Source: a virus (Duplodnaviria; Caudoviricetes). Taken from it: a DNA stretch of 62,043 nt. Below, in pieces: positions 1 through 62,043 of this stretch; within the stretch, counting starts at the first letter, position 1; each line of letters opens with the position of its first letter. The position numbers were made by a program, and so were the translations under genes. The stretch spans positions 1 to 62,043 of the IMG/VR virus record IMGVR_UViG_3300003886_000003. One strand, given 5' to 3'. The notes under the pieces are model-generated. The model saw only the letters and a list, made by a program, of their open reading frames with translations, was not told the DNA's origin and did no database searches.

Positions 1-91
1 CCGCTACCGCCCGGTAGACGCCACTGGGCCATCGGGCGCTGTGGTCTATGATGAGGGGCTGTTCATGTACTCCCATCACGAGTCAGACCCG
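1..91. repeat. Terminal direct repeat, copy 1 (identical to 61953-62043); circular-assembly overlap
   Basis: First 91 nt match the last 91 nt exactly; the primase reading frame runs continuously across the junction. Confidence 0.95.
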
Positions 92-2095
92 GCTGGTATG
101 CAGAATGTCAATGCCTGGGACTTGGTACGCATCCATCTGTTCGGCGACTTCAGCGATGCTGACTTAAAGCTGCCGGTCATGTCGCGCCCCAGTAGCCAGC
201 GCATGTCTGAACTCGCACTCAACGACCCCGCTGTGACCGCTAACGTCGATAAGTTGGAAGATGAAATGGACGACATCGGTAAGACGGCGAGCCAGGAGCC
301 TGATCCGGGGGATGTGGGCGAAGTTGGGCAAAGTGGGGCGAAAAGTTCTGCCCCCAACGCCCCACTGCAAGTGCCTGATTCTGATAGTGATTGGGATGAC
401 GTGGGCGAAGTTGGGCAAAGTGGGGCGAAAAGTTCTACCCAAAATAACCAAGATACCGCGCCAGTCACTGACGAGCCTGTTCGCTTGACCTATGATGTCA
501 TCGCCCGTGAGATAGACGCGCTCGAAGCCCCCTCGTTCCATGACTGCCAAGCGCTGATCCCTCGTATCGCCGCCGCCAAGCTGGGTGAGGCTGAGGCCGG
601 TGCTCTGGCTTCCCGCCTGCGCAATCTCTGGCCTGAGCCTGCGCCGACCAAGAAGAATATCGTGGATGATATCAAGATCGCTTCCAAGCGGCTCACAGCA
701 CGACTCAGTGACAGTGGTGAAATTGCGGATATTGAGGAGTCGTTAATACACGCCGTGCTCAGGGAGCACTTTGGTGGGGGTGATCACATCCTGCGTACCG
801 GGCGCTTGTTCTGGGTCTTCAATGGTGGTGTGTGGATGCCAGCGGACGATGAGCGGGTACGCGGCTGTCTTCAAAAAACGGTGATACGCCTGCGCAAAGA
901 CCGCCCGGAGGATTTTATGGACTTGGTAGCGGCTGTCGGGGACGCCAAAACCAGCGCGTTAGTGAACCAGTTGTGGGCCATGCTTTGTGTTCAGGTTGCT
1001 GAAGTCACAGCAATAAGCGATCCACTGGGGCTTATGCGGCGCTTTATGCCACCCGTGATTAACTGCCTGAACGGTGAACTGTGGTTTGAAATGGACGGCA
1101 CGTTCACGTTTCGCAAGCATGATCCGGCCAATCGATTCACCACCCAGCTTAACGCCGAATACGATCCCGACGCCGAATGCCCCTTGTGGGACGGCTTCAT
1201 GGCAACGGTGTGGAGTGAAACAGGTGATCCCGAAGACATGCAGCGCCACATTGAAGAGTTCGGGGGCTACTGCCTGCAAATGTCACGCTGGTTGAAGACC
1301 TGGGTGCTGTTCTACGGCAAGAAAGACACCGGCAAGTCAACCACCATTGAAGTGATCAGTGAGATGCTGGGCAAGTCGGTAGTCTCCCGACCACTCAAGA
1401 GCTATGAGGGTGGCAACGACCATGCTGAGGCGGGACTGATCGGTAAGCTGCTCATGGTTGACGATGATTTTGGGCGCAATGATCGCTTACCGGATGGCTT
1501 CATCAAGCGTATCTCCGAAGAGAAACCTATCACAGCAAATCCCAAAGGCAAAGATGAGTACCCATTCATTGCACGGGTGCTGCCGGTCATCTGTTCAAAC
1601 TACTGGCCGCAGACCTCAGACATCAGTGATGCTTTCACAGAGCGTGCAATGGTGCTCAACTTCAGCCATCGGATAGTGGGTAGCGAGCGCTCGGACCAAG
1701 CCAAAGCACGCATGGTCACGGGTGAGCTGTCTGGTATCCTGAATAAGTTTGTGCGGGGTTTTAGCAATTTGAGAGCGCGTGGTGAATGGGAACCCCCTGT
1801 TGATGCCATGATCGCTCATGAGATGTGGTCCCTACAGGCTAACCCGTTAAACCTGTTTGTTAGTGAAAACCTTGTCAGGATAAAAACAGGCGGTATTAAA
1901 CGCTCTAACCTATATCGCTACTACCGGCACTGGGTGATTGGTGGGGGTTTTAGAACAATGGGTAAATCCCACTTCTTTGAAGCGATGAGCTATTTGCTGG
2001 GTGCTGCGACCAAGTATCAAGGTGAAATGACTTACCGGGGGTGGGAAATAAGTGATAATAGCGCAGTGAGTGAAGATGAGCTGGCAGATTTTTAA
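1..2095 (+). CDS. Primase-helicase, C-terminal part (D5/P4-family SF3 helicase)
   Basis: INCLNG D5-N-like motif, Walker A GKKDTGKST, Walker B LMVDDD, motif C ICSN, C-terminal winged-helix-like region. Confidence 0.9.
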   Translation, partial: RYRPVDATGPSGAVVYDEGLFMYSHHESDPAGMQNVNAWDLVRIHLFGDFSDADLKLPVMSRPSSQRMSELALNDPAVTANVDKLEDEMDDIGKTASQEPDPGDVGEVGQSGAKSSAPNAPLQVPDSDSDWDDVGEVGQSGAKSSTQNNQDTAPVTDEPVRLTYDVIAREIDALEAPSFHDCQALIPRIAAAKLGEAEAGALASRLRNLWPEPAPTKKNIVDDIKIASKRLTARLSDSGEIADIEESLIHAVLREHFGGGDHILRTGRLFWVFNGGVWMPADDERVRGCLQKTVIRLRKDRPEDFMDLVAAVGDAKTSALVNQLWAMLCVQVAEVTAISDPLGLMRRFMPPVINCLNGELWFEMDGTFTFRKHDPANRFTTQLNAEYDPDAECPLWDGFMATVWSETGDPEDMQRHIEEFGGYCLQMSRWLKTWVLFYGKKDTGKSTTIEVISEMLGKSVVSRPLKSYEGGNDHAEAGLIGKLLMVDDDFGRNDRLPDGFIKRISEEKPITANPKGKDEYPFIARVLPVICSNYWPQTSDISDAFTERAMVLNFSHRIVGSERSDQAKARMVTGELSGILNKFVRGFSNLRARGEWEPPVDAMIAHEMWSLQANPLNLFVSENLVRIKTGGIKRSNLYRYYRHWVIGGGFRTMGKSHFFEAMSYLLGAATKYQGEMTYRGWEISDNSAVSEDELADF
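314..436 (+). repeat. 36-bp direct repeat (314-349, 401-436) in the primase linker, iteron-like
   Basis: GTGGGCGAAGTTGGGCAAAGTGGGGCGAAAAGTTCT occurs twice; encodes VGEVGQSGAKSS twice. Confidence 0.9.
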
Positions 2096-2113
2096 CCATA
2101 TTGATGTAAAATT

Positions 2114-2614
2114 TTATAGACCATGAGTTGGGGAAAAACTGTATTTTAAATTTGCAGCAAGTCTTCTTATTTTTGCGGCTTCAAGGTTATTGAAGTACCC
2201 TAAGTGAATACACTTACTATTAACACCTATTGTAGCCCTCCATATTTCCCTCACTTTACACCACGAAACACCAGTCATCCCTGATAAGTTATTTATGCTC
2301 TTACATGCGTTTCTCATATTGTAGCTAGTGTTTACATCACGCAAATTAGCGATTCTGTTATCACTCCCACTACGGTTTATGTGGTCAATCTCAAATTCAG
2401 GAAAAGTGCCGTAAACATATAACCAGGCTAACCGGTGGGCAAAATACTTTTTACTATCAACCTGCATTCGTATATAAGGGGTATTGCGGCTACTATCCAA
2501 TACCCCAGCAACATCGCCTATTTTTACCCTGTTTGATACTCTTACTTTCCATGTAAAAACACCAGTATTGGGGTCATAGTGGAGTATTTCTTTTAATCTT
2601 TTTTGTGATACCAT
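2114..2614 (-). CDS. HNH-AP2 homing endonuclease
   Basis: LHYDPNTGVFTW, AHRLAWLY, IDHINR..DNRIANLR, then AP2-like GVSW...WRATI...HLGYF; AT-rich relative to neighbours. Confidence 0.9.
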   Translation of the reverse strand: MVSQKRLKEILHYDPNTGVFTWKVRVSNRVKIGDVAGVLDSSRNTPYIRMQVDSKKYFAHRLAWLYVYGTFPEFEIDHINRSGSDNRIANLRDVNTSYNMRNACKSINNLSGMTGVSWCKVREIWRATIGVNSKCIHLGYFNNLEAAKIRRLAANLKYSFSPTHGL

Positions 2615-2826
2615 CACAGTTCCTCTCTCGGTGTCACACGCCATGCTTCAACGTAGCGAATTTTAGTGATGTTGGTGCTGTCTCGCCAATACCGGTCACC
2701 ATACACTTTCACTTTCAACCGGCCATCGGGCATTCGCTTGAGAATGTCACATACCATGTAGTATTGTTTGCAGTTGCTACCGACGCAGTGCTTGCACTTC
2801 AGCAGGTGGTTAGGCTTGCTCATCAA
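2614..2826 (-). CDS. Hypothetical protein
   Basis: ORF coupled to neighbours by overlapping start/stop codons. Confidence 0.6.
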   Translation of the reverse strand: MMSKPNHLLKCKHCVGSNCKQYYMVCDILKRMPDGRLKVKVYGDRYWRDSTNITKIRYVEAWRVTPREEL

Positions 2827-3038
2827 ATCCTCTCCATGCTAATGTTCACGCGGGTATTAATGTGGTTCGGCTCATCATACACCCACACCACCTTTATCAC
2901 TTTAAAGATAGCGCCATGCTGACCGCCGCTAAAACGCAGCTCATCCCCCAGCCTGGGTACGAAGCGAATCACCTTTTTATTATAGAGCACATTGCGGTTA
3001 ATAAAGTGTGCCAGCACATCTGCCTTTGTATCAAACAC
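2823..3038 (-). CDS. Hypothetical protein
   Basis: GTG start overlapping the upstream gene; 3' part of track ORF 2823..3209. Confidence 0.5.
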   Translation of the reverse strand: MFDTKADVLAHFINRNVLYNKKVIRFVPRLGDELRFSGGQHGAIFKVIKVVWVYDEPNHINTRVNISMERI

Positions 3039-3225
3039 TATTTTCTTCCTTCTTCTTTCGTTCCTGGTAGTCTTCAACCATCTCAACCAACATGCTACCC
3101 CACTCATCACCACAAGTCTCTGACGTGTAGCTACAGTTGGCGCACTCCATATTCCCATCGTACGCCTCTTGAGGGGTCGGGTAATCAAAGGGTGAATCAC
3201 ACATCTCACAATACATGTAGGCCAT
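3031..3225 (-). CDS. Small zinc-ribbon-like protein
   Basis: CEMC...CANC motifs; coupled to the upstream gene. Confidence 0.6.
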   Translation of the reverse strand: MAYMYCEMCDSPFDYPTPQEAYDGNMECANCSYTSETCGDEWGSMLVEMVEDYQERKKKEENSV

Positions 3226-3929
3226 TATCGATTCTCCTTTGCTCTACTGTTTTTAACTCGCTTATCGAAGTCAATCCCAAAGCTGCCAAACTGGGTGGAT
3301 GGATACAGTTGTAGTATTGACCTGCGCCATAGGGACAACGCCCCCATCCCCCTATTAACATCATGCAGCCTGGGTTGCAGGTCATACGCTTCCTGCTCTG
3401 CCATTGGAAAAATAGTATCAAACCACTCCTTGTTATACCGCCTGACTATCCTATTGTACTTTGTGATGTTCTGAGTGACACATGCAAAGGCTTTTTTCCG
3501 CGCCTCACGCTTACCGCCGTGTAGGTGAAAACGAAAGTCCTTTTTTGTTTTAATGCCAGTCTTAATGTTCATTACCCGGCACACCCACGCATGACACTCA
3601 CCACCACCTCGCTCTCGTATTATCTGGTGGCGTATGCCCACCATGCGAGCAGGAGTAGGTAGCTCCAACTCCCTTATCAACGTACCGCTCGGCAACACCT
3701 TGTGCTTCTTGAACAGCTTGTTACGTTCTGTCAGTGCCAGCTTTAGTGAGTCGTCACCAAGCCCTGGAAAATAGGGTTGATACACCTGTTTGTCGATTGT
3801 GATGATCACTTGGTAGCCTTTAAAATCCTGTGGCCGACCAACTCTTATGTTGAGGAAAGCAAACACCGCCCTCATCTTCGCAATATCGGGCTTGTGCGGT
3901 TCTATGCGGTTCAAATTACTACTGGCCAT
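3225..3929 (-). CDS. Putative DNA-binding protein with AP2-like domain(s)
   Basis: VGI...AWVCRV...KKDFRFHLHGGKREARKKAFA resembles the AP2 beta-sheet plus helix; a second weaker copy lies N-terminally. Confidence 0.5.
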   Translation of the reverse strand: MASSNLNRIEPHKPDIAKMRAVFAFLNIRVGRPQDFKGYQVIITIDKQVYQPYFPGLGDDSLKLALTERNKLFKKHKVLPSGTLIRELELPTPARMVGIRHQIIRERGGGECHAWVCRVMNIKTGIKTKKDFRFHLHGGKREARKKAFACVTQNITKYNRIVRRYNKEWFDTIFPMAEQEAYDLQPRLHDVNRGMGALSLWRRSILQLYPSTQFGSFGIDFDKRVKNSRAKENR

Positions 3930-3933
3930 TATC

Positions 3934-4095
3934 TTATCCTCTTGTTACTCGCCATATCCAAGCCACACCCTCCATTAATGCCACTCCCAATATTACCCCG
4001 GCAATAAACCCACTGAACACATCATCAGGTGATGTGCCCCTGTAGACGACTACCGCCGCTACCAGCAGACCGGCAATGTAGAGTGCCCGAATCAC
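3934..4095 (-). CDS. Small two-TM membrane protein (53 aa, not in ORF track)
   Basis: GTGA overlap with upstream stop; MIRALYIAGLLVAAVVVY...FIAGVILGVALMEGVAWIW. Confidence 0.55.
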   Translation of the reverse strand: MIRALYIAGLLVAAVVVYRGTSPDDVFSGFIAGVILGVALMEGVAWIWRVTRG

Positions 4096-4688
4096 GCTTC
4101 AAACTCCGATGCCGGGCAGTCGGGGTGGTGCACATCCCCCGGCGCGTTACACTCACAAGACGGTGCGGCGGGTAGTGGTGGCAGGGGCGTATCATCATCA
4201 CCCCCAAGCTCAGCCGTGTGCTCGGTGTTCGGTTTATGACGAATCACTACGTTGTCCAGCTCCCGCTTTATCCGCTCGTTTAGCTGATCCTGTGACAGCC
4301 GCGCACGCTGAGAACGCTCAAACCGCTTCTCACGCTCGTACTGAATAGTCGCGGCGCTCTTCCGATCCTGCACGTACTGCTCACGCTGAGTGGGCTTAGT
4401 GCGCTTGTCCGGCTCAGTGTTCCGGCCTGTGTCCCACTCAAGGTTAATCGCTTGACCGGCGCTGTCCAACCACTGGTGACTGGGCATCCGTGTCTTACAC
4501 AACTGAACAATGTGCGCCACCCCCCGCTCAGTAGTGGCGTAGACATCGCCCACGCCCTGAACTGGCAAGATCATGCGCTCACGAATGAGCCAGATGATGG
4601 TGTCTTTAACTGCCGGTGCGCGGGCGTTGGGTACTGGTGCCTGTGAGGTGTAGCAGTGCAGCAGTACGGTGATTGTCAATGGCGTCAT
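4092..4688 (-). CDS. Hypothetical protein; N-terminal domain paralogous to 4688..4951
   Basis: Shared MTP..I..L.HC..S...P....AVK..I..L....I...Y..T.RG.AHI.Q.....P...W.DSAG pattern. Confidence 0.7.
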   Translation of the reverse strand: MTPLTITVLLHCYTSQAPVPNARAPAVKDTIIWLIRERMILPVQGVGDVYATTERGVAHIVQLCKTRMPSHQWLDSAGQAINLEWDTGRNTEPDKRTKPTQREQYVQDRKSAATIQYEREKRFERSQRARLSQDQLNERIKRELDNVVIRHKPNTEHTAELGGDDDTPLPPLPAAPSCECNAPGDVHHPDCPASEFEA

Positions 4689-4951
4689 CAGTCTATTACC
4701 TCCCCGGCGCTATCGACCCAAACAGCCCTCGGTAGCGGCAACTGGGTAATCTGTTTAATGTGTGCTCGACCACGCTTGGTGGAGCAGTATATGGCTTGCT
4801 CGTGCTTCTCCGACTCCTGCTCATCACGCTGAATCAACCCGGCGCACAGTAGCCCTTCAATTGAGTTCTTAACCGCCGCACTGCCTTGCCGGGGGTGTTG
4901 AGAGGGTGAGACATGGCAGTGAATCAGTATCTCAATGTCGTTGGGTGTCAT
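4688..4951 (-). CDS. Hypothetical protein, winged-helix-like
   Basis: GGAG RBS; paralog of the downstream gene; Y..T.RG wing-like motif. Confidence 0.7.
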   Translation of the reverse strand: MTPNDIEILIHCHVSPSQHPRQGSAAVKNSIEGLLCAGLIQRDEQESEKHEQAIYCSTKRGRAHIKQITQLPLPRAVWVDSAGEVID

Positions 4952-4979
4952 GGTTTTCTCCAAGTTATTTTAATAGTGT

Positions 4980-5540
4980 AGTTGATAAGAATATCAGAGA
5001 TGAGGGGCGAATGGAAGCGGGATTGTGGGGTGGTTTGATGGTTGTTTGAGGGTTCGGGGAGAGTGCTATTGGGGTGCTATTGGGGTGCCAAGCTGACCGG
5101 GTTGTTGACGAATTACAGGGGGCTTGGAGGGGTAAAACGCGGGATTTTATATTTTGAGGTGCCCGCCGTAGGGGGCAAAATGGTTATGGTGGGAGGATTT
5201 TAAATTTTTGGATGGGGAGGTTGATAAGTTTGGTTGATTTTAGGTTTTTCGGGTATTTTCTGTTGCCCCCTGTTGCCCCTATATTCAAGGGTTTTGCCCT
5301 TTGATTTGCCCCTAGACTGATTTTTTAAGTTATTGATTGTATCTAATAATATTTTTAAAAGGGGTAGAAGGGGTAGAACTAGAAATATCTTTATATATAG
5401 TAAATGTTTTATGTCCCTACATAATTAGGTGACAAAGAAAATTCTGTATATATAAGGGTAGAACTTTTATTTTGCCCCCAATGCCCCCTAGCCTGTTTTG
5501 GTTGGTGACGAATGATGACGAATGATGGCCGGTCAGCCTG
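4980..5540. other. Putative replication origin (iterons plus AT-rich core)
   Basis: About 560 bp non-coding; clustered TTGCCC(C) and GGGTAGAA repeats around an AT-rich TATATA core; the same motifs occur in the primase gene repeat. Confidence 0.6.
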
Positions 5541-5544
5541 GGGG

Positions 5545-5775
5545 CTAAATGTTCAAATCCAGCCAGTCGTTCAGAGTGCCATCAAAATCACGTAATGTTT
5601 TTAGCAGCAATAACCATTCGTTTATTTCCCATGCGTGCTTGCCATCACTAGCGGCTGTATAGAGCACCTCAGCGAGTGAAGTGTGGCGTGTGGATGTCAG
5701 GACATAGGATAGTTGCAGATGGCCGTGAGCGCGCAGCAGGGGAACGCCTGTGAGTACCTGGGTTGCCATCAGCAA
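5545..5775 (-). CDS. Hypothetical protein
   Basis: ORF track; coupled to the upstream gene. Confidence 0.5.
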   Translation of the reverse strand: MLMATQVLTGVPLLRAHGHLQLSYVLTSTRHTSLAEVLYTAASDGKHAWEINEWLLLLKTLRDFDGTLNDWLDLNI

Positions 5776-6098
5776 TACCCCCGTGGTGTGTCAAGTACGC
5801 ATTGATAGGCGTCTATTTCCTGATTGTCTGGGTTGATAGCTGCCAGTGGATGAAACAGGCACATTCTGAGCGTGCCCTTGTCATGGGGGAATGGGTACGG
5901 GTTACAGGTGCAAAGCCGGTCAGCCATAATGCGGCGCTTCATTTCAGCGCGGCGCTCTTTTTCAGCGCTGTGTGTCTCACGTGAGCCGCAGTGTGGGCAT
6001 TTCGGCCATTTTGCGTACTGTTCTGGCAGTTTGTAGATTGTGAAGCGTGAGCCGCAGCCTAGAGCGCCACGGCTACAGCGCATCCTGTGCCTACTCAT
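5769..6098 (-). CDS. Cys/His-rich putative zinc-binding protein
   Basis: C..C, CPHCG and CTCNPYPFPH...C..H motifs. Confidence 0.65.
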   Translation of the reverse strand: MSRHRMRCSRGALGCGSRFTIYKLPEQYAKWPKCPHCGSRETHSAEKERRAEMKRRIMADRLCTCNPYPFPHDKGTLRMCLFHPLAAINPDNQEIDAYQCVLDTPRGYC

Positions 6099-6285
6099 CA
6101 GCGCCTAGCCAGTGGCGATAGCGCCCTATTGTGTTGCCATTGGTATCACGGATAGGGAAGTCAGACTCCTGTTCAACCACACGATCAGCGATATCTCGCA
6201 GGACGTTGTAAATGCCCCCTTGTATGCCCCCGTCAGAATCTTCAAAGGCGGCGTTGTCAGTGTTGAATGTTATCACTACTTGCAT
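6091..6285 (-). CDS. Hypothetical early protein
   Basis: GGAG RBS; MQVVITFNTDNAAFED...IRDTNGNTIG, a common small phage protein type. Confidence 0.7.
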   Translation of the reverse strand: MQVVITFNTDNAAFEDSDGGIQGGIYNVLRDIADRVVEQESDFPIRDTNGNTIGRYRHWLGADE

Positions 6286-6298
6286 TGTGTTTTCTCCT

Positions 6299-6607
6299 TC
6301 ACCATTGGTAGGTTCTAAGTTCAGGTACTTCCACGCCATCCCGGTCAAGCACAAGGTAGGAGCAGCCGTATTTTACAGCCAGGTCTATCAGTGAGATAAA
6401 TCCGTTACTAAACCCCGCCCCATTGCAGGCAGGAGCAACAATGTCAGGTGTCATTTCTGCCGTCAGGAAGATAATGAAGCCGTATTCAAAATTGACGACA
6501 CGGCACAGATCAAAACTTTGTTCTGTTGTGTCTTTAAGATAGTCGTTATCGACTCGCGTGATATGGCAGGTATTAATGACCAGCGCTTTTTCTATTGGGA
6601 GTTTCAT
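6299..6607 (-). CDS. DUF5983-like protein
   Basis: NTCHIT, EYGFII, GCSYLVLDRDG...L..YQW pattern. Confidence 0.55.
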   Translation of the reverse strand: MKLPIEKALVINTCHITRVDNDYLKDTTEQSFDLCRVVNFEYGFIIFLTAEMTPDIVAPACNGAGFSNGFISLIDLAVKYGCSYLVLDRDGVEVPELRTYQW

Positions 6608-6609
6608 GT

Positions 6610-6789
6610 CTAGCAGTTCCCTGTGTTGTCGTAGATAGGGTTTTCAGAATCGCTATTCAGGATGATACGGCATATTGGCCCCGCCGGGTCTTCATGCAAG
6701 CAGGCAGGAGTCATTATATTAATTTCCAATATGCCATCCGTATCCGATTTGTGTACAGTAATTTTAAAGTCTTTTGATTTGATTGTCAT
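6610..6789 (-). CDS. Hypothetical early protein
   Basis: CAACACA leader plus GAGG RBS before ATG 6789. Confidence 0.6.
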   Translation of the reverse strand: MTIKSKDFKITVHKSDTDGILEINIMTPACLHEDPAGPICRIILNSDSENPIYDNTGNC

Positions 6790-6833
6790 GGTGTGTGCCT
6801 CTTTGTGTTGCTGACGAATTGAGTGTGCCAGGG

Positions 6834-7508
6834 TTAGAAACAGTCTCTGAGTGTCCATGGTTCATCAATATAGCCTTGTGCCTCATCGTGCAGTTTCTGA
6901 ATTTCTATATTTACTTTAAGGATGGTGGCACTTAGCGCGTCGCTTTTTTTAGTTGCCTCTTCCCGCAATTCAGCGGCGCGAGTTTTTGCGTCCTCTTTCA
7001 TGGTGTATTCACATTCTTTTTCGGCGTCGAATTGTGCCCGGCCATCGGCCTGTACTGCCGCTAGGTGCAAGCCTTCATCAATGCCAGTGGTGTCTGTGCC
7101 ACCTTTTTCTCCCAGCACATAATCAAAGTCAATAAGTGCAGCGCTTTCCGTGCCTGACCACGTGTCACAGTATCCGATAACGTATACCGGGCATCCCTTG
7201 CGTGCTGGTAGTTGCCACACAGCACCCCGGTAGGTGTCAGCGTTACCGGAATCATTGCGGTTATACCAGCCCTTGTGTCCAAGCCGTATAATTTCATCGG
7301 CGTACTTGACAAAGCGCAGCCCCGATTTTTCAGTGCTTTCAATCCATCGCTTTTTAGTGTCTTCAATTTGTGGATTGTAGACACTGGCAGGTTTATGGGA
7401 GGTAACCGCCTTGTGTTTTTGACGAATCAAAGATAGTACAGCGCAAGCGGTCAAGTGTGGAAGATGGGCGCGTGTTGCTTTAAAGCGGGTATATTTGCTT
7501 GTGGTCAT
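6834..7508 (-). CDS. Hypothetical early protein
   Basis: 224-aa ORF with CACAACACAGGA leader. Confidence 0.75.
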   Translation of the reverse strand: MTTSKYTRFKATRAHLPHLTACAVLSLIRQKHKAVTSHKPASVYNPQIEDTKKRWIESTEKSGLRFVKYADEIIRLGHKGWYNRNDSGNADTYRGAVWQLPARKGCPVYVIGYCDTWSGTESAALIDFDYVLGEKGGTDTTGIDEGLHLAAVQADGRAQFDAEKECEYTMKEDAKTRAAELREEATKKSDALSATILKVNIEIQKLHDEAQGYIDEPWTLRDCF

Positions 7509-7532
7509 GGTGTGCGTTTCCTGTGTTGTGTA

Positions 7533-7622
7533 AATCCAGACAGCGCCCCCAATGTTTACAGCCAGTCACAACACAAGCCATCGGGGGTACTGTTTCGGGC
7601 TGTGTGCCCTCATCAGTGGATT
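7533..7622 (-). ncRNA. Type I hammerhead ribozyme HH1
   Basis: AAUCCA-CUGAUGA-GGGC(ACACA)GCCC-GAAA-CAGUACCCCCGAUG...CAUUGGGGGCGCUG-UC^-UGGAUU; full core and three stems; predicted cut between 7539 and 7538. Confidence 0.9.
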
Positions 7623-7692
7623 AATCCTGTAGCGCGAATGCCAGTATTATAAAGGCAAATACTAGCAGTGAGTATGTTTCTACCCCTGACAT
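7621..7692 (-). CDS. 23-aa hydrophobic peptide
   Basis: GGGGGG RBS; MSGVETYSLLVFAFIILAFALQD; stop overlaps HH1 stem I. Confidence 0.45.
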   Translation of the reverse strand: MSGVETYSLLVFAFIILAFALQD

Positions 7693-7708
7693 TTGATTAC
7701 CCCCCGTG

Positions 7709-7867
7709 TTAGTTGTTCCAGTCTTTGCAGCATCGTGTTGATAACCATAATTCGCCGTCAAGGTATGCCTGCCTGTATTCATTTAACATTTTAGCCGCTT
7801 CCTGGCGGGTTCTATATTCGTCAATTGTTTCCGTGACACCCTGGTATTTATAATTTATGTATGTCAT
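7709..7867 (-). CDS. 52-aa early protein (not in ORF track)
   Basis: CACAACACA leader; MTYINYKYQGVTETIDEY...CCKDWNN. Confidence 0.7.
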   Translation of the reverse strand: MTYINYKYQGVTETIDEYRTRQEAAKMLNEYRQAYLDGELWLSTRCCKDWNN

Positions 7868-7896
7868 GTTTCAAACCCCGCTTGTGTTGTGGTTTA

Positions 7897-7956
7897 AGTC
7901 TATACAATGCCCATCAGTGGGGCATTGTTTCACGCTTACGCGATCATCAGTAGACT
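7897..7956 (-). ncRNA. Type I hammerhead ribozyme HH2
   Basis: AGUCUA-CUGAUGA-UCGC(GUAA)GCGU-GAAA-CAAUGCCC(CACUGAU)GGGCAUUG-UA^-UAGACU; cut between 7903 and 7902; first stem II pair is U-U. Confidence 0.82.
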
Positions 7957-8389
7957 AAGCGGCTTTTATTTCTCTTAGTGTTTTGGGTTCAAAATACAGG
8001 TCAATTTCTATGCTGTGTTCTATCAGTTCATCAATTGAGATATACCCCAGCTCCCCACCATGGCCAAGATTAGCAAACCCGAAAGCCTGGAACTGTTTGT
8101 CTTTGTCTAATGGGTGATCGTCGTCTGATCCTGCATCTTTTTCCAGTATGTACCAGTCCATACCACCATTAAAATAATGCAGGTGTACAATGGCAGCGTC
8201 GCCCTTGCCATCTTGTTGGCAGGTTTTCGGCATGTCGGCAATGAGCGCGGCCAGCTTTACCACCTTGTCAAAAAAATATTGTTTTTCTTCGCCGTGAAAG
8301 GTGGAAGTAATTGCAGCCAGTTGGCGCTTGCTGATAAAAGGTTTAAGCGTGTTGATTGCCTGGTGTGCGTCTTGTATTGTGGATTCCAT
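7955..8389 (-). CDS. DUF2958-like early protein
   Basis: HYF..GMDWYILE.D...AFGFANLG..GELGYISIDEL...IEIDLYFEPKTL pattern. Confidence 0.65.
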   Translation of the reverse strand: MESTIQDAHQAINTLKPFISKRQLAAITSTFHGEEKQYFFDKVVKLAALIADMPKTCQQDGKGDAAIVHLHYFNGGMDWYILEKDAGSDDDHPLDKDKQFQAFGFANLGHGGELGYISIDELIEHSIEIDLYFEPKTLREIKAA

Positions 8390-8414
8390 GTTAATACCTC
8401 TGTGTTGTGGTTTA

Positions 8415-8474
8415 AGTCTATACAATGCCCATCAGTGGGGCATTGTTTCACGCTTACGCGATCATCAGTAGACT
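8415..8474 (-). ncRNA. Type I hammerhead ribozyme HH3 (identical to HH2)
   Basis: Same sequence as HH2; cut between 8421 and 8420. Confidence 0.82.
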
Positions 8475-8763
8475 AAGCGGCTTTTTTGAGGTCGGTCGGT
8501 TCCTGGGTATGCCATTCGCGGGTTTTTGTGTGCATCCATTTGCGTGCGATGATTTGCAGACCGTTGCCAGTGTCAACGCCGAACGTGAAGACAGTGTAAG
8601 CGCCATCAGTTCGGCGTGTGGTTGTGTGTTCCACTAATACCTCTGAGTTTTTAGCGCTTGTGCCGACTCTCACAGTAACATCGGCTGTATCTTTCGCACC
8701 ATAAGATTTTCCGGTTTTATATATGCAGGAATTGATAACGTTCCATATTGGGTATGATTGCAT
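8473..8763 (-). CDS. Hypothetical early protein
   Basis: CACAACACAACACAAGGA leader; MQSYPIWNVINSCIYK. Confidence 0.7.
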   Translation of the reverse strand: MQSYPIWNVINSCIYKTGKSYGAKDTADVTVRVGTSAKNSEVLVEHTTTRRTDGAYTVFTFGVDTGNGLQIIARKWMHTKTREWHTQEPTDLKKAA

Positions 8764-8797
8764 GATTGTTTTTCCTTGTGTTGTGTTGTGGATGGTA

Positions 8798-8826
8798 ATT
8801 TTATCAGATTTATTTGATAACTGCAA
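8798..8826 (-). promoter_or_regulatory. Sigma70-type promoter with internal inverted repeat
   Basis: TTGCAG-17 nt-TAAAAT; TTATCA-N8-TGATAA (8801-8820) fills the spacer. Confidence 0.6.
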
Positions 8827-8841
8827 TGGATTGTTGACGGA

Positions 8842-9180
8842 CTAGCTTAATTCTATATCAAGTGTGTTGCAAATATCATAAGCCAGGAATTGCGCCGCGC
8901 TATCGTCGTCGCGTTCCAGTAGTCGCCGAACTAACACGGTCAGCGATTCCATCGATATGATACAGTTTAATCGGTTTACCCATAGCGAATCATCATGGGT
9001 ATAACTGTCACCTCTTTCTGGAACGTAACAGGCTTCCAGGTGCCCATCAATTCCTTGATTGACAGCCATCATTATTGTGTCGATGTCCTCTCCCACCATT
9101 GTCATGGTATAGGCTTCACTTTGTGATTCCGTAATTAACTTTTTTAATTCGTTTGACCAATCGCCGCTATAGTATTTCAT
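8842..9180 (-). CDS. Hypothetical acidic early protein
   Basis: CACAACACAGGAG leader. Confidence 0.7.
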   Translation of the reverse strand: MKYYSGDWSNELKKLITESQSEAYTMTMVGEDIDTIMMAVNQGIDGHLEACYVPERGDSYTHDDSLWVNRLNCIISMESLTVLVRRLLERDDDSAAQFLAYDICNTLDIELS

Positions 9181-9238
9181 GGTTAATACTCCTGTGTTGT
9201 GTGTTGTGTTTTAAAAAATTGCAGCCAGTAAGGTAGAA

Positions 9239-9835
9239 CTACCCCCACTGGTCGGCCATCGCCAACGCTATGCCCGAATATGTCTCGCTTCGTAGCTTCC
9301 ATCGGTCAGCCGATGGGCCTAGCTTGTTCTGTCCGCTATCTGTCTGATTCTCCCAACGCGGTAAGCCATTGACTACTCGCGGGGGTATTTCTTCAGTTGG
9401 TTTTAAGTTTGGCAAACCCTTCAACCATAGCCCGGTTCGCTTGCTTGCATTGTGTCCAAACTGATAGGGCTGTATATACTGGTCGGCTTTTCTGATTCGC
9501 GTACCGATACAGCCTACCGGATTTTCAATGCAGACTTTTGGAATATGGCTGGAAAGACGAATTATATCATGGACAAATTGCAGCGCTTTTTCTGTTTTTT
9601 CTTTTCGTCCTGGGGTGCGACCATTCCAGTGTAACCCGCTACTACATAGGTATGTACAGGGTGGATGGATGATCAGCATATCCCATTCATGACGAATCAT
9701 TACTGATAGAACATCATCAACAATATGATATTTTGAATTGTTAAAAAGCAAATCGCATGACCAAGATTTATGGCCAGTCAGTCTAAAGGCATCGCGGACA
9801 ATTCCGCTATGTTCACAACCTATTAATATTTTCAC
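9239..9835 (-). CDS. Short phage DNA cytosine methyltransferase-like protein
   Basis: LIGCEHSG (motif I-like), HPPCT (motif IV PC), IENP (motif VI), KRTGLW. Confidence 0.75.
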   Translation of the reverse strand: MKILIGCEHSGIVRDAFRLTGHKSWSCDLLFNNSKYHIVDDVLSVMIRHEWDMLIIHPPCTYLCSSGLHWNGRTPGRKEKTEKALQFVHDIIRLSSHIPKVCIENPVGCIGTRIRKADQYIQPYQFGHNASKRTGLWLKGLPNLKPTEEIPPRVVNGLPRWENQTDSGQNKLGPSADRWKLRSETYSGIALAMADQWG

Positions 9836-9921
9836 TGGTTAAATTGTCCCCATTAAATAAGCAAAGCCTAGCGAGTATGTCGCAAAAATAATAAACATTA
9901 CTATTTCATCAGCTTTCATTT

Positions 9922-10179
9922 TTATATCTCGCTATTAACAATTTCAGTTATCAGGCTGTCCAGCATGTAGCAATATTCAATACCCGCCGTTGCTTCAGTT
10001 TGGCGACGGATATCACTTGCCTGTCTGATTGCGCGTTCAGTCACATTAAATTTACCATTGATGGGGTATAGGTGGCTTTCATCCTGTTCACGGTAAAGCC
10101 TGTTAATGCAGGCAATGTGTGCGTTGCCGTTAAGGTGATCGGCTTTGTCTGCTATTTGTAATGGTGTCAATTGTTCCAT
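9922..10179 (-). CDS. Hypothetical early protein
   Basis: CACAACACAGGAG leader before ATG 10179. Confidence 0.65.
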   Translation of the reverse strand: MEQLTPLQIADKADHLNGNAHIACINRLYREQDESHLYPINGKFNVTERAIRQASDIRRQTEATAGIEYCYMLDSLITEIVNSEI

Positions 10180-10249
10180 GTTTAGCGCTCCTGTGTTGTG
10201 CTGTGTTTTAATACAATAGCCCCCTTGCACAAGGCTATCATTTAAAACT

Positions 10250-10636
10250 CTAGCGGCCCATGTGAGATATAATGGCTTGTGCTGAGCATTTATAGCCATG
10301 TTTGCGCGTATCTTCCAGCATAATGCAGTTTTTAGGCTTTGCGGTATCAAGACCAATAATGGTAAATACCTTGTTATTCATTTTAACAATTTTTCCCAGC
10401 CATTCAGGGTTCAATTGATAGCTTGCTGCATACAGTTTGAAGTCGTCGCCATGTCTCCCCAGCCCGGTTTTTCCCTTGGTCTGAAATTCTATGGTCATTT
10501 TATAATGACTGTCACCATAGCTCCCAGACTTACGCGTGATAGTAATACCGTGCTCAAGCGCCAACTGTGTTAATAACTCCATTGTATCATCGCCGATTCT
10601 GTTTGCTGTCCGCTTGTCAAAGTTTTCAATTGTCAT
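10250..10636 (-). CDS. Hypothetical early protein
   Basis: CACAACACAGGAG leader. Confidence 0.7.
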   Translation of the reverse strand: MTIENFDKRTANRIGDDTMELLTQLALEHGITITRKSGSYGDSHYKMTIEFQTKGKTGLGRHGDDFKLYAASYQLNPEWLGKIVKMNNKVFTIIGLDTAKPKNCIMLEDTRKHGYKCSAQAIISHMGR

Positions 10637-10663
10637 GGTTAATACTCCTGTGTTGTGTTGTGT

Positions 10664-11023
10664 TTAGAAATACCCCTGATCAGGGTCATGCAATGATTGA
10701 AATAACTCATCATCATCGTATTTTGCATCTTTATTAAATGATAGCTTTGGTAAAATTTCCATGTCCCCCGACCAAAATAGTTTTATACCCCAGTCGCGTT
10801 TTTCTTCCTCTGTCATATTGGTTGTATCTTCGCTGTACGGGGAGTTTTGCTCTGCTATCCAGACATAAATATCTACCCCGCCGAATATGCCGTAGCCATC
10901 ATAGGCAGGTTCACATATCGGCGCACCTTTCGGCTGTATAAGATATACCGGCTTGCTTTCCCCGGTATGCTTGTTTCGTATTGGTTCCTGTGTATCGGCT
11001 GTAGTAAATGAAAAGAATCCCAT
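10664..11023 (-). CDS. Hypothetical early protein
   Basis: AAGGAG RBS; MGFFSF...YDGYGIFGGVDIY...DPDQGYF. Confidence 0.7.
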   Translation of the reverse strand: MGFFSFTTADTQEPIRNKHTGESKPVYLIQPKGAPICEPAYDGYGIFGGVDIYVWIAEQNSPYSEDTTNMTEEEKRDWGIKLFWSGDMEILPKLSFNKDAKYDDDELFQSLHDPDQGYF

Positions 11024-11036
11024 GGTGATTGCTCCT

Positions 11037-11303
11037 TTAGAATTGTAATGATGTTTCGCTAGTGCGTAAGTATTCAGGAACAAGGCTTTTTATGTCTGAA
11101 AACATAGCATAATAGTCGATTCTTCCAATTGTGCCGTCGTCAAATTCGTACGCGTACAACCAATTATGATCGCTGATAAATTTATGGATTATTGCGGTAG
11201 AATATGCCCCCGCCATAAATAGATTGTTATTTGCTTTTTGCATGGCCGTGTTTGCTACTCCTTCAGCTATGCTTTCAATTTCTATTTGATAGTCTGTAGT
11301 CAT
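11037..11303 (-). CDS. Hypothetical early protein
   Basis: CAACACAGGGG leader. Confidence 0.6.
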   Translation of the reverse strand: MTTDYQIEIESIAEGVANTAMQKANNNLFMAGAYSTAIIHKFISDHNWLYAYEFDDGTIGRIDYYAMFSDIKSLVPEYLRTSETSLQF

Positions 11304-11404
11304 GACGTACCCCTGTGTTGTAACGTTTTGAATACAATAACAATAGCCTTGATTAGCACGTAAGCGGCTAAGCCTGTTATAAGGGGATATATAGAATAGT
11401 GCAT
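11300..11404 (-). CDS. 34-aa single-TM peptide, first gene of the early operon
   Basis: CACAACACAGGA leader; MHYSIYPLITGLAAYVLIKAIVIVFK; ATGA overlap with next gene. Confidence 0.5.
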   Translation of the reverse strand: MHYSIYPLITGLAAYVLIKAIVIVFKTLQHRGTS

Positions 11405-11437
11405 TGATATACTTCCTGTGTTGTGCTGTGAGTTTTG

Positions 11438-11467
11438 AGAGTAACACAGGCAGTATACACTTTTCAA
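11438..11467 (-). promoter_or_regulatory. Putative early promoter
   Basis: TTGAAA-18 nt-TACTCT with extended TG; overlapped by AAGTGT repeats. Confidence 0.45.
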
Positions 11468-11886
11468 CACTTTTGTGCATTATCTTACACTTATTTACCT
11501 ATGAAAAAGTCGACACTTTTTTGCCCCCTTCCATATTTTCTGTATGATTTATGTGATGAATGTTAATATTCTATAGGTAATACAGCAAGTTACGCGTGCG
11601 TGTATGCGTACACCTTATAATAACACGCTCCCCGATTGCTGGTTATACCCTCCCCCCGGTACAAATTCCCCCCGGATATCGTGTTAGTGCGCGGCTGTAA
11701 ATTTTGGAAGCACTACCAGGGCGCGGGCTGGCTGGAAATTCCTGGTCATTCGAGATGAAAAGAGTCTCATACAATCGTGTCAGGCTGGGAACAGATATCG
11801 GGGGGAGCAAGGGCCGAGCCTATCTGATCCACCCTATCTCTCGGAGCTACAGAATTCCCGATCCCTGAAGGGAAGTCATCATATAT

Positions 11887-11950
11887 ATCTGATAAAAAAT
11901 TTTTATGCTATCCACAGCAAATCTGACAAAAATTTTTTATTATCCACAGC
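11887..11950 (+). repeat. Tandem imperfect ~31-bp repeats ending in DnaA-box-like 9-mers
   Basis: ATCTGA(T/C)AAAAA..TTTTAT..TATCCACAGC twice; TTATCCACA at 11940-11948. Confidence 0.6.
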
Positions 11951-12018
11951 CACTGAAATTTGACTTGTACACAGTAATTTGCGACGCTCAAAACATCAAA
12001 CAACCAGGAGATGGTGTT

Positions 12019-12189
12019 ATGGCAGACAACGGTTTTCCAGTTCCACAGCGCAAGCCAAGGGTGAAGCGGCTGAGCGGTAGATCGGTTGCTCAAGCAGTGG
12101 CCGGTACGGAACAGCCTTACCCGGTCTATCAGTTTTCACGCAGAGTGTTTGTAGAACGGCCCAAACACAATCCATTCAAGGGGCTGTAA
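12019..12189 (+). CDS. Small basic hypothetical protein
   Basis: AGGAG RBS; abuts the terminase small subunit start. Confidence 0.5.
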   Translation: MADNGFPVPQRKPRVKRLSGRSVAQAVAGTEQPYPVYQFSRRVFVERPKHNPFKGL

Positions 12190-12990
12190 ATGGCCACTAA
12201 AAAACGCGTGGGTGGTGCTCGGAAGAAGACTGTAGAGACAATTACAAAGCGCCTCGGTAGACCCCCCAAAGAGCTGAAGAAACTCGGTAAGGAAACTTGG
12301 GACGAGTTTATATTGATGACCACCAAGGGCACCAAGCGTGCCGTTGCACTGGAAGCGCTGCAAATAACCAAGTACACCTATGATGCTTATTTGATATCGC
12401 ATGTGACGGCAGTTGAACAGGTTCGCCGTGCTGATCAGATATGGCTCAGACGCAACTGGCCGTTGGAGCAGATTGAAGAGATACTGGTGTTGATCGCGAT
12501 GGGCAAGACCATGAAGCAGGCCGGTGAGCTGTTGTTTCTGGACAATGTGGAGATGGTTGGGCTGTATCGAATACTGTTGAAAGACCCGCAGATCAGGAAG
12601 TTGTATGACGAGGCGCGGGAGATGCAGGCTGAGGCGTGGGCTGATGACACGATTGATATTGCTGATGACGGGCGCAATGATACCTACATTAAAGAGAGCC
12701 GGAATGGGACTGAGTACGAGGCGGTGAACTTTGACAACATTCAGCGCAGTAAGCTGCGGGTTGATTCGCGGCGCTGGATCATGGCGCGGCTTCATCATCA
12801 ACGCTTCGGGGATCGGATCAAGCAGGACATTGAAGGGAGCATGGTGGTCAATCATGCCGACCAGTTGACAGCGGCGCGTCAGCGCATGGAGAAGGCCCAC
12901 AAGCAGCGCAAGAAGCTGGGCACTGGCACGCCAGGCAACGTGGTAGACAAGACCATTACTGATCTGCCACCCACCAAGAGTACCCACTGA
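12190..12990 (+). CDS. terS: Terminase small subunit
   Basis: YDEAREMQAEAWADDTIDIADD...RSKLRVDSRRWIMARL...FGD (Sf6-type TerS pattern); directly upstream of TerL. Confidence 0.85.
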   Translation: MATKKRVGGARKKTVETITKRLGRPPKELKKLGKETWDEFILMTTKGTKRAVALEALQITKYTYDAYLISHVTAVEQVRRADQIWLRRNWPLEQIEEILVLIAMGKTMKQAGELLFLDNVEMVGLYRILLKDPQIRKLYDEAREMQAEAWADDTIDIADDGRNDTYIKESRNGTEYEAVNFDNIQRSKLRVDSRRWIMARLHHQRFGDRIKQDIEGSMVVNHADQLTAARQRMEKAHKQRKKLGTGTPGNVVDKTITDLPPTKSTH

Positions 12991-12994
12991 CCCG

Positions 12995-14464
12995 ATGGCT
13001 CGTGCTACGTCCAAGTCGATTGACCAGACTGAGTTCGAGCAGAACCTCCTCGATGACATGGCGCAGTTTTATGATGACTTCCTGGGGTTTGTCTACTACG
13101 CGTTTGAGTGGGGGGTGGGGCAGTTAGAGGACATGGATGGGCCTGATACGTGGCAGGCCGAACAGATGCTCCGGGTAGCTGAGTGTGTCAAGCGTGACCC
13201 GGAGGGAACGATCAGAGAGGCCATCGCAAGCGGGCACGGGATCGGTAAGAGTGCGGAGGTGGCGTGGATCATCCTGTGGGCCATGAGCACCCGGCCCCAT
13301 TTGAACGGGGTGGTGACGGCTAATACAACGACCCAGTTGAACACCAAGACCTGGCGCGAGTTGGCGCTGTGGCACAAGCGGGCCATTAATGCACACTGGT
13401 TCAAGTGGACCGCCACCAAGTTTTTTCATATCGAGCACCCTGAGACATGGTTCGTCGCGGCAACGCCTAATACCGAGCACAACTCGGAGGCATTTGCCGG
13501 GCTGCATGGCACGCACTCTTTGATAATTTATGATGAGGGGAGCGGCATACCGGACAAGATTTATGAGGTGTCCGAGGGCGCGATGACTGATCCCAGGGCG
13601 ATGTGGTTCTTGTTCGGGAACCCAACGAAGAACACCGGTAAGTTTCGGAATGTGTTTGCCAACGATGCACGCTGGGTGACCCACCAGATTGATTCGCGCA
13701 CTTGTAAGATGACCAACAAGACCGAGATTGCTGCCCAGGTTGCGGAGTACGGGGAGGACTCGGATTTTGTGAGGGTCAGGATCAAGGGGCAGTTTCCCCG
13801 CATTGGTTCCATGCAGTTTATATCGAGTGAAGCGGTGGATCGCTGCATGTACTGGGAGGCACCGTATGAGAACTACTATTTGATGCCGATCATTGTCGGG
13901 GTCGATGTGGCACGCTACGGGGACGACAAGACCGTGATCATCGTGCGCCAGGGTCGTAAGATGTTGGAGATACGGAAGTTCATGGAGAAGAGCACCATGG
14001 AAGTGGTGAGCGAGGTCGTCAAGATCATCCGTGAGTACCGACCAGCGGCTGTGTTTGTGGATGGCATTGGTGTGGGGGCCGGGGTGGTTGATCGGCTGCA
14101 CCAGTTGAACCACGATGTGTTTGAAGTGATCGCCAGTCAAAAGGCAACAGATGAAGTGACCTACTATAACAAGCGCATTGAGATGTGGGACAGGATGCGT
14201 GCCTGGATAAAAGCAGGTGCCGACCTGCCCAACGACCCGGACTTGCGGGTGGCGCTGATTGGTATTGAGTACGGGTTTAATGACAAGGAGCAGATGCGCC
14301 TTGAGCGTAAACAGGACATGAAGAAGCGCGGGCTGAACTCGCCGGACGAGGCAGAGGCCATTGCGGTGAGCTTTGCAGAGTTTGTGGGTGAGGTTAATAT
14401 GAACTCATTTGAGCCGGTAGATAATTTTGAGCCGGGTGGTGAAGGGGACATGGAGGCAGCATGA
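12995..14464 (+). CDS. terL: Terminase large subunit
   Basis: Walker A ASGHGIGKS, Walker B IIYDE, GNP coupling motif, nuclease GVDVARYGDD, SPD. Confidence 0.95.
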   Translation: MARATSKSIDQTEFEQNLLDDMAQFYDDFLGFVYYAFEWGVGQLEDMDGPDTWQAEQMLRVAECVKRDPEGTIREAIASGHGIGKSAEVAWIILWAMSTRPHLNGVVTANTTTQLNTKTWRELALWHKRAINAHWFKWTATKFFHIEHPETWFVAATPNTEHNSEAFAGLHGTHSLIIYDEGSGIPDKIYEVSEGAMTDPRAMWFLFGNPTKNTGKFRNVFANDARWVTHQIDSRTCKMTNKTEIAAQVAEYGEDSDFVRVRIKGQFPRIGSMQFISSEAVDRCMYWEAPYENYYLMPIIVGVDVARYGDDKTVIIVRQGRKMLEIRKFMEKSTMEVVSEVVKIIREYRPAAVFVDGIGVGAGVVDRLHQLNHDVFEVIASQKATDEVTYYNKRIEMWDRMRAWIKAGADLPNDPDLRVALIGIEYGFNDKEQMRLERKQDMKKRGLNSPDEAEAIAVSFAEFVGEVNMNSFEPVDNFEPGGEGDMEAA

Positions 14465-14616
14465 GTAAAGTCGCAAACGCCCATGTCATTAATGTGGAGG
14501 CCATACCGAGCGCAGTGCTGAGGCGGCTCATCAAGGAAGTCAGGCTTGAGCAGTGCCCACGCAACACCACGCAGATGTATAACCGGATTCACAATCGGCA
14601 TAACAGGGGCAGATAG
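14461..14616 (+). CDS. 51-aa RiPP-precursor-like peptide (YhhA-type triceptide precursor)
   Basis: GGAGG RBS, ATGA overlap with terL; MSKVANAHVINVEAIPSAVLRRLIKEVRLEQCPRNTTQMYNRIHNRHNRGR; absent from the ORF track. Confidence 0.75.
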   Translation: MSKVANAHVINVEAIPSAVLRRLIKEVRLEQCPRNTTQMYNRIHNRHNRGR

Positions 14617-14617
14617 C

Positions 14618-14791
14618 ATGGAGTGGGACATGGTTGAGGGAGAGAGGGCGTGGTACGTGCTACCGGTGGAGCCGGGGCACTTTCTGGACCCTGATGGACT
14701 GTGTGCCTGCTGTAAGCCGATTGTTGAGCGCTTTGACAGGGACGGCTCACCCTGGCCCAAGCCACTGGTATTTCACGGGGCCAAGCATTGA
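14618..14791 (+). CDS. Small His/Cys protein
   Basis: H...CACCKP...H motif; operon spacing. Confidence 0.6.
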   Translation: MEWDMVEGERAWYVLPVEPGHFLDPDGLCACCKPIVERFDRDGSPWPKPLVFHGAKH

Positions 14792-15132
14792 ACGTCGAGC
14801 TGCCAAAGGGTCTGACGCCTGAGCAGAAGGTGATGGCTGAGGAAGTGCTGCACCGGGACGAGAGTGCGATTATATTGCCCCCCGGTGTAGAAGGGGGTAA
14901 GCTGCCCGGCATTGAGAGTATGGTGGCCGTGTATCATATTGGGCCACTGGGTTGCCAAAAGGTGGCGTTTTACTACACGCACATGCTGGATCAGGCGAGT
15001 GGTGAGATGCCGACGGCGACACGGGCCAAGTTCCCCGATGGCCGAAGACCTGACCGGGGACAGCCGATGCTTTGTGGGACGTGCAACGCGCATGTGAACC
15101 TGATGTGTGACTTGAAGTGGGGGAAGCTGTGA
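14788..15132 (+). CDS. Hypothetical protein
   Basis: H....C and CGTC motifs; overlapping start/stop. Confidence 0.6.
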   Translation: MNVELPKGLTPEQKVMAEEVLHRDESAIILPPGVEGGKLPGIESMVAVYHIGPLGCQKVAFYYTHMLDQASGEMPTATRAKFPDGRRPDRGQPMLCGTCNAHVNLMCDLKWGKL

Positions 15133-15596
15133 ATAGTCCAAGAGCGATCATTATGCCCAACGCCGCCGGTCAGTTTGGCCGGGAGATTACGGCAGACCAC
15201 AATGAAATCAACATCCTTGAGACTGATGATGTCAAGTTTGGCAAGCTGGAAATGTGGATCGCCAAGCAGATTGGTGCATCACTCGTGCAGCACTATCCCA
15301 ACCGGCAGTGGGGGGTAAAAGTAGACTGTCCGGCACAGATGATGGTGGTTTCATGCAATTCTGTGTCCTACAATAAGGGCTACCACATATCGATGCACTT
15401 GCGAAATGTTGAAGAACTGCAGCGACGTGCTATACTCGCCGCAGGAGAAATCCTTGAGCGCCACGATATCTCACGTGCTCGACGATTTGATGCCGACATC
15501 TTGGAAACGTTACCGAGGAATCATAAAGACGATGTAATAGTCAAAGACGGTAGTGCAGACCCGGTGCCCATAAACGTCAAACCGGCGCGAGATTGA
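15129..15596 (+). CDS. Hypothetical protein upstream of portal
   Basis: GTGA overlap; L..HYP...W.V...ILAAGEILER pattern. Confidence 0.7.
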   Translation: MNSPRAIIMPNAAGQFGREITADHNEINILETDDVKFGKLEMWIAKQIGASLVQHYPNRQWGVKVDCPAQMMVVSCNSVSYNKGYHISMHLRNVEELQRRAILAAGEILERHDISRARRFDADILETLPRNHKDDVIVKDGSADPVPINVKPARD

Positions 15597-15599
15597 GAT

Positions 15600-17948
15600 A
15601 TGCCAGCGCAACAAGCACAAGGTAATCAGAACCCGGAGTTCAGACCGGAAGGCCCAGCTCGCCAGATGACCGGCGTGCAGGCAGAGTTCACACAGAACAA
15701 ACAGTTCCTGGGGCAACCCAACCATCCCACCTCACCCAGTACACCTGGGCGTGTTCCTGGGAAAGAATCACCCCTTTATACTCGTGGACCGCAAGATATT
15801 GCTCCCGGTGAAGTGCCCGGTGGTGATGCCTCGGCTACAACGATGGACAGCGTTAATACGCAAGCCAAACAAAGTATAGAAGGGGCTTTTTTGAAGTCTC
15901 CCGCCTGGCTGATCATGAAAGCGCACGAGATATACACCACCTCGACGGACTATCTCGACGCCAACATCACCAATACCTGGGAAGTCAGCCTCGCTCATTT
16001 CAATAATGAGCACGCCCCCGGTAGCAAATTGCGTACCAAAAACTTCAAACGATCAAGAGTGTTCCGGCCCAAGACCCGCAGCATGATCAAGAAGAGTGAG
16101 TCGGCCCTTGCGGTAGCGATGTTCTCTTCACAGGACTATCTCAATCTGACGCCGGTAGATGCGTCCGATGAGGTGCAGGTTATCTCTGCAGAAATCAACA
16201 AGAACGTGCTGCAGTACCGACTGGATAGCCAGATGCCATGGTTCCAGACCGCTATTGGTGCCTATCAGGACACCAAGAACTACGGGCTGTGCATTTCACA
16301 CAATTATTGGAGCTACATCGCTGATACGGACTATGTGCCTGAATTTAATGGTGATGGCTCACTCATGACCAACGATACCGGTCAAGCCATGGGGCGTGCG
16401 GTGCCCATTGTGCGATCTGACACGATGGTTTGTGACAATGTGGCCCCGGAGAACTTCAGATTTGACCCCATGTGCGATTGGCGTGACCCGATCAGCACAT
16501 CACCCTACCTACTCTACATGATGCCCGTGTATGCCGGTGAAGCACTGGAACGGATGCAGAACAACGACCCCAAGACCGGTCAGCCGACGTGGAAAGTCCA
16601 TGATTTGGGGTCACTATTGGCTACCCGGCGCAAGAATTATGACCGTACACGCCAAGCGCGTGAGGGCAGACAGCGGATTGACCCCGCTGATGAGCAGCAT
16701 GGCAACGATTACACCATGCTGTGGGCACACATGAACATCGTCAAGATTAATGGCGAGGATTATGTGTTCTGGACGATGGGCACTGAGCTGTTATTGACTG
16801 ATCCGGTGCCTTTGGTCAAGGCATATCCGCACCTGAAACGGGGTGAACGCCCCTTTACCATCGGTTTTTCGACGGTTGAAACCCATCGCAACTACCCTGC
16901 TGGTGATAATGAGCAGATGTCGGGGTTGCAGGAGGAAATCAACACAGTAGCCAATCAGCGCCTGGATAACGTGAAATTGGTGCTAAATAAGCGTTATTAC
17001 GTGCGCAGAGGGTCACAAGTCGACCTGGATTCACTGGTCAGAAACGTGCCCGGTGGCGGTGTAATGATGAATGACCCGGATAAAGACGTGAAAACCGTCG
17101 ACACCCGCGATGTGACCGGCTCAAGTTATCAGGAACAGGACCGTTTGACCGCTGAAGCCGATGAACTGACCGGTCTTTTCTCGCAAGGGTCGATGCAACA
17201 GAACGGTAATGCCAGTAATACTGCGCGTGGCATGAACGCCATGAAGCAGGACGCTGGATCAATTGGGGATTACGGCATTCGGATATTCATGGAGACATGG
17301 GCCGAGCCGACCCTGCGCCAATTTGTCAAGATGATCCAGTATTACGAGACAGATGAGGTCATTTTGTCGATTGCAGCCAAGCAATCCAAGCTGTGGCAGC
17401 GTTATGGCATTGATCAAGTCACAGACACCCTGTTGCAGCAAAACCTGACAGTGCGTGTAGACATCGGTATTGGCATGACAGACCCAGTGAAGCGCGTGGA
17501 GCGCCTGCTGTATGCCATTGAGAAGGCGATGACCCTCCCAGGCATGGCAGACCGCATGAAGGCTCCTGCGCTGTCTAACGAAATATTTGCAACGCTTGGA
17601 TATCGTGACGGCAACCGCTTCTTTATGACCGACGATGAGTTTGCCAAGGCCACTGAAGATGCTGGGGACCAGACGCCGCCGGAGATTATGGTCAAGAAAG
17701 AAGAGTTGCAGATTCGGCGTGAAGATAATGCAGCCCGCCATACCCGTGAGCAGGAGGACATGGCGATGACGGCCCAACTGGGCTTCGCTAAACTGGCGAT
17801 GGATAAAGAGATGACGCTGGAAACGCTTTATCAGAAGCTGGGCATGGAGAAAGAGAAAGTGAAAGCGTTGCGCGATGTCGCGGCGCTCCGTGAAACAAAC
17901 AAAGTGCATGAGTTGGCGCTGAAGCGTCAGACCGGCTCAGGCATATAG
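15600..17948 (+). CDS. Portal protein
   Basis: 782 aa after terminase; FRFDP, LQEEIN..NQRLDN, TARG, C-terminal coiled coil. Confidence 0.85.
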   Translation: MPAQQAQGNQNPEFRPEGPARQMTGVQAEFTQNKQFLGQPNHPTSPSTPGRVPGKESPLYTRGPQDIAPGEVPGGDASATTMDSVNTQAKQSIEGAFLKSPAWLIMKAHEIYTTSTDYLDANITNTWEVSLAHFNNEHAPGSKLRTKNFKRSRVFRPKTRSMIKKSESALAVAMFSSQDYLNLTPVDASDEVQVISAEINKNVLQYRLDSQMPWFQTAIGAYQDTKNYGLCISHNYWSYIADTDYVPEFNGDGSLMTNDTGQAMGRAVPIVRSDTMVCDNVAPENFRFDPMCDWRDPISTSPYLLYMMPVYAGEALERMQNNDPKTGQPTWKVHDLGSLLATRRKNYDRTRQAREGRQRIDPADEQHGNDYTMLWAHMNIVKINGEDYVFWTMGTELLLTDPVPLVKAYPHLKRGERPFTIGFSTVETHRNYPAGDNEQMSGLQEEINTVANQRLDNVKLVLNKRYYVRRGSQVDLDSLVRNVPGGGVMMNDPDKDVKTVDTRDVTGSSYQEQDRLTAEADELTGLFSQGSMQQNGNASNTARGMNAMKQDAGSIGDYGIRIFMETWAEPTLRQFVKMIQYYETDEVILSIAAKQSKLWQRYGIDQVTDTLLQQNLTVRVDIGIGMTDPVKRVERLLYAIEKAMTLPGMADRMKAPALSNEIFATLGYRDGNRFFMTDDEFAKATEDAGDQTPPEIMVKKEELQIRREDNAARHTREQEDMAMTAQLGFAKLAMDKEMTLETLYQKLGMEKEKVKALRDVAALRETNKVHELALKRQTGSGI

Positions 17949-17958
17949 GAGGTGATCG

Positions 17959-18270
17959 ATGGGTGAAAGTAAAGGTGGGTGCTTAGGGGTTCGGCCACTA
18001 TGGACTCAAAAGCCAGTCAGAGTGACAAAGGTAATTCCTGCTGTCATTGATGATAACGGCAACGAAGCGGAACCAGCACGCGAGTATCTGGAACCAACCG
18101 GTGAGACAGAGCGTGTACAGACCGGGTGGGAGTCATGGCATGAAATTAATCGGAAGTTTGCGTTGAGTGCGATTGCCAACCCGGAGCCGTACTTTGATCT
18201 GTTCCGCTACTATGACATCACCATTGGTGAAGACGGCACACCGAATTTGGAGCTGATACGCAATGGCTAA
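17959..18270 (+). CDS. Hypothetical protein
   Basis: GGAGG RBS. Confidence 0.65.
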   Translation: MGESKGGCLGVRPLWTQKPVRVTKVIPAVIDDNGNEAEPAREYLEPTGETERVQTGWESWHEINRKFALSAIANPEPYFDLFRYYDITIGEDGTPNLELIRNG

Positions 18271-18598
18271 TACATTGCAGGATTATTCCAACGTTGAGTT
18301 TATCAACGATGCTGAGCGCCGGTACTTTATGGAAGGTAATCTCGGCGAGCAGGTGAGAGCGTTTCTTTGCTCAGAAGTTGGTCAGTACCTGCACGGGCGG
18401 GCGCGAATGGATTTTGAAGCAGCTAAAGAAGAGCTGTTTGATCTTGACCCATACACTAATGAAGGGCGTGCTGAGTACGCCCGATTGAAGATTGAAGGAT
18501 GTGCAGCACAAAACTTTTTGAAGTGGTGTGCTGATGCCATCATAAACGGGGATGCTGCTACCAGGCAGTTAAATGAAATCGGAAATGAAGAGAGGTAA
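18263..18598 (+). CDS. Hypothetical head-module protein
   Basis: Between portal and scaffold. Confidence 0.7.
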   Translation: MANTLQDYSNVEFINDAERRYFMEGNLGEQVRAFLCSEVGQYLHGRARMDFEAAKEELFDLDPYTNEGRAEYARLKIEGCAAQNFLKWCADAIINGDAATRQLNEIGNEER

Positions 18599-18603
18599 AC
18601 ATA

Positions 18604-19905
18604 ATGGCTTTTAATGATGCTACCCAACCGGGCGTATCGGGCAATCTGGCAAATGACCCCGGACAACGACCACCAGTAGTTGAAGGCGAAGACGGTGAGA
18701 CTCGTCTGCAGCGTGACGTTGATCTTGAGAGTATGTCAGATAAGTTTGAAGCCAAGCGTCGTCAGGATTTGGAAGACGCGATGGCCGAAGACCCTGGGTT
18801 GAAAGCCAACCAGGAAGCGATGGATGCTGCACAGGCTGCAGCTAATGTGGCAGCACCCGGTCAGGAAAACGCAGCGGCAACAGCGGCAGCGGCAGCGACT
18901 ATTAACGCGGCAGCAACAGCACTGGGTGAAACACAGAACGCGCCTGTTGATGGTGCTGGTGATGTGCAGCCCATGAATGATCCTGTACCTGATCCCAATG
19001 CAGTGCCAACTGAACTACAGAACGATCCACTGAAAGACTATATTGTGATGCACGAGGGTCAGCCACACATGGCGATCAAGGTCAACGGGCAAGACAGGTT
19101 ATTGCCGTTGGAGCGTGCTCGTGCTCAAGTACAAAAGCATGTTGCTGCAGAAATTGAGTTGCAACAGGCCAGGAATACAACCAAAGCGCTTAATGACCGC
19201 GAAGACCAGCTACATGCTAACGAGCAAGCGCTGGAAGCGAGGATTGCACGCTTTGGAGGTAGTGAAGATCAACCATCTGTGACCCCAGTTGCAGACGTTG
19301 ATCCAGTAACTCTTTTGCCACAGGCAAAGGATATTGTCTCCACGTTGTTTAGTGGGACAGAAGAACAAGCTGCTGAGAAATTGGCAAATGCGTTGGCACA
19401 GACAGCGAATACGCGCACACCCACACCACCGGCTGCGCCAGTTATCGACATCAACGCAATTGCAACCGAAGCAGCGGGCATAGCCGTTCAACAAGTTTCT
19501 GAAGCGGATAAGAAAAAGGATGAAGTCAAGGGATTTAATACATTCCAAGAAGTCTACCCTGAAATTATGGCTGATACGAACCTTTTTAGAATGGCAGACG
19601 GCATGACAGATGATATTGCAGATGAGTACCCTTCGTGGTCGCCATCTCAAGTCATGGCCGAGGCCGGGAAACGTACACGTGATTGGTTAGTTGAGATGAA
19701 GGGTGGTGAGGTTAAGCCACTTCCATCAATAGACCCATCGATCAATGCTGATCCCAACGCAAATCGTCAGGCAAATAAAGAGGGGTTAGTACCGATCCCA
19801 AGACCGTCGGGTGTCAGACATGATAACAGTGTTGAAGTGACTCCACAGGAGACTCCGCAAGCTGTTTTGGCTGAAATTCGTGCGTCAAGAGGACAACCGG
19901 GCTAA
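18604..19905 (+). CDS. Putative scaffolding protein
   Basis: Acidic, Ala/Pro-rich, coiled coil, IKVNGQ motif; precedes the capsid gene. Confidence 0.7.
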   Translation: MAFNDATQPGVSGNLANDPGQRPPVVEGEDGETRLQRDVDLESMSDKFEAKRRQDLEDAMAEDPGLKANQEAMDAAQAAANVAAPGQENAAATAAAAATINAAATALGETQNAPVDGAGDVQPMNDPVPDPNAVPTELQNDPLKDYIVMHEGQPHMAIKVNGQDRLLPLERARAQVQKHVAAEIELQQARNTTKALNDREDQLHANEQALEARIARFGGSEDQPSVTPVADVDPVTLLPQAKDIVSTLFSGTEEQAAEKLANALAQTANTRTPTPPAAPVIDINAIATEAAGIAVQQVSEADKKKDEVKGFNTFQEVYPEIMADTNLFRMADGMTDDIADEYPSWSPSQVMAEAGKRTRDWLVEMKGGEVKPLPSIDPSINADPNANRQANKEGLVPIPRPSGVRHDNSVEVTPQETPQAVLAEIRASRGQPG

Positions 19906-19940
19906 CTATATTTTCACTGGAAGCATAGGAGACATAGCTT

Positions 19941-20864
19941 ATGGCTGGTCAAGTATGGCAGACGGACTCATTGGGTGGCTTTATGTGGGCACCTAACTTG
20001 AGTCGTAAACTGCGAACGGCTTTACAGCCGATGGTGCGCTTCCGTCAGTTTTGCGATGCCCGTGAAGCATTTGGACTGGGGAAGGGTGAAATTTTCAATT
20101 GGAATGTTTACAGCGATGTGACGACACAGGGTGGACAGCTTGTTGAAACGGCGATTATGCCAGAGACAAACTACGTCATTACTCAAGCGTCGCTAACTAT
20201 TACCGAGTACGGTAATAGCGTTCCGTATACCAAGAAGTTGGATGATCTGTCTGAGCATCCGGTTACTGAAATTATTCACAAGGTCATGAAGAATGACGCA
20301 CGTAAGGCACTCGATGCTGCTGCAAATGCGCAGTTTGAATTGACGCCTATTCGTGTTGTGGGTAATGCTGCAGCTACCATCTCAGTAACCACCAATGGTG
20401 TGCCTTCAGGTGCGCCTGCCCAGGAGTTCAACAACACACATGCCAAGCTCATTGCCGATGAAATGGCAGAGCGGGACATACCGACATTTGATGGTAATAA
20501 CTACGTCGCTGTTGCACGTCCCACCACACTGCGTGCGTTCAAGAACAATCTTGAACAGATTCACCAGTATGTGAGCGAAGGCTGGCACGTCATCATGAAT
20601 GGCGAAAAGGGCCGGTACGAAGGTATCAGATACACCGAGCAGACGAACATCCCTAGTGAGGGATGGGCGAACAGCGACAGTATCTTTTTCTTCGGAGCGG
20701 ATACAGTGGTCGAGGCGTTTGCCATTCCTGAAGAAATTCGGGGCAAAATCCCAACCGATTTTGGTCGGTCAAGGGGTATTGCATGGTACGCGGAGTTGGG
20801 TTATGGGCTGGTTCACACTGGCGCTGCTCAAGCTCGTATTCTCAAATGGGACTCTACCGAGTAA
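19941..20864 (+). CDS. Major capsid protein
   Basis: EYGN, GEKGRYEGIRY, DFGRSRGIAWY motifs; strong RBS; position. Confidence 0.88.
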   Translation: MAGQVWQTDSLGGFMWAPNLSRKLRTALQPMVRFRQFCDAREAFGLGKGEIFNWNVYSDVTTQGGQLVETAIMPETNYVITQASLTITEYGNSVPYTKKLDDLSEHPVTEIIHKVMKNDARKALDAAANAQFELTPIRVVGNAAATISVTTNGVPSGAPAQEFNNTHAKLIADEMAERDIPTFDGNNYVAVARPTTLRAFKNNLEQIHQYVSEGWHVIMNGEKGRYEGIRYTEQTNIPSEGWANSDSIFFFGADTVVEAFAIPEEIRGKIPTDFGRSRGIAWYAELGYGLVHTGAAQARILKWDSTE

Positions 20865-20876
20865 AGGAGGTATATT

Positions 20877-21278
20877 ATGTCAGGACAATTTTATGATAAT
20901 GCCCTCCGTACACAGCATGACGCTGCCGCTGCTGTTCTTTCAGCCGCTGCAACGATGCTGACCATTCGTGGTCCGGTAGGGAAAACAGGTCGTGTCGAGG
21001 ATGTCATGGTAGTAATTACTACTGCAGTGACAGTGGCAGATGCCATTCTTGATATCGGTCCTTCAGGGACACCTGAAGCTCAACTTGCTAACTTTGCTGT
21101 GCCGTTTACGGCTTCAGCAATTGGTGATCGCGTTGCACCGCCTACTGGTGGTGCCGGGGTTACTGGCACGTTGGACGCAGGTGCGGATATAGCTGCTGAT
21201 GTTGACACACTATTCATCACTGACGGTGCCGCTGGTGCTGGCGCTGGTGATCTGCGTGTCATCGTTGCATGGTGGTAA
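20877..21278 (+). CDS. Putative capsid decoration protein
   Basis: Ala/Gly/Thr-rich beta protein immediately after the capsid gene; AGGAGG RBS. Confidence 0.6.
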   Translation: MSGQFYDNALRTQHDAAAAVLSAAATMLTIRGPVGKTGRVEDVMVVITTAVTVADAILDIGPSGTPEAQLANFAVPFTASAIGDRVAPPTGGAGVTGTLDAGADIAADVDTLFITDGAAGAGAGDLRVIVAWW

Positions 21279-21290
21279 GGAGAAAATATC

Positions 21291-21584
21291 ATGGCAACAG
21301 ACATTTCAAAAAATAGCGGCTACGGTGGTGAGGGGGCTAATGAAGCCTATAACCCCCCAAGTGCCAAGTCGTCAACAGTACGGGGTTCCCACATGGAGAA
21401 AGATGCCGTGGGAATTCAGGAAGGACTCAGTGCATGTTCAGGGTTTGACTCTGAAAATCCTGACTTTCCAATGTATGACAATATGCGTGATCCCATCACT
21501 GGTAATGTAAAGGGCCGTCCCCAACCATACCAGGATGACGCGATTAGCGTTACGTCGAAAGGCAACAAGATGTCGATCCAGTAA
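21291..21584 (+). CDS. Hypothetical protein
   Basis: AGGAG RBS. Confidence 0.65.
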   Translation: MATDISKNSGYGGEGANEAYNPPSAKSSTVRGSHMEKDAVGIQEGLSACSGFDSENPDFPMYDNMRDPITGNVKGRPQPYQDDAISVTSKGNKMSIQ

Positions 21585-21606
21585 GGATCAGTTTCTTGTA
21601 AATTAT

Positions 21607-21632
21607 ATCGGGGGAGCAATCCCCCGGTATTT
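21607..21632 (+). terminator. Possible intrinsic terminator after the capsid genes
   Basis: ATCGGGGGA-GCAA-TCCCCGGT hairpin with a short T run. Confidence 0.4.
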
Positions 21633-21645
21633 CAGGAGAACGATT

Positions 21646-21963
21646 ATGGCGAAGAAAGAGATTAAAGAGTCACCTGAGCCAACGACACTTAGAGCAGGCG
21701 TGGTTGACTATCAGGATGATCGATTAGGGATCAGTGAGTTTGATTCTGATCAGATGATGCCTATGCCGCCAACACTTGAACAGCGGTTTGAAGCAGGTGC
21801 AGATTTAATGGATGGCTGTAGCGGTCAGAAACGCATTGATACTACTTTTGAGAACACATCACAGGTAGTTGTTGGTGCTCCGCGCAGTGCCGAACAGAGT
21901 GATACCAACCGAGCGCCGGTAGGTGTTGACAAGTACGACTACCCTCACCGGTACGAAAACTAA
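21646..21963 (+). CDS. Hypothetical protein
   Basis: AGGAG RBS before ATG 21646. Confidence 0.65.
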   Translation: MAKKEIKESPEPTTLRAGVVDYQDDRLGISEFDSDQMMPMPPTLEQRFEAGADLMDGCSGQKRIDTTFENTSQVVVGAPRSAEQSDTNRAPVGVDKYDYPHRYEN

Positions 21964-21973
21964 GGGGAAGGAT

Positions 21974-22444
21974 ATGGCAGAGAACATACAACGCGGCCTC
22001 GATGACAAGGGTAATCCAACACTGGAAGTGACCGACGATCATATTGATGTGCCGGAAAAACCAACGCAGCCTGTAGAGCGCCTGGCACCTGTGCCAGAGA
22101 GCACAGTCACAGTTCGTGGTGAGGGTGTTGGTGGCAGTACCGTCATGACAGCCAGTGAATACAAAAAGTATGATGCCGGTTGCAGAGCAAAGCAGGCGAA
22201 AGAAAATGAAGTGGCTGAAGCTGCTGAACAGGAAGCTGCTGAAATTGAAGCGGCTGAAGAGGCTGAGGCGGCTGAAGCGGCTGAGCTAATTGAAATGGAA
22301 GCGGCTGAGGCGGCAGAGCTTGCTGAACTGGAAGCGGCTGAAGCGGCAGAGATTGCTGAGAAGGAAGCGGCTGAGGCGGCTGAGTTGGCAAAACTTGAAG
22401 CCGACCTGGACGGGGATACAACCCAAATATCAGGAGAACAGTAA
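21974..22444 (+). CDS. Acidic Glu/Ala repeat protein
   Basis: Repeated EAAEAAE(I/L) helix. Confidence 0.65.
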   Translation: MAENIQRGLDDKGNPTLEVTDDHIDVPEKPTQPVERLAPVPESTVTVRGEGVGGSTVMTASEYKKYDAGCRAKQAKENEVAEAAEQEAAEIEAAEEAEAAEAAELIEMEAAEAAELAELEAAEAAEIAEKEAAEAAELAKLEADLDGDTTQISGEQ

Positions 22445-22445
22445 A

Positions 22446-22796
22446 ATGCAGTTTGACCCTACTCGTGATTTCATAAAAGAACGTGGAATTGGTAGCGGGA
22501 TAAAATACATTCAGGATGGTGTGATCTATAACGCAGCTTATGTGGCCATTGGTAAAACCAAAGGTTACGCAGACGCGCATAGAGAGCCGGATGCTGAAGT
22601 AGCTAATCTCGTTGCCGCAAAAATAAATAGCAAGGCGATACCCAATCCAAGAATAGTTTCCGGGGATGTCCTTGCTAACGCTGCAGCGAAATTGAATAGT
22701 GCTGGCATGGGCGTTACACCTGTTGTTCCAAAAGAAATTGCTGAGGCGCGTCGTGAAAACGCAGCGGCTGCAGCGGCTGAGGAACATGCAGTATGA
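22446..22796 (+). CDS. Hypothetical protein
   Basis: AGGAG RBS; overlaps the next start. Confidence 0.65.
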   Translation: MQFDPTRDFIKERGIGSGIKYIQDGVIYNAAYVAIGKTKGYADAHREPDAEVANLVAAKINSKAIPNPRIVSGDVLANAAAKLNSAGMGVTPVVPKEIAEARRENAAAAAAEEHAV

Positions 22797-23458
22797 GTAC
22801 ATTTTTAAAACTGGTTCAGGATTTACACCGGGAAGCTGGTGCAGCGGGTGTTGCGCCCACTGCCGTTACCGGCCTGTCTGGTGAAGCTGACCGGTTAGTA
22901 AACTGGGTGATTGACGCTGACAACCATATTCAGAACCTGTGGTTTAACTGGAAGTTCCTGTACAAACAGTATGCGCAGTCAACCGGCATGGGCGTTGCAA
23001 CACTTGTAGCGCCAACAGATCACAGTTGGTGGGACTTTGATACCTTCAAGATAGATGGTGACCCCCTGGATGTGGTTGAGTACGAGGATATAAAAACTGA
23101 GGTGTTAGATACCACGCAAGCAATGCCTTCGCGTGTGATCATAATGCCGGATAGCAGCCTGAAGTTTGAGCCTGTACCTGATCAGGTATACGCAATCACG
23201 GCTGATTACTATGTTGAGCCTACCCTGTTGGCGGCAAACAGTGATATCTCTGCAATACCTGTGAGATTTCACAAAATTATAACGGGTCGGGCTTTAATTC
23301 TTTATGGTAATTATGAAAACGCCGTTGAAATTATTGAACAAGGCGAAAAAGATTACATTGAGATACTGGCCCGATTGGAAAGCCACCAATTGCCGGATCA
23401 AAAGAACACGCGATACGCTCCGAGAAAAGGTGGTGGATTTGAAGTTATCGCGGAATAA
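22793..23458 (+). CDS. Head-tail adaptor / tail tubular protein A-like
   Basis: TFLKLV, WFNWKFL, PVPDQVY.I...Y, IP.RFH motifs. Confidence 0.75.
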   Translation: MSTFLKLVQDLHREAGAAGVAPTAVTGLSGEADRLVNWVIDADNHIQNLWFNWKFLYKQYAQSTGMGVATLVAPTDHSWWDFDTFKIDGDPLDVVEYEDIKTEVLDTTQAMPSRVIIMPDSSLKFEPVPDQVYAITADYYVEPTLLAANSDISAIPVRFHKIITGRALILYGNYENAVEIIEQGEKDYIEILARLESHQLPDQKNTRYAPRKGGGFEVIAE

Positions 23459-23461
23459 AAT

Positions 23462-26155
23462 ATGCCACGCAAGCTCGGTAGAAGTAGAACGAAGACAAGT
23501 TACTTCCCATTGGGTGGTGGACTTGATGTAGTCACGCCTGCGCTCTCCATAAAACCTGGGAAGGCGCTTGCAATGGTCAACTATGAACCTTGGTACAACG
23601 GCGGCTATCGTCGTGTTCCAGGCTTCGAGCGCTTTGATGGTCGTCCATCCCCCAGTGCTCAAACCTTCCTTGCCTTTGAAGTAAACTCAGCCGAAGACAT
23701 CACGCTCGGTGATACCCTTACAGGTGTCACATCCACTGCCACTGGCATTGTTATTGGCATCTTCCTGAACACGGATAGAAGTGGTAACGACACTGTGGGT
23801 GTCACCAAAACAACCGGTACGTTTATCAATGGTGAAAACCTGACAGCCGTTGTTACCAACGCTGATGAGGACATGCGCCCGGATGCCAATGCCAATGATG
23901 TTGGTGTAATACTAGCCACCAACGATATCAATCTGATTAATGAAGGGGTTGATAACGCGACTGGGCTTGTCAACGAAACCAACACCAACGATATCACTGG
24001 TAACTCCGCGACGTGGACACTGGACAATATTGATGGTGTCGCTACCAGTATTAATGCCTATACGCTGCGCGTAAGAGCGCGTGTGGTGTACGCCTCACCG
24101 CCTGGGTCGATACCATCTACCGGGCCTGAAACAGATGACACAGCGACTTACAGGATGCAGTTGACGGTTGGCGCTGAAGTCAACTCAGTCACCTTTACGG
24201 AAGCTGATGCTGGTGCCGGGTTTGTCACTCGAACAGTCACACAGGCAGTATCAGTGGAAACGATTGCAAGTATCAACGCAGCGATTGTTGCTTTGGAGCA
24301 GACTGCCTTTTTACAAAGCGGGGATTTGGCAGATGGGCTTCGTATTGAGATTGATAGCTTTGACGTTCAGGTTGATTATGATAGTCCTGTGGCTATCCTG
24401 TCTTTGCCTACGTTACGGGCTGCGCCGACTCAAGCGCTCGAAGACATCTGGATAGTAGCAGCACAGGATAATTACCGGGCAGATATTGCAGTTGTGCCCG
24501 GTGCCAATCAGGTGAGAGGGGCATGGCGCAGAAAGGCTGACTCGTATGCCATTCGGGACAATCTTGGTGTCACTGCAGGCGTGCTCCATAAAGCCAGTAG
24601 TGCAGGCTGGGCAACAACCGGCGTGACCATGGCTGATTACATCCACTTTACTGCGGGTCTTGCTGCGGGAATCCCGGTAGTAGAAGGTGCCACGCTGACT
24701 GGGGGCACTTCAGGAGCCACAGCAACGCTGCACCGCATTGTACTGAATGGTGGGTCCAATGCTTGGGATGGCGGCGGTGAAGGGTACTTCGTGCTCACTA
24801 ATATCGTGGGTGGCCCCTTCCAGAATGGTGAAGCGCTGGAATCACCTGCAGCAACACCAATAGCGACTGCCAACGGTGCCAATGTAACGCTCGCCTTTTC
24901 TGCTGGTGGGCGGTATGAGTTCCACAACCACAATTTCTTTGGTGGCAGCGGCACGTTCAGAGCATACGGTGTGAATGGCGTTGACAACTTTGCTTTTGAG
25001 ATTGATGAAACCGGCACGGTATCCCCGATATTCTTACCGAGTAACCCGTTTGACCCATTACAAGTTGTCCCACCAGGAAACCCGTTTTTAATCAGGGAGC
25101 ATCGCAATCATTTATTCCTTGCGTACCCAGGTGGCAGAGTGGTTCATTCTATTCCCGGTGAGCCATTAACCTTTAGTGGGTTCCTTGGGTCTGCAGAGTT
25201 CGGGCTGGGCGATGAACTGACTGGTATGAACAGTATCGCCGGTAACGTGCTCGTGCTGACATCTGTGCGAGAGACACGGGGGCTTTACGGCACCAATGTA
25301 CTGGATTGGGAAATGCGGTTGATCGGTGAGCAAACAGGTGGTCGCCTGTTCTCAACACAGCGCATTGATACTGTCTATGGGCTAGATGACCTGGGTATCA
25401 CCAAGTCATCTCGTACCTTTGCCTTTGGTGACTTTGTGAGCGCAACGGTTTCACAGAAAGTGCAGCCGATTGTCATCACACAGCGGCCACGCTTCACTGC
25501 TTCAACAATTGTCAGAGAATCAAACCAGTACCGATTGTATTTTGATGACAATACAGCACTTATAATGTATGTACCTGCCGGTGAGCGAGACAAGCCACCA
25601 GAGTTCGGGTTCCTGTCTTACCCGTTCCCTGTCAGTCAGATTTATAATACTGATGACGAGACTGGTAAAGAGCGCACGTACTTTGTAACCAATGATGTCA
25701 CTAACCTTGGCTTTGTTTTTGAGGATCAGGTAGGGCGCAACTTTGATGGTGCAGAAATCATATCTTATGTGCGCACTGCCTTTAACCAACTCGGTACGCC
25801 ATCACATAAGAAACGATTTAGACGTGCTGATCTTGAGTTAAATTCTAGCAAGCCGCTTGATCTTAAATTTATCAGCGATCTTACTTACGGTTCATCTACA
25901 GTGTCGAGCAGTATTGAAGACCTGACAACCAATGATGTGCCTGTTATTAATATATTTTCAGGTGGTGGTTTTTGGGATACTGACAACTGGGACGAGTTCT
26001 TTTGGGATGGGCAAAGTATTGCAACCGCGAGAGCAGAGCTTCGTGGCTCCGGCGAGAATATTGGGTTCCTTATTTTCAATCAGTCGAAGGTGACTGCTCC
26101 ATTTATACTCCAAGGAATTACGATTCATTATGACTTGAGAAGGCTGCAGAGATAA
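23462..26155 (+). CDS. Tail nozzle / stabilisation protein (tubular B-like)
   Basis: GGL..., NYEP...GGYRR..GFERFDG, HRNHLF, KRFRR; beta-propeller-like pattern. Confidence 0.75.
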   Translation: MPRKLGRSRTKTSYFPLGGGLDVVTPALSIKPGKALAMVNYEPWYNGGYRRVPGFERFDGRPSPSAQTFLAFEVNSAEDITLGDTLTGVTSTATGIVIGIFLNTDRSGNDTVGVTKTTGTFINGENLTAVVTNADEDMRPDANANDVGVILATNDINLINEGVDNATGLVNETNTNDITGNSATWTLDNIDGVATSINAYTLRVRARVVYASPPGSIPSTGPETDDTATYRMQLTVGAEVNSVTFTEADAGAGFVTRTVTQAVSVETIASINAAIVALEQTAFLQSGDLADGLRIEIDSFDVQVDYDSPVAILSLPTLRAAPTQALEDIWIVAAQDNYRADIAVVPGANQVRGAWRRKADSYAIRDNLGVTAGVLHKASSAGWATTGVTMADYIHFTAGLAAGIPVVEGATLTGGTSGATATLHRIVLNGGSNAWDGGGEGYFVLTNIVGGPFQNGEALESPAATPIATANGANVTLAFSAGGRYEFHNHNFFGGSGTFRAYGVNGVDNFAFEIDETGTVSPIFLPSNPFDPLQVVPPGNPFLIREHRNHLFLAYPGGRVVHSIPGEPLTFSGFLGSAEFGLGDELTGMNSIAGNVLVLTSVRETRGLYGTNVLDWEMRLIGEQTGGRLFSTQRIDTVYGLDDLGITKSSRTFAFGDFVSATVSQKVQPIVITQRPRFTASTIVRESNQYRLYFDDNTALIMYVPAGERDKPPEFGFLSYPFPVSQIYNTDDETGKERTYFVTNDVTNLGFVFEDQVGRNFDGAEIISYVRTAFNQLGTPSHKKRFRRADLELNSSKPLDLKFISDLTYGSSTVSSSIEDLTTNDVPVINIFSGGGFWDTDNWDEFFWDGQSIATARAELRGSGENIGFLIFNQSKVTAPFILQGITIHYDLRRLQR

Positions 26156-26156
26156 T

Positions 26157-29100
26157 ATGTCAAATAACTACTATCATTTTCTGACCCCATTCGTACCGGG
26201 TACAAAGGTTCGGTCTGATCAGGTTAATTCTGAGTTTACCGGCGTTGATTCTGGTTTTGATTTACTGCCTTCTAATCCTGCATCGATGAGCCTTGGTACT
26301 GCCACACTGGGCACAGATGTTCAGGGCGCGACGATTAATGAGTACGATGTCACAATGCCCAATACCCGCACCGTCAATCTTACCGGTGATGAGGTAGTCT
26401 TCCAGGCAACGCACACGAATGATGGTGTTGCCGCGCCCACGATGGATGTTGATGGGATTGGCGCGATACAACTGCTTGGCACTGACCTCAGTGCGCTAGT
26501 GGCTGGTGATCTTGTCAACGGTGAGTTTTACTCCTTTAGGTTTACCGGCTCAGTATGGCAGATGATGAACCCCTCACGCAGCTACCTGGCTGCGGCTGTA
26601 ACAGCAAGCGCGGCAGCGGCAGCGAGTGCAGCGGCGGCGCTCATTAGTGAGGGCTTGGCAGCGGGTAGCGCGTCTAGTGCAGCTATTTCCTCTACCGCTG
26701 CACAAGACTGGGCGATCAGAGCTGAGAACGATCCAGTACCGGTTGTATCCGGCGGTGATGGGGCTACCACGTTCTCGTCACTTCACTGGGCGGCAAAGGC
26801 TGCAGCGAGTTCAGCGGCAGGCGTTATTGATGGCACTGGTATTGTCGCGCCAACTGCCGGTGCGCCATACGACTACAACGCAAACCTGATTTACAGAAAC
26901 GCCAACGCACTTGACACTGCAATGATAGGCTTCACCGGCACACTCGGTGAGTTCAGGCTGTCGAACCTTGCCTATGGTGGATTCATCGCGCTAAACACTA
27001 CTGATGCGGCGGGTAATTTTGCAAGGCGCTTTGCAACAGGTAGTACCGGGAATGTGGGCATCTATTCTGATGGTAATACTGATGCTGAGAACCGTTGGCT
27101 AACCATGTACCACCAGAACGGTACGGAGAGAGCAGCATTCGGGCACCTTGGTTCAAGCCTGCTCATTATTCGCAACAGCATAAATGGCGGGGACATAAGA
27201 CTACAAGCCAATGATGCTGGTGGTGTGCCGCGAGTAATGATGCTGGTTGATCCTGATGGGCCTGTAGATGTGTCTTATGCGGGCACTACAATGCTGTCCA
27301 CTACTTCTACCGGGATAACATCTCCTGGGGCAGTTCTAACGACTACCAGTGCAATTGATCTTATTGGTGTTGGCAACGCACTCAATGTTGGTGCAGCCAA
27401 CCCCGCACTCGGTCAGCATATTGCTATTGACCTACGCACTATTCAGTCAAAATTTAATAGCGGCTTGGTTGGGAACATATTTATAAACCCACTGGGTGGC
27501 ACAGTCAATATAGGTCGTACAAGTGGTGCAACACAGGAAAATATTAATTTCAATGTTGCCGGGCTTACTGCTTTCAGGATACAGGCTGCAGGGTTTTTAA
27601 GTGCTCAAAACTCAGTAACGAATGACACGGTTGCAAACGTTTTAAGGTTTACTTGGTCAAACGCTCAGATACGTCAAATCATTGGGGCTGATACCGGCGG
27701 AAATCTAAGGATGGAAACGTTGGTAAATGGTGCTAACGTCCTGCTTTACGCGAATGATGCAGGGGGCACAAGCAGACCGTTGTTTATAGGTGATCCTGAT
27801 GGTTCTGCCGATCTATACTATGCGAGTGCTCGTCGCACTGGTACGGGCGCTGGGGGTGAGTTCCAAATTCATGCCGACGGCAATCTAGGCACTGATGAAA
27901 AGTTTATATCGCTACGCCAACTCGATGGGACTGAGGTTGGGCAGATGGGTCTGCTTAACGATTCAAATCTATATCTCTTTAACCAGATAAATTCTGGACG
28001 GGTTATTCTATCAGGTAGAAGTGCAGCGGCAGTAACTCGCACACTAGCGGCGTTTGATCCAGATGGCAACACGCTACTATATTACGCTGGCATCCTAAGA
28101 TGGTTCACCTCTAGTGGGGGACTGGTTACATTGCGGGGTGATGATAGTCTTTCTGGATCAAATCGATATATAAGGCTTGAGTACGCTGATGGCACACTTG
28201 TTGGGAACATCGGCCATATTGGAAGCCAGCTAGTTTTTAGAAATCAGATTAATTCTGGCATTGTATCAGTTGATGCCAGGAACTCAGTGGGGAGTATTGT
28301 TAACTGTCTAGTTGGTGCCCCTGATGGAAATACAACCTTGTACAGAGCTGGGGTAATTAACTTTGCAACGTCAGGGTCAGGAACTTCAACGATATACTCC
28401 ACAGGAAATACTGATACAGGTACTAGGTATCTGAGGTTTGCGTATCAAAATGGCACGCTGCGCGGGTTTATTGGGCACAATGGCAACAGCACACTTGCCA
28501 TCGATAACAGAATTAACGCAGGGTTTATCACGTTAGTCGGCAGGGACACTGGGGGAACAAGCAGAAATTTAATGGCAGGTGACCCTGATGGCCCAACCTC
28601 GTTATATCAAGTAGGCGTAAGAACAGCCGGAACATTAACTGGTGCGCTTGGTGGGTTTGAAGTCAGAAACGATTTGACCGGTGTTGGCTTTGAGCGTGTG
28701 TTGACTGAAAGTGATGGCCAGCAAGTATCTGCATATAAAACCGGGTCCAACCAGACTGTGGCTGGCACAGTTCTAACTGATATATCAGGGATGGAGATAA
28801 CTGTTCCTGACGCCAACAGTAACTGGTCGTTTAAACTACACGCCACAGTGCAGTTCACTGGTGGTGGGGTGCCTGGGAATTTTAATATTGGTTGGAATAT
28901 AGTTAGTGGCACTACTCCAACTGTAGAGTTAGCAGGAAGGCTAATTGATACAGTGGCTGGCACATTTTCTGATGCAGACAGGGACGGAGGCAGTCTTAAC
29001 GGCTTCCAGTTAACACCTGCCAATGCAGCAAACCGCCATTCACTTGTTATTGAAGGCACTATGAACCTGACAGTTGGGACTGCACCTGTGTTTAGGCTTC

Positions 29101-29177
29101 AAATGGCTCGTTCAGGCGCAAGCGGGTCACTCGTAGTATTTGCCGCCGCTTATATGACACTAACTAGATTAGATTAA
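26157..29177 (+). CDS. Tail fibre/spike with internal repeats
   Basis: N-terminal attachment region, Ala-rich linker with S.LHWA, five DPDG-type repeats. Confidence 0.8.
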   Translation: MSNNYYHFLTPFVPGTKVRSDQVNSEFTGVDSGFDLLPSNPASMSLGTATLGTDVQGATINEYDVTMPNTRTVNLTGDEVVFQATHTNDGVAAPTMDVDGIGAIQLLGTDLSALVAGDLVNGEFYSFRFTGSVWQMMNPSRSYLAAAVTASAAAAASAAAALISEGLAAGSASSAAISSTAAQDWAIRAENDPVPVVSGGDGATTFSSLHWAAKAAASSAAGVIDGTGIVAPTAGAPYDYNANLIYRNANALDTAMIGFTGTLGEFRLSNLAYGGFIALNTTDAAGNFARRFATGSTGNVGIYSDGNTDAENRWLTMYHQNGTERAAFGHLGSSLLIIRNSINGGDIRLQANDAGGVPRVMMLVDPDGPVDVSYAGTTMLSTTSTGITSPGAVLTTTSAIDLIGVGNALNVGAANPALGQHIAIDLRTIQSKFNSGLVGNIFINPLGGTVNIGRTSGATQENINFNVAGLTAFRIQAAGFLSAQNSVTNDTVANVLRFTWSNAQIRQIIGADTGGNLRMETLVNGANVLLYANDAGGTSRPLFIGDPDGSADLYYASARRTGTGAGGEFQIHADGNLGTDEKFISLRQLDGTEVGQMGLLNDSNLYLFNQINSGRVILSGRSAAAVTRTLAAFDPDGNTLLYYAGILRWFTSSGGLVTLRGDDSLSGSNRYIRLEYADGTLVGNIGHIGSQLVFRNQINSGIVSVDARNSVGSIVNCLVGAPDGNTTLYRAGVINFATSGSGTSTIYSTGNTDTGTRYLRFAYQNGTLRGFIGHNGNSTLAIDNRINAGFITLVGRDTGGTSRNLMAGDPDGPTSLYQVGVRTAGTLTGALGGFEVRNDLTGVGFERVLTESDGQQVSAYKTGSNQTVAGTVLTDISGMEITVPDANSNWSFKLHATVQFTGGGVPGNFNIGWNIVSGTTPTVELAGRLIDTVAGTFSDADRDGGSLNGFQLTPANAANRHSLVIEGTMNLTVGTAPVFRLQMARSGASGSLVVFAAAYMTLTRLD

Positions 29178-29192
29178 TAAAGGTGAATTGAT

Positions 29193-30536
29193 ATGCCATT
29201 ACTAGAAGACCTATATGCACAAAACCCCGGTGTGGCAACGCCCACTGCTAGTGTGGTGGCAACGACACCGGCTGCGCCAACACAGAATGCTGTAGCAGGC
29301 AATGCAACAGCGGTAGGGGGCACCGCTCAGCAAGCCACAGCCGCGCCTGCAGCGACAGCAACAGATGTTGGGGCTACCAGTGTTGCCTCGGAGGGTTACG
29401 ACGCCGCCTTGGGCACAGTGGACGCTAACCAGCTCGCCAGTGAACGGTTGAATACTATCACTTCACAGGACAGCCCGCTGATGGCGCGTGCAAGAACATC
29501 CGGTATGTTGACTTCCGCGAAAAGAGGGCTGCAGAACTCGTCCATTGCTGCGGGTGCTGCGCAAGGTGCAATGGTGGATCGTGCCATGCCCTTGGCTCAG
29601 CAGGAAGCGGCTACCTATTCAAAGCAGTCGCTCACTAATCAGGCGGCTGAGAACCGGTCCCTTGAGTTTGGCGCTGCCGCCGGTAACACCGCTGAGTTAG
29701 CACGAGCAGGTTTCGCTGCTCAGGCTGAACAACAAAGCGCTGCACAGCAAACAGCCACTTCTCAATTTAACGTCGATCAACAGAACCGGATTGAAACGCT
29801 GAATGTTCAACTCGGTACGGATGTCAGCAAGTTCAACGCACAGCAGTTAAACCAGGCTGAGGCGCTCAATGCTCAGATGCAAACAGCGGTAAGCCAAGGT
29901 AATGCCCAGGCATATAACCAGGCTCAACAGCAGTTCGCTGAGCTGCAGACACAAGTGAGCCTTGCTAACGCTGATCAACAGTTCAGGGAAAGTCTTGCCG
30001 GTGCTGATATGACCAATAAGATGAACCAGCAAATAATGGATCTGGATTCTCAGATAAATAAACAGTATCTAGCCGGTACGCAAGCAATGGATTTGGCAAC
30101 TATTCAGGGGCAGTATCAGCAACTGATATCATCAAACACGACAGCAGCGACGTTATTTCAATCGTATTTTGATGGTATTGCGCAGGCAATGGCTAACCCA
30201 CAAATCGGAGAACAGCGCATTGCAGATTATGTTAATACCCAAAAGACAATGCTTGAGTCAGGGCTTAAAATGATAGACTCAATTAACAATCTTGATCTTG
30301 GTGACTTCACGCTACCAGGAGCAACTGGATCACCTGGAAATCTAGCGCCAACACAGGGAACACCTGGAACGCCTGGGGCACCTGGAACACCAGCACCAAC
30401 ACCAACAGTAGGGGCACCACCACCACCAGCACCAGCACCAACAACTCCGCTAGATTATTCAAAGTTGAATAGCTATGAGCTTAAAACAATAGGGAAGTAT
30501 GGTGAAGTTAAAGGCAGGCAGATGCTAGGTATTTAA
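29193..30536 (+). CDS. Putative DNA ejection/pilot protein
   Basis: Gln/Ala-rich; SPLM..AR......RGL.NSSIA; SQFN repeats. Confidence 0.7.
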   Translation: MPLLEDLYAQNPGVATPTASVVATTPAAPTQNAVAGNATAVGGTAQQATAAPAATATDVGATSVASEGYDAALGTVDANQLASERLNTITSQDSPLMARARTSGMLTSAKRGLQNSSIAAGAAQGAMVDRAMPLAQQEAATYSKQSLTNQAAENRSLEFGAAAGNTAELARAGFAAQAEQQSAAQQTATSQFNVDQQNRIETLNVQLGTDVSKFNAQQLNQAEALNAQMQTAVSQGNAQAYNQAQQQFAELQTQVSLANADQQFRESLAGADMTNKMNQQIMDLDSQINKQYLAGTQAMDLATIQGQYQQLISSNTTAATLFQSYFDGIAQAMANPQIGEQRIADYVNTQKTMLESGLKMIDSINNLDLGDFTLPGATGSPGNLAPTQGTPGTPGAPGTPAPTPTVGAPPPPAPAPTTPLDYSKLNSYELKTIGKYGEVKGRQMLGI

Positions 30537-30537
30537 T

Positions 30538-30978
30538 ATGATTAGACCAGCGACATTCACAGACCATACAGCCATCTTTGGAATTGCAATTGATATGACT
30601 GCGAACTACCCTAATGTCAGGCCCGATGAAGGTAAAATCAATCGGTGTATTCAGACAGCGGTTAGCTCATCAAAGCACTTTGCAATGGTGTCTGAAAAAG
30701 ACGGAAAGATTGTTGGCGCACTGCTTGCGATTACAAGTAATAACTTGTGGGCGCAGCGCAGTAATTGCCAGATTATTTTATGGGCAACACGAGCGCCGGG
30801 GGAAGGTATCAAACTGCTTCGTGAGTTTCGTGGCTGGGCGCAGTTACGTCGAGTTATAAGGTTATGGGGCGTGGTGCCCGATTTTGATGTTGATCCAAGG
30901 GTGCTACTCCTGTTAGAGCGTACCGGGTTCAAACGTTATGGTGGGTCATATCAGATGTTCAGAGAACTGACGAGTTAG
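30538..30978 (+). CDS. GNAT-fold-like virion assembly protein
   Basis: MIRPAT..D, G.IVG, G..LL, ERTGF pattern; typical podovirus position. Confidence 0.65.
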   Translation: MIRPATFTDHTAIFGIAIDMTANYPNVRPDEGKINRCIQTAVSSSKHFAMVSEKDGKIVGALLAITSNNLWAQRSNCQIILWATRAPGEGIKLLREFRGWAQLRRVIRLWGVVPDFDVDPRVLLLLERTGFKRYGGSYQMFRELTS

Positions 30979-30988
30979 GAGGTGTAGC

Positions 30989-31915
30989 ATGGGACTATGG
31001 AGTTCAATTAAAAAAGGCGTCAAGGGCGTCTTTAAAGGTGTGAAGAAAGTCTTTAAAAAAGTTGGCAAAGCCGCTGGCAAATTCTTCAGATCAAAGTTTG
31101 GCAGGGTCATACTGATCGCCGCTGCAGTTGTCACTGCCGGTGCTGCGCTGTATGCAGCATACGCACAATACACTGTCACTGCCGGTTCATTCCTGACAAA
31201 ATTTGTAGCAGGAGCCAAAGCCTTTGTTGGCGCGTTGGCCTCTCCGGTTAAGTCGGTTAAAAACATGTTCGGGGTTGGCGCTGAAGCAGGCGCAGCCGGT
31301 GGGCAAGCTGTAGCAGCAGCGGAACAAGTTGGTGCAGCCGGAGATGTTATTGCAGGTGGTGGAGCAGGTGTGACAGCAGCCCCTATTGATATGATTGCAG
31401 GGGGAGCAGAGGCTAACCAAGGGCTTATGGCCGGTGCCAATTCAATACGAGGGCTTGGACCTGATCTTACCGGTTTGGCGGGTGGCAGTGGCGGTGGCGC
31501 AGGAGCACTCACTGGTGCAGGAGAAGGTTGGATGATGCCGCAAGTGGGTGCTGAAAGTCTCACCAAGGGCGCATCCGATGCCGGAGGCTGGTTATCAAAA
31601 GCAGCGTCTGGTGCTAAAGAGTTTGTCAAGTCTACCGGCGGTGGAATAGTGGCCGGTCAGATGATCTCCGGGTATGCAAAGGGCAAGCAGCAGGAAGAGT
31701 TGCTGAAGGAAGAGGAGCGCATTCGCCGGTATTACGACTATGATTGGAAAAACTCTAACGCGCTCAATAATGTCAATTATAACATTAATACCCCACAAGG
31801 GTTACTGAGCCGCGCTTCTCAAACCCCACGAGCAGTGCGTGAGTCTCAGCCTGATCGCGGCAACACGTACCAATATGGCGGCGGTAATTCAAACTACGCC
31901 CCGGTAGGAGGATAA
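30989..31915 (+). CDS. Putative ejection protein
   Basis: Basic amphipathic N-terminus, hydrophobic segment, Gly/Ala-rich. Confidence 0.65.
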   Translation: MGLWSSIKKGVKGVFKGVKKVFKKVGKAAGKFFRSKFGRVILIAAAVVTAGAALYAAYAQYTVTAGSFLTKFVAGAKAFVGALASPVKSVKNMFGVGAEAGAAGGQAVAAAEQVGAAGDVIAGGGAGVTAAPIDMIAGGAEANQGLMAGANSIRGLGPDLTGLAGGSGGGAGALTGAGEGWMMPQVGAESLTKGASDAGGWLSKAASGAKEFVKSTGGGIVAGQMISGYAKGKQQEELLKEEERIRRYYDYDWKNSNALNNVNYNINTPQGLLSRASQTPRAVRESQPDRGNTYQYGGGNSNYAPVGG

Positions 31916-31919
31916 TCAC

Positions 31920-32621
31920 ATGGCTCAGCACGGTGCGTTAGCACAGGCACAGCAAGCAGTACAGGCGGCACAGGCGCAGGCTCAGCCTATGCCACAGCCA
32001 GGTGGACAACCCGCAGGGGCACCAGGAGTGGCACCCCCACAAGCCGGAGGCCCACCACCGGGTGCCCCACAGCCGCAGCCTGGGGCCGCACAGCCACCTC
32101 CTGGTGCTGGTGAGGTCGATATAGACATACCGAGCCAAGATGCAGGCAGCGGCCAGATAGGGGGCGCTGATGTCGATTCTATGCTGGAAGACGCTACCCC
32201 CAGCGAGCAGAAAGAGTATGAGCGTGCAATGGGTGCCCTGTACAAGATTATGTACGAGGATGACAGCGCCAGTAACTCACTGATCGGGCAACTAAGCCCT
32301 GAAGAAAAAGTTGGATCAGTCGCTAAAGCCAGTATGCTTCTCATTACCCAGCTTGATGACAAGCTCGACTTTGATGAAGCAATCATCGCACAGATGACTG
32401 AGGAAGTGGTTGATCGGGTCATTGAGCTTGGTGAGGCAAAGTTTGGTGAAGAGATGTCATTCACTGATAATGAGTCTCAAGCGGCACTGGGCGCAACATG
32501 GGAAGGGGTGATGCAGATATTTGGTGTTGATGAGCAGGACTCTGAACAGCTCACCGCTGGCATGGATAAGAATCAAAAGTCTGCGTTGGAGAAACAGTAC
32601 GAGGGGGCACTCAATGGTTAA
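31920..32621 (+). CDS. Hypothetical virion protein
   Basis: Pro/Gln-rich N-terminus, acidic helical C-terminus. Confidence 0.65.
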   Translation: MAQHGALAQAQQAVQAAQAQAQPMPQPGGQPAGAPGVAPPQAGGPPPGAPQPQPGAAQPPPGAGEVDIDIPSQDAGSGQIGGADVDSMLEDATPSEQKEYERAMGALYKIMYEDDSASNSLIGQLSPEEKVGSVAKASMLLITQLDDKLDFDEAIIAQMTEEVVDRVIELGEAKFGEEMSFTDNESQAALGATWEGVMQIFGVDEQDSEQLTAGMDKNQKSALEKQYEGALNG

Positions 32622-33321
32622 ACTAGCAAAGTGGGGTGCAGTCGCCGGGCTAGGCGAAGGCATTGTAAAGAACGCTGAGACAGCGATCAAGCGCGAGGAT
32701 GATGTGCTTGAGGAGCAGCGTACCCAGCGACTTGAAAACATACGCAACAGCAATGCCATCAAGCGTGACAAAGTGCGAGCGTCGGAAGACAGAAAACGTA
32801 CCGAGATGGAGATTACTGGCCGGTCAGACTTGCAAGATGTGCAGATTGAAGCAACTGCAACTGAAGGTGTTAAAAACCGTACGGGAGAAATGGCTGTTCA
32901 GGAAGAAAGAAGTGCAGGCGCACTTGCTGTTGCTAAAGTTAATCAGGCTAATAAAGATAAAAAGAAATGGACTTCCAACAGGATCAAAGGTGGTAAGGAA
33001 ATGAATGCCGAGGGTAGCATTGTTGAGTACCCTGACTCTATTGCTGTTACTGATCCATATTCCAGTCTGACTTTTGTTCAAAGAGGTAACAAGTTGTTAT
33101 TGCAAGGTGTAAAATACGCCAAGATTCCAGATGAACAAGACCCAAGAGGGTTTATTGTGCGGCTTATAAACGCTGACACAGGTATGCCCTATGCGTACTT
33201 GCCAAATCCTAAAGCTGAAAACGCTGCAGAAAAACAAGCACTAAAAAGCGAAGAAGACGGGATGGCATTTCAAAAGGCTTTCGGGTATTTACCAATATCG
33301 TACAGGAAGAAATTTGAATAA
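32614..33321 (+). CDS. Putative internal virion protein
   Basis: GAVAGLGEG N-terminus plus coiled coil. Confidence 0.65.
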   Translation: MVKLAKWGAVAGLGEGIVKNAETAIKREDDVLEEQRTQRLENIRNSNAIKRDKVRASEDRKRTEMEITGRSDLQDVQIEATATEGVKNRTGEMAVQEERSAGALAVAKVNQANKDKKKWTSNRIKGGKEMNAEGSIVEYPDSIAVTDPYSSLTFVQRGNKLLLQGVKYAKIPDEQDPRGFIVRLINADTGMPYAYLPNPKAENAAEKQALKSEEDGMAFQKAFGYLPISYRKKFE

Positions 33322-36300
33322 TGGCCTTTACGAGCGCACAGTTTATTGAAATGTTTGGGGAGCAAGACCCGGACAAAGAGCAAGCATTGCCTGTTGAACC
33401 ACCTGTGCCAGATATCCCAAGTGAAGTACCGGCACCAGCCCCTGTAGATGTAGCGCCTGATGAAGCACAGGCACCAGCCCCTGTAGAGCCTGAAGAACCC
33501 GACAAAGTTTTTACTTCCGAAGACTTCATTAATAAATTCGGCGCAGTGCAGCCACAAGCAGCATCACAGGCTCCCCCACCTGACACTGAACCCACTACGG
33601 TTACTGGAACTTTTGCGGAGTGGCTTGCACAAGAAAAGGAAGCGGCTCCTGATCCCAAAGATAACCCCGGTTATTATTCAAACTTGGTACGCAAGTTTGC
33701 CGAGTCGTTCCCCCATGCTGCCGGTGAAGCGTTAGCAACAGGCAACGCGATAGGGAAAAGGATTAACGAAGAGTTAAAAACTAAAGAAGGTAGCGCCTGG
33801 AATGACATATTGTCTGCCACACAGCTACTACAGGGTATTGCGAGCCAGCGGCTTAAAGGTGCTGATTTTGGTGCCGTAACCCTTACAACACCAGAAGATA
33901 TAAAAGCTAAGTTCAATGAAGGTGATGCACTTGGGACAGCCGTTAAGGTAGCAGAATTTATACCTGAGACATTGGCTGATTCAGTCGCCTACATGATTAG
34001 CCTACCACTTACAACTCTGTCTTTGACAGACATGATTGCTCAAGAAAACGCGGATAATGAAGGTAAAAAAGTACCTGATTTTATAGACTATGTTGAGGCG
34101 TTCCCGTTTGCACTAGGCTCAGCCATAATAGAGCTAGTAACGGGTAGAGCGTTAATCAAACCGCTTTTGAAATCAGTAGGAGTAATCGGTAAAAAGAATA
34201 AAAAAGCGATTGAAAAAGTCGGTAAAGATGCTTTACGGCAAGGGTTTGCTGCCTCCCTTAAAAAAGGGGCCAAACTTGGCGGTGGAGAAATGACTGGTGA
34301 GTTTATTCAGGAAGGTGTTATTGAATACATCGGTGGGCGATACGGCACTGATAAAGCGCTTGACTGGAAAGAGGGGGCTGAGCGCGGTGGTTGGGCAGCA
34401 CTTGCTGGTGCTGGTTACGGCTTTACGCTTGGCACCATTGGAGCTAGAGCCGATCAGCGTAGAGCCGGTGAGCAAGAAGGGGATGTAGTTGCTGATGAGC
34501 TTACTGGCGCACTGGACGAGGTTGAGAATGAAGCTGGTAATATTGATCAGGCCCAGGCTGATGCGGTTGATCGGGCGCAGGAGCAGGGCGGGGATGAGCT
34601 TGATCAAGCACTAGCCGGTGCGCAAGCAGCCGCAGACATAGCAGCAAAGGATGGGGATGCAGCAGCAGCCGTTGAGGAAGCCAGCGCGCTACAGGACCGC
34701 ATAGCGGAAGATGAGAAGCGTACCGCTGCAGAGAGTGCCAAAGGTGAACTTGAAGCTGCCAAAACAAGAAAAAAGCAGCAGGCAAAGAAACGCGAAGATG
34801 AAAGTGTTGAAGAGTTCCGGGCACGAGTAGCAGCGGCTGGACTGGAAGCCGGTCAGACTACCGCACAGCCTGTTCCAGAACCACAAGCGCCGATCCCTGA
34901 AGCACCAGCCAACCCTGCAATGCGCGAGGCGCTCAAAAAAGCAGAGTCAGAGCGTATTGCAAAAGAAAAAGTAACCAAGGCTGAAGAAGTAAAAGCCGAA
35001 GAAGTAGCAGCAGTTGCTGAGAAAAAACGTGGCGAATTTCCTGAAGACTTTATTGCACAGGAAACCAAGCCATCACGTCGTGAAGAAAACCGCCCTGGAA
35101 AAGATCGACGCGAAGACACTAAGCAACGTAAAGCCATTAACGAGATGACGCTTGAAGAAGCTCAGCACGAGCTTAGAACTGATTCGCTGACCGGGCTGGG
35201 AAGCAATCGCGCTTGGGAGGAAACTGAGAAAAAACCTGTCATTGCAGCTATCGATGCTGACTCGTTGAAGTGGTTCAACGATAACATGTCTTTTGCTTCG
35301 GGCGACAAAATGCTCAAGGAGATTGGCAAGGCCATTGCTGCAGAAACAGATCAGGGGTTCCACCCAACCGGTGATGAGTATTTTGTACAGGGTGATACGC
35401 AAGAGGAAGTTGATGCGATTATGGCTCGTGTTGAAGCACGGCTAAAAGATATAAAAATTACTGCTACACGCCCCAACGGAACAGTCATAACTAAAACAGG
35501 CGTAAGTTTTAGCTATGGCACCGCTGCTAACGAGGAAGCAGCAATATTTGCAATGAAGGATGAGAAGGCAAACCGCCAGAAAGCCGGTGATAGAGTTGCA
35601 ACCGGTGAGCGCCCATCGGGGGTCAATGAAGTAGGGTTTAACGCCTACCGCGAAGAAGAAATAAAACAGGAAGAAAAGAAAAAGGAAGAGAAACTTGCAA
35701 AGCGTAAAGCGAAACTTGCAGGGAAAAAAGATACTCCTAAAACTGAAAAGGAACTGGCAGGGGAGTTTCGTTCCGAAGCAGAGGAAGCTGCAACATCTCC
35801 GACCAATAATTTAAAGGAGCCTACTGAAGCTCAGAAAACTGCAGGCAATTATAAAAAGGGCCATCCTGAACTACAGGGTGTAAAAATAGCTGTTGAAAAT
35901 CCAGTTGGCTCAGTGCGCACTGGTACTGATGAAACCGGCAGATCATGGAAGCAAAAACTTAAAGATGCCTATGGATATGTAAAAGGTACTTTAGGCGCTG
36001 ATGGTGATCCTGTTGATACCTTTGTGGGCACTAATGTAAAAAGTGAAAAGGTGTTTGTGGTTGATCAGATCAATCAAACCTCTGGTGAGTTTGATGAGCA
36101 CAAGGTGATGCTGGGGTATTCTAACGGGCTTGACGCAAGGCGTGCTTACAGCAGGAACTATGAGGACGGTTGGAAAGTTGGCCCGATCACTGAGATGACA
36201 ATGGATCAGTTTAAGCAGTGGGTTAACTCAGACAAAGCACAAAGAGCTATTCAACTATCCAAGATACAGAGCGACCTAAAAAATAAAGCGTCTGGTGTAA

Positions 36301-37202
36301 CTCAAAAAGAGATTGATGACACGATTGCTTCACAGACTGGAAGAGGGCGCAGAACAACCAGTGTCACAAACAACTCTTCAAGGCTTGAAAAAGCGAAGAC
36401 CAGAATACCGGTATCAACTAATGAAGATGTGGAGAATACACTCGGTAAGCCTGACAAGAAGCCCAAACCCAAGACTGAAAAGGTTGAGCCAAAAGTATCT
36501 CGCCAGGAAGTAAATAGCGTCGCTGATGGTATCAGAGCAGAAATGCCCAGTGTTGGCATTACTGTTGTTACCAACGTCGATGAGCTGCCATCCAACTTGT
36601 CTCAGAAAGTTAAAGACGATAAGGCAACCGGGGTGAAAGGATTTTATGATTCAGAAACAGATCAGATATATATCATAAGTGACAACGCCAGCTCTGTTGA
36701 AGATGCAGAGTCAACAATACTCCATGAAGTTGTCGGGCACAAAGGGTTGCAAGCGTTTCTTGGTGACAGTTTTGATACTGTAATGAATGAGATGTATCAG
36801 TCAATTACTGACAGAAAAGCGCTTAATGCTTTGGCTGAAAATAAAGGTATAGACACCACAACAGACGCAGGCAAACAGTTAGCGGCTGAAGAATATGCAG
36901 CGTCAATTGCTGAAAAAGATACAGGCACACCGGGCATACAGCGGCTTATATCTAAAATGCGTGCTGCACTTCGCAAGATGGGTGTTATCAGTGAGTGGAC
37001 TAATGCTGATATAAAAGCGCTTTTAAGCGAAGCAAGAGCCGGTATGCAGCGGGCACCATTGAGCGATTTTGTGGTATCTTATAAGGCTGAAGTGAGAGAA
37101 ACCGGCGAAGTAGTTGACATTAAAGATGATGTAGACGTTGCCCTGCGTCAGATTGATAAGCGGCGTGGAGTATTGGAACAGCTAAGAGGATGCTTGTCAT
37201 GA
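33321..37202 (+). CDS. Polyvalent protein: GGDEF-like, inorganic-pyrophosphatase-like and zincin-like domains
   Basis: DSLTGLGSNR / IDADSLKWFND / SGDKML / TGDEY; PTEAQK.AGNYKKGH...YGY...GADGDPVD...DEHKVMLG; HEVVGH...EEYAA. Confidence 0.85.
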   Translation: MAFTSAQFIEMFGEQDPDKEQALPVEPPVPDIPSEVPAPAPVDVAPDEAQAPAPVEPEEPDKVFTSEDFINKFGAVQPQAASQAPPPDTEPTTVTGTFAEWLAQEKEAAPDPKDNPGYYSNLVRKFAESFPHAAGEALATGNAIGKRINEELKTKEGSAWNDILSATQLLQGIASQRLKGADFGAVTLTTPEDIKAKFNEGDALGTAVKVAEFIPETLADSVAYMISLPLTTLSLTDMIAQENADNEGKKVPDFIDYVEAFPFALGSAIIELVTGRALIKPLLKSVGVIGKKNKKAIEKVGKDALRQGFAASLKKGAKLGGGEMTGEFIQEGVIEYIGGRYGTDKALDWKEGAERGGWAALAGAGYGFTLGTIGARADQRRAGEQEGDVVADELTGALDEVENEAGNIDQAQADAVDRAQEQGGDELDQALAGAQAAADIAAKDGDAAAAVEEASALQDRIAEDEKRTAAESAKGELEAAKTRKKQQAKKREDESVEEFRARVAAAGLEAGQTTAQPVPEPQAPIPEAPANPAMREALKKAESERIAKEKVTKAEEVKAEEVAAVAEKKRGEFPEDFIAQETKPSRREENRPGKDRREDTKQRKAINEMTLEEAQHELRTDSLTGLGSNRAWEETEKKPVIAAIDADSLKWFNDNMSFASGDKMLKEIGKAIAAETDQGFHPTGDEYFVQGDTQEEVDAIMARVEARLKDIKITATRPNGTVITKTGVSFSYGTAANEEAAIFAMKDEKANRQKAGDRVATGERPSGVNEVGFNAYREEEIKQEEKKKEEKLAKRKAKLAGKKDTPKTEKELAGEFRSEAEEAATSPTNNLKEPTEAQKTAGNYKKGHPELQGVKIAVENPVGSVRTGTDETGRSWKQKLKDAYGYVKGTLGADGDPVDTFVGTNVKSEKVFVVDQINQTSGEFDEHKVMLGYSNGLDARRAYSRNYEDGWKVGPITEMTMDQFKQWVNSDKAQRAIQLSKIQSDLKNKASGVTQKEIDDTIASQTGRGRRTTSVTNNSSRLEKAKTRIPVSTNEDVENTLGKPDKKPKPKTEKVEPKVSRQEVNSVADGIRAEMPSVGITVVTNVDELPSNLSQKVKDDKATGVKGFYDSETDQIYIISDNASSVEDAESTILHEVVGHKGLQAFLGDSFDTVMNEMYQSITDRKALNALAENKGIDTTTDAGKQLAAEEYAASIAEKDTGTPGIQRLISKMRAALRKMGVISEWTNADIKALLSEARAGMQRAPLSDFVVSYKAEVRETGEVVDIKDDVDVALRQIDKRRGVLEQLRGCLS

Positions 37203-37672
37203 GAGTGATATCTAAATCAGACCTACCCATAAAACCAAATCCTGATACTACCAAGAAAGACTTAAAAGTTGACCTTGACAGTTTGATATCTCAAGCGTCG
37301 AAAGTCAGGGATGCTGAAAAGGTACTGGTTTCAATTGCCACAAGATTAGCTGCCATTGATAAGCAGCTTGAGGGTTTGTGGCCCAGGGTGAATGCGCTGG
37401 AAGAGAAATTAAATAAAGCAGAACAGTTTAATAAAGATCACATAGCTATGCACAGTGATACTGCATCTCGTGCTGGTAAGGACGTGGACACCATACGCTC
37501 CATTAACTCTGAAGTACGGATGATAGGTAGCAACGTGTCAAAAGCGCTTTCAGAAATAGCCAGTATTGAAGCTGATGGAAGCGAGCATAAAGTCCGTAAA
37601 ATATATCATGAAGTTAAGCATGGTGCGCAAGGCCGTATTAAGGGCGTGCTATCAACTATAGTGGAAGATTAA
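37199..37672 (+). CDS. Hypothetical coiled-coil protein
   Basis: ATGA overlap with the upstream gene. Confidence 0.65.
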   Translation: MRVISKSDLPIKPNPDTTKKDLKVDLDSLISQASKVRDAEKVLVSIATRLAAIDKQLEGLWPRVNALEEKLNKAEQFNKDHIAMHSDTASRAGKDVDTIRSINSEVRMIGSNVSKALSEIASIEADGSEHKVRKIYHEVKHGAQGRIKGVLSTIVED

Positions 37673-37673
37673 A

Positions 37674-38708
37674 ATGTTTGGCAAACCGGTACTACAAGAT
37701 TTCGACTCCACTTATCTCAGGCTGGATGCAACCAACAGCCCGCTAACCGGCACACTCACGACACAAGCGATTGTGCCAGATGTCGATATCACGCGGGACT
37801 TGGGATCGCCAACACTCAAGTTCAGCCGCATGTTCGGCGGGATTGGGGTGTTCCTGAAAGGCGGCAGCAATATCACTTTCCCAGTAAATGTGGCGCATGG
37901 TGGCCTGATTGGTGGCACACAGAACGGGGCCGGTACAACCCAGCATATTCTCAATGGTAATAACTTTGCAGCCGTCGCAGCGATTGGCGTCTGTGCTGCG
38001 AATAATGCAGCAGGCACGGCAACGCTCAGATCATCGAGGGGCGGGTCAGTCGCCATTGGTGCGGCGTATGCGTATCTAAGTGGTACAGCGACGATGGAGG
38101 CTACAGGGTACGCCTCCACAGCCATCGGATATGCCTATGGCCCCGGCACTTCCGTTCTACAGGCAACCAATTCAGGATCGCTCGCCTTTGGATACGCAAA
38201 TGCCCGGTCAGCAACCAGCACGGCACATATTATATCCAGTGGTAACGGATCATTTACGTCGGGATTTGCGCGGGGCTTTACAGGTGCAGGATTGGCGCAC
38301 ATTAACGCAACCAGTGCCGGATCGTTTGCAACAGGATACTCCCGCACTTCTAACGGATTTAATGCCGTGATTGAGTCGCTTGGTAATGGCGCTTTTGCAC
38401 AAGGCGCGTGTACAGGAAGTTCAGTGGCGTCTGATATAACGGCGGGCGCGGCAGGTGCTTTTGCGGTGGGCTATGTGCTTAACGGCAGTATTCAAGCAAC
38501 GGGGGTTAACTCAGTGCAGTTTGGCCCCGGTATTAACACTCAGGCTGACTCACTACAAGTGGGCGGTGCTGGTATACGATTCAAAGGAACACTCGGTATT
38601 CCTACAACGCCACAAAACGGTGATTTCTGGCGTGTGGGTAACTTCGTGTATGTAAGATCGAACAATGTAAATATTCAAATAGCTGGACCCGGACCGCTAA
38701 CCAATTAG
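37674..38708 (+). CDS. Gly/Ala/Ser-rich fibre or adhesin-like protein
   Basis: YLRLD motif; repeated (A/S)xGxxAxG beta-roll-like units; PTTPQNGDFW. Confidence 0.65.
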   Translation: MFGKPVLQDFDSTYLRLDATNSPLTGTLTTQAIVPDVDITRDLGSPTLKFSRMFGGIGVFLKGGSNITFPVNVAHGGLIGGTQNGAGTTQHILNGNNFAAVAAIGVCAANNAAGTATLRSSRGGSVAIGAAYAYLSGTATMEATGYASTAIGYAYGPGTSVLQATNSGSLAFGYANARSATSTAHIISSGNGSFTSGFARGFTGAGLAHINATSAGSFATGYSRTSNGFNAVIESLGNGAFAQGACTGSSVASDITAGAAGAFAVGYVLNGSIQATGVNSVQFGPGINTQADSLQVGGAGIRFKGTLGIPTTPQNGDFWRVGNFVYVRSNNVNIQIAGPGPLTN

Positions 38709-38719
38709 GAGAAAAGGAT

Positions 38720-39202
38720 ATGAAACCAATAACGGCATTTTTGAAGTCACTGATAGTTTTAATGATCGCCAGCCCTACAATGAGTAAGGTGCAGGCAGTT
38801 GATCAGCTACAGCTTGTCACCAATGGTGTCAGCAATGCAGCAGGTAATATCTGGTTTGATGAAATCGCGATATTCTATGCGTCTATCGGTACGATCAACA
38901 CAGGCACTTTTAACTCGTGGCGCAACTCTGTTATTAACGATGGTGAAGTAAAGTCTAACGCCTTGCTGGATGCCACTGAAGATGCGCTCGTTAGAGTGGG
39001 CACGCTATCTGATATTAGTGAGGCCATACGATTTAAGAAGCGCGAAGATAGAGTAGTCGAAATGGTAGATGAAGTTAAGTCTTTGCGCACGTTCAGGGAT
39101 GCACAGACAGACCCAGTGGTTATCACTGCGTTGAACTGTGGCATTGTGGATTTAATTAGTAAGCGCAATGGGCTGCAACAACGTATTGGTGGGGGCGCAT
39201 GA
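38720..39202 (+). CDS. Hypothetical protein
   Basis: AGGAG RBS; signal-peptide-like N-terminus. Confidence 0.6.
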   Translation: MKPITAFLKSLIVLMIASPTMSKVQAVDQLQLVTNGVSNAAGNIWFDEIAIFYASIGTINTGTFNSWRNSVINDGEVKSNALLDATEDALVRVGTLSDISEAIRFKKREDRVVEMVDEVKSLRTFRDAQTDPVVITALNCGIVDLISKRNGLQQRIGGGA

Positions 39203-40005
39203 AGGCGTTAAACGCAATTGCCGGTGTGCCAAGATCAGGGTCAACCCTGTTGTGCAATATTTTGAATCAAAACCCGGCGTTTCATGCAACAGATACTTCC
39301 GCAATTCCTGAGATAATGGGCACGTTGACTAGCACGATAAGCATAAACGCAGAGATACAAGGTCTACTGGCTGTTGATTCTGAAAAAACAGAACAGCGTA
39401 TCCGAGAAGCAATGCGGGCATTAGTCAGTTCCTGGTACAGCGAGATGGATAAGGTGGTGTTTGATAAAAGCAGAGGGTGGGCTTTTCATGGGGTACTCCT
39501 TGCTGACCTGTTTCCAGAAGCTAAAATTATAGCAACGGTGCGCGACCTGAGAAATGTGTTTGGGTCTATTGAAAAGCAGCATCGTAAAGCGCCGTTCTTT
39601 GATATGGCTACCAACCCAATGGATAAAACAATCATGCAGCGGGCTGATGTGATGATGTCGCCCACCGGCATGATTGGAACCTGTGTGGTCGGGCTGCAAG
39701 ACTTGATATCAAGGTGCCCAAAGCGCGTACATGTTGTGCGCTTTGAGTCTTTAGCCCACGATCCTAAAACCAACTTATCAGAGATATATGAGTTCTTGGA
39801 GCTTGAACCGTATGAGCATGACTTTGATAATATTGAAAACGTATCCAATGAGCCGGACCATTTATATCTCAATAAGTTTCCGCATAACGGTGATGGCAAA
39901 GTAGAAAAGACAGATAGAAATGCGTGGCAAGAATACCTCACGCCTGATTTGGCACAGATGATTCACTCCCGGTATCCAGACTACAATAAACTATTCGGGT
40001 ATTAA
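39199..40005 (+). CDS. Sulfotransferase family protein
   Basis: 5'-PSB motif GVPRSGSTLL..IL, 3'-PB motif VRDLRNVFGS, VRFESL..DP. Confidence 0.9.
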   Translation: MKALNAIAGVPRSGSTLLCNILNQNPAFHATDTSAIPEIMGTLTSTISINAEIQGLLAVDSEKTEQRIREAMRALVSSWYSEMDKVVFDKSRGWAFHGVLLADLFPEAKIIATVRDLRNVFGSIEKQHRKAPFFDMATNPMDKTIMQRADVMMSPTGMIGTCVVGLQDLISRCPKRVHVVRFESLAHDPKTNLSEIYEFLELEPYEHDFDNIENVSNEPDHLYLNKFPHNGDGKVEKTDRNAWQEYLTPDLAQMIHSRYPDYNKLFGY

Positions 40006-40008
40006 ATT

Positions 40009-41139
40009 ATGGCTAATGAACTGAACCTCTCACTCAACACCAGCGGTCTGACATTGGTGGCGCAGATATTTGCAAATAACTTTGTTCAGCAAGGTGTCAA
40101 TATTGCAATGGTTGAAACGGGTGCGGGCACTGGACTGTATGTAGGGTCTGTCCCCGGCGCACCGGCAATAGCAGAGGGGGAGTACACCGTTCTGTTTCTT
40201 GACACGATTGGGCCACCAATTAACACTATTGTGGGTCAGGGGGAGCTTTACTGGGCGGGCAGTGCAGAGGATCGTAGAGCGGTCCATTCGATGACTGCAT
40301 ACGAGCGCGGGATATGGGTCGATACTCAGGGTGGTGGTGCGCCAGGTGCGGTTATTGACGTTAATGGCACGCCCACCAATCCATGCAGTGTAATGGCTGA
40401 CGCTATAGCCATCGCCGCAGCGCTTGGCCGAAATGAGTTTATGCTGCATGGTCCTGTCACACTCCCGTCCGCACTTCCGCATTCGGTGTTCACGGCGGTT
40501 GCTGGTGGATCAATCCTTGATGCTGCGGGCTTTGATATTGGTGGGTCAATCTTCAATAAGGTGGGCCTGACGGGTGCTATGGGTGTTGCCAGTGGTCCGA
40601 TCTTCGGTTTTAACACGTTTCTGGTTGGGCCGATATCCGGTTTGGTGGGGACTTTCTTCGATCCTGCTCTCTCTGGAACCATCACGATGGGCACCGGTAC
40701 ACTCACACTGGTGGCGGGTGCTTCTACTGTCCCAGCGACCGGCACGGCGATCATCAACCTCGCGGGGGTGGGTAATCTCAATCTCAGGGCATACTCAGGC
40801 GGTATTGAATTGCAAGGCTCCACAGCGCCAGCACAGGCCAGCACGCTCGAATTTATTGCTGGCCAGTTGATACTGAATGCGAGTAATACAGCAGGTACAA
40901 TTGTGGTCAGGGGCCATGTTGCACCATTGACGGATAACTCTGCCGGTGCGACTGTGATCACCACGGGCGTGCTCCAAGGTGTGCAGATACAAGAAATGTA
41001 TAGTGATATGGGTCTGGACCTGGGCAACCCTAAAACGATAACAGAGAACGTGCTTGGTGAGAACTACGGTGAGTCCACTACCAGTATTAATAAATCAGTT
41101 GTTAAGGTTGCAGGAGTGACCACGATTACAAGATTATGA
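40009..41139 (+). CDS. Gly/Ala/Thr-rich structural (fibre/decoration-like) protein
   Basis: GT.TNP motif, beta-helix-like composition. Confidence 0.6.
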   Translation: MANELNLSLNTSGLTLVAQIFANNFVQQGVNIAMVETGAGTGLYVGSVPGAPAIAEGEYTVLFLDTIGPPINTIVGQGELYWAGSAEDRRAVHSMTAYERGIWVDTQGGGAPGAVIDVNGTPTNPCSVMADAIAIAAALGRNEFMLHGPVTLPSALPHSVFTAVAGGSILDAAGFDIGGSIFNKVGLTGAMGVASGPIFGFNTFLVGPISGLVGTFFDPALSGTITMGTGTLTLVAGASTVPATGTAIINLAGVGNLNLRAYSGGIELQGSTAPAQASTLEFIAGQLILNASNTAGTIVVRGHVAPLTDNSAGATVITTGVLQGVQIQEMYSDMGLDLGNPKTITENVLGENYGESTTSINKSVVKVAGVTTITRL

Positions 41140-41363
41140 TACTTGATCCCCTATCGATAGCGACCAAGGGATATGTCGGGATAACTCAGACGCATGAGTA
41201 TTGCCCTCTGCCACTTGCCATTGCTTCACTGGGGTACATACGCTTCATACATATAGAAAAAGGTGGTGGCAGCTCTACAGTGTATAATGAGCACAGGGTC
41301 AAAGAAGACAATGAAGCAATATTGGCAGTTATAATCGCTACAACAGAAGAGTTTTTGCACTAG
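41136..41363 (+). CDS. Small hypothetical protein
   Basis: ATGA overlap; duplicated PL.IA..GY motif. Confidence 0.6.
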   Translation: MILDPLSIATKGYVGITQTHEYCPLPLAIASLGYIRFIHIEKGGGSSTVYNEHRVKEDNEAILAVIIATTEEFLH

Positions 41364-41372
41364 GAGAAAATA

Positions 41373-44300
41373 ATGGCTGGACTCGCTACATGTATTCGTA
41401 AGGCTGGAAAAGCACTCAGCAGATCAGACGCTGATTCCATTCGTGAGATGCAGGGTGATTATATTGCAGATGGTATGTCAGGCACAGAGTCTGCTAAAAA
41501 AGCAGTTGGTGATCTGATAGGCATGGTCGAGCAAGAAAAATCTGACATCATAAAGAAAGTAACTAGAGCTGGTGGGGATACCCGTGCGCTTACCGGTGAG
41601 CTGTCATACCCGAAAGGCACAAAGCCAGGCAAGGCTTCTAAAAAGACAAAGACAAAACAACCGCTAAAGTATCGTCTTGATGATGAAGTGGTTGAAGATT
41701 TGATAAATGAAAAGCCACTTCACCCAGTTGCTCAAATGTATAAGGTTGGTATCTCTGTAGAGGAACAGGTTGAGAATAACCCTGGCATGTCTCCACAGCT
41801 TCTCAATAAAGCAAGAGGCATGACAGAGAACCAGTTCGAGAATTTCCTGGGGTTTATTCCGAGACAGTATCTTGCTGACTTTGGCAAAAAGATAACGGCA
41901 GTAAAAGAATACATCCGTGAAGCCTCTCGCATGGATGGAACGCGCAATGAGCTTATGGATGAGTTTGATAAGGTGATAAAGCCATGGAATAAATTTATTG
42001 CCAAAAATCCTAAGTGGGGACGGCTGCTAGGCACGATAATGCACGAGTCAACACTGGCTGAAGTTGATCCGTCGATGGAGTATAAAGCGCTCAAGAAACC
42101 GAAGAAAATAAAAGCAGATGATGCGTACTACAAGATAGACGCACTGCGCAGAAAGAAGCATAAAATTCTGCAGGATAGATTTAACGCTATGCCCACAGAC
42201 GCGCAGAAAATCTACACGTCTGTTCGTGACTCATATAAAACACAGCGTGCTCGTGTACACCAGCAACTGAGAGATAACATCTCCAACACTGACGTTGGGA
42301 CTGATGTAAAAGACTCCATGCTTGCACTGCTTCGTACAAAGTTTGAAGTAGGCAGAGTGAAGGGACCGTACTTCCCGCTAACCCGATTTGGTGAATTTTG
42401 GGGAGTAGCACGTGATGCAGACGGGAACATAATCTCTTTCAGCAAGTTTAACACCGGCCCGGAAATGCGTCAGTGGGTAGCGGATTTCAAAGCGTTGGGT
42501 AATGGGGTGACTGCAAGGGGCGGTAAGAAGATGGATGAAAAGTCTGTCATGAATCATATTGACCCCAGCTTTGTAAAAAAGATAACTGACTTGACACAGA
42601 ACATTGGTGGCATCCAGGGTAAGGAACTGACCGATGAAATCTGGCAGCTTTATCTCCGGTCAATGCCTGAGATGTCAATGCGCAAGTCGTTCATACATCG
42701 TGCTGGCAGGCTTGGGTTTAGCGCTGATGCTACCCGTGCTTACGCATACAATATGTTTCATGGCGCACACCAGTTAGCCAAACTAAAACACCTTCCTAAA
42801 ATGGAAGGACTCATGACTAAAATACGGGATCAAGCCAGTGAGCTTGAAAACACAGATGACCCCGATGGAAAGTGGGCGTCCCCGATATACAAAGAGATGG
42901 TCAAGCGGCACGACTTTGCAAAAAACCCCAAGGTCAGCCCCATGGCAACCAAGGCTACAGCATTCGGGTTTCTGTGGTTCCTGGGAGCAACGCCATCTGC
43001 AGCGCTTGTTAACTTAACTCAAAATGCAATTGTCGCATTCCCACATCTTAACGCTCGGTATGGTAAAGGTATCGATGGCGCAGGGCACGTTGCACAGTTA
43101 ATGAAAAAAGCCTATGGAGAATACTTTGGCTCAACTAAATCAATGGCTGACCGGTTACGAGGCGACGAGCATAAAGCGTTTATAGAAGCTGAGAAATCGG
43201 GCGTCTTTGGTAGAACACGGGGGCACGATCTTGCCGGTGTTGCCGAGGAAGGCATGACATACAACTCCAAGCAACGTCAGTTTATGGAGATGGCTTCTTG
43301 GATGTTCCATAAGGCCGAAGAGTCTAACCGGCAGATAACCTTCATGACCGCATACAGATTAGCGCGTGAAGCTAAAATGGATCATGAACAGGCGATACAA
43401 GCAGCGGAAGAAGATACCTTATTGTCACACTTTGATTACAGCGTTGCTAACCGCCCGCGCATACTGCAAAACAGCATGGCGAAAGTAATATTCCTGTTCA
43501 AGCAGTATTCAATGCACATGATATACCGCATGTCTCGTGATTTCTCAGATGGGTCAAAAGGCACGTTCCGTCAAGTTGGCAATAAGCTGGGACTGACTGA
43601 AAATGAGATACAGGATTTTGAGCAGGAAGCACGTAAGCGACTCGCCGGTATGCTTGGCGTTACTGCGCTGCTTGGTGGCATGTCATCGATGCCCTTGATG
43701 TGGGGTGCAATAGCAATCATGAATGCTACGATGGGCACAGAGGATGAGCCTTTTGATGCTGAAGTAGCAATACGGCAGTACATATCAGAAGCATTCGGTG
43801 GAGGTGAAACTGGGACTGAAGCCCAGGAGTTTATTTGGAAGGGGAGTGTAGACACTGTGTTTAATGCAACACTGTCATCCCGCATATCGCTCAACCAGTT
43901 ATTGTGGCGGTCACCCCCACCACAAAAAGAAGGTGATGAAGTATACTACCACTACCTGGGTGAACTTGTAGGCCCAGTATTTTCTGTAGCAAAAGATGTA
44001 GTAGAATCAAGCAAGCTGTTCTACGAGGGGCAGGCTGATCGTGGGCTTGAGAGGTTGATGCCTAAAGCCGGTAAGGATTTGCATAAGGCATTCAGGTACT
44101 TTAACGATGGCGCACAGAACTATCGTCAGATGCCCATCATTGCACCTGAAGCGTTCAATGAGTGGGATATATTTTTACAGGCAATTGGATTTGCGCCTGC
44201 AAGACTTACTCAGCAGCAGGAGCAAAACAGAGCAGTAAAAAACACAGAGCGATTCATTACAGACAGAAAATCGCACATTATGGATCGTCTGTTTATGGCA

Positions 44301-44537
44301 ATCAGGAACAGCGATCCAAGTTCTATTAAGGCGTACAAATTAAAAATTATAGCTTTTAATAAATCCAATCCTGGCATGGCAATTGATGTGTCTGCTATAT
44401 TTGCTTCCGCGAATGCCAGGAACGAGTATGACATGATGACACTCGGTGGCATAAATGTTAACAAGAAGCTGTTCTACCTGAATCAAAAACTTCGCTTCGC
44501 ACCCCGGTACGATAAAGAAGGGAACATTAAAAAATGA
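41373..44537 (+). CDS. PLxRFG-domain large internal virion/ejection protein
   Basis: GPYFPLTRFG motif; ALVNLTQ, E..NR..T...AY, FDYS..NRP, FKQYS. Confidence 0.85.
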   Translation: MAGLATCIRKAGKALSRSDADSIREMQGDYIADGMSGTESAKKAVGDLIGMVEQEKSDIIKKVTRAGGDTRALTGELSYPKGTKPGKASKKTKTKQPLKYRLDDEVVEDLINEKPLHPVAQMYKVGISVEEQVENNPGMSPQLLNKARGMTENQFENFLGFIPRQYLADFGKKITAVKEYIREASRMDGTRNELMDEFDKVIKPWNKFIAKNPKWGRLLGTIMHESTLAEVDPSMEYKALKKPKKIKADDAYYKIDALRRKKHKILQDRFNAMPTDAQKIYTSVRDSYKTQRARVHQQLRDNISNTDVGTDVKDSMLALLRTKFEVGRVKGPYFPLTRFGEFWGVARDADGNIISFSKFNTGPEMRQWVADFKALGNGVTARGGKKMDEKSVMNHIDPSFVKKITDLTQNIGGIQGKELTDEIWQLYLRSMPEMSMRKSFIHRAGRLGFSADATRAYAYNMFHGAHQLAKLKHLPKMEGLMTKIRDQASELENTDDPDGKWASPIYKEMVKRHDFAKNPKVSPMATKATAFGFLWFLGATPSAALVNLTQNAIVAFPHLNARYGKGIDGAGHVAQLMKKAYGEYFGSTKSMADRLRGDEHKAFIEAEKSGVFGRTRGHDLAGVAEEGMTYNSKQRQFMEMASWMFHKAEESNRQITFMTAYRLAREAKMDHEQAIQAAEEDTLLSHFDYSVANRPRILQNSMAKVIFLFKQYSMHMIYRMSRDFSDGSKGTFRQVGNKLGLTENEIQDFEQEARKRLAGMLGVTALLGGMSSMPLMWGAIAIMNATMGTEDEPFDAEVAIRQYISEAFGGGETGTEAQEFIWKGSVDTVFNATLSSRISLNQLLWRSPPPQKEGDEVYYHYLGELVGPVFSVAKDVVESSKLFYEGQADRGLERLMPKAGKDLHKAFRYFNDGAQNYRQMPIIAPEAFNEWDIFLQAIGFAPARLTQQQEQNRAVKNTERFITDRKSHIMDRLFMAIRNSDPSSIKAYKLKIIAFNKSNPGMAIDVSAIFASANARNEYDMMTLGGINVNKKLFYLNQKLRFAPRYDKEGNIKK

Positions 44538-44809
44538 TTGAGAACATGACGATTAGTATTGAAGCCATGGTGGTAGTCGTATCTGTTATTGTTATTCCGC
44601 TATTGATATGGGGTCTTAATATGCACTCTAAAATAAACACGCTTGTTGATCAAACAGTATTAATGAGCAACGCACATTCAGAAAATACACGCGCAATACA
44701 GGGACTCACTTATGCAGTAAAGGAGCTGTCCCACTATATGTTATGGCTTGGTGAACAGCAGACCGGCAAAAAGCCATCACCACCACTTAGAAAGGATATA
44801 GGCAGATGA
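44534..44809 (+). CDS. Single-TM protein (holin/antiholin candidate)
   Basis: N-terminal TM; upstream of the lysin candidate. Confidence 0.5.
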   Translation: MIENMTISIEAMVVVVSVIVIPLLIWGLNMHSKINTLVDQTVLMSNAHSENTRAIQGLTYAVKELSHYMLWLGEQQTGKKPSPPLRKDIGR

Positions 44810-45414
44810 TAGATATTAATCAGTTCACCCGGTATGTTATTCGCCCGGCATTGAAGGCGATTGGAAAGTACAGCCAGCAAGCAGAAGAAATTGTTCTCGG
44901 TACTGCGCTGCAAGAATCAGAGCTGACGTTTTTGGTTCAGCTTGGCAATGGGCCAGCCAGAGGGCTGTTTCAAATGGAACCACCTACCCATAATGATATA
45001 TGGGATAACTTTCTCGAATACAATAACGAGCTTGCGATCAAGGTTGCGGCACTCAGTGTCACCGCTGAATACTCAACCGATGAACACGACAAACTATATG
45101 TTATCCCACCACAGGCTAGTGAGCTTGTATGGAACCTTCAGTACGCTGCAGCCATGGCACGGATGCAGTACCTGAGAGTCAAAGACCCGCTCCCACCAGC
45201 CGGTGATGTACCAGCGCAAGCGGTATACTGGAAGGAGTATTACAACACCTACCTGGGTGATGGTACTGTTGAAGAGTATGAGGAATCCTGGTTCACCAAT
45301 CACCCGGACCCTGAGAATATTCTGGATGGTAGTGGGGATGATGGTGAAAAGGAAATGCAGCCATTGCCACCAGGCACTGTAACGGGTGAAGATGGAAACG
45401 TGAGGGAAGTTTAA
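44806..45414 (+). CDS. Lysozyme-fold endolysin candidate
   Basis: TALQES (catalytic Glu candidate), GPARGLFQME, YWKEYYNT. Confidence 0.7.
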   Translation: MIDINQFTRYVIRPALKAIGKYSQQAEEIVLGTALQESELTFLVQLGNGPARGLFQMEPPTHNDIWDNFLEYNNELAIKVAALSVTAEYSTDEHDKLYVIPPQASELVWNLQYAAAMARMQYLRVKDPLPPAGDVPAQAVYWKEYYNTYLGDGTVEEYEESWFTNHPDPENILDGSGDDGEKEMQPLPPGTVTGEDGNVREV

Positions 45415-45743
45415 TGGAAAACTGGATTGCTATAGCAAAAAATTCTACCGCTATATGGACTGCTTTTATCATACTCATGGCTATTCTGCCAGGAATGTGG
45501 GACCACACTACGCGGCTGTTTTCATCGATGAAAGAGCGTAGCGAGGATTTCTATGAGGGGCACAGCTATGTCAACATATTTGCTGAGTTACTGCGTCTAC
45601 TCAAAGTGCCGGAGTCAATCATAAAGGCACGCCTTGGTGGTAAGGTTGGGCTTCCACATTTTATGGCAGTGCTACCGCCATTCAGCTTGCTGTTCGGAGT
45701 GCTCATGCTAGGCATGAATATCAGCGCTAGGAATAAGAAATGA
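45414..45743 (+). CDS. Two-TM membrane protein
   Basis: Two hydrophobic segments; lysis module. Confidence 0.55.
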   Translation: MENWIAIAKNSTAIWTAFIILMAILPGMWDHTTRLFSSMKERSEDFYEGHSYVNIFAELLRLLKVPESIIKARLGGKVGLPHFMAVLPPFSLLFGVLMLGMNISARNKK

Positions 45744-46300
45744 AAATCAGCAAGGTACTCGACGCAATAAGACCATTTGCAGCGGTAGCCGCTCAGTTTA
45801 TTCCTGGTGGCCCTGCAATACTGGCTGGGCTGAATCTGATACTACCCCCGGATAAGCAGCTTCCTGCTAATGCAACCGGTCAGCAGATACTGACAGCCGT
45901 TGATACACTACCCCCGGATCAACGTGCTTCATTTCTTGAGAAAGAAATTGACTTGAAAATTGCTCAAGAAGTTGGCTGGACAGAACGTTACGTTGCAATG
46001 ACTGCAGCCGATGGGCAATCTACACGGCCACAGATAGCACTACTGCTTACTAAAATGCTGGTTTGGCAGACCATTGCTTTCATGGCGCTGCTTGGTTTTG
46101 CAGTAATTATGAAAGATGGCGATCTATCGGTGCTCAGCCAGCCATATCTTTGGACTGTGTTTCTAACTCTTACCGGTGTACCATCTGCGGTGCTGACTAA
46201 CTACTTTGGCGAGCTGCGAAAGGAACAGCAGAACCGGACAGGCACACCAACCGCGCCGGGGGCAATTGCACAAATAATAAAGGCAGTTAGCGGTAAATGA
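45740..46300 (+). CDS. Holin-like protein (3TM/GTA-holin-like)
   Basis: TRP followed by two TM helices and YFG..R. Confidence 0.6.
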   Translation: MKISKVLDAIRPFAAVAAQFIPGGPAILAGLNLILPPDKQLPANATGQQILTAVDTLPPDQRASFLEKEIDLKIAQEVGWTERYVAMTAADGQSTRPQIALLLTKMLVWQTIAFMALLGFAVIMKDGDLSVLSQPYLWTVFLTLTGVPSAVLTNYFGELRKEQQNRTGTPTAPGAIAQIIKAVSGK

Positions 46301-46581
46301 CAAAACTATCCATTGCTACTATTATATCGCTCTTGACACTCATCGGGGGCGCGTACGCGTGGGACTTCTCACAGCGGCAACAGACCCACCAGGATATGAG
46401 CACGCATGTTGCGATGGCTGATATTGAGCTAGACTTGCAGCGTATTAATCTTGAGCTAAAGCTACTGCGCACAATACGTGAACGCAGGCCACTTACCCCA
46501 GATGAAGATGACCGCTTAAATTATCTGATTCAGTTAAGGGGAATCCTACGTGAAAAACAACAGCGAGAAGTCAATGGGTAA
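46297..46581 (+). CDS. Membrane-anchored coiled-coil protein (possible spanin-like)
   Basis: N-terminal TM plus coiled coil. Confidence 0.45.
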   Translation: MTKLSIATIISLLTLIGGAYAWDFSQRQQTHQDMSTHVAMADIELDLQRINLELKLLRTIRERRPLTPDEDDRLNYLIQLRGILREKQQREVNG

Positions 46582-47182
46582 AGGTTTGTTCTCTGCCTGG
46601 GGTAACTTGCCTGGATGTGACTTGCCGGGATATCCAGGTGCCCATATCCACCTTGGGCAGAGAACTCTATTACTGGTATTACTTTTGATGTCGTCGATCA
46701 CCAGCGCCGCGACAGTGCCACTGATAGAGACATGCACAACGCCCGTGCCACCCTGCACGATCTACAATCAATCTGTCCTGTGGGTGCTGACCGGCGATGA
46801 GCACGAGATGAGTTGGGTTGAGAACTCACCCGATTTAAGCGTAGTTAATATTATCTATGATGTACAGCTATTGAAGTTCCCCCCGGACGACGCCAACCCG
46901 ATACCTGTTGCAAAGGGTGCGTTCTCTGAGGGCAACAACGCTTTTAAATGGGTGGTGCCCAAGGCTGGGTGGTATTATGGCCGCGTGAGGGCTTGTAACA
47001 ACACTGGTGTCCCGCAAGATGGCTCGCTGGTGACTTCTACAGAGCGCACAGCAGGGAGCTGGTGGGAGTGTAGCACCTGGGCGGTATCCTACGACCCCGC
47101 CTTTACCGAGCAAGCAGTGTTCCCTCGTGGGTTCATTATCTATGTCAAATTAAAATCAGCTACAGGGGGTAGCATCCAATGA
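46574..47182 (+). CDS. FN3/Ig-like hypothetical protein
   Basis: W...YDVQ...YYGRVRACN...S.W pattern; true start uncertain. Confidence 0.55.
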   Translation: MGKGLFSAWGNLPGCDLPGYPGAHIHLGQRTLLLVLLLMSSITSAATVPLIETCTTPVPPCTIYNQSVLWVLTGDEHEMSWVENSPDLSVVNIIYDVQLLKFPPDDANPIPVAKGAFSEGNNAFKWVVPKAGWYYGRVRACNNTGVPQDGSLVTSTERTAGSWWECSTWAVSYDPAFTEQAVFPRGFIIYVKLKSATGGSIQ

Positions 47183-47514
47183 GTAGAATAAACCAACGAA
47201 AGCTAATCGTTGATCCCAATTCGGCAACCACGAGCTGGGTGTGGTACGTCACCACCAAGCTGAATGCTGCAGATCAAGCGACATGGCTGGCTGAAATTGA
47301 TGCAGGCACTGTATCAGCGATAGCAATTACCGCTGTGCCTGAGTGGGTTATCGACGGTGCGCTTAATGAAGGGAATTACGACTTCGCTGTAGTGCAGGCA
47401 GATGTCGCTGGCAATACCTCAGACCCGGCAACATTCCCGGCATGGGCCGCAGTCCCTTTAGACATCGTGCCCCCTCCACCGGCAACGGGCGGCGCAATCG
47501 TTTCAGCCGGGTAA
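47179..47514 (+). CDS. Ig/FN3-like small protein
   Basis: EGNYDFAVVQADVAGNTSDP. Confidence 0.6.
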   Translation: MSRINQRKLIVDPNSATTSWVWYVTTKLNAADQATWLAEIDAGTVSAIAITAVPEWVIDGALNEGNYDFAVVQADVAGNTSDPATFPAWAAVPLDIVPPPPATGGAIVSAG

Positions 47515-47548
47515 TACGCAGCATAATACGCTGGCTGCGGGGGCTATT

Positions 47549-47794
47549 TTAACCTTCGTCCCAGGAATCTTGAATGCTGACTTGTTCAATACCTTCTTGG
47601 CGATGCTTGGCAAAGTATGACTGCACCACCTCGACATCGGCCACGTATTTGTGGGCGAGCTTATAGACCGGCACAGGGAAGACACCCAGTGCAATGTCTT
47701 TCCGAGCTGCACGCATGTTCTTAAATTTGAATAGCGCGGTAAGCTCTTTGAGTGTGAAGTATGGCAGAGAAACGTCAAAATTTTGACTATTCAT
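47549..47794 (-). CDS. Xis/AlpA-like winged-helix DNA-binding protein
   Basis: FTLKELTALF...RKDIALGVFPVPVYKL. Confidence 0.55.
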   Translation of the reverse strand: MNSQNFDVSLPYFTLKELTALFKFKNMRAARKDIALGVFPVPVYKLAHKYVADVEVVQSYFAKHRQEGIEQVSIQDSWDEG

Positions 47795-47810
47795 AAAATT
47801 CCCATTGTAA

Positions 47811-47840
47811 AAAAGTGTAATAAAGTGTAAAAAAGTGTAA
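47811..47840 (+). repeat. Three tandem 10-bp repeats (WAAAGTGTAA), operator-like
   Basis: AAAAGTGTAA TAAAGTGTAA AAAAGTGTAA just upstream of the Xis-like gene. Confidence 0.8.
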
Positions 47841-47858
47841 CAGGTATTTTGCCCCTTT

Positions 47859-49280
47859 TCAAGCCTTGGCGACACGCTTCTTGAGCATATTCATGCGCCT
47901 ATCCTGGCCACGCTCTTTGTCATCCAGTGTACAGATAACATCCAGATCGATTGTGCCTTCAGCAGCGATCACATGGATCACCACCCCGTGCCCACGCCTC
48001 AGACCCCCTATCAGCCGCGCATTGGCTTGCAGGAACAGCTCAAGCGACCAGTTCAGCCCGAACCAGATAAGCTCCTGTGCGCCCCCGTGCTGCAGGTTCA
48101 AGCCATGGCCCGCGCTCTTGGGGTGCATGATCAGTACCGGCGTTTTCCCTGCGTTAAATCGATCCTCAGACGCTTCATCTGACAGGACATCCCACTTTAT
48201 TTTGGCTTTCGTGAGTGCTTCCTTGATTCGTACCAGATCAGACTTGAAGTTGTAGACCACCATGACCGGCCCAGTAGCCAAGCTGAGCACTTCCAGCAGC
48301 GCCTCAATCTTGTGATCGTGGAAAGCTACCCAATCGGGTGAGGTAGTGTAGACAGCGCCGTTAGCGAGCTGCAGGAGCTTACCAGACAGCACTCCGGCGT
48401 TGACAGCGGTAATCTTTTTGCCTTTGACCTTCAACATGTAGCGCCGTTCCATGCGCTTGTAGTCCTTCCACTGTGCCGGGGTCATCTCCACCATGATGGG
48501 GTTGTACATGACTTCAGGCAATTCCAGCCAGTCCTCAGCTCGGAGTGACATGGCAAGATCACCGATCAGAGCCATAATTTCTTTCTCGGCATGAGGTTTC
48601 GGGGTCCAGCCGTACTCATACTGACTGGGTGGGTTAAACCACCGTGTCCGGTAAGCAGTGATATTGATACCCAGGCGCTCACCACGATCCAGCAGGAAAA
48701 TCTGTGACCACAGCGCCAGTAGATCACCGGGCGTACCGGTCAGCTCAATAATACGGCCCATGAACCGGCGCACTTTCTTCAGTGCATTGAATCGATGGGA
48801 GGCGTGAGATTGATAGCAGCTAGACTCATCGATCACCATGCTATCCCACTTCCACCTTCTAACCATTTTACGCTCATGCACATGCTGGCCCACCAGCCAT
48901 GTCATGTTCTCGTTGTTGATGGTGTAGATGTCAGCTTCCTGATCCATCGCAGCTAGGCGCTGCTCAGGGGTGCCGACCATGTGTACAATATTCAGGCTGC
49001 GGGTATGTGCCCATGCGTCTATCTCATCAGCCCAAACTTTCCGGGCTACTCTGAGTGGTGCAGTCACGAGGGTTTTACTGACATCAAAGCTATATTGCAG
49101 CTTCGTTAATGCGGTAAGCGTACCGACTGTCTTTCCCAACCCCATGTCCACCCAAAGTGCGCACATCGGGTGCTCAATAATATGGTCAACCATCATGTTC
49201 TGATAGTTGTACATATCCTCTTCAGAGAATTTTACAGGCTTTCTTGTTCGGGATACTGCGGGGGGCTTTAATCGGGCCAT
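47859..49280 (-). CDS. SNF2-like SF2 helicase
   Basis: DMGLGKT, VIDESS, LTGTP, SAGHGLNLQ, QANARL. Confidence 0.92.
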   Translation of the reverse strand: MARLKPPAVSRTRKPVKFSEEDMYNYQNMMVDHIIEHPMCALWVDMGLGKTVGTLTALTKLQYSFDVSKTLVTAPLRVARKVWADEIDAWAHTRSLNIVHMVGTPEQRLAAMDQEADIYTINNENMTWLVGQHVHERKMVRRWKWDSMVIDESSCYQSHASHRFNALKKVRRFMGRIIELTGTPGDLLALWSQIFLLDRGERLGINITAYRTRWFNPPSQYEYGWTPKPHAEKEIMALIGDLAMSLRAEDWLELPEVMYNPIMVEMTPAQWKDYKRMERRYMLKVKGKKITAVNAGVLSGKLLQLANGAVYTTSPDWVAFHDHKIEALLEVLSLATGPVMVVYNFKSDLVRIKEALTKAKIKWDVLSDEASEDRFNAGKTPVLIMHPKSAGHGLNLQHGGAQELIWFGLNWSLELFLQANARLIGGLRRGHGVVIHVIAAEGTIDLDVICTLDDKERGQDRRMNMLKKRVAKA

Positions 49281-49281
49281 G

Positions 49282-49503
49282 TCAAACACAATGCTGGTGT
49301 TCTGGGTTTACACATAATAGGTTTTCACATGAGTTGCGAACCATATACCCTTCGTCTAGTTCACCATACTCACGCTCATACGCAAAGCGACGAGCAGTTA
49401 CCAGCTCCCCATTATGCAGGAACTGGTCAACTTTTCGCTGCCATATCCAACAGCCTTTTTCATCCAGCTCCCAATATTTATCAAAGTAGAAAGCGATGGT
49501 CAA
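49282..49503 (-). pseudogene. Degenerate/truncated HNH endonuclease
   Basis: CWIW...ARRFAYE..YG...VRNSCENLLCVNPEH; the usual His of AHR and of HxC are replaced and the ORF stops early. Confidence 0.55.
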
Positions 49504-49778
49504 TTGTGTATTCCCAGTATTTTCTTGGTGCCTTTAACCGAGTCAACGAAGTGTGCCTCTGCACCATGCTCAATCAAGTCTTCGTATTCTTCTTGCTGAA
49601 GATCACCGATAACCCCGGTGTCAGGGTCTTTATATTCAATCCAGATGTGCTTCCCACCCTTTATAAATATGCGGTCAAACGCACCGCGAGTGCCAGGAGA
49701 TGTTACTTTTCTGGACTTCCAACCGTGAACTTTAGCAACTCGCACACTGTCACGCTCTATCTTTTTCTCAACACCCAT
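49500..49778 (-). CDS. VRR-NUC domain nuclease
   Basis: EKKIE...G..DR...IEYK...LQ. Confidence 0.85.
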   Translation of the reverse strand: MGVEKKIERDSVRVAKVHGWKSRKVTSPGTRGAFDRIFIKGGKHIWIEYKDPDTGVIGDLQQEEYEDLIEHGAEAHFVDSVKGTKKILGIHN

Positions 49779-49963
49779 TATAGCTGCCCGTTTGGTAGTG
49801 GCTTAATACTTGAAAAAGCATAATCGGAAGCATACTTCAGTGTAGGAGAAAAAACCCACACACCAAATGATGTGTGCCCACTCTCAGATGGCACTACAGT
49901 TCCTATCTCTTTGACGCCCCCTTTGCCAGTGAGTATAACTCGTTGTCCTATCATGTATTTCAT
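49778..49963 (-). CDS. Small SH3-like hypothetical protein
   Basis: KY.IGQRV pattern. Confidence 0.55.
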   Translation of the reverse strand: MKYMIGQRVILTGKGGVKEIGTVVPSESGHTSFGVWVFSPTLKYASDYAFSSIKPLPNGQL

Positions 49964-49964
49964 G

Positions 49965-52007
49965 TCAGTCATCCTTCTTGTATCGATGTGCTCTGAAACC
50001 ACCAGCAGTAATTGGTAGACCCTCAGCCCAGTCAGGCAGGTCGCACATCAGTTCTGCACTCTCATGCAGTGAGCCAAACCCTATCGGCGTTTCCATCATG
50101 ATTTCATCGTGTACTGTACCAATGATGGGGTAGCCTGCAGCTTCAAGGTTGAACATACCATGTACCATGATATCACGTGCTGTGCCCTGTACTGCGTTTT
50201 CAGTCAGCTTACCGCCATAGGTAGGCCACCGCCCCCAGCGTCTTGTGTAGGTATCAACACCGAGGTGTGTGAGCTTATCATTGTGGTCTATCTCCGGCTT
50301 GTAGTACGCGAGTCTGCGACCAGATGGCAGTCTCATGTACAGGAAGTCACCTTTAACTTTGAAGTACAGCTTATTCGTCTTATACATTTTGCCTGGGTTA
50401 GCAACCGCTGCAATTGCAGCTTCTTCAATGGCGTACCACATCCTTACAATCATCGGGTTATCTCTGCGCCAATCAGTTTTTATTTCCTCCCCGCGATCAA
50501 GATCAATATCAACCCCGTAGTTCCCGGCCATCTTCACAAACGCTTTGCCCCCACCTTGGAACCCAAGCGCCAGCTCACCAGTCTTACCCACAAAACGCTC
50601 ATCGGGGTGTGTCTGTTTCATGGTCATCAGGAAGACAAGATCAAGCGGTAAGTTGTACATCTTGGCCCCGGTATACTCGTACACCTTTCCGTGTGTGCGA
50701 AATATTTCCAGCTTGTCTTCCTGACCGGCAAGCCATGCAGTGATACGCCCTTCAATTGAACTATAATCCTGACACAGCAGATCGTATCCGGGCTTGGCAA
50801 TCAACATGCCGCGCACGGTACTTGCGAATATCCTCATCGGGTCTTCAGAGTACAGTGTGCGTATCCAGTCAAGACTCAGTTGCTTATAGGCTTCAATCGC
50901 TAGTTCAGGATCAGGTATAACCGGCCTGAACAAGTTCTGTAGCTGCACAATGAGTGATGACCATCGACCAGTACCCGCTGCATGATAGAGAAACATACCG
51001 CGCAATCGATCATCCAGCAAGCACACAGCGCGGCTCATGGCTTGGTACTTGGATGGCGCTTTCATGCTATGCAGCGCACGCATCTTGATTAACTTTTTGA
51101 CTGGCTTACTGGTGAGTTCAGGGTCTTTCAACGCATCGCGCATTGTCTCCGCTTGCAGGTTTGGTATATTGTAACCGCTGTCTCTGATCCATTCGGCTAC
51201 TTTTGCGGTTTGAGATATGTTGAACCCGCAAAGCTCAAATGAGTCCCTTTCCAGTACGCCCTTGTATTCTTCCAGCAGTTCTTCAACATAGCCAACGTAC
51301 TCAAGGTCAACCATCACCCCGCGATCATTGATTTTCTGATCCAGGTTCCATACCTGTCTTTCTTTTGGGGATAAGTCAGGAAGGTAATCATCCACACCAC
51401 GCTCAGCATAAACGTCATCAACACAATACTGATACAGCGCAATATACTTTTCAGGCGCGTTGTAGACTGTCCACCTATCTTCAGGAATTTTCTTGGTAGG
51501 TTTGCGTGGCTTGCAGAGTTGCAGCATTGCCATGCGCCCCTCTTCACTCTTGAGATGCCCACCGGGAATTGCTTTAGCACAACTGAATAAGTCACGCGGG
51601 AGTGAGTGTGCTGCAGCCTTGGCCGCTGTACAAACCCAGCGCTCTATTGGGATTTCAGGAAACCTGATACGCTTACCGGCACGAGCAGTTAATACTACAC
51701 GCTCGAATTGTGCATTGTGCGCACCCCACTCAACTGACTCATCTGCGCCAGCATCAACGATACACTGGGGTATTTCAGAGCCATGATAGAAATCACCACC
51801 GCGTTCTATATGGAACCACTCCATTGCCTCAACAATCTCAACAGGCAAGTTATCAAGTGGCACCCAGGACGATACATCCTCAGCGTTCATTGCAAAGCAC
51901 CCACAATGCACCAGCGTGCTCTCGTGCTCGGCATATCTAAAAACGCCGGTATGCTTTAAGTTAATGCGGGAGAACGACTCAATATCACAATGGAATCGAT
52001 CAGCCAT
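49965..52007 (-). CDS. DNA polymerase, family A
   Basis: Exo DIES, AHNAQFE, YCVDDV; TGRWSS...QLQN; motif A DYSSIE; motif B R...K...L...F; motif C VHDE. Confidence 0.95.
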   Translation of the reverse strand: MADRFHCDIESFSRINLKHTGVFRYAEHESTLVHCGCFAMNAEDVSSWVPLDNLPVEIVEAMEWFHIERGGDFYHGSEIPQCIVDAGADESVEWGAHNAQFERVVLTARAGKRIRFPEIPIERWVCTAAKAAAHSLPRDLFSCAKAIPGGHLKSEEGRMAMLQLCKPRKPTKKIPEDRWTVYNAPEKYIALYQYCVDDVYAERGVDDYLPDLSPKERQVWNLDQKINDRGVMVDLEYVGYVEELLEEYKGVLERDSFELCGFNISQTAKVAEWIRDSGYNIPNLQAETMRDALKDPELTSKPVKKLIKMRALHSMKAPSKYQAMSRAVCLLDDRLRGMFLYHAAGTGRWSSLIVQLQNLFRPVIPDPELAIEAYKQLSLDWIRTLYSEDPMRIFASTVRGMLIAKPGYDLLCQDYSSIEGRITAWLAGQEDKLEIFRTHGKVYEYTGAKMYNLPLDLVFLMTMKQTHPDERFVGKTGELALGFQGGGKAFVKMAGNYGVDIDLDRGEEIKTDWRRDNPMIVRMWYAIEEAAIAAVANPGKMYKTNKLYFKVKGDFLYMRLPSGRRLAYYKPEIDHNDKLTHLGVDTYTRRWGRWPTYGGKLTENAVQGTARDIMVHGMFNLEAAGYPIIGTVHDEIMMETPIGFGSLHESAELMCDLPDWAEGLPITAGGFRAHRYKKDD

Positions 52008-52791
52008 CTTTATTCATTCTCATATCAAAATGCTCCGCTGCTTCTTTCCTGCTTTCTGCGTCGCTACTAACACATAGCACGCCGCACTCTATATCAGGCA
52101 TCGGTACATCACGTCCCGCTGCAGGGTCAAGTTCATCAAGAAAAACACGTTTCCGCTTTCCATCACCTGCGTAGCTTTTGTTAATTGCTACATTCATTTT
52201 TCGTTCTTGCTGCGCCATTCTATTAAATACTTCAGGGAAATCAATCCGTATTTTATTCCAGTATCCTAGCTGGCCTTTAACACATCCTATGCAGTTATTG
52301 TTGTTATATCCCAGCTTGTACATTGCAGGCAGCTCAATCCCCGCTCTCTGTATTATCCTATAGCAATCGCTTTTAGTGACACCTTTTTCTTGTAGTATCC
52401 ATTCAACTTCTAACTCACCGTTTTCATCTTCAAATCTATCAATGCGTTTTTGCTCATCGGCAGTTAGACCAAAAAGGTGTATGTCTCCATCTTGTTGATA
52501 GTTTTTTCTGACATTGCGCTTTAGCTCCAATGTGCAACGCGCCCCACCAACGCCAATCAGCCAGCCTGTTTTATTAAAAACATCATATATATCTTTAAAC
52601 TTTTTGGAGCAGAGTATTTTAACGCGCTTTCCTACCCAGTTTTCAACATCACGCAAAAACCTCATGTTGTCAGGGTGCTCGTACTTCAAAGTGTCACAGT
52701 ACAGCACTTCGCAGTCAGGATACTTTTCTACAGCCAACTTTGCTGCAACTGCACTGGCTGCTCCACAGCTAAACCAAACTAGCTGTCTCAT
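52000..52791 (-). CDS. PAPS-reductase-like (adenine nucleotide alpha hydrolase) protein
   Basis: WFSCGAASA PP-loop-like, EHPDN.RF, CT.ELK, Y.LGY.NNNCIGCVKG. Confidence 0.8.
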   Translation of the reverse strand: MRQLVWFSCGAASAVAAKLAVEKYPDCEVLYCDTLKYEHPDNMRFLRDVENWVGKRVKILCSKKFKDIYDVFNKTGWLIGVGGARCTLELKRNVRKNYQQDGDIHLFGLTADEQKRIDRFEDENGELEVEWILQEKGVTKSDCYRIIQRAGIELPAMYKLGYNNNNCIGCVKGQLGYWNKIRIDFPEVFNRMAQQERKMNVAINKSYAGDGKRKRVFLDELDPAAGRDVPMPDIECGVLCVSSDAESRKEAAEHFDMRMNKDG

Positions 52792-53165
52792 GGTATCAAT
52801 TCAAAAAAGTCATTGGCGTGTATTCGCTCGAAGATGTCGCGTTGTGGGTGATCCGGGTAATCGTTATTGCTTTTAATGAGGTTTCTTTCCCTGGATATAA
52901 TTCGCAGGTTCCAAGATACATGAAGGCCACAAAAGTTTGGGTGTATTAGAGGGTATATGTGATCGACTTCAACTTCCGCACCGGCCTTACGCATAGCTTT
53001 ACACACACTGTATACTACTCGTATCGCCTTAACATCGGCCCATACAGGCTGCGCGTTCCACAGCTTATTGTAATATTTATGCCCAATTCCTGTTGTCCCT
53101 TCTTTTGGTGGCTTTACAAGCCAGTCAGGTTTCGGGCGCTTCTTGTTGAATGCGTGAGTGCCCAT
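52788..53165 (-). CDS. HNH endonuclease
   Basis: P.WAD...VDHIYPL...CGLHVSWNL...N..KSN. Confidence 0.8.
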   Translation of the reverse strand: MGTHAFNKKRPKPDWLVKPPKEGTTGIGHKYYNKLWNAQPVWADVKAIRVVYSVCKAMRKAGAEVEVDHIYPLIHPNFCGLHVSWNLRIISRERNLIKSNNDYPDHPQRDIFERIHANDFFELIP

Positions 53166-53379
53166 CTAAACTTCGGTAAACACATACACCGCGCCGGAAA
53201 CTACAATAAAGAATATGACAATAAGTGCAGCACCACCAAACGCATCAAGCCAGTCATAAAACTCACTCGTGCCGTTTTTCTTTCCCACTGTTCATCCCCC
53301 AATAAATAAACTTAGCCACAATAAAAGTGGCTGCTATAGACAGTACCAAATATATAACAACGTATTTCATATTAAAAAA

Positions 53380-53467
53380 TGGGTGGTCCGGTTCGCCATC
53401 CCCGGTTGTAGCGAATATTATGCAGGGTTAGATACCATGCGCTAGACATGCTCTGCAATACCACCCA
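53380..53467 (-). ncRNA. Structured intergenic RNA / terminator downstream of SSB
   Basis: UGGGUGGU/ACCACCCA closing stem, internal hairpins, followed by U6. Confidence 0.4.
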
Positions 53468-53479
53468 AATCCTCATCCT

Positions 53480-54064
53480 TTAGTCGTCGAGGAATCCCCC
53501 GTCATCAACGCCGTCGTCATCATCGATGTCAACGATGTCCATTTCTTCGGCTTCAGCAGGCTTGGCACCAAACGCTGTGGAGTCTTTATTAAACTGCACA
53601 ATGCGCAGATTACAATTGACTCGCTTACCGAAATCATTATCCATCACCCATAAGGTAATGTTCGTATTGACATAGCACCCTGAATACGGTCTGCCACTTG
53701 CCTCATCCAGTTCAGCCTTGTTGCGATCAAGAATCTTTGGCTTTGTCTGGTTGGACGTGCGAATGTAGAACATACCCGCGTACCCATCATACTCAATGCC
53801 ATCATCATCAGCGTCGCCAAAACAATACTCCAACTTCTTCACTGGAATTTTGTCTGCGCCCCCATAATACTCAGAGAGGATTTCCTTGGCTGTTTTCTTG
53901 ATGGTGCTGATCATCTTTGCATGATCCTTGCGCGAGGGGTCCATCAAAAAGGTAGCTTCATATCGTGGGGTTTGACCCTGACGAAACGCCTTTGGTGTGA
54001 ACAGCCGTGCAAATGAAAGTCGCACCTCTTTCAGTTGAATAATGTCACTCGTTACTCCTGCCAT
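53480..54064 (-). CDS. Single-stranded DNA-binding protein (DUF2815 / gp2.5-like)
   Basis: VRLSF..LF, YSGCYVN, VQF..D...FG, acidic tail. Confidence 0.9.
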   Translation of the reverse strand: MAGVTSDIIQLKEVRLSFARLFTPKAFRQGQTPRYEATFLMDPSRKDHAKMISTIKKTAKEILSEYYGGADKIPVKKLEYCFGDADDDGIEYDGYAGMFYIRTSNQTKPKILDRNKAELDEASGRPYSGCYVNTNITLWVMDNDFGKRVNCNLRIVQFNKDSTAFGAKPAEAEEMDIVDIDDDDGVDDGGFLDD

Positions 54065-54090
54065 CTTACTTCTCCTGCGTTAACGCGCTA

Positions 54091-54710
54091 TCTGCGCTGG
54101 TTATAAAATCATCTTGGTTGGTTTAATACTGTGCCCCCTTCCCTGCCAGTGTTTGGGCCTTTTTACAGTATCTACAATAGTGTAGTTAATTATTATTTCG
54201 CACCCGCAAGGAATAAGTGGTGCTACAGTTGTTCCCGCTGGCCGCAAACCGCCATACAGCTCAATAGCCTCCCGACGTGCAATTTGCTCGGTAAAGCGCA
54301 GTGGTAATTTTAATGCACCGGGAAGCATGTGATCCTTTTTAACCCATCCAACACCCTTGCGGTTATTAGGTAGGTGCATATCTAAAATTAAAAAGGTGTC
54401 TCCCTCTTTCAACGAGAGCAGCGCATCCCGAATTACTATTTCTTCCAGTTGCATCTTAAATGGGTTAAGTATGCTCCCCTTGATACCACCAACAGAAAGA
54501 AGCTGGCTTTCCAAGTCGCCCCCAATTTCAGTATAGTATATAGCGTTCCCATTTAACTCGAAGTTTTTAGGTGTGGGTTCCATAGGTAGGCTTAGCCCAG
54601 CTACAGGCATAGCGGCTGACGCGCCTGCCACGCCCAGTAGTTTTAGAAAACCGCGCCTACTTATTTCCATTACCATAAAACGCTCCTTTTCTGCGCTGGT
54701 TATAAAATCA
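54091..54710. repeat. 21-bp direct repeat (54091-54111, 54690-54710) flanking the Tat-motif gene
   Basis: TCTGCGCTGGTTATAAAATCA occurs twice. Confidence 0.85.
54101..54676 (-). CDS. Protein with twin-arginine (Tat) signal motif
   Basis: SRRGFLK plus hydrophobic stretch LLGVAGASAA; AGGAG RBS. Confidence 0.7.
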   Translation of the reverse strand: MVMEISRRGFLKLLGVAGASAAMPVAGLSLPMEPTPKNFELNGNAIYYTEIGGDLESQLLSVGGIKGSILNPFKMQLEEIVIRDALLSLKEGDTFLILDMHLPNNRKGVGWVKKDHMLPGALKLPLRFTEQIARREAIELYGGLRPAGTTVAPLIPCGCEIIINYTIVDTVKRPKHWQGRGHSIKPTKMIL

Positions 54711-54899
54711 GTTGCTCTTGATAGGTTTTACTGTGAGTGATTTCCTGCTATTAAACGCATAAAATAGCTGGTCGTTAGGATCAAGCTGCCCTGACCAGTT
54801 AGCAATTGCATCACGAAGGTACTCTCTAATTTCAGACACGTTGTACCCCGCTGGCATAGAAACTGCTACTTCAAATTTTTGTTTTCTATCTTTTTGCAC
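54708..54899 (-). CDS. Hypothetical protein
   Basis: ORF track. Confidence 0.5.
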   Translation of the reverse strand: MQKDRKQKFEVAVSMPAGYNVSEIREYLRDAIANWSGQLDPNDQLFYAFNSRKSLTVKPIKSN

Positions 54900-55018
54900 T
54901 CTATAAACATCCTAATACTGGTGGGCGTCCAGATATGTATTCAAACCCCCGCTGGTCGAAGGTACGGAGTGGGAAAAACACAACAAAAACCCACTTTTGA
55001 ATTTTAACACCCATAAAC

Positions 55019-55222
55019 TTAATCATCTCCCTTATCAAAATCAGCTTCAGGAAATTCATGCCACCCATGACATAGCTCAGTGTCCTCAACTTTACGGTTT
55101 CCTATGCGGTCAAACTGCACAAGTGATATTCCTTTGATGTTATGGTGTGGCCGTATTAGCGCACTGCATCCTTGAAATACAGATATTGTGCCAGTGTACT
55201 CCGCGTGCCACATGTCAGTCAT
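55019..55222 (-). CDS. Hypothetical protein
   Basis: Overlaps the DUF2800 stop. Confidence 0.55.
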   Translation of the reverse strand: MTDMWHAEYTGTISVFQGCSALIRPHHNIKGISLVQFDRIGNRKVEDTELCHGWHEFPEADFDKGDD

Positions 55223-56444
55223 CTAAAAAACTCGTATCGTCATCATCCAGGTCTTCCATTTCATCAGTGTTCGCTTGATACACTTCACGCGGGTCGCTGC
55301 CTAGCACTAAGACTGCTTTGCCAGCAGGCTTTATGACTTCAGCCAGCAGGTCTTCATTCTTCTTGCCCATTACTTTTTCAGCAGCCGGTATGCCAATGAG
55401 TTTTTGAGTAAACATGTCGGCCACTTTTTTGAATTTCTTTGAAGCCCGCATCATTTTTTCTGCAGCCCCGTCATTACGCCATGTCCTGTTAGACCGGCCT
55501 GAAACCATCTTCAGTGGTAGCTCATCCGGGCCTATGACTTCCTGGCCCCCTTGCACCTTGGTCATACAGCTTTCTTCAATGTCGTTACACCATGAGCGTA
55601 TGGTGCCTAAGTTAGCGAATGAGTCACCCAGTTCTGCAAGGCTCATGGTGTTGACATCAATAACCTCATCCATCTCGTCACTCATCTGATTGTGGACCCA
55701 CTGTGTACGTGCGTTGCAATCCAGCTTGCCGGGGCAAAACCGGCACCAATCCCCAGGCTTAAACTCAGCACCTTCACCTGTAATAGCAATTATGGATTGT
55801 GGCTTGGCAGTTGTCTCAGCCCACTCAATAATTTCACTGGCTGGTATAGTCCACTCATCAATGTGATCAAGGCGGGGTTGGCAGATATTAAGCTGAAAAG
55901 TATCAATCTCGTATAAGTGCCCCAGTTCCTGAATCACACCCAACCCGTACAATCTCAACTGAGTATTGTCAACTGCGAACTCCTTCACACCCTTGCCCAT
56001 TTTAAGATCAGTAATGGTACAGATACCTTCATCTGTGTTGATACCAATACGAATGTCATCAGACGTGCCAAAGCCCAGTTCCACCCAAAAATCATAGTGA
56101 ACGCGCAGCTCAAAGAATGCGTCGCCGTCAAAGCTATTCACATAGTCGAGAAAAACCTGAATGGCATCAGCGAATGCAGCATCACAAGTGAAGGTATATC
56201 CATCGATGGTTTCGGTGTGCCCAATGTACTTAACAGCCGGTACGTTTTCAGCGCGGCAATACTCTGATATGTTGTGCCCGAAGGTTCCCTCAGCAGCAAA
56301 TATACTCGTGGTGTCCGGCATGTCTTTGGTGTACAGCACTGACGCTGTACAGTTGATCCAACGCTTACCGGCTGACGGCCCTAACGGTGAGTGCTCAAGA
56401 TCATCAGTGACACGTTTTACAGCATCTTGCACTTTACTCGTCAT
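55215..56444 (-). CDS. DUF2800 family Cas4-like PD-(D/E)xK exonuclease
   Basis: HS.LGPS...RW..C, EGT..H, FGTSD, DLKMGKG, QL.LY, QPR, CRFC....C. Confidence 0.9.
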   Translation of the reverse strand: MTSKVQDAVKRVTDDLEHSPLGPSAGKRWINCTASVLYTKDMPDTTSIFAAEGTFGHNISEYCRAENVPAVKYIGHTETIDGYTFTCDAAFADAIQVFLDYVNSFDGDAFFELRVHYDFWVELGFGTSDDIRIGINTDEGICTITDLKMGKGVKEFAVDNTQLRLYGLGVIQELGHLYEIDTFQLNICQPRLDHIDEWTIPASEIIEWAETTAKPQSIIAITGEGAEFKPGDWCRFCPGKLDCNARTQWVHNQMSDEMDEVIDVNTMSLAELGDSFANLGTIRSWCNDIEESCMTKVQGGQEVIGPDELPLKMVSGRSNRTWRNDGAAEKMMRASKKFKKVADMFTQKLIGIPAAEKVMGKKNEDLLAEVIKPAGKAVLVLGSDPREVYQANTDEMEDLDDDDTSFLDD

Positions 56445-56784
56445 GGCCAGCACCCCCGCTATTAACAGCTAAGTGACTACGTTTAGCGCCCACAGATGCA
56501 CACATTGAATTGACATATATAATCATGCCGGGGTCACGCTCATTAACCATCTTGAAAAATAGATCGATTGTATTATCACAACACTGTGAGTACGCGACCC
56601 ATACCTGTTTACCACGCATGTTCATGTCGTCGAGATTGACGCACAGTTCTCGCAGTGCGTCATCCCCCCGATCAAACATTGTTTGAAGCAGTGACATTGT
56701 GCCTGGGTGCCCTTCAGAAACCTCACGCATAACTGCCTGAATGTCACCGTCAAACTGTATTTTATGCCGACGGATTTTAGCCAT
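56434..56784 (-). CDS. Hypothetical protein
   Basis: SEGHPG...LDDMNMRG..VW..Y..C pattern. Confidence 0.65.
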   Translation of the reverse strand: MAKIRRHKIQFDGDIQAVMREVSEGHPGTMSLLQTMFDRGDDALRELCVNLDDMNMRGKQVWVAYSQCCDNTIDLFFKMVNERDPGMIIYVNSMCASVGAKRSHLAVNSGGAGHDE

Positions 56785-57140
56785 CAGTCCGGCATCTTGT
56801 CAGTGCAAGCGTCAATAACTTGTTGGTACTTCACTTCATCCAGGTTGCCTAGTGTTGAAGCGCCGTGTGCCTTGAGTATTGACTTGGCTTGTGCAGGCGT
56901 AGTGGCTTGCTGCAGTGACTGTAATGCTTCACGCACAGCCTGCTTGCTCGGTGCATCCTCAGCGGGTGTCTCTTTCGGCTTGCCAACTACTTTTTCATTT
57001 GGCTTACTCTTTTTAGAAGATGTTGCCTTTCCTGTTTTACCAACATCACTTGTTGCGGCAACTGCACCGCTACTCGCTCCGTTTTCCAGTGCTGTTGCGA
57101 TACGTTCCAGCGCTTCGACGCCCCGTTCCATTAATCCCAT
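56784..57140 (-). CDS. Hypothetical replication-module protein
   Basis: GGAG RBS; LERIA.ALE, Lys/Pro linker, IL..HGA..L..L...KY (usual neighbour of DUF2800). Confidence 0.7.
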   Translation of the reverse strand: MGLMERGVEALERIATALENGASSGAVAATSDVGKTGKATSSKKSKPNEKVVGKPKETPAEDAPSKQAVREALQSLQQATTPAQAKSILKAHGASTLGNLDEVKYQQVIDACTDKMPD

Positions 57141-57159
57141 TGTACTTTCTCCATTGTTG

Positions 57160-57390
57160 TTAACACGCACATCTTTCTGGTATCGACATGAACCAGCAAA
57201 CCCAATAATTCTCATGATACTCAACCGGGATGTCAGTATACGGCAGACTTATCCCTCTTGGCATCACAAAAATATCAAAACCGCCTAAACTGTCCGTTTT
57301 TCTTTCTGATTTCCTCACCATTACCCTCATGCCTGACTGCTTATGCTTGCGCTTGATGGCATTCAACTGGCACAGGTTGCAATCAGTCAT
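57160..57390 (-). CDS. Hypothetical Cys-containing protein
   Basis: CNLC...CAC. Confidence 0.6.
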   Translation of the reverse strand: MTDCNLCQLNAIKRKHKQSGMRVMVRKSERKTDSLGGFDIFVMPRGISLPYTDIPVEYHENYWVCWFMSIPERCAC

Positions 57391-57640
57391 TGCTTTCCCC
57401 TGGAAATGGCGGCGATATCATATTACCTCCCCGCCCGTGTTTCCATTTTTTAGGGATCGGGCCATCGGGCCAGTCGCCATTGATACAGGATTCAAACACG
57501 AAGCGCATACCCTGAGTGGTCATATTCACATCGTACCGGTAAGCAAATCCATGCTCGGCAAGCAGGCCACCGATCTGATCCGCGTAGTCCTTGGTGACAT
57601 CATCAATCTGATCCTGTAGCGTGTAGCCGTGCTTCTTCAT
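57383..57640 (-). CDS. Hypothetical protein
   Basis: Overlapping start/stop. Confidence 0.6.
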   Translation of the reverse strand: MKKHGYTLQDQIDDVTKDYADQIGGLLAEHGFAYRYDVNMTTQGMRFVFESCINGDWPDGPIPKKWKHGRGGNMISPPFPGESND

Positions 57641-58314
57641 GGCTCATCATTAAAGTAGACTGGATTGCCAGCACCATCAGTGCCTACACATCTTCCTTTT
57701 GGAACGTCTTCAACCAGGATGGGAGCCATCGCCGGTTTCACCAATTTTATCGCCTCGAAAATGACAATCTCGCAGCCATCGCTCGCTACACATTTGCGTG
57801 CAGCTTTTTCAGCCTCTTCATAGCTGTCATAAAATTTATTCATGTCTCTGGACCGTTTTACTCCATGCACTGTGTCAGCCCCATGAATTTTGAATTTGTG
57901 TAATTGCCTCATATCCTTTTTCTCCTGTGATTTTAATAATACAAAGCTAATCGAGCTATTGTTGGATGATTCAATGTGCTTTGCAATTTCCAGGGTGACA
58001 ACTTTTGTGTCTTTGCTGTAGACTCGCCGGTAAAAATCAGCCGCACCAAGCCCCAAGCACTTGACCCAAGAAGTGCCCGCTGTATAGTCATGAGGGGAGC
58101 GAGTATCAGCCATGAACCACTTCCAGTCAGGGCGATCAACTCGTGAGATAATACAATGCTTATTGGATACTCGCCGGTAGCCCTGCTCCATAAGCTCTCT
58201 TGCTTTCTCCCGCATCTTAGCATTACGCGCAAGTTCAATACTCTCTTGGATACTCATCTCACAAAACTTACTGTATGGAAAATTGCCGGGTGCATCCCAA
58301 AGCTGACCGGTCAT
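57637..58314 (-). CDS. Hypothetical protein (possible two-gene fusion)
   Basis: Internal AGGA RBS plus ATG at MRQLHK. Confidence 0.6.
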   Translation of the reverse strand: MTGQLWDAPGNFPYSKFCEMSIQESIELARNAKMREKARELMEQGYRRVSNKHCIISRVDRPDWKWFMADTRSPHDYTAGTSWVKCLGLGAADFYRRVYSKDTKVVTLEIAKHIESSNNSSISFVLLKSQEKKDMRQLHKFKIHGADTVHGVKRSRDMNKFYDSYEEAEKAARKCVASDGCEIVIFEAIKLVKPAMAPILVEDVPKGRCVGTDGAGNPVYFNDEP

Positions 58315-58658
58315 GGCCCTGTTCTTTCCCTGACTACTTTAGCCAGTTCCTCGCTCGCATTAGCACCTGCTTCAGTGACAAACTTACGCAGCTCACTAAC
58401 AATTATCATCTGTTGCTCGGATACTTCTTTTTCTGACCTGCCAGATTCCTTGGCTATTTTTCGGAGAATATCGCGGGGAAGCCTTGCATGGATATCAATG
58501 TATGTGGGGATATACATTTCCAGCATCAGTAGTACGAGTAATGATGGGCAATCAATATCCTCACACCGCTGCTCAAGCCACACTACTGCACTTTGTGCCA
58601 GCTCCATTGCGGTGTGAAAGTCATCTGTACCAACAACTTGCTGTCTGTATTTTTTCAT
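58311..58658 (-). CDS. Hypothetical protein
   Basis: Overlapping start/stop. Confidence 0.6.
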   Translation of the reverse strand: MKKYRQQVVGTDDFHTAMELAQSAVVWLEQRCEDIDCPSLLVLLMLEMYIPTYIDIHARLPRDILRKIAKESGRSEKEVSEQQMIIVSELRKFVTEAGANASEELAKVVRERTGP

Positions 58659-58897
58659 TATTCACCGTCCCTTATATAGTCATCAACTTCCTGCTTGTCA
58701 GTGCCGTACAGAATATAGTATGGATCGACTGGCGTGTTTTCATCAGGGACAGGCTGACCGTAATTGCCATCATATTCACACTCATAAGCAGTGCAATAGA
58801 ACTCAAGAAATTCTTCAGCGTTGGACCGCTCATCAGACTCAGCGGCATATAGTGGGAAGGAAAGTAGCAGTGTTATTAATAGTGCTAGTTTTAGCAT
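58658..58897 (-). CDS. Small secreted acidic protein
   Basis: GAGGA RBS; signal peptide MLKLALLITLLLSFPLYA. Confidence 0.6.
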   Translation of the reverse strand: MLKLALLITLLLSFPLYAAESDERSNAEEFLEFYCTAYECEYDGNYGQPVPDENTPVDPYYILYGTDKQEVDDYIRDGE

Positions 58898-58919
58898 CAG
58901 CGTCATCCTCGTTAGCATT

Positions 58920-58947
58920 AAAAGAATGGCCCCTTTCGAGGCCATCC
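58920..58947 (-). terminator. Intrinsic terminator of the candidate sRNA
   Basis: GGAUGGCCUC-GAAA-GGGGCCAUUC-UUUU. Confidence 0.7.
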
Positions 58948-59038
58948 TGACCAAAGCACAAACCCTCACAGGGAGTTTTTGCACTGTACCGGGACACAAC
59001 CCCCGGCATTTACACAACACATGGAAACACCATGAGCC
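58920..59038 (-). ncRNA. Candidate trans-acting antisense sRNA (~120 nt)
   Basis: Lies between promoter and terminator; several hairpins; seed UGUGUUGUGUAAAU complementary to early-gene leaders. Confidence 0.65.
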
Positions 59039-59041
59039 GTG

Positions 59042-59071
59042 ATCATATTATAAAAATACTTTTCATGTCAA
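59042..59071 (-). promoter_or_regulatory. Sigma70-type promoter
   Basis: TTGACA (59071-59066), 18-nt spacer, TATGAT (59047-59042). Confidence 0.7.
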
Positions 59072-59128
59072 ATAAACTTTGATAGTATGCCCTCTTGATA
59101 TATGTGATAAATAACTTGAGGAACCAAT

Positions 59129-59446
59129 GTGGACCTATTCAAGCCATTAACCAAGAAGCAAGAGCGCACTTATGATAGAACAATCAATATTATACGTGAA
59201 GAAGTTGGCTCATATCAAAAAATCGCCACGACTGCTTTTTCTATAACAGGATTGCACATATCCGGTCAGACAGTGCATGTATGGTTCATTGAGCGAAGGA
59301 TTCCTGAGAAGTATGCAGTAATTTTTTGCAGCATGGTGCCGGGCAAGGTGGACTTTATGGATTTGTGCCCCTGGCTCTTGCCGGTGTTCAATGCTTGGCA
59401 ACAGGAAAAGTTAAATAGTGGGGCCACAAACGGCTGGGATAAGTAG
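59129..59446 (+). CDS. Cro/CI-like HTH regulator
   Basis: ISGQTVHVW...RIP...DLCP pattern; divergent from the replication arm. Confidence 0.6.
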   Translation: MDLFKPLTKKQERTYDRTINIIREEVGSYQKIATTAFSITGLHISGQTVHVWFIERRIPEKYAVIFCSMVPGKVDFMDLCPWLLPVFNAWQQEKLNSGATNGWDK

Positions 59447-59458
59447 GGACAGTGTACC

Positions 59459-59674
59459 GTGAATATTATAGTTACGCCCATCGGGGAACGATACCTGGAA
59501 ATAACGATATGCGAGTTGCGCTATCTGTTCCTTCGGGCTTATGATGGTGAGCTTCCAGAATCAATAACCACTGAAGACGCTGTGCTGTCTGTACAGATGT
59601 TCTTCGGTATTGAAATGTGTGAAAGAATGCTAACAGAAAAAGGAGAAGTGCAATGCAAGGTTGGATGTTCATAA
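59459..59674 (+). CDS. Hypothetical protein
   Basis: ORF track. Confidence 0.45.
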   Translation: MNIIVTPIGERYLEITICELRYLFLRAYDGELPESITTEDAVLSVQMFFGIEMCERMLTEKGEVQCKVGCS

Positions 59675-60060
59675 CAATTAATCCCAATGGTTCGCTCGGC
59701 GTCAGTGGTGCTGTCATACGTGAGATTACTACCGAGAAGTTTTTGTGCCGGTTCTTTCTTGGCCCAACTTCACACTCCCGTGTGGTTACAATTGCTGAAC
59801 TGGAATCATATCATCTGTTCCAGACTCAAGATGAAATGGATAGCTACGTTGATACCTTGCGTCAACGCGCTGAAGCAGAACCACAGCAACCGGGTGGTGC
59901 TGTTAATCCAGAAACCCCTGACGGCGATCCACCCCCCGCTGTTACTCCCGGCCCACCTGCGAATAAGCGCCCAAGCAGAAAGCAAAAAGGCAAGGGTAAA
60001 ACTGTGCATCCAAAAGGCAAGCCAACCAAGCCAGCCGGTAATGACTTTCTGGACGACTAG
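59653..60060 (+). CDS. Hypothetical protein with FLDD tail
   Basis: AGGAG RBS. Confidence 0.7.
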   Translation: MQGWMFITINPNGSLGVSGAVIREITTEKFLCRFFLGPTSHSRVVTIAELESYHLFQTQDEMDSYVDTLRQRAEAEPQQPGGAVNPETPDGDPPPAVTPGPPANKRPSRKQKGKGKTVHPKGKPTKPAGNDFLDD

Positions 60061-60062
60061 CC

Positions 60063-60359
60063 ATGAATGACGAGTGGCTAAGTCTAAATTCAGATGATGG
60101 TAATACTATGGCAATTCTCCGTTGCTCAACCATTACCGGTGTGCGCTTTCAGCCTTTAATAACCGATCAGGGCGAGCAGGCTCAAGCCAGGCACCCCATT
60201 ACCGGTGAGGTTCTTAAAATATGGAGCATCACTGTTGAGTTGGGGTCCGGCGGGCACCAGCTCACCTACTCTGATAAACAGAAGGGTATCAAAGAGCATA
60301 AGCGTATTTGTAGTGTAGTGCAGGGTAACAATCCAGAAACCAATAAAAGGATAAACTAA
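60063..60359 (+). CDS. Hypothetical protein
   Basis: Operon spacing. Confidence 0.65.
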   Translation: MNDEWLSLNSDDGNTMAILRCSTITGVRFQPLITDQGEQAQARHPITGEVLKIWSITVELGSGGHQLTYSDKQKGIKEHKRICSVVQGNNPETNKRIN

Positions 60360-60679
60360 TGAACCAAGGGCAAGGGGTATCACCTGAAAAGGATATAAGT
60401 ACAGAAGCGCTATCGGCAGAATTGAACGCCAAAACGGTAATTATCGATAAGTGCGCTCGGCGTGACCAGTTCTTTTGCGCTGCGCTGACCGGTCTTTTGG
60501 CTAGTGCAACTAACTGTGATCGCCTTAAAGCTGTTGACCGCTACGCTGCAAATGGACTGGTGGCAGACGCTGCAATACTGGCTGACGCTGCGATGGAGTC
60601 CGGGCAGGAATATTATAATGATTTGCACCGTGAGTTAAAAAATAAAATTGCTGACAACGCTACACTAGCAAAAACCTGA
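60359..60679 (+). CDS. Hypothetical protein
   Basis: RDQF..AALTGLLA...A..LADA.M motif common in small phage proteins. Confidence 0.7.
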   Translation: MNQGQGVSPEKDISTEALSAELNAKTVIIDKCARRDQFFCAALTGLLASATNCDRLKAVDRYAANGLVADAAILADAAMESGQEYYNDLHRELKNKIADNATLAKT

Positions 60680-60700
60680 GCACACAATTGGGAGAGCGCG

Positions 60701-61165
60701 ATGACCGAAGTACAAACCCCCGGCAAAGGGGCACCAGTTCCTGGGCCTACTGTTGAGCAGTACATCACATTATCACAAGCGAATGACAATAAACTTGAAA
60801 AATTAAAATTCGTTCAGTCAAACCTGCGCATTATTGTCGCAGCAATTGATCACTCTATGTCTGTATTGTCGGAGCTGCCTGAGCCGGGCATAGCGACACT
60901 TATTGGTGAGATAAAAAAGGCTGTACTCGATGTCTCTGATAGCACGACTGACCTTGAGCTGTGTGAGCGAGACAGGCACAAAATACACGATCCCTATCTA
61001 CGGAGCTTGGCTGATAACCTGACATCGATGCGTGGCTATCGGGACGTTCTGCTTGAACGACTGGCAATGGTTAATAATACCGTTCAATCAGGTATGTCTA
61101 AAGAGGATTACATCGCTCGCACCATTGTTGATATTGTTGACGGCACAAAAGACAGAAAGGAATAG
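60701..61165 (+). CDS. Hypothetical coiled-coil protein
   Basis: GGAG RBS; precedes the primase. Confidence 0.65.
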   Translation: MTEVQTPGKGAPVPGPTVEQYITLSQANDNKLEKLKFVQSNLRIIVAAIDHSMSVLSELPEPGIATLIGEIKKAVLDVSDSTTDLELCERDRHKIHDPYLRSLADNLTSMRGYRDVLLERLAMVNNTVQSGMSKEDYIARTIVDIVDGTKDRKE

Positions 61166-61167
61166 AC

Positions 61168-62043
61168 ATGCGGTCACTCGGTATTTCCACCGGGAAGTCG
61201 CGCCTGTCACCCTACATAAAATCCGGCAAGGTTTCCTGGCGAAAGCTATTAGCTAAACTCACTGAGTTTACAGTAGCGGATATAAAGTATGCGGATTACA
61301 TCGCACTGCCGCGTGATGAGCAGGCTGATATCAAAGATGTCGGGTACTTCATCGGCGGCAAATTCAATAGCAACACCCGCAAGAAAGACAAACTGGCTTA
61401 CCGATCAGTCATCACGCTCGACATCGATCATCTTGATGCATGGGATTTGACTGACGGTGAAGAGCAAAGCAGCATAGGTGACAGCTATGACAGCTATGAA
61501 TACGTGGTGCATTCAACTGCCAAACATAGTGCGGCCAGTCCGCGTCTGCGCCTGGTCTTTCCACTGTCACGCAACGTTACCCCCGATGAGTATGAACCTT
61601 TAGCTCGCATAATTGCCAACGAGCTTGGTATGGATGTCTTCGACGATACCACCTTTCAGCCTGCACGTATTATGTTCTGGCCCTGTATCACATCCGACGG
61701 TAACAGGTACATGGAACACAACTTAAATGACTTTATCGATCCCGATGAGTGGTTGGGTAAATACAAAGACTGGCAGGACTTCGCTGCTTGGCCGCACAGC
61801 TCACGAGTGGAAGCAATGACCCATGCGGGCGCTGTCAGTGTGGAAGACCCGCTCACCAAGCCCGGTATCATTGGCGCGTTCTGTAGAACCTATGATATCC
61901 ACGCTGCCATCGTCCACTTTGAACTGCCCTATGAAACCACCGAACACGATAACCGCTACCGCCCGGTAGACGCCACTGGGCCATCGGGCGCTGTGGTCTA
62001 TGATGAGGGGCTGTTCATGTACTCCCATCACGAGTCAGACCCG
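61168..62043 (+). CDS. Primase-helicase, N-terminal part (continues at 1..2095; about 959 aa in total)
   Basis: ATG at 61168 after AGGA; MRSLGISTGKSR...KDVGYFIGG...ITLDIDH...HST...PRLRLVFPL resembles phage primase-polymerase N-termini; in frame with ORF 41..2095 across the overlap. Confidence 0.85.
   Translation, partial: MRSLGISTGKSRLSPYIKSGKVSWRKLLAKLTEFTVADIKYADYIALPRDEQADIKDVGYFIGGKFNSNTRKKDKLAYRSVITLDIDHLDAWDLTDGEEQSSIGDSYDSYEYVVHSTAKHSAASPRLRLVFPLSRNVTPDEYEPLARIIANELGMDVFDDTTFQPARIMFWPCITSDGNRYMEHNLNDFIDPDEWLGKYKDWQDFAAWPHSSRVEAMTHAGAVSVEDPLTKPGIIGAFCRTYDIHAAIVHFELPYETTEHDNRYRPVDATGPSGAVVYDEGLFMYSHHESDP
61953..62043. repeat. Terminal direct repeat, copy 2
   Basis: Identical to 1-91. 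Confidence 0.95.

What the first reader, a model, noticed from the sequence alone, without database searches (positions are those of the whole stretch)
14461..14616. Orphan triceptide-type RiPP precursor translationally coupled to the terminase
Seen: a 51-aa ORF with good RBS and ATGA overlap, a helical leader-like S.VL.RLI.EVR and a C-terminal core YNRIHNRHNR with three Y/H-N-R triplets. From my recollection of the family, this matches YhhA-type precursors whose aromatic-X-X motifs are cross-linked into cyclophanes by SPASM radical SAM enzymes. I saw no radical SAM gene (CxxxCxxC) among the ORFs. Inference: the phage borrows a host maturase or makes a decoy substrate that jams a host RiPP-linked (possibly defence) system during packaging.
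Basis: partly seen in the sequence, partly recalled or inferred. Interest (0 to 1): 0.85.

Follow-up and report, generated by a model that had tools for sequence, protein, structure and literature searches.

The report
Phage-borne orphan triceptide (YhhA) precursor
A complete phage genome carries a well-conserved gene for the precursor of a ring-containing modified peptide but none of the enzymes that modify it, so the phage probably feeds this peptide into enzymes of its host.

Summary
ORF 14461-14616 (51 aa) has a GGAGG ribosome-binding site, an ATGA overlap with the terminase large subunit stop, and the C-terminal core YNRIHNRHNRGR. It scores above the curated cut-off of NCBIfam NF041705, the YhhA cyclophane RiPP precursor family (48.3 vs 36 bits, E 8e-13).

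The window is a complete 62-kb phage genome with a 91-bp terminal repeat. It has no radical SAM, YhhB or YhhC gene and no CxxxCxxC frame.

This is not a one-off. YhhA-type peptides without a maturase recur in about ten phage or mobile-element backgrounds that share no other nearby gene with the window. The core is invariant while 8 of its 12 codons vary synonymously. That pattern indicates a translated, selected gene with no phage-encoded partner.

All six bona fide bacterial yhhAB(C) clusters I examined lie beside known or candidate anti-phage genes (CBASS, short pAgo, Septu, an OLD/Gabija-like ATPase, PDC-S24, Abi_C).

My best reading is that the peptide is a substrate mimic that engages a host YhhB/YhhC pathway, probably as counter-defence. 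That step is inferred, not shown. The host is unknown, and the one cellular genome carrying such a copy has no YhhB. The link to packaging is incidental.

The parts
14461..14616 (+). yhhA-like gene: 51-aa triceptide precursor plus TAG stop
   Evidence: ORF list and sequence. NF041705 scores 48.3 bits against a cut-off of 36, E 8.2e-13. No Pfam, PHROG or PADLOC family matches.
14503..14544 (+). Conserved leader block I15-P-S-A-V-L-R-R-L-I-K-E-V-R28, the presumed maturase-recognition helix
   Evidence: Invariant or near-invariant columns I15, S17, L20, R21, R22, L23, I24 and E26 in alignment A1. The block aligns with the leaders of maturase-linked YhhAs (A2). It is the start of the NF041705 match. 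The recognition role is inferred.
14578..14613 (+). Core YNR-I-HNR-HNR-GR: three aromatic-Asn-Arg motifs at the C-terminus
   Evidence: Invariant in 9 phage-type loci, with synonymous variants in 8 of 12 codons and no amino-acid change. YNR and HNR are the motifs cross-linked by YhhB.
14452..14456 (+). Shine-Dalgarno GGAGG for the yhhA-like ORF
   Evidence: Read from the sequence.
12995..14464 (+). Terminase large subunit; its TGA stop (14462-14464) overlaps the yhhA start
   Evidence: phrog_2 and phrog_5902. tblastn finds phage terminases at 50% identity or less.
12190..12990 (+). Terminase small subunit
   Evidence: PF20901 Sf6_terminase, E 1.9e-19; phrog_1482.
14605..14609 (+). AGGGG inside the last yhhA codons, 8 nt before the next ATG (14618): a likely SD for the downstream ORF
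   Evidence: Read from the sequence. The same arrangement (..AGGGGCAGATGA..) is seen in other phage loci.
14618..15596 (+). Three small ORFs of unknown function (14618-14791, 14788-15132, 15117-15596) between yhhA and the portal gene. They are not partners of yhhA.
   Evidence: No NCBIfam, Pfam or PHROG match. No homologue within 5 kb of yhhA in any other locus.
15600..17948 (+). Portal protein, the next gene of the packaging and head operon
   Evidence: phrog_1216. tblastn finds about 35% identity to Vibrio phage proteins.

Best explanation
The ORF is a real, translated, selectively maintained member of the YhhA family of triceptide precursors. A probably virulent phage carries it as a stand-alone gene inside the TerS-TerL-...-portal operon. 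The phage has no enzyme to mature it. The most likely mechanism runs as follows. During late infection the peptide is made with the packaging proteins. Its conserved leader helix (SxVLRRLIxEV) docks onto a host-encoded YhhB radical SAM/SPASM maturase, with or without the YhhC 2OG oxygenase. Its YNR, HNR and HNR motifs then occupy that enzyme or are cross-linked by it. The phage thereby feeds its own substrate mimic into a host RiPP pathway. Because bona fide yhhAB(C) clusters sit in defence islands, the probable purpose is to subvert that pathway, by competing with the host's YhhA or replacing it. Shown here: family membership, the orphan status, recurrence in unrelated phages, purifying selection, and the defence-island context of the canonical clusters. 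Inferred: translation in this particular phage, binding or modification by a host YhhB, and the counter-defence purpose. My odds: real selected YhhA-family gene 0.95; acts through a host YhhB-type enzyme 0.6; purpose is counter-defence 0.3.
For: Family membership: NF041705 scores above its cut-off. Maturase-linked YhhAs on three plasmids score 60-61 bits in the same test. Leader and core align with them (A2).

Orphan status: the genome is complete, with direct terminal repeats and 100% estimated completeness and a 91-bp repeat. It has no PF04055, YhhB or YhhC.

Recurrence: a profile of 6 peptides finds 801 representative clusters at E<=1e-3. YhhA-type ORFs occur in IMG/VR and metagenome contigs beside a terminase, RusA, a class II RNR with intein, CsrA and a tail protein. 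PF04055 is found in 0 of 10 further viral records, one of which is a 100% complete phage with a full precursor (G404). tblastn with three YhhB-type proteins hits only L011 among 25 sequences held.

No phage-encoded partner: within 5 kb either side, the window shares only the peptide with the 15 other loci compared.

Selection: the core is invariant with 8 of 12 codons varying synonymously. Over 24 conserved codons, window-vs-other dN is 0.10-0.51 and dS is 0.58 to saturated. The median dN/dS is 0.19 over the 40 computable pairs of 66.

Chemistry of the family: YhhB links Tyr-C3 and His-C2 to Arg-C-beta, and YhhC hydroxylates (passages).

Defence context: 6 of 6 bona fide yhhAB(C) loci lie beside defence genes. 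These are an OLD/Gabija-like ATPase, short pAgo plus Aga, CBASS plus SIR2, Septu PtuA/PtuB plus a HamB-like helicase, PDC-S24, and RmrA-like plus Abi_C plus DUF4411. The Vibrio cluster is just yhhABC, with no exporter or protease annotated, which fits an intracellular role.

Precedent: lanthipeptide clusters enriched in defence islands (26.6% vs 5.6%) protect against phages from inside the cell (passages of bioRxiv 10.1101/2024.06.26.600839).
Against: The host of this phage is unknown, so the presence of a host YhhB could not be checked.

In the only case with a cellular genome (L003 in the Planctomycetota MAG G001), no YhhB-type enzyme was found. The best match scored 44.8 bits against a cut-off of 445. 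In 401 genomes of that phylum, 0 reach the YhhB cut-off. The MAG may be incomplete, but this counts against dependence on a host maturase.

The phage core is nearly the same as cores next to maturases. The product would therefore resemble the host's own, and a simple 'jamming' effect is not obvious.

The defence association rests on 6 loci, 5 of them plasmids, and I used a liberal definition that includes candidate PADLOC systems. Two sub-threshold YhhB-like chromosomal loci had no defence neighbours among the 10 proteins tested.

There is no expression, binding or modification data.
Confidence: 0.5

Rival explanations
1. Hijack for production. The host YhhB/YhhC matures the phage-encoded precursor into a triceptide that benefits the phage. 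It might inhibit a host process or competing phages, or be released at lysis and act on neighbouring cells. This is not a decoy role.
For: Both the leader and the whole core are under strong purifying selection. That is expected if the modified product itself matters. Phages are known to carry biosynthetic clusters (bioRxiv 10.1101/2020.10.01.322628, search listing only; review passage).
Against: No exporter, protease or immunity gene accompanies the phage gene. The host maturase is unverified, and G001 lacks YhhB. No bioactivity of YhhA-type products came up in the papers I read.
Confidence: 0.2
2. Maturase-independent function. The unmodified 51-aa peptide, an amphipathic helix with a very basic Arg/His tail, acts on its own, for example by binding nucleic acid or a host protein. 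The likeness to YhhA reflects ancestry only.
For: No maturase is present in any phage record. G001, the one known cellular carrier, lacks YhhB. Leaderless core remnants exist in two phage contigs, L031 and L036.
Against: The phage copies keep exactly the residues that define maturase-linked precursors: the leader block plus Tyr/His-Asn-Arg spacing. They still pass the equivalog HMM. A new function would be expected to relax some of these constraints.
Confidence: 0.2
3. Neutral passenger. The gene was recently captured from a bacterial yhh cluster, rides along in a variable region between terL and portal, and has no function in the phage.
For: It lies in a block of small unannotated ORFs. The gene moves between unrelated backbones.
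Against: It recurs in about ten backgrounds with dS from 0.6 to saturation while the amino acids are conserved. It has tight translational coupling at both ends.
Confidence: 0.07
4. Chance ORF or mis-called frame: not a gene at all.
For: It is short, and a 198-aa ORF lies on the opposite strand (14164..14760).
Against: HMM E 8e-13, above the curated cut-off. It has a ribosome-binding site and an ATGA overlap. The pattern of synonymous-only change is specific to this frame. The opposite-strand ORF overlaps the terL 3' end.
Confidence: 0.02

Closest known systems
YhhA/YhhB/YhhC triceptide system (NCBIfam NF041705, NF041707, NF041706; characterised by Sugiyama et al., JACS 2022, as cited in the review PMC11002830; the original paper is not held)
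   Same: The leader block and the C-terminal Y-N-R / H-N-R / H-N-R core match, and the HMM score is above the cut-off. The expected chemistry is Tyr-C3 and His-C2 to Arg-C-beta cyclophanes plus beta-hydroxylation.
   Different: No YhhB or YhhC lies next to it or anywhere in the genome. It sits in a phage structural operon, coupled to terL, not in a bacterial or plasmid cluster.
Orphan YhhA-type genes in other uncultivated phages and mobile elements (L002/L004/L005/L010/L012, L006/L008, L003, L013, L029/L030, L032, L033, L038)
   Same: Stand-alone precursor, with the identical core YNRIHNRHNRGR in 8 other loci. No radical SAM is present in the DNA or records held.
   Different: The backbones, neighbours and gene positions are unrelated. 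Only the window has it directly after terL.
Lanthiphages: defence-island class I lanthipeptide clusters with intracellular anti-phage activity (bioRxiv 10.1101/2024.06.26.600839; passages read)
   Same: A RiPP pathway located in defence islands and on mobile elements, as found here for 6 of 6 yhhAB(C) loci.
   Different: The chemistry and enzymes differ. For lanthiphages the anti-phage function was shown experimentally, whereas for yhh it is only guilt by association. In the passages I read, no phage-encoded precursor was mentioned.
Phage-encoded mimics of labile host components, such as antitoxin mimics against toxin-antitoxin or abortive-infection systems (recalled from general knowledge; no call)
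   Same: The phage carries only the small 'substrate or antidote' half of a two-part host system.
   Different: No evidence that YhhB/YhhC is toxic or that YhhA is an antidote. This is a working analogy only.
Biosynthetic gene clusters carried by temperate phages (bioRxiv 10.1101/2020.10.01.322628, search listing only; review PMC12360287, passage)
   Same: Natural-product genes on phage genomes.
   Different: Those are whole clusters in temperate phages. Here there is a precursor only, in a phage with its own DNA polymerase and primase and no tyrosine integrase.

Membership tests
YhhA precursor sequence family (NCBIfam NF041705) | Score at or above the curated cut-off (36 bits) over the full 33-position model | tested here: met
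   48.3 bits, E 8.2e-13, residues 15-49 against model positions 1-33. 47.5 bits in the six-frame search.
YhhA precursor sequence family (NCBIfam NF041705) | Leader block ..S.(V/A)L.RL(I/V).E(V/I).. followed by a short linker | tested here: met
   Alignments A1 and A2. The same block appears in the 150 best family representatives.
YhhA precursor sequence family (NCBIfam NF041705) | C-terminal core with three aromatic-X-Arg motifs (Y-N/D-R, H-N-R, H-N-R) | tested here: met
   Y40-N-R, H44-N-R, H47-N-R, then G-R and stop.
YhhABC biosynthetic gene cluster (triceptide system) | Adjacent YhhB radical SAM/SPASM maturase (NF041707) | tested here: not met
   0 hits for NF041707 and PF04055 in the complete genome. 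No CxxxCxxC frame. The gene belongs to the precursor family but is not part of a yhh cluster.
YhhABC biosynthetic gene cluster (triceptide system) | YhhC 2OG-Fe(II) oxygenase (NF041706) | tested here: not met
   0 hits at E<=1.
Triceptides (cyclophane RiPPs) | Three-residue cyclophane cross-links actually formed on the peptide | not testable with these tools
   Needs co-expression and mass spectrometry or NMR.
Anti-defence (counter-defence) phage genes | A host defence system that the gene neutralises | tested here: inconclusive
   6 of 6 bona fide yhhAB(C) loci lie beside defence genes. No defence function of yhh is known, YhhB and YhhC match no dedicated PADLOC system (only generic pVip and 2OG similarity), and the host is unknown.

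The most novel reading that the evidence does not exclude
YhhABC triceptide clusters are a RiPP-based anti-phage (or inter-mobile-element conflict) system of defence islands. Phages of many lineages have repeatedly captured the precursor gene alone as a counter-measure. It would be a substrate or 'antidote' mimic that occupies the YhhB/YhhC enzymes, and the first phage anti-defence factor that is itself a RiPP precursor.
Probability: 0.3. Interest if true: 0.9.

Novelty: new variant of a known kind. Interest (0 to 1): 0.7.

Why it matters
Triceptides are described as the largest subclass of cyclophane RiPPs, with about 3,900 predicted pathways (PMC11499958, passage). The papers I could read report chemistry for the Yhh type but no biological role.

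Two findings here make a concrete biological hypothesis testable:
- A selectively maintained precursor-only gene occurs in unrelated phages.
- Canonical yhh clusters sit beside CBASS, pAgo, Septu and similar systems.

The hypothesis is that this pathway takes part in phage-host conflict and that phages interfere with it through the precursor. If it is right, it adds a new chemical class to anti-phage defence and a new type of counter-defence. It would also provide natural leader/core variants for probing YhhB substrate recognition.

Full-text searches found no paper holding both 'triceptide' and 'bacteriophage'. Only one unrelated paper held 'orphan precursor', RiPP and phage together.

Tried and rejected
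- Megablast of 12900-15700 against GenBank phages: no match.
- tblastn of the peptide against phages: only 7 spurious hits at E=7 in Pseudomonas phage coat genes.
- tblastn of the peptide against plasmids: no match at E<=0.1, although plasmids do hold bona fide yhhA. tblastn with this 51-aa query is therefore too insensitive, and the phage null is weak. The PHROGs null is the better statement about isolated phages.
- ESM Atlas: the nearest clusters are unnamed or carry integrase SAM-like domains in 13-20% of members, with 135-163 of 256 features shared. I treat this as uninformative.
I therefore could not sample Vibrionaceae or Rhizobiaceae genomes.
- Planctomycetota (401 genomes): 0 YhhB and 0 YhhA over their cut-offs. 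Only G001 had a near-threshold YhhA, at 34.2 bits.
- Sequencing runs: no RNA holder listed.
- Promoter and terminator scan of 11500-16500: counts were not above shuffled expectation, and nothing lies between terL and the ORF.
- No tRNA genes, so no host clue from that source.
- The original triceptide-landscape paper (JACS 2022) is not held and supplements are closed. Its cluster lists may already record orphan or phage-borne precursors that I could not see.
- I did not run complex prediction or a structure prediction. A stand-in maturase from another organism with a homologous substrate would not separate the substrate, decoy and unmodified readings.
- Three IMG/VR pattern hits (L034, L035, L039) are chance matches in another frame with Ser in place of Arg. 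I dropped them from all counts.

Full report
**What is there**

The window is a complete uncultivated phage genome. IMG/VR classes it as having direct terminal repeats and 100% estimated completeness, and I found a 91-bp terminal repeat. It encodes:
- a D5-type primase-helicase, a family A DNA polymerase and an SNF2 helicase;
- TerS, TerL, portal and major head protein;
- no tyrosine integrase and no tRNA.

Its TerL is at most 50% identical, and its portal about 35% identical, to anything in GenBank phages. The nearest isolates infect Vibrio and Pseudomonas. The host is unknown.

Directly after terL lies ORF 14461-14616, 51 aa. GGAGG sits 4 nt upstream. The ATG overlaps the terL TGA as ATGA. 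The stop is followed after one base by the ATG of the next small ORF, whose likely SD (AGGGG) lies inside the last yhhA codons. No promoter-like or terminator-like site separates it from terL. Co-transcription and translational coupling are therefore the simplest reading, but this is inferred.

**Identity**

The peptide matches NCBIfam NF041705, 'YhhA family cyclophane-containing RiPP', over the whole model. It scores 48.3 bits against a cut-off of 36, E 8.2e-13. Three plasmid YhhAs that sit next to yhhB score 60-61 bits in the same kind of search. Pfam, PHROGs and PADLOC have nothing for it.

From passages in papers:
- YhhB cross-links Tyr-C3 and His-C2 to Arg-C-beta in three-residue rings (review PMC11002830).
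- 'HNR cyclophanes' are made by YhhB (PMC11499958).
- YhhC is the oxygenase that gives erythro-beta-hydroxy-Asp on hydrolysis of YhhB/C-modified YhhA (PMC12186529).

The phage peptide's core, YNR-I-HNR-HNR-GR, is exactly that substrate type. Its leader block SAVLRRLIKEVR aligns with the leaders of maturase-linked YhhAs from Vibrio, Novosphingobium, Rhizobium and a metagenome contig (A2).

**Orphan status**

Three findings establish that the phage has no maturase:
- The genome has no Radical_SAM domain, no YhhB and no YhhC.
- It has no CxxxCxxC motif in any open frame of 120 aa or more.
- The three small ORFs between yhhA and portal have no family matches and are not found near yhhA elsewhere.

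**Recurrence and selection**

A profile of the six closest peptides finds 801 representative clusters at E<=1e-3 among 1.84 billion proteins. The family consensus is a leader ..I.S.VL.RLIEEVR.. and a core Y(N/D)RxHNRHNR(G/S)R.

Pattern-guided scans gave the following.
- One locus came from 185,579 species genomes: L003, in a Planctomycetota MAG, flanked by DUF5131 and ArdC-type genes.
- Eleven loci came from metagenome contigs.
- IMG/VR contigs were also found.

Of the 11 IMG/VR pattern hits, three are chance frames, two are leaderless remnants, and six hold full YhhA-type ORFs. One of those six is the contig already found.

Only one of all these loci, L011, has a maturase. Its ORF starts right after the precursor and is YhhB (partial, 307.5 bits, E 1e-91). 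Its core lacks the GR tail.

All the others look like phage or mobile DNA. Their neighbours include a terminase, RusA, a class II ribonucleotide reductase with intein, CsrA, ParB, a resolvase and a tail protein. They hold no YhhB-like sequence (1 of 25 sequences hit, and that one is L011). The ten further viral records have no Radical_SAM anywhere (0 of 10). Two of those records are 100% complete and one is 88% complete.

Within 5 kb either side, the window shares nothing but the peptide with the 15 other loci compared. Apart from two sets of related contigs (L002/L004/L005/L012 and L006/L008), the other loci share only the peptide with each other too. That gives roughly ten independent backgrounds and no conserved partner gene.

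The core YNRIHNRHNRGR is identical in nine loci, while 8 of its 12 codons carry synonymous variants. Over 24 conserved codons, dS between the window and the others runs from 0.58 to saturation, with dN 0.10-0.51. The median dN/dS is 0.19 for the 40 of 66 pairs that could be computed. I chose conserved blocks, which biases dN downward. Even so, the synonymous divergence in those same codons shows the frame is read and constrained.

**Where canonical clusters live**

tblastn with the L011 YhhB found five plasmid genes annotated yhhB. I looked at all five plus L011.

| Locus | Record | Neighbouring defence or candidate defence genes |
|---|---|---|
| L040 | Vibrio echinoideorum p1 (yhhABC) | OLD/Gabija/AriA-like ATPase (E 6.5e-24); a kinase/phosphatase pair |
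| L041 | Novosphingobium pLA4 | short pAgo (E 7e-186) and its Aga nuclease partner (E 4e-188) |
| L042 | Rhizobium sp. L51/94 | CBASS cyclase (E 1.7e-142) with phospholipase, Cap2/Cap3-like genes and a SIR2 protein |
| L043 | R. etli | Septu PtuA/PtuB (E 5e-268 and 4e-99) and a HamB/PDC-M23B helicase (E 1e-177) |
| L044 | R. tumorigenes | PDC-S24 Fic protein (E 2e-192) and ParDE |
| L011 | metagenome contig | RmrA-like HTH-ImmA protein, DUF4411 and an Abi_C protein |

That is 6 of 6. For comparison, the lanthiphage preprint reports 5.6% for ordinary lanthipeptide clusters and 26.6% for the defensive clade (passages).

Several caveats apply:
- Five of the six loci are plasmids.
- My definition of a defence gene is liberal.
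- Two chromosomal YhhB-like loci below the family cut-off showed no defence neighbour among the 10 proteins tested.
- YhhB and YhhC themselves match only generic viperin and 2OG models in PADLOC.

**Mechanism**

The data argue that the phage gene needs something the phage does not encode. They also argue that both the leader and the core matter. The simplest partner is a host YhhB-type maturase. Given the defence-island context, I favour interference with that host pathway: a substrate or 'antidote' mimic. A production hijack and a maturase-independent role are the live rivals.

Against the favoured reading:
- The one cellular genome that carries such a copy (G001) has no YhhB-type enzyme. Its best match is 44.8 bits against a cut-off of 445. 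In 401 genomes of its phylum, none reaches the cut-off.
- A near-identical core makes simple 'jamming' non-obvious.

The position next to terL is unique to this genome among the full-length copies.

**Novelty**

The peptide family is known and would be named automatically in a bacterial genome. What I found in no paper is a phage-borne, precursor-only form, or a defence-island setting for yhh clusters. The original JACS 2022 paper and all supplements could not be read.

Noticed in passing
L011, L040, L041, L042, L043, L044 (bacterial, plasmid and metagenome loci): All six bona fide yhhAB(C) clusters examined lie within about 5 kb of known or candidate anti-phage genes: RmrA-like/Abi_C/DUF4411, an OLD/Gabija-like ATPase, short pAgo plus Aga, CBASS plus SIR2, Septu plus a HamB-like helicase, and PDC-S24 Fic. 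Two sub-threshold YhhB-like Planctomycetota loci (L046, L047) do not.
   Followed up: partly
window 14600-14620; L002 6158-6172; L003, L005, L006, L010, L012, L013 at the yhhA stop: The last yhhA codons (..AAC AGG GGC AGA TGA) serve as the Shine-Dalgarno and the overlapping ATGA start of the next gene in many phage loci, although the downstream genes are unrelated. The conserved G-R tail may be constrained partly at the RNA level.
   Followed up: partly
L036 588-2603: A terminase N-terminal domain ORF (Terminase_6N, 588-1316) is followed by an insert of about 550 bp. The insert begins with a leaderless mini-ORF ending in YDRIHNRHNR plus two stops. Then come another ORF (1872-2603) and a P22-type portal. 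This may be a split terminase with a YhhA-core remnant at the junction.
   Followed up: no
L031 502-600 (complete phage record G405 with terminal repeats): A stop-to-stop frame of 32 codons ends in the exact core YNRIHNRHNRGR, but has no start codon and no leader. It is either a decayed copy or a recoded or read-through form.
   Followed up: no
window 33321-37202, 41373-44537, 39199-40005, 52000-52791: Two giant 'polyvalent' proteins: a 1293-aa protein with GGDEF-like and InPase domains, and a 1054-aa protein with LPD39. There is also a sulfotransferase, and a PAPS-reductase-like gene next to the DNA polymerase. These are candidate injected counter-defence or DNA-modification functions.
   Followed up: no
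L041, L043, L044 (and L042): In Alphaproteobacteria yhhB is about 711-716 aa, twice the Vibrio length. It is followed by GNAT and family-2 glycosyltransferase genes. In two Rhizobium plasmids (L042, L044) a His-Xaa-Ser (Hxs) radical SAM system lies within a few kb.
   Followed up: no
P0078, P0139, P0143, P0107; L029/L030 ORF 1259-1702: Some family members carry an N-terminal Cys-rich (zinc-ribbon-like) extension before the YhhA leader. Others hold two leader-core units or two cores (P0011, P0012, L038).
   Followed up: no
L032 2094-2504: A CsrA homologue (PF02599, E 2.4e-18) and a ParB-N protein lie in the same phage contig as an orphan yhhA.
   Followed up: no

What the first reader, a model, noticed from the sequence alone, without database searches (positions are those of the whole stretch)
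58920..59071. GcvB-like phage sRNA antisense to early translation-initiation regions
Seen: the predicted RNA reads UCAUGGUG-UUUCC-A-UGUGUUGUGUAAAU near its 5' end. It can pair in 8+5+14 bp blocks with the start codon, Shine-Dalgarno and enhancer of gene 6834..7508 (7505-7535), and through the UGUGUUG core with the other ten leaders. A second GUUGUGU sits in the loop of the next hairpin (CCGGG/CCCGG). It has a TTGACA promoter and a GAAA-capped terminator with only four U, so read-through could feed the replication operon. Inference: a multi-target repressor; its seed might also hit host C/A-rich GcvB targets.
Basis: partly seen in the sequence, partly recalled or inferred. Interest (0 to 1): 0.85.

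Follow-up and report, generated by a model that had tools for sequence, protein, structure and literature searches.

The report
Phage leader RNA mirroring translation start sites
An orphan phage genome carries, behind its best host-type promoter, a short structured RNA whose first 30 bases are the mirror image of the ribosome-landing site of one phage gene and partly of ten others, so it may silence them, but nothing yet shows that it does.

Summary
The sequence features are real. A minus-strand TTGACA-18-TATGAT promoter (59071-59042) precedes a ~114-nt RNA of four hairpins. It ends in an 11-bp GAAA-capped hairpin with a short U run, 13 nt before the Shine-Dalgarno of the first leftward gene.

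Its 5' end pairs 8+5+14 bp with the enhancer, Shine-Dalgarno and AUG of gene 6834-7508. A 10-nt G/U core also matches ten further CAACACA-Shine-Dalgarno-ATG leaders at 6.6-11.4 kb.

The match beats all 250 composition-matched shuffles (BLAST E 0.006 for the RNA as query). In an all-against-all search, though, it is only one of about ten equally good inverted matches. Non-CA start sites also mix with the ten weaker targets.

It is not a GcvB family member, although it shares two 8-mers with the E. coli GcvB G/U region. The terminator is sub-standard, so the RNA may mostly be a 5' UTR.

The same DNA read on the + strand looks like a twelfth start-site copy. The phage has no close relatives and no RNA data, so strand, ends and function stay untested.

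Best reading, about 45%: a leader-derived antisense RNA against gene 6834-7508, perhaps against the whole leader family.

The parts
59042..59071 (-). sigma-70-type promoter TTGACA, 18 nt, TATGAT; inferred start of transcription about 59033-59037
   Evidence: 11 of 12 matches. It is one of only two 11/12 sites in 2000-62043. The start site is inferred from spacing only.
59007..59034 (-). 5'-terminal anti-start-site stretch UCAUGGUG-UUUCC-A-UGUGUUGUGUAAAU
   Evidence: 26 of 31 aligned columns identical to the inverted 7505-7535, E 0.006.
59020..59034 (-). SL1 hairpin CAUGG-UGUUU-CCAUG, holding the anti-AUG and anti-Shine-Dalgarno bases
   Evidence: -5.2 kcal/mol, 0 of 200 shuffles fold as well.
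59009..59019 (-). unpaired seed UGUUGUGUAAA between SL1 and SL2
   Evidence: minimum-energy and centroid fold.
58987..59008 (-). SL2, 8-bp stem with loop GUUGUG (second G/U motif)
   Evidence: -13.1 kcal/mol, 0 of 200 shuffles.
58955..58985 (-). SL3 hairpin
   Evidence: -10.8 kcal/mol, 7 of 200 shuffles fold as well.
58916..58948 (-). 11-bp GAAA-capped hairpin plus tail UUUAAUG: a weak intrinsic terminator or a 5' UTR hairpin
   Evidence: -18.5 kcal/mol, 0 of 200 shuffles. Not listed by the terminator scan.
58658..58910 (-). Shine-Dalgarno GAGGA (58910-58906) and first leftward gene, ATG 58897, 79 aa with a hydrophobic N-terminus
   Evidence: No family match.
7505..7535 (-). start site of gene 6834-7508: AUUUACACAACACAGGAAACGCACACCAUGA, the best predicted target
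   Evidence: duplex -41.7 kcal/mol, or -16.0 after opening costs.
11402..11423 (-). CA leader of a 34-codon ORF (ATG 11404)
11301..11320 (-). CA leader, ATG 11303
10634..10660 (-). CA leader with tandem motif, ATG 10636
10177..10198 (-). CA leader, ATG 10179
9178..9206 (-). CA leader with tandem motif, ATG 9180
8761..8788 (-). CA leader with tandem motif, ATG 8763; second-best BLAST match of the RNA (19/22, E 0.11)
8387..8407 (-). CA leader, ATG 8389
7865..7889 (-). CA leader, ATG 7867
6787..6810 (-). CA leader, ATG 6789
6605..6628 (-). CA leader, ATG 6607
59007..59082 (+). the same DNA read on the + strand: a start-site-like ACACAACACAUGGAAACACC-ATG (59032) with a 16-codon ORF ending at TGA 59080-59082. 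This is the rival reading.

Best explanation
Host RNA polymerase starts at the 59071-59042 promoter and makes a structured leader RNA.

Part of the transcripts would stop at the weak hairpin terminator at 58948-58916, giving an RNA of about 110 nt. The rest would continue as the 5' UTR of the leftward replication and recombination operon.

The first 30 nt are an inverted copy of the translation start site of gene 6834-7508. In either form the RNA can pair in trans with that mRNA. Pairing would begin at the unpaired UGUUGUGUAAA. It would then open SL1 and spread over the C/A enhancer, the Shine-Dalgarno and the AUG, 27 bp in all. That would block ribosome binding.

The ten other CAACACA leaders could be hit more weakly, through the 9-14-nt G/U seed plus short contacts at the Shine-Dalgarno and AUG.

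Shown: the sequence, the fold prediction and the complementarity statistics. Inferred: transcription, the 5' and 3' ends, trans pairing and repression.
For: Promoter:
- It matches 11 of 12 consensus positions. It is one of two such sites in 2000-62043, in the only region where promoter-like sites exceed shuffles: 13 against 4.5 +/- 1.9, and 21 against 10.6 +/- 2.9.
- The complementarity begins within about 3 nt of the inferred start of transcription.

Fold:
- The RNA folds at -47.6 kcal/mol, z -3.99, with 0 of 200 shuffles as good. The seed is unpaired.

Complementarity:
- As a BLAST query, the RNA's best non-self hit in the window is the start site at 7505-7535 (26/31, E 0.006). The next is the start site of gene 8763 (19/22, E 0.11).
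- The 34-nt 5' end against 103 start sites gives -41.7 kcal/mol for gene 7508. The best of 250 shuffles is -36.4, and the mean best is -27.3 +/- 2.4.
- The 11 CA leaders average -26.2 against -17.8 for the other 92 (Mann-Whitney p 4.9e-6). 0 of 250 shuffles reach that gap. 8 of the 11 are in the top 14.
- An 18-nt seed scan of 31,010 windows puts 7516-7539 first after the self match, and 8 CA leaders within the top 34 merged windows.
- The + strand copy is the nearest relative of the 7508 start site: score 16, against 12 for its next-nearest family member.

Literature:
- ACA-rich elements upstream of the Shine-Dalgarno enhance translation and are silenced by GcvB pairing (PMC3879156, abstract).
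- A promoter-proximal terminated phage transcript can be a trans-acting sRNA (StxS; PMC7547250, abstract and passages).
Against: - No expression data and no relative exist, so there is no covariation.
- In an all-against-all inverted search the pair only ties for ranks 3-11, with E 4.4.
- After opening costs, the predicted total for gene 7508 (-16.0) is no better than for 9180 (-19.5). Six of the 11 leaders lie between -5.1 and -7.4, and one is +3.5.
- Non-CA start sites intermix with the weaker targets, for example 14461 at -36.1 and 61823 at -28.9.
- The hairpin tail has too few U for the terminator scan, so a discrete sRNA is uncertain.
- The + strand RNA is equally unusual against its own shuffles, z -4.17.
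- An inverted duplication of a start-site cassette explains the match without any function.
- My gene list is a crude heuristic with some wrong starts, and I replaced one start by hand.
Confidence: 0.45

Rival explanations
1. It is only a 5' UTR or attenuator. The RNA is the leader of the leftward operon. Its hairpins set mRNA stability or partial termination. The inverted start-site copy is a scar of recombination between conserved start-site cassettes and has no trans role.
For: - The hairpin sits 13 nt before the Shine-Dalgarno of the first gene, and its U tract is sub-standard.
- The start-site family looks cassette-like and recombinogenic: there is an 85-nt perfect repeat that includes a CA leader.
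- About ten equally good inverted matches occur in this genome.
Against: - The match lies exactly at the inferred 5' end, with its core unpaired.
- E is 0.006 for the RNA as query, and the hit falls on a start site, a small fraction of the genome.
- A second G/U motif sits in the next loop.
Confidence: 0.3
2. The functional strand is +. Positions 59007-59034 are a twelfth CA-type start site driving the 16-codon ORF 59032-59082, or the vestige of a lost gene start.
For: - The + strand reads ACACAACACA-U-GGAAACACC-AUG, with the same design as the 11 leaders and nearest to 7508.
- The + strand fold has z -4.17.
Against: - No + promoter better than 9 of 12 lies upstream. The nearest are at 58652-58680 and 59022-51, and the latter would start downstream of the ATG.
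- SL1 would sequester both GGAA and the AUG on the + strand.
- The ORF has only 16 codons and overlaps the minus-strand promoter.
- All other family members lie in one block on the other strand.
Confidence: 0.1
3. It is a processive-antitermination leader of the nut or put type, or a Q-type promoter-terminator unit. The RNA hairpins, or a phage protein bound to them, would modify RNA polymerase so that it reads through the hairpin terminator and later ones.
For: - The architecture is promoter, then structured RNA, then terminator, then operon.
- SL2 and SL3 are separated by one unpaired base. I recall this as a feature of HK022 put RNA; it was not checked in any call.
- The same architecture gives the lambda 6S RNA and StxS (PMC7547250).
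Against: - No antiterminator family was found among the neighbouring ORFs, though most have no match at all.
- No Rfam family matched.
- This reading does not explain the start-site complementarity.
Confidence: 0.08
4. It is a DNA-level operator. The shared 28-31 bp would be a binding site for a phage regulator at both loci.
For: A double-stranded site is blind to strand. The 59-kb copy lies at +1 to +30 of the promoter.
Against: - No promoter-like site lies near 7535.
- In all 11 leaders the motif sits at a fixed place next to the Shine-Dalgarno and in one orientation, which points to an RNA-level role.
- The dyad CATGG/CCATG is absent from the 7.5-kb copy.
Confidence: 0.03

Closest known systems
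GcvB (Rfam RF00022), the enterobacterial Hfq-dependent sRNA
   Same: It has an unpaired G/U-rich seed aimed at C/A-rich enhancer elements just upstream of the Shine-Dalgarno. The phage RNA shares the 8-mers UGUGUUGU and UGUUGUGU with E. coli K-12 GcvB. The GcvB G/U window also prefers the 11 phage leaders: -20.9 against -14.7 kcal/mol, p 7e-6 (PMC3879156 abstract).
   Different: There is no covariance-model match at E<=10. The phage RNA is about 114 nt against 206 nt. Its seed is at the 5' end, and pairing extends over the Shine-Dalgarno and AUG. It is a phage leader, not the gcvA-linked locus. Hfq binding is untested and the U tail is short.
StxS and lambda 6S RNA (short PR'-tR' transcripts)
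   Same: A short RNA made between a strong promoter and a terminator that sits directly upstream of an operon. StxS acts in trans on a ribosome-binding site (PMC7547250, abstract and passages).
   Different: Those lie before late genes and depend on Q antitermination. Here no antiterminator is known, the operon is for replication, the terminator is weak, and the targets would be phage genes about 51 kb away (about 10.5 kb across the circular junction).
Phage antisense RNAs against a phage start site: P22 sar, lambda OOP, P1 c4
   Same: An RNA pairs with the translation start region of a phage gene to block its expression (review PMC12197685, section 2 and table entry).
   Different: sar and OOP are cis-encoded with perfect complementarity. 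c4 is cut from the leader of the operon that it controls; this detail is recalled, not read. Here the pairing is trans, imperfect (27 bp with two bulges) and possibly multi-target.
T4 RegA and RegB (recalled, no call)
   Same: Post-transcriptional shut-off of a set of phage genes through recognition of their start sites.
   Different: Those are proteins, a repressor and an endoribonuclease. Here the agent would be an RNA.
AgvB, a prophage anti-sRNA
   Same: It involves the GcvB seed and C/A-rich target logic in a phage setting (PMC12197685 passage).
   Different: AgvB mimics the C/A-rich target and sponges GcvB. Here the RNA carries the G/U side, and the C/A side sits on 11 phage mRNAs.

Membership tests
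GcvB (RF00022) | Match to the family covariance model (sequence plus structure) | tested here: not met
   No hit in 58800-59150 or in the whole window at E<=10. The control genomes gave E. coli over the cut-off.
GcvB (RF00022) | Unpaired G/U-rich region complementary to C/A-rich elements at ribosome-binding sites | tested here: met
   The fold leaves UGUUGUGUAAA unpaired. Two 8-mers are shared with E. coli GcvB. There is a preference for the CA leaders.
GcvB (RF00022) | Hfq dependence and a long 3' U tail | not testable with these tools
   The tail is UUUAAUG after the stem. No binding data exist.
Terminator-bounded trans-acting sRNA (generic) | Own promoter | tested here: met
   An 11-of-12 consensus match. 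This is a consensus match only.
Terminator-bounded trans-acting sRNA (generic) | Efficient intrinsic terminator giving a discrete 3' end | tested here: inconclusive
   The hairpin is -18.5 kcal/mol, but it fails the scan's 5-T-in-8 rule.
Terminator-bounded trans-acting sRNA (generic) | Conserved seed and covarying targets in relatives | not testable with these tools
   No relative holds the region.
PR'-tR' type unit (lambda 6S, StxS) | Q-type antiterminator acting at the promoter | tested here: inconclusive
   No family hit for antiterminators among the 20 neighbouring and leader-block ORFs scanned, but most have no hit at all.
Antisense RNA against a phage start site (sar, OOP, c4 kind) | Extended complementarity covering the Shine-Dalgarno and start codon of a phage gene | tested here: met
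   27 bp over -27 to +4 of gene 6834-7508.
Antisense RNA against a phage start site (sar, OOP, c4 kind) | Demonstrated repression of the target | not testable with these tools

The most novel reading that the evidence does not exclude
An immediate-early, leader-derived phage RNA arose by inverted duplication of a translation start-site cassette. It acts as an RNA counterpart of T4 RegA. Through one G/U seed it silences a whole regulon of 11 phage genes that share a C/A enhancer-Shine-Dalgarno module. It uses the same seed logic as the host's GcvB, so host GcvB and the phage RNA would compete for or cooperate on the same phage leaders.
Probability: 0.2. Interest if true: 0.8.

Novelty: new variant of a known kind. 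Interest (0 to 1): 0.5.

Why it matters
Phage RNAs that regulate phage genes are mostly cis-antisense with a single target. A trans-acting leader RNA that silences a family of phage genes through a shared enhancer-plus-Shine-Dalgarno module would be a new way of timing phage gene expression.

It would also be a clear case of a regulatory RNA born by inverted duplication of its target. And it would link phage gene control to the host GcvB and C/A-enhancer system.

The 11 near-identical leaders are useful in their own right as a natural set of C/A translational enhancers.

If instead it is only a 5' UTR carrying a recombination scar, the finding is ordinary.

Tried and rejected
RNA families. Rfam gave nothing at gathering score over the whole window. 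At E<=10 in 58800-59150 there were only chance-level hits, the best a CRISPR repeat model on the + strand of the hairpin at E 0.075. RF00022 gave nothing in the window.

Relatives.
- megablast and blastn against the phage collection: none.
- tblastn of the exonuclease: all 1612 records below 60% identity.
- Viral contigs searched with three proteins: one 30% hit.
- The first rightward ORF is alone among 5.8 billion proteins.
- Metagenome contigs searched with the primase N-terminus: 6 loci at 37-41% identity. The four examined (L002, L008, L009, L013) lack the motifs and the gene layout.
- Genome contigs, by polymerase and by a 33-nt exact stretch: none.
- A promoter-seed-seed pattern in viral contigs gave 5 loci, all microsatellite-like or unrelated.
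- A CA-leader pattern gave 12 loci with single occurrences only.

Expression. For sequencing runs, none was listed and no RNA holder was listed.

The target protein. It has five unnamed homologues at 37-49% identity. The AlphaFold model has pLDDT 64.2. Foldseek against the PDB gave nothing at E<=0.001. The Atlas hits were all under 0.9. Pfam and PHROGs gave only families of unknown function. Its function stays unknown.

A phage RNA polymerase promoter as the reason for the CA motif. I rejected this for lack of any polymerase-like hit among the ORFs I scanned, including 6 of the 7 over 600 aa. The motif's fixed position next to the Shine-Dalgarno also argues against it.

A cis hairpin between the upstream CUUGUGUUGUG (7577-7567) and the 7508 start site. 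It is not in the minimum-energy fold, whose z-score is only -0.60.

An N-terminally extended 120-aa reading from GTG 59020. I rejected it because there is no Shine-Dalgarno and the signal-like segment would become internal.

Supplements of the cited papers were not seen. They could hold seed or target lists that bear on the GcvB comparison.

Full report
What the window is. It is a complete 62,043-bp virus record with a 91-bp terminal repeat.
- Replication genes flank the site. Leftward of it lie a DUF2800 exonuclease, a Gp2.5-like single-strand-binding protein, a PAPS-reductase-like protein, a DNA polymerase and a helicase. Rightward lies a primase-helicase.
- Head and tail genes lie at 12-47 kb on the + strand.
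- A block of small, mostly unknown genes lies at 2.1-11.4 kb on the minus strand.
- The phage is an orphan. It has no DNA match in the phage collection. All protein relatives are under 60% identity or at 30-41%. The ORF next to the site is unique among 5.8 billion proteins.

- On the minus strand, TTGACA (59071-59066), 18 nt and TATGAT match 11 of 12 consensus positions.
- The RNA from about 59036 folds into four hairpins at -47.6 kcal/mol, z -3.99, with 0 of 200 shuffles as good.
- SL1 is CAUGG/CCAUG. Then come 11 unpaired nt, UGUUGUGUAAA. SL2 has GUUGUG in its loop. SL3 follows. Last is an 11-bp GAAA-capped hairpin of -18.5 kcal/mol followed by UUUAAUG.
- That tail is too poor in U for the terminator scan, which does not list the hairpin.
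- Thirteen nt further on are GAGGA and the ATG at 58897 of a 79-aa protein with a hydrophobic N-terminus. The element is therefore at the least the 5' leader of the leftward operon.

The leaders. CAACACA occurs 28 times, against 14.4 +/- 3.8 in shuffles; 0 of 100 shuffles reach 28. Sixteen of the 28 lie on the minus strand between 6130 and 11423. Fourteen of those sit in 11 start sites of the form CAACACA-Shine-Dalgarno-ATG. No other start site among the 103 in my crude list has the motif.

The pairing. RNA nt 2-29 pair with 7535-7505 in blocks of 8+5+14 bp, with one bulged A and a 4-nt target bulge. This covers the enhancer, the Shine-Dalgarno and the AUG of gene 6834-7508.

Is it more than chance? 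The evidence points both ways.
For:
- With the 114-nt RNA as query, the 7505-7535 hit has E 0.006. The next hit is another CA leader (19/22, E 0.11).
- The 34-nt 5' end gives -41.7 kcal/mol with the 7508 start site. The best of 250 dinucleotide shuffles is -36.4.
- CA leaders average -26.2 against -17.8 for the other 92 start sites (p 4.9e-6). 0 of 250 shuffles reach that gap.
- A seed-only scan of 31,010 windows ranks 7516-7539 first after the self match, and 8 of the 11 leaders fall within the top 34 merged windows.
Against:
- All-against-all, the pair only ties for ranks 3-11 with E 4.4. The site was chosen because of the match.
- Non-CA start sites reach -36.1 and -28.9.
- After opening costs, the totals are -16.0 for 7508, -19.5 for 9180 and about -15 for two more. 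Six lie between -5.1 and -7.4, and one is +3.5.
So one strong target is credible. Ten further targets are plausible but weak.

Context.
- Promoter-like sites exceed shuffles only around the site: 13 against 4.5 +/- 1.9 in 57500-60500, and 21 against 10.6 +/- 2.9 in 55200-62043. Elsewhere they are at or within about one standard deviation of shuffle level.
- The two best sites, both 11 of 12, point leftward at 59218 and 59071. The leader is therefore probably among the first RNAs made.
- The CA-leader block has only 9-of-12 sites upstream. Calling its genes 'early' is unsupported, and the direction of any timing switch is open.

Which strand? Read on the + strand, 59007-59034 looks like a twelfth start site, with an ATG at 59032 and a 16-codon ORF. 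It is the closest relative of the 7508 start site, with score 16 against 12 for the next. Complementarity and inverted homology are therefore the same observation.
- In favour of the minus-strand RNA: the strong promoter, the position of the match at the 5' end, the unpaired core, and the lower absolute energy (-47.6 against -33.9 kcal/mol). That energy gap is expected anyway for a G/U-rich strand, and the z-scores are alike at -3.99 and -4.17.
- Against a + strand role: there is no upstream + promoter better than 9 of 12, and a hairpin would cover GGAA and the AUG.

GcvB.
- The RNA is not a family member.
- It works on the same principle as the GcvB G/U region. It shares two 8-mers with E. 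coli K-12 GcvB, and that region also prefers the 11 phage leaders: -20.9 against -14.7, p 7e-6, with 9 of 11 in the top 14.
- ACA-rich elements are translational enhancers that GcvB silences (PMC3879156, abstract).
- The host is unknown, so host targets cannot be judged.

Mechanism and rivals.
- My best reading, at 0.45, is a leader-derived antisense RNA that blocks the start site of gene 6834-7508 and perhaps weakly the other ten. It would act either as a terminated RNA of about 110 nt or as the 5' UTR of the operon mRNA.
- The rivals are: a plain UTR or attenuator carrying a recombination scar (0.30); a + strand start site (0.10); an antitermination leader (0.08); and a DNA operator (0.03).
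- The target protein has no known function.

Comparison and novelty.
- The closest known cases are StxS and lambda 6S (PMC7547250), the phage antisense RNAs sar, OOP and c4 (PMC12197685), GcvB, and, by function only and from recall, T4 RegA and RegB.
- Two literature searches and the review (outline, section 2 and GcvB/AgvB passages read) showed no phage RNA that carries a GcvB-type seed against a family of phage leaders. Those searches cover open-access text only.
- If functional, it is a new variant of a known kind. Without RNA data or relatives the case rests on sequence alone.

Noticed in passing
window 59189-59218 (-): A second 11-of-12 promoter-like site (TTGATA, 18 nt, TATAAT) points leftward from inside the first rightward ORF (59129-59446). 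Its RNA would be antisense to that ORF's start site and would run into the leader.
   Followed up: no
window 59079-59109 (+): Three direct (T/G)TGATA repeats at 59079, 59095 and 59104 lie between the divergent promoters. TTGATA is also the -35 hexamer of the 59218 site. They are possible operator half-sites.
   Followed up: no
window 7883-7967 and 8401-8485: An 85-nt perfect direct repeat holds a 9-bp hairpin (ACAATGCCC/GGGCATTGT) and a CA leader, upstream of the genes starting at 7867 and 8389. It suggests cassette duplication or gene conversion.
   Followed up: partly
window 11449-11519 and 47777-47853: Arrays of AAAGTGT/ACACTTT repeats lie in two regulatory gaps. Together they form the best inverted match in the whole genome (38/50). 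They are possibly sites for a phage regulator or a non-sigma-70 promoter element.
   Followed up: no
window 7567-7577 (-): The long leader of gene 6834-7508 itself holds CUUGUGUUGUG about 40 nt upstream of the start site. It could pair with CACAACACAGG, but it is not in the minimum-energy fold.
   Followed up: partly
window 11443-11450 (-) and 11415-11422 (-): CCUGUGUU upstream of the 11404 leader is the exact complement of AACACAGG in that leader. This is a possible self-masking hairpin of the first CA leader.
   Followed up: no
window 54969-54994 (-): A hairpin GUGGG/CCCAC with a U/G loop containing GUUGUGU lies in an intergenic gap of the leftward operon. It is a third G/U motif displayed in a loop. 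Overall, though, GTTGTGT in sense RNA is at chance level: 4 found against about 3.8 expected.
   Followed up: partly
window 59010-59033 (-): If transcription starts at A 59033, the RNA begins with AUG and a 7-codon ORF (AUG GUG UUU CCA UGU GUU GUG UAA) that spans the seed. This is a possible leaderless mini-ORF.
   Followed up: no
window 11300-11404 (-): The first CA leader drives a 34-codon ORF that encodes a hydrophobic peptide.
   Followed up: no
window 6000-12000: The CA-leader block has lower G+C (0.42-0.47) than most of the genome (about 0.49-0.55).
   Followed up: no
L003 10731-10810 (+): An unrelated viral contig has TTGACA, a hairpin and then a long G/U-rich run (UGUGUUGUGUUGU...) resembling the GcvB G/U region, with CA-rich sequence downstream.
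   Followed up: no
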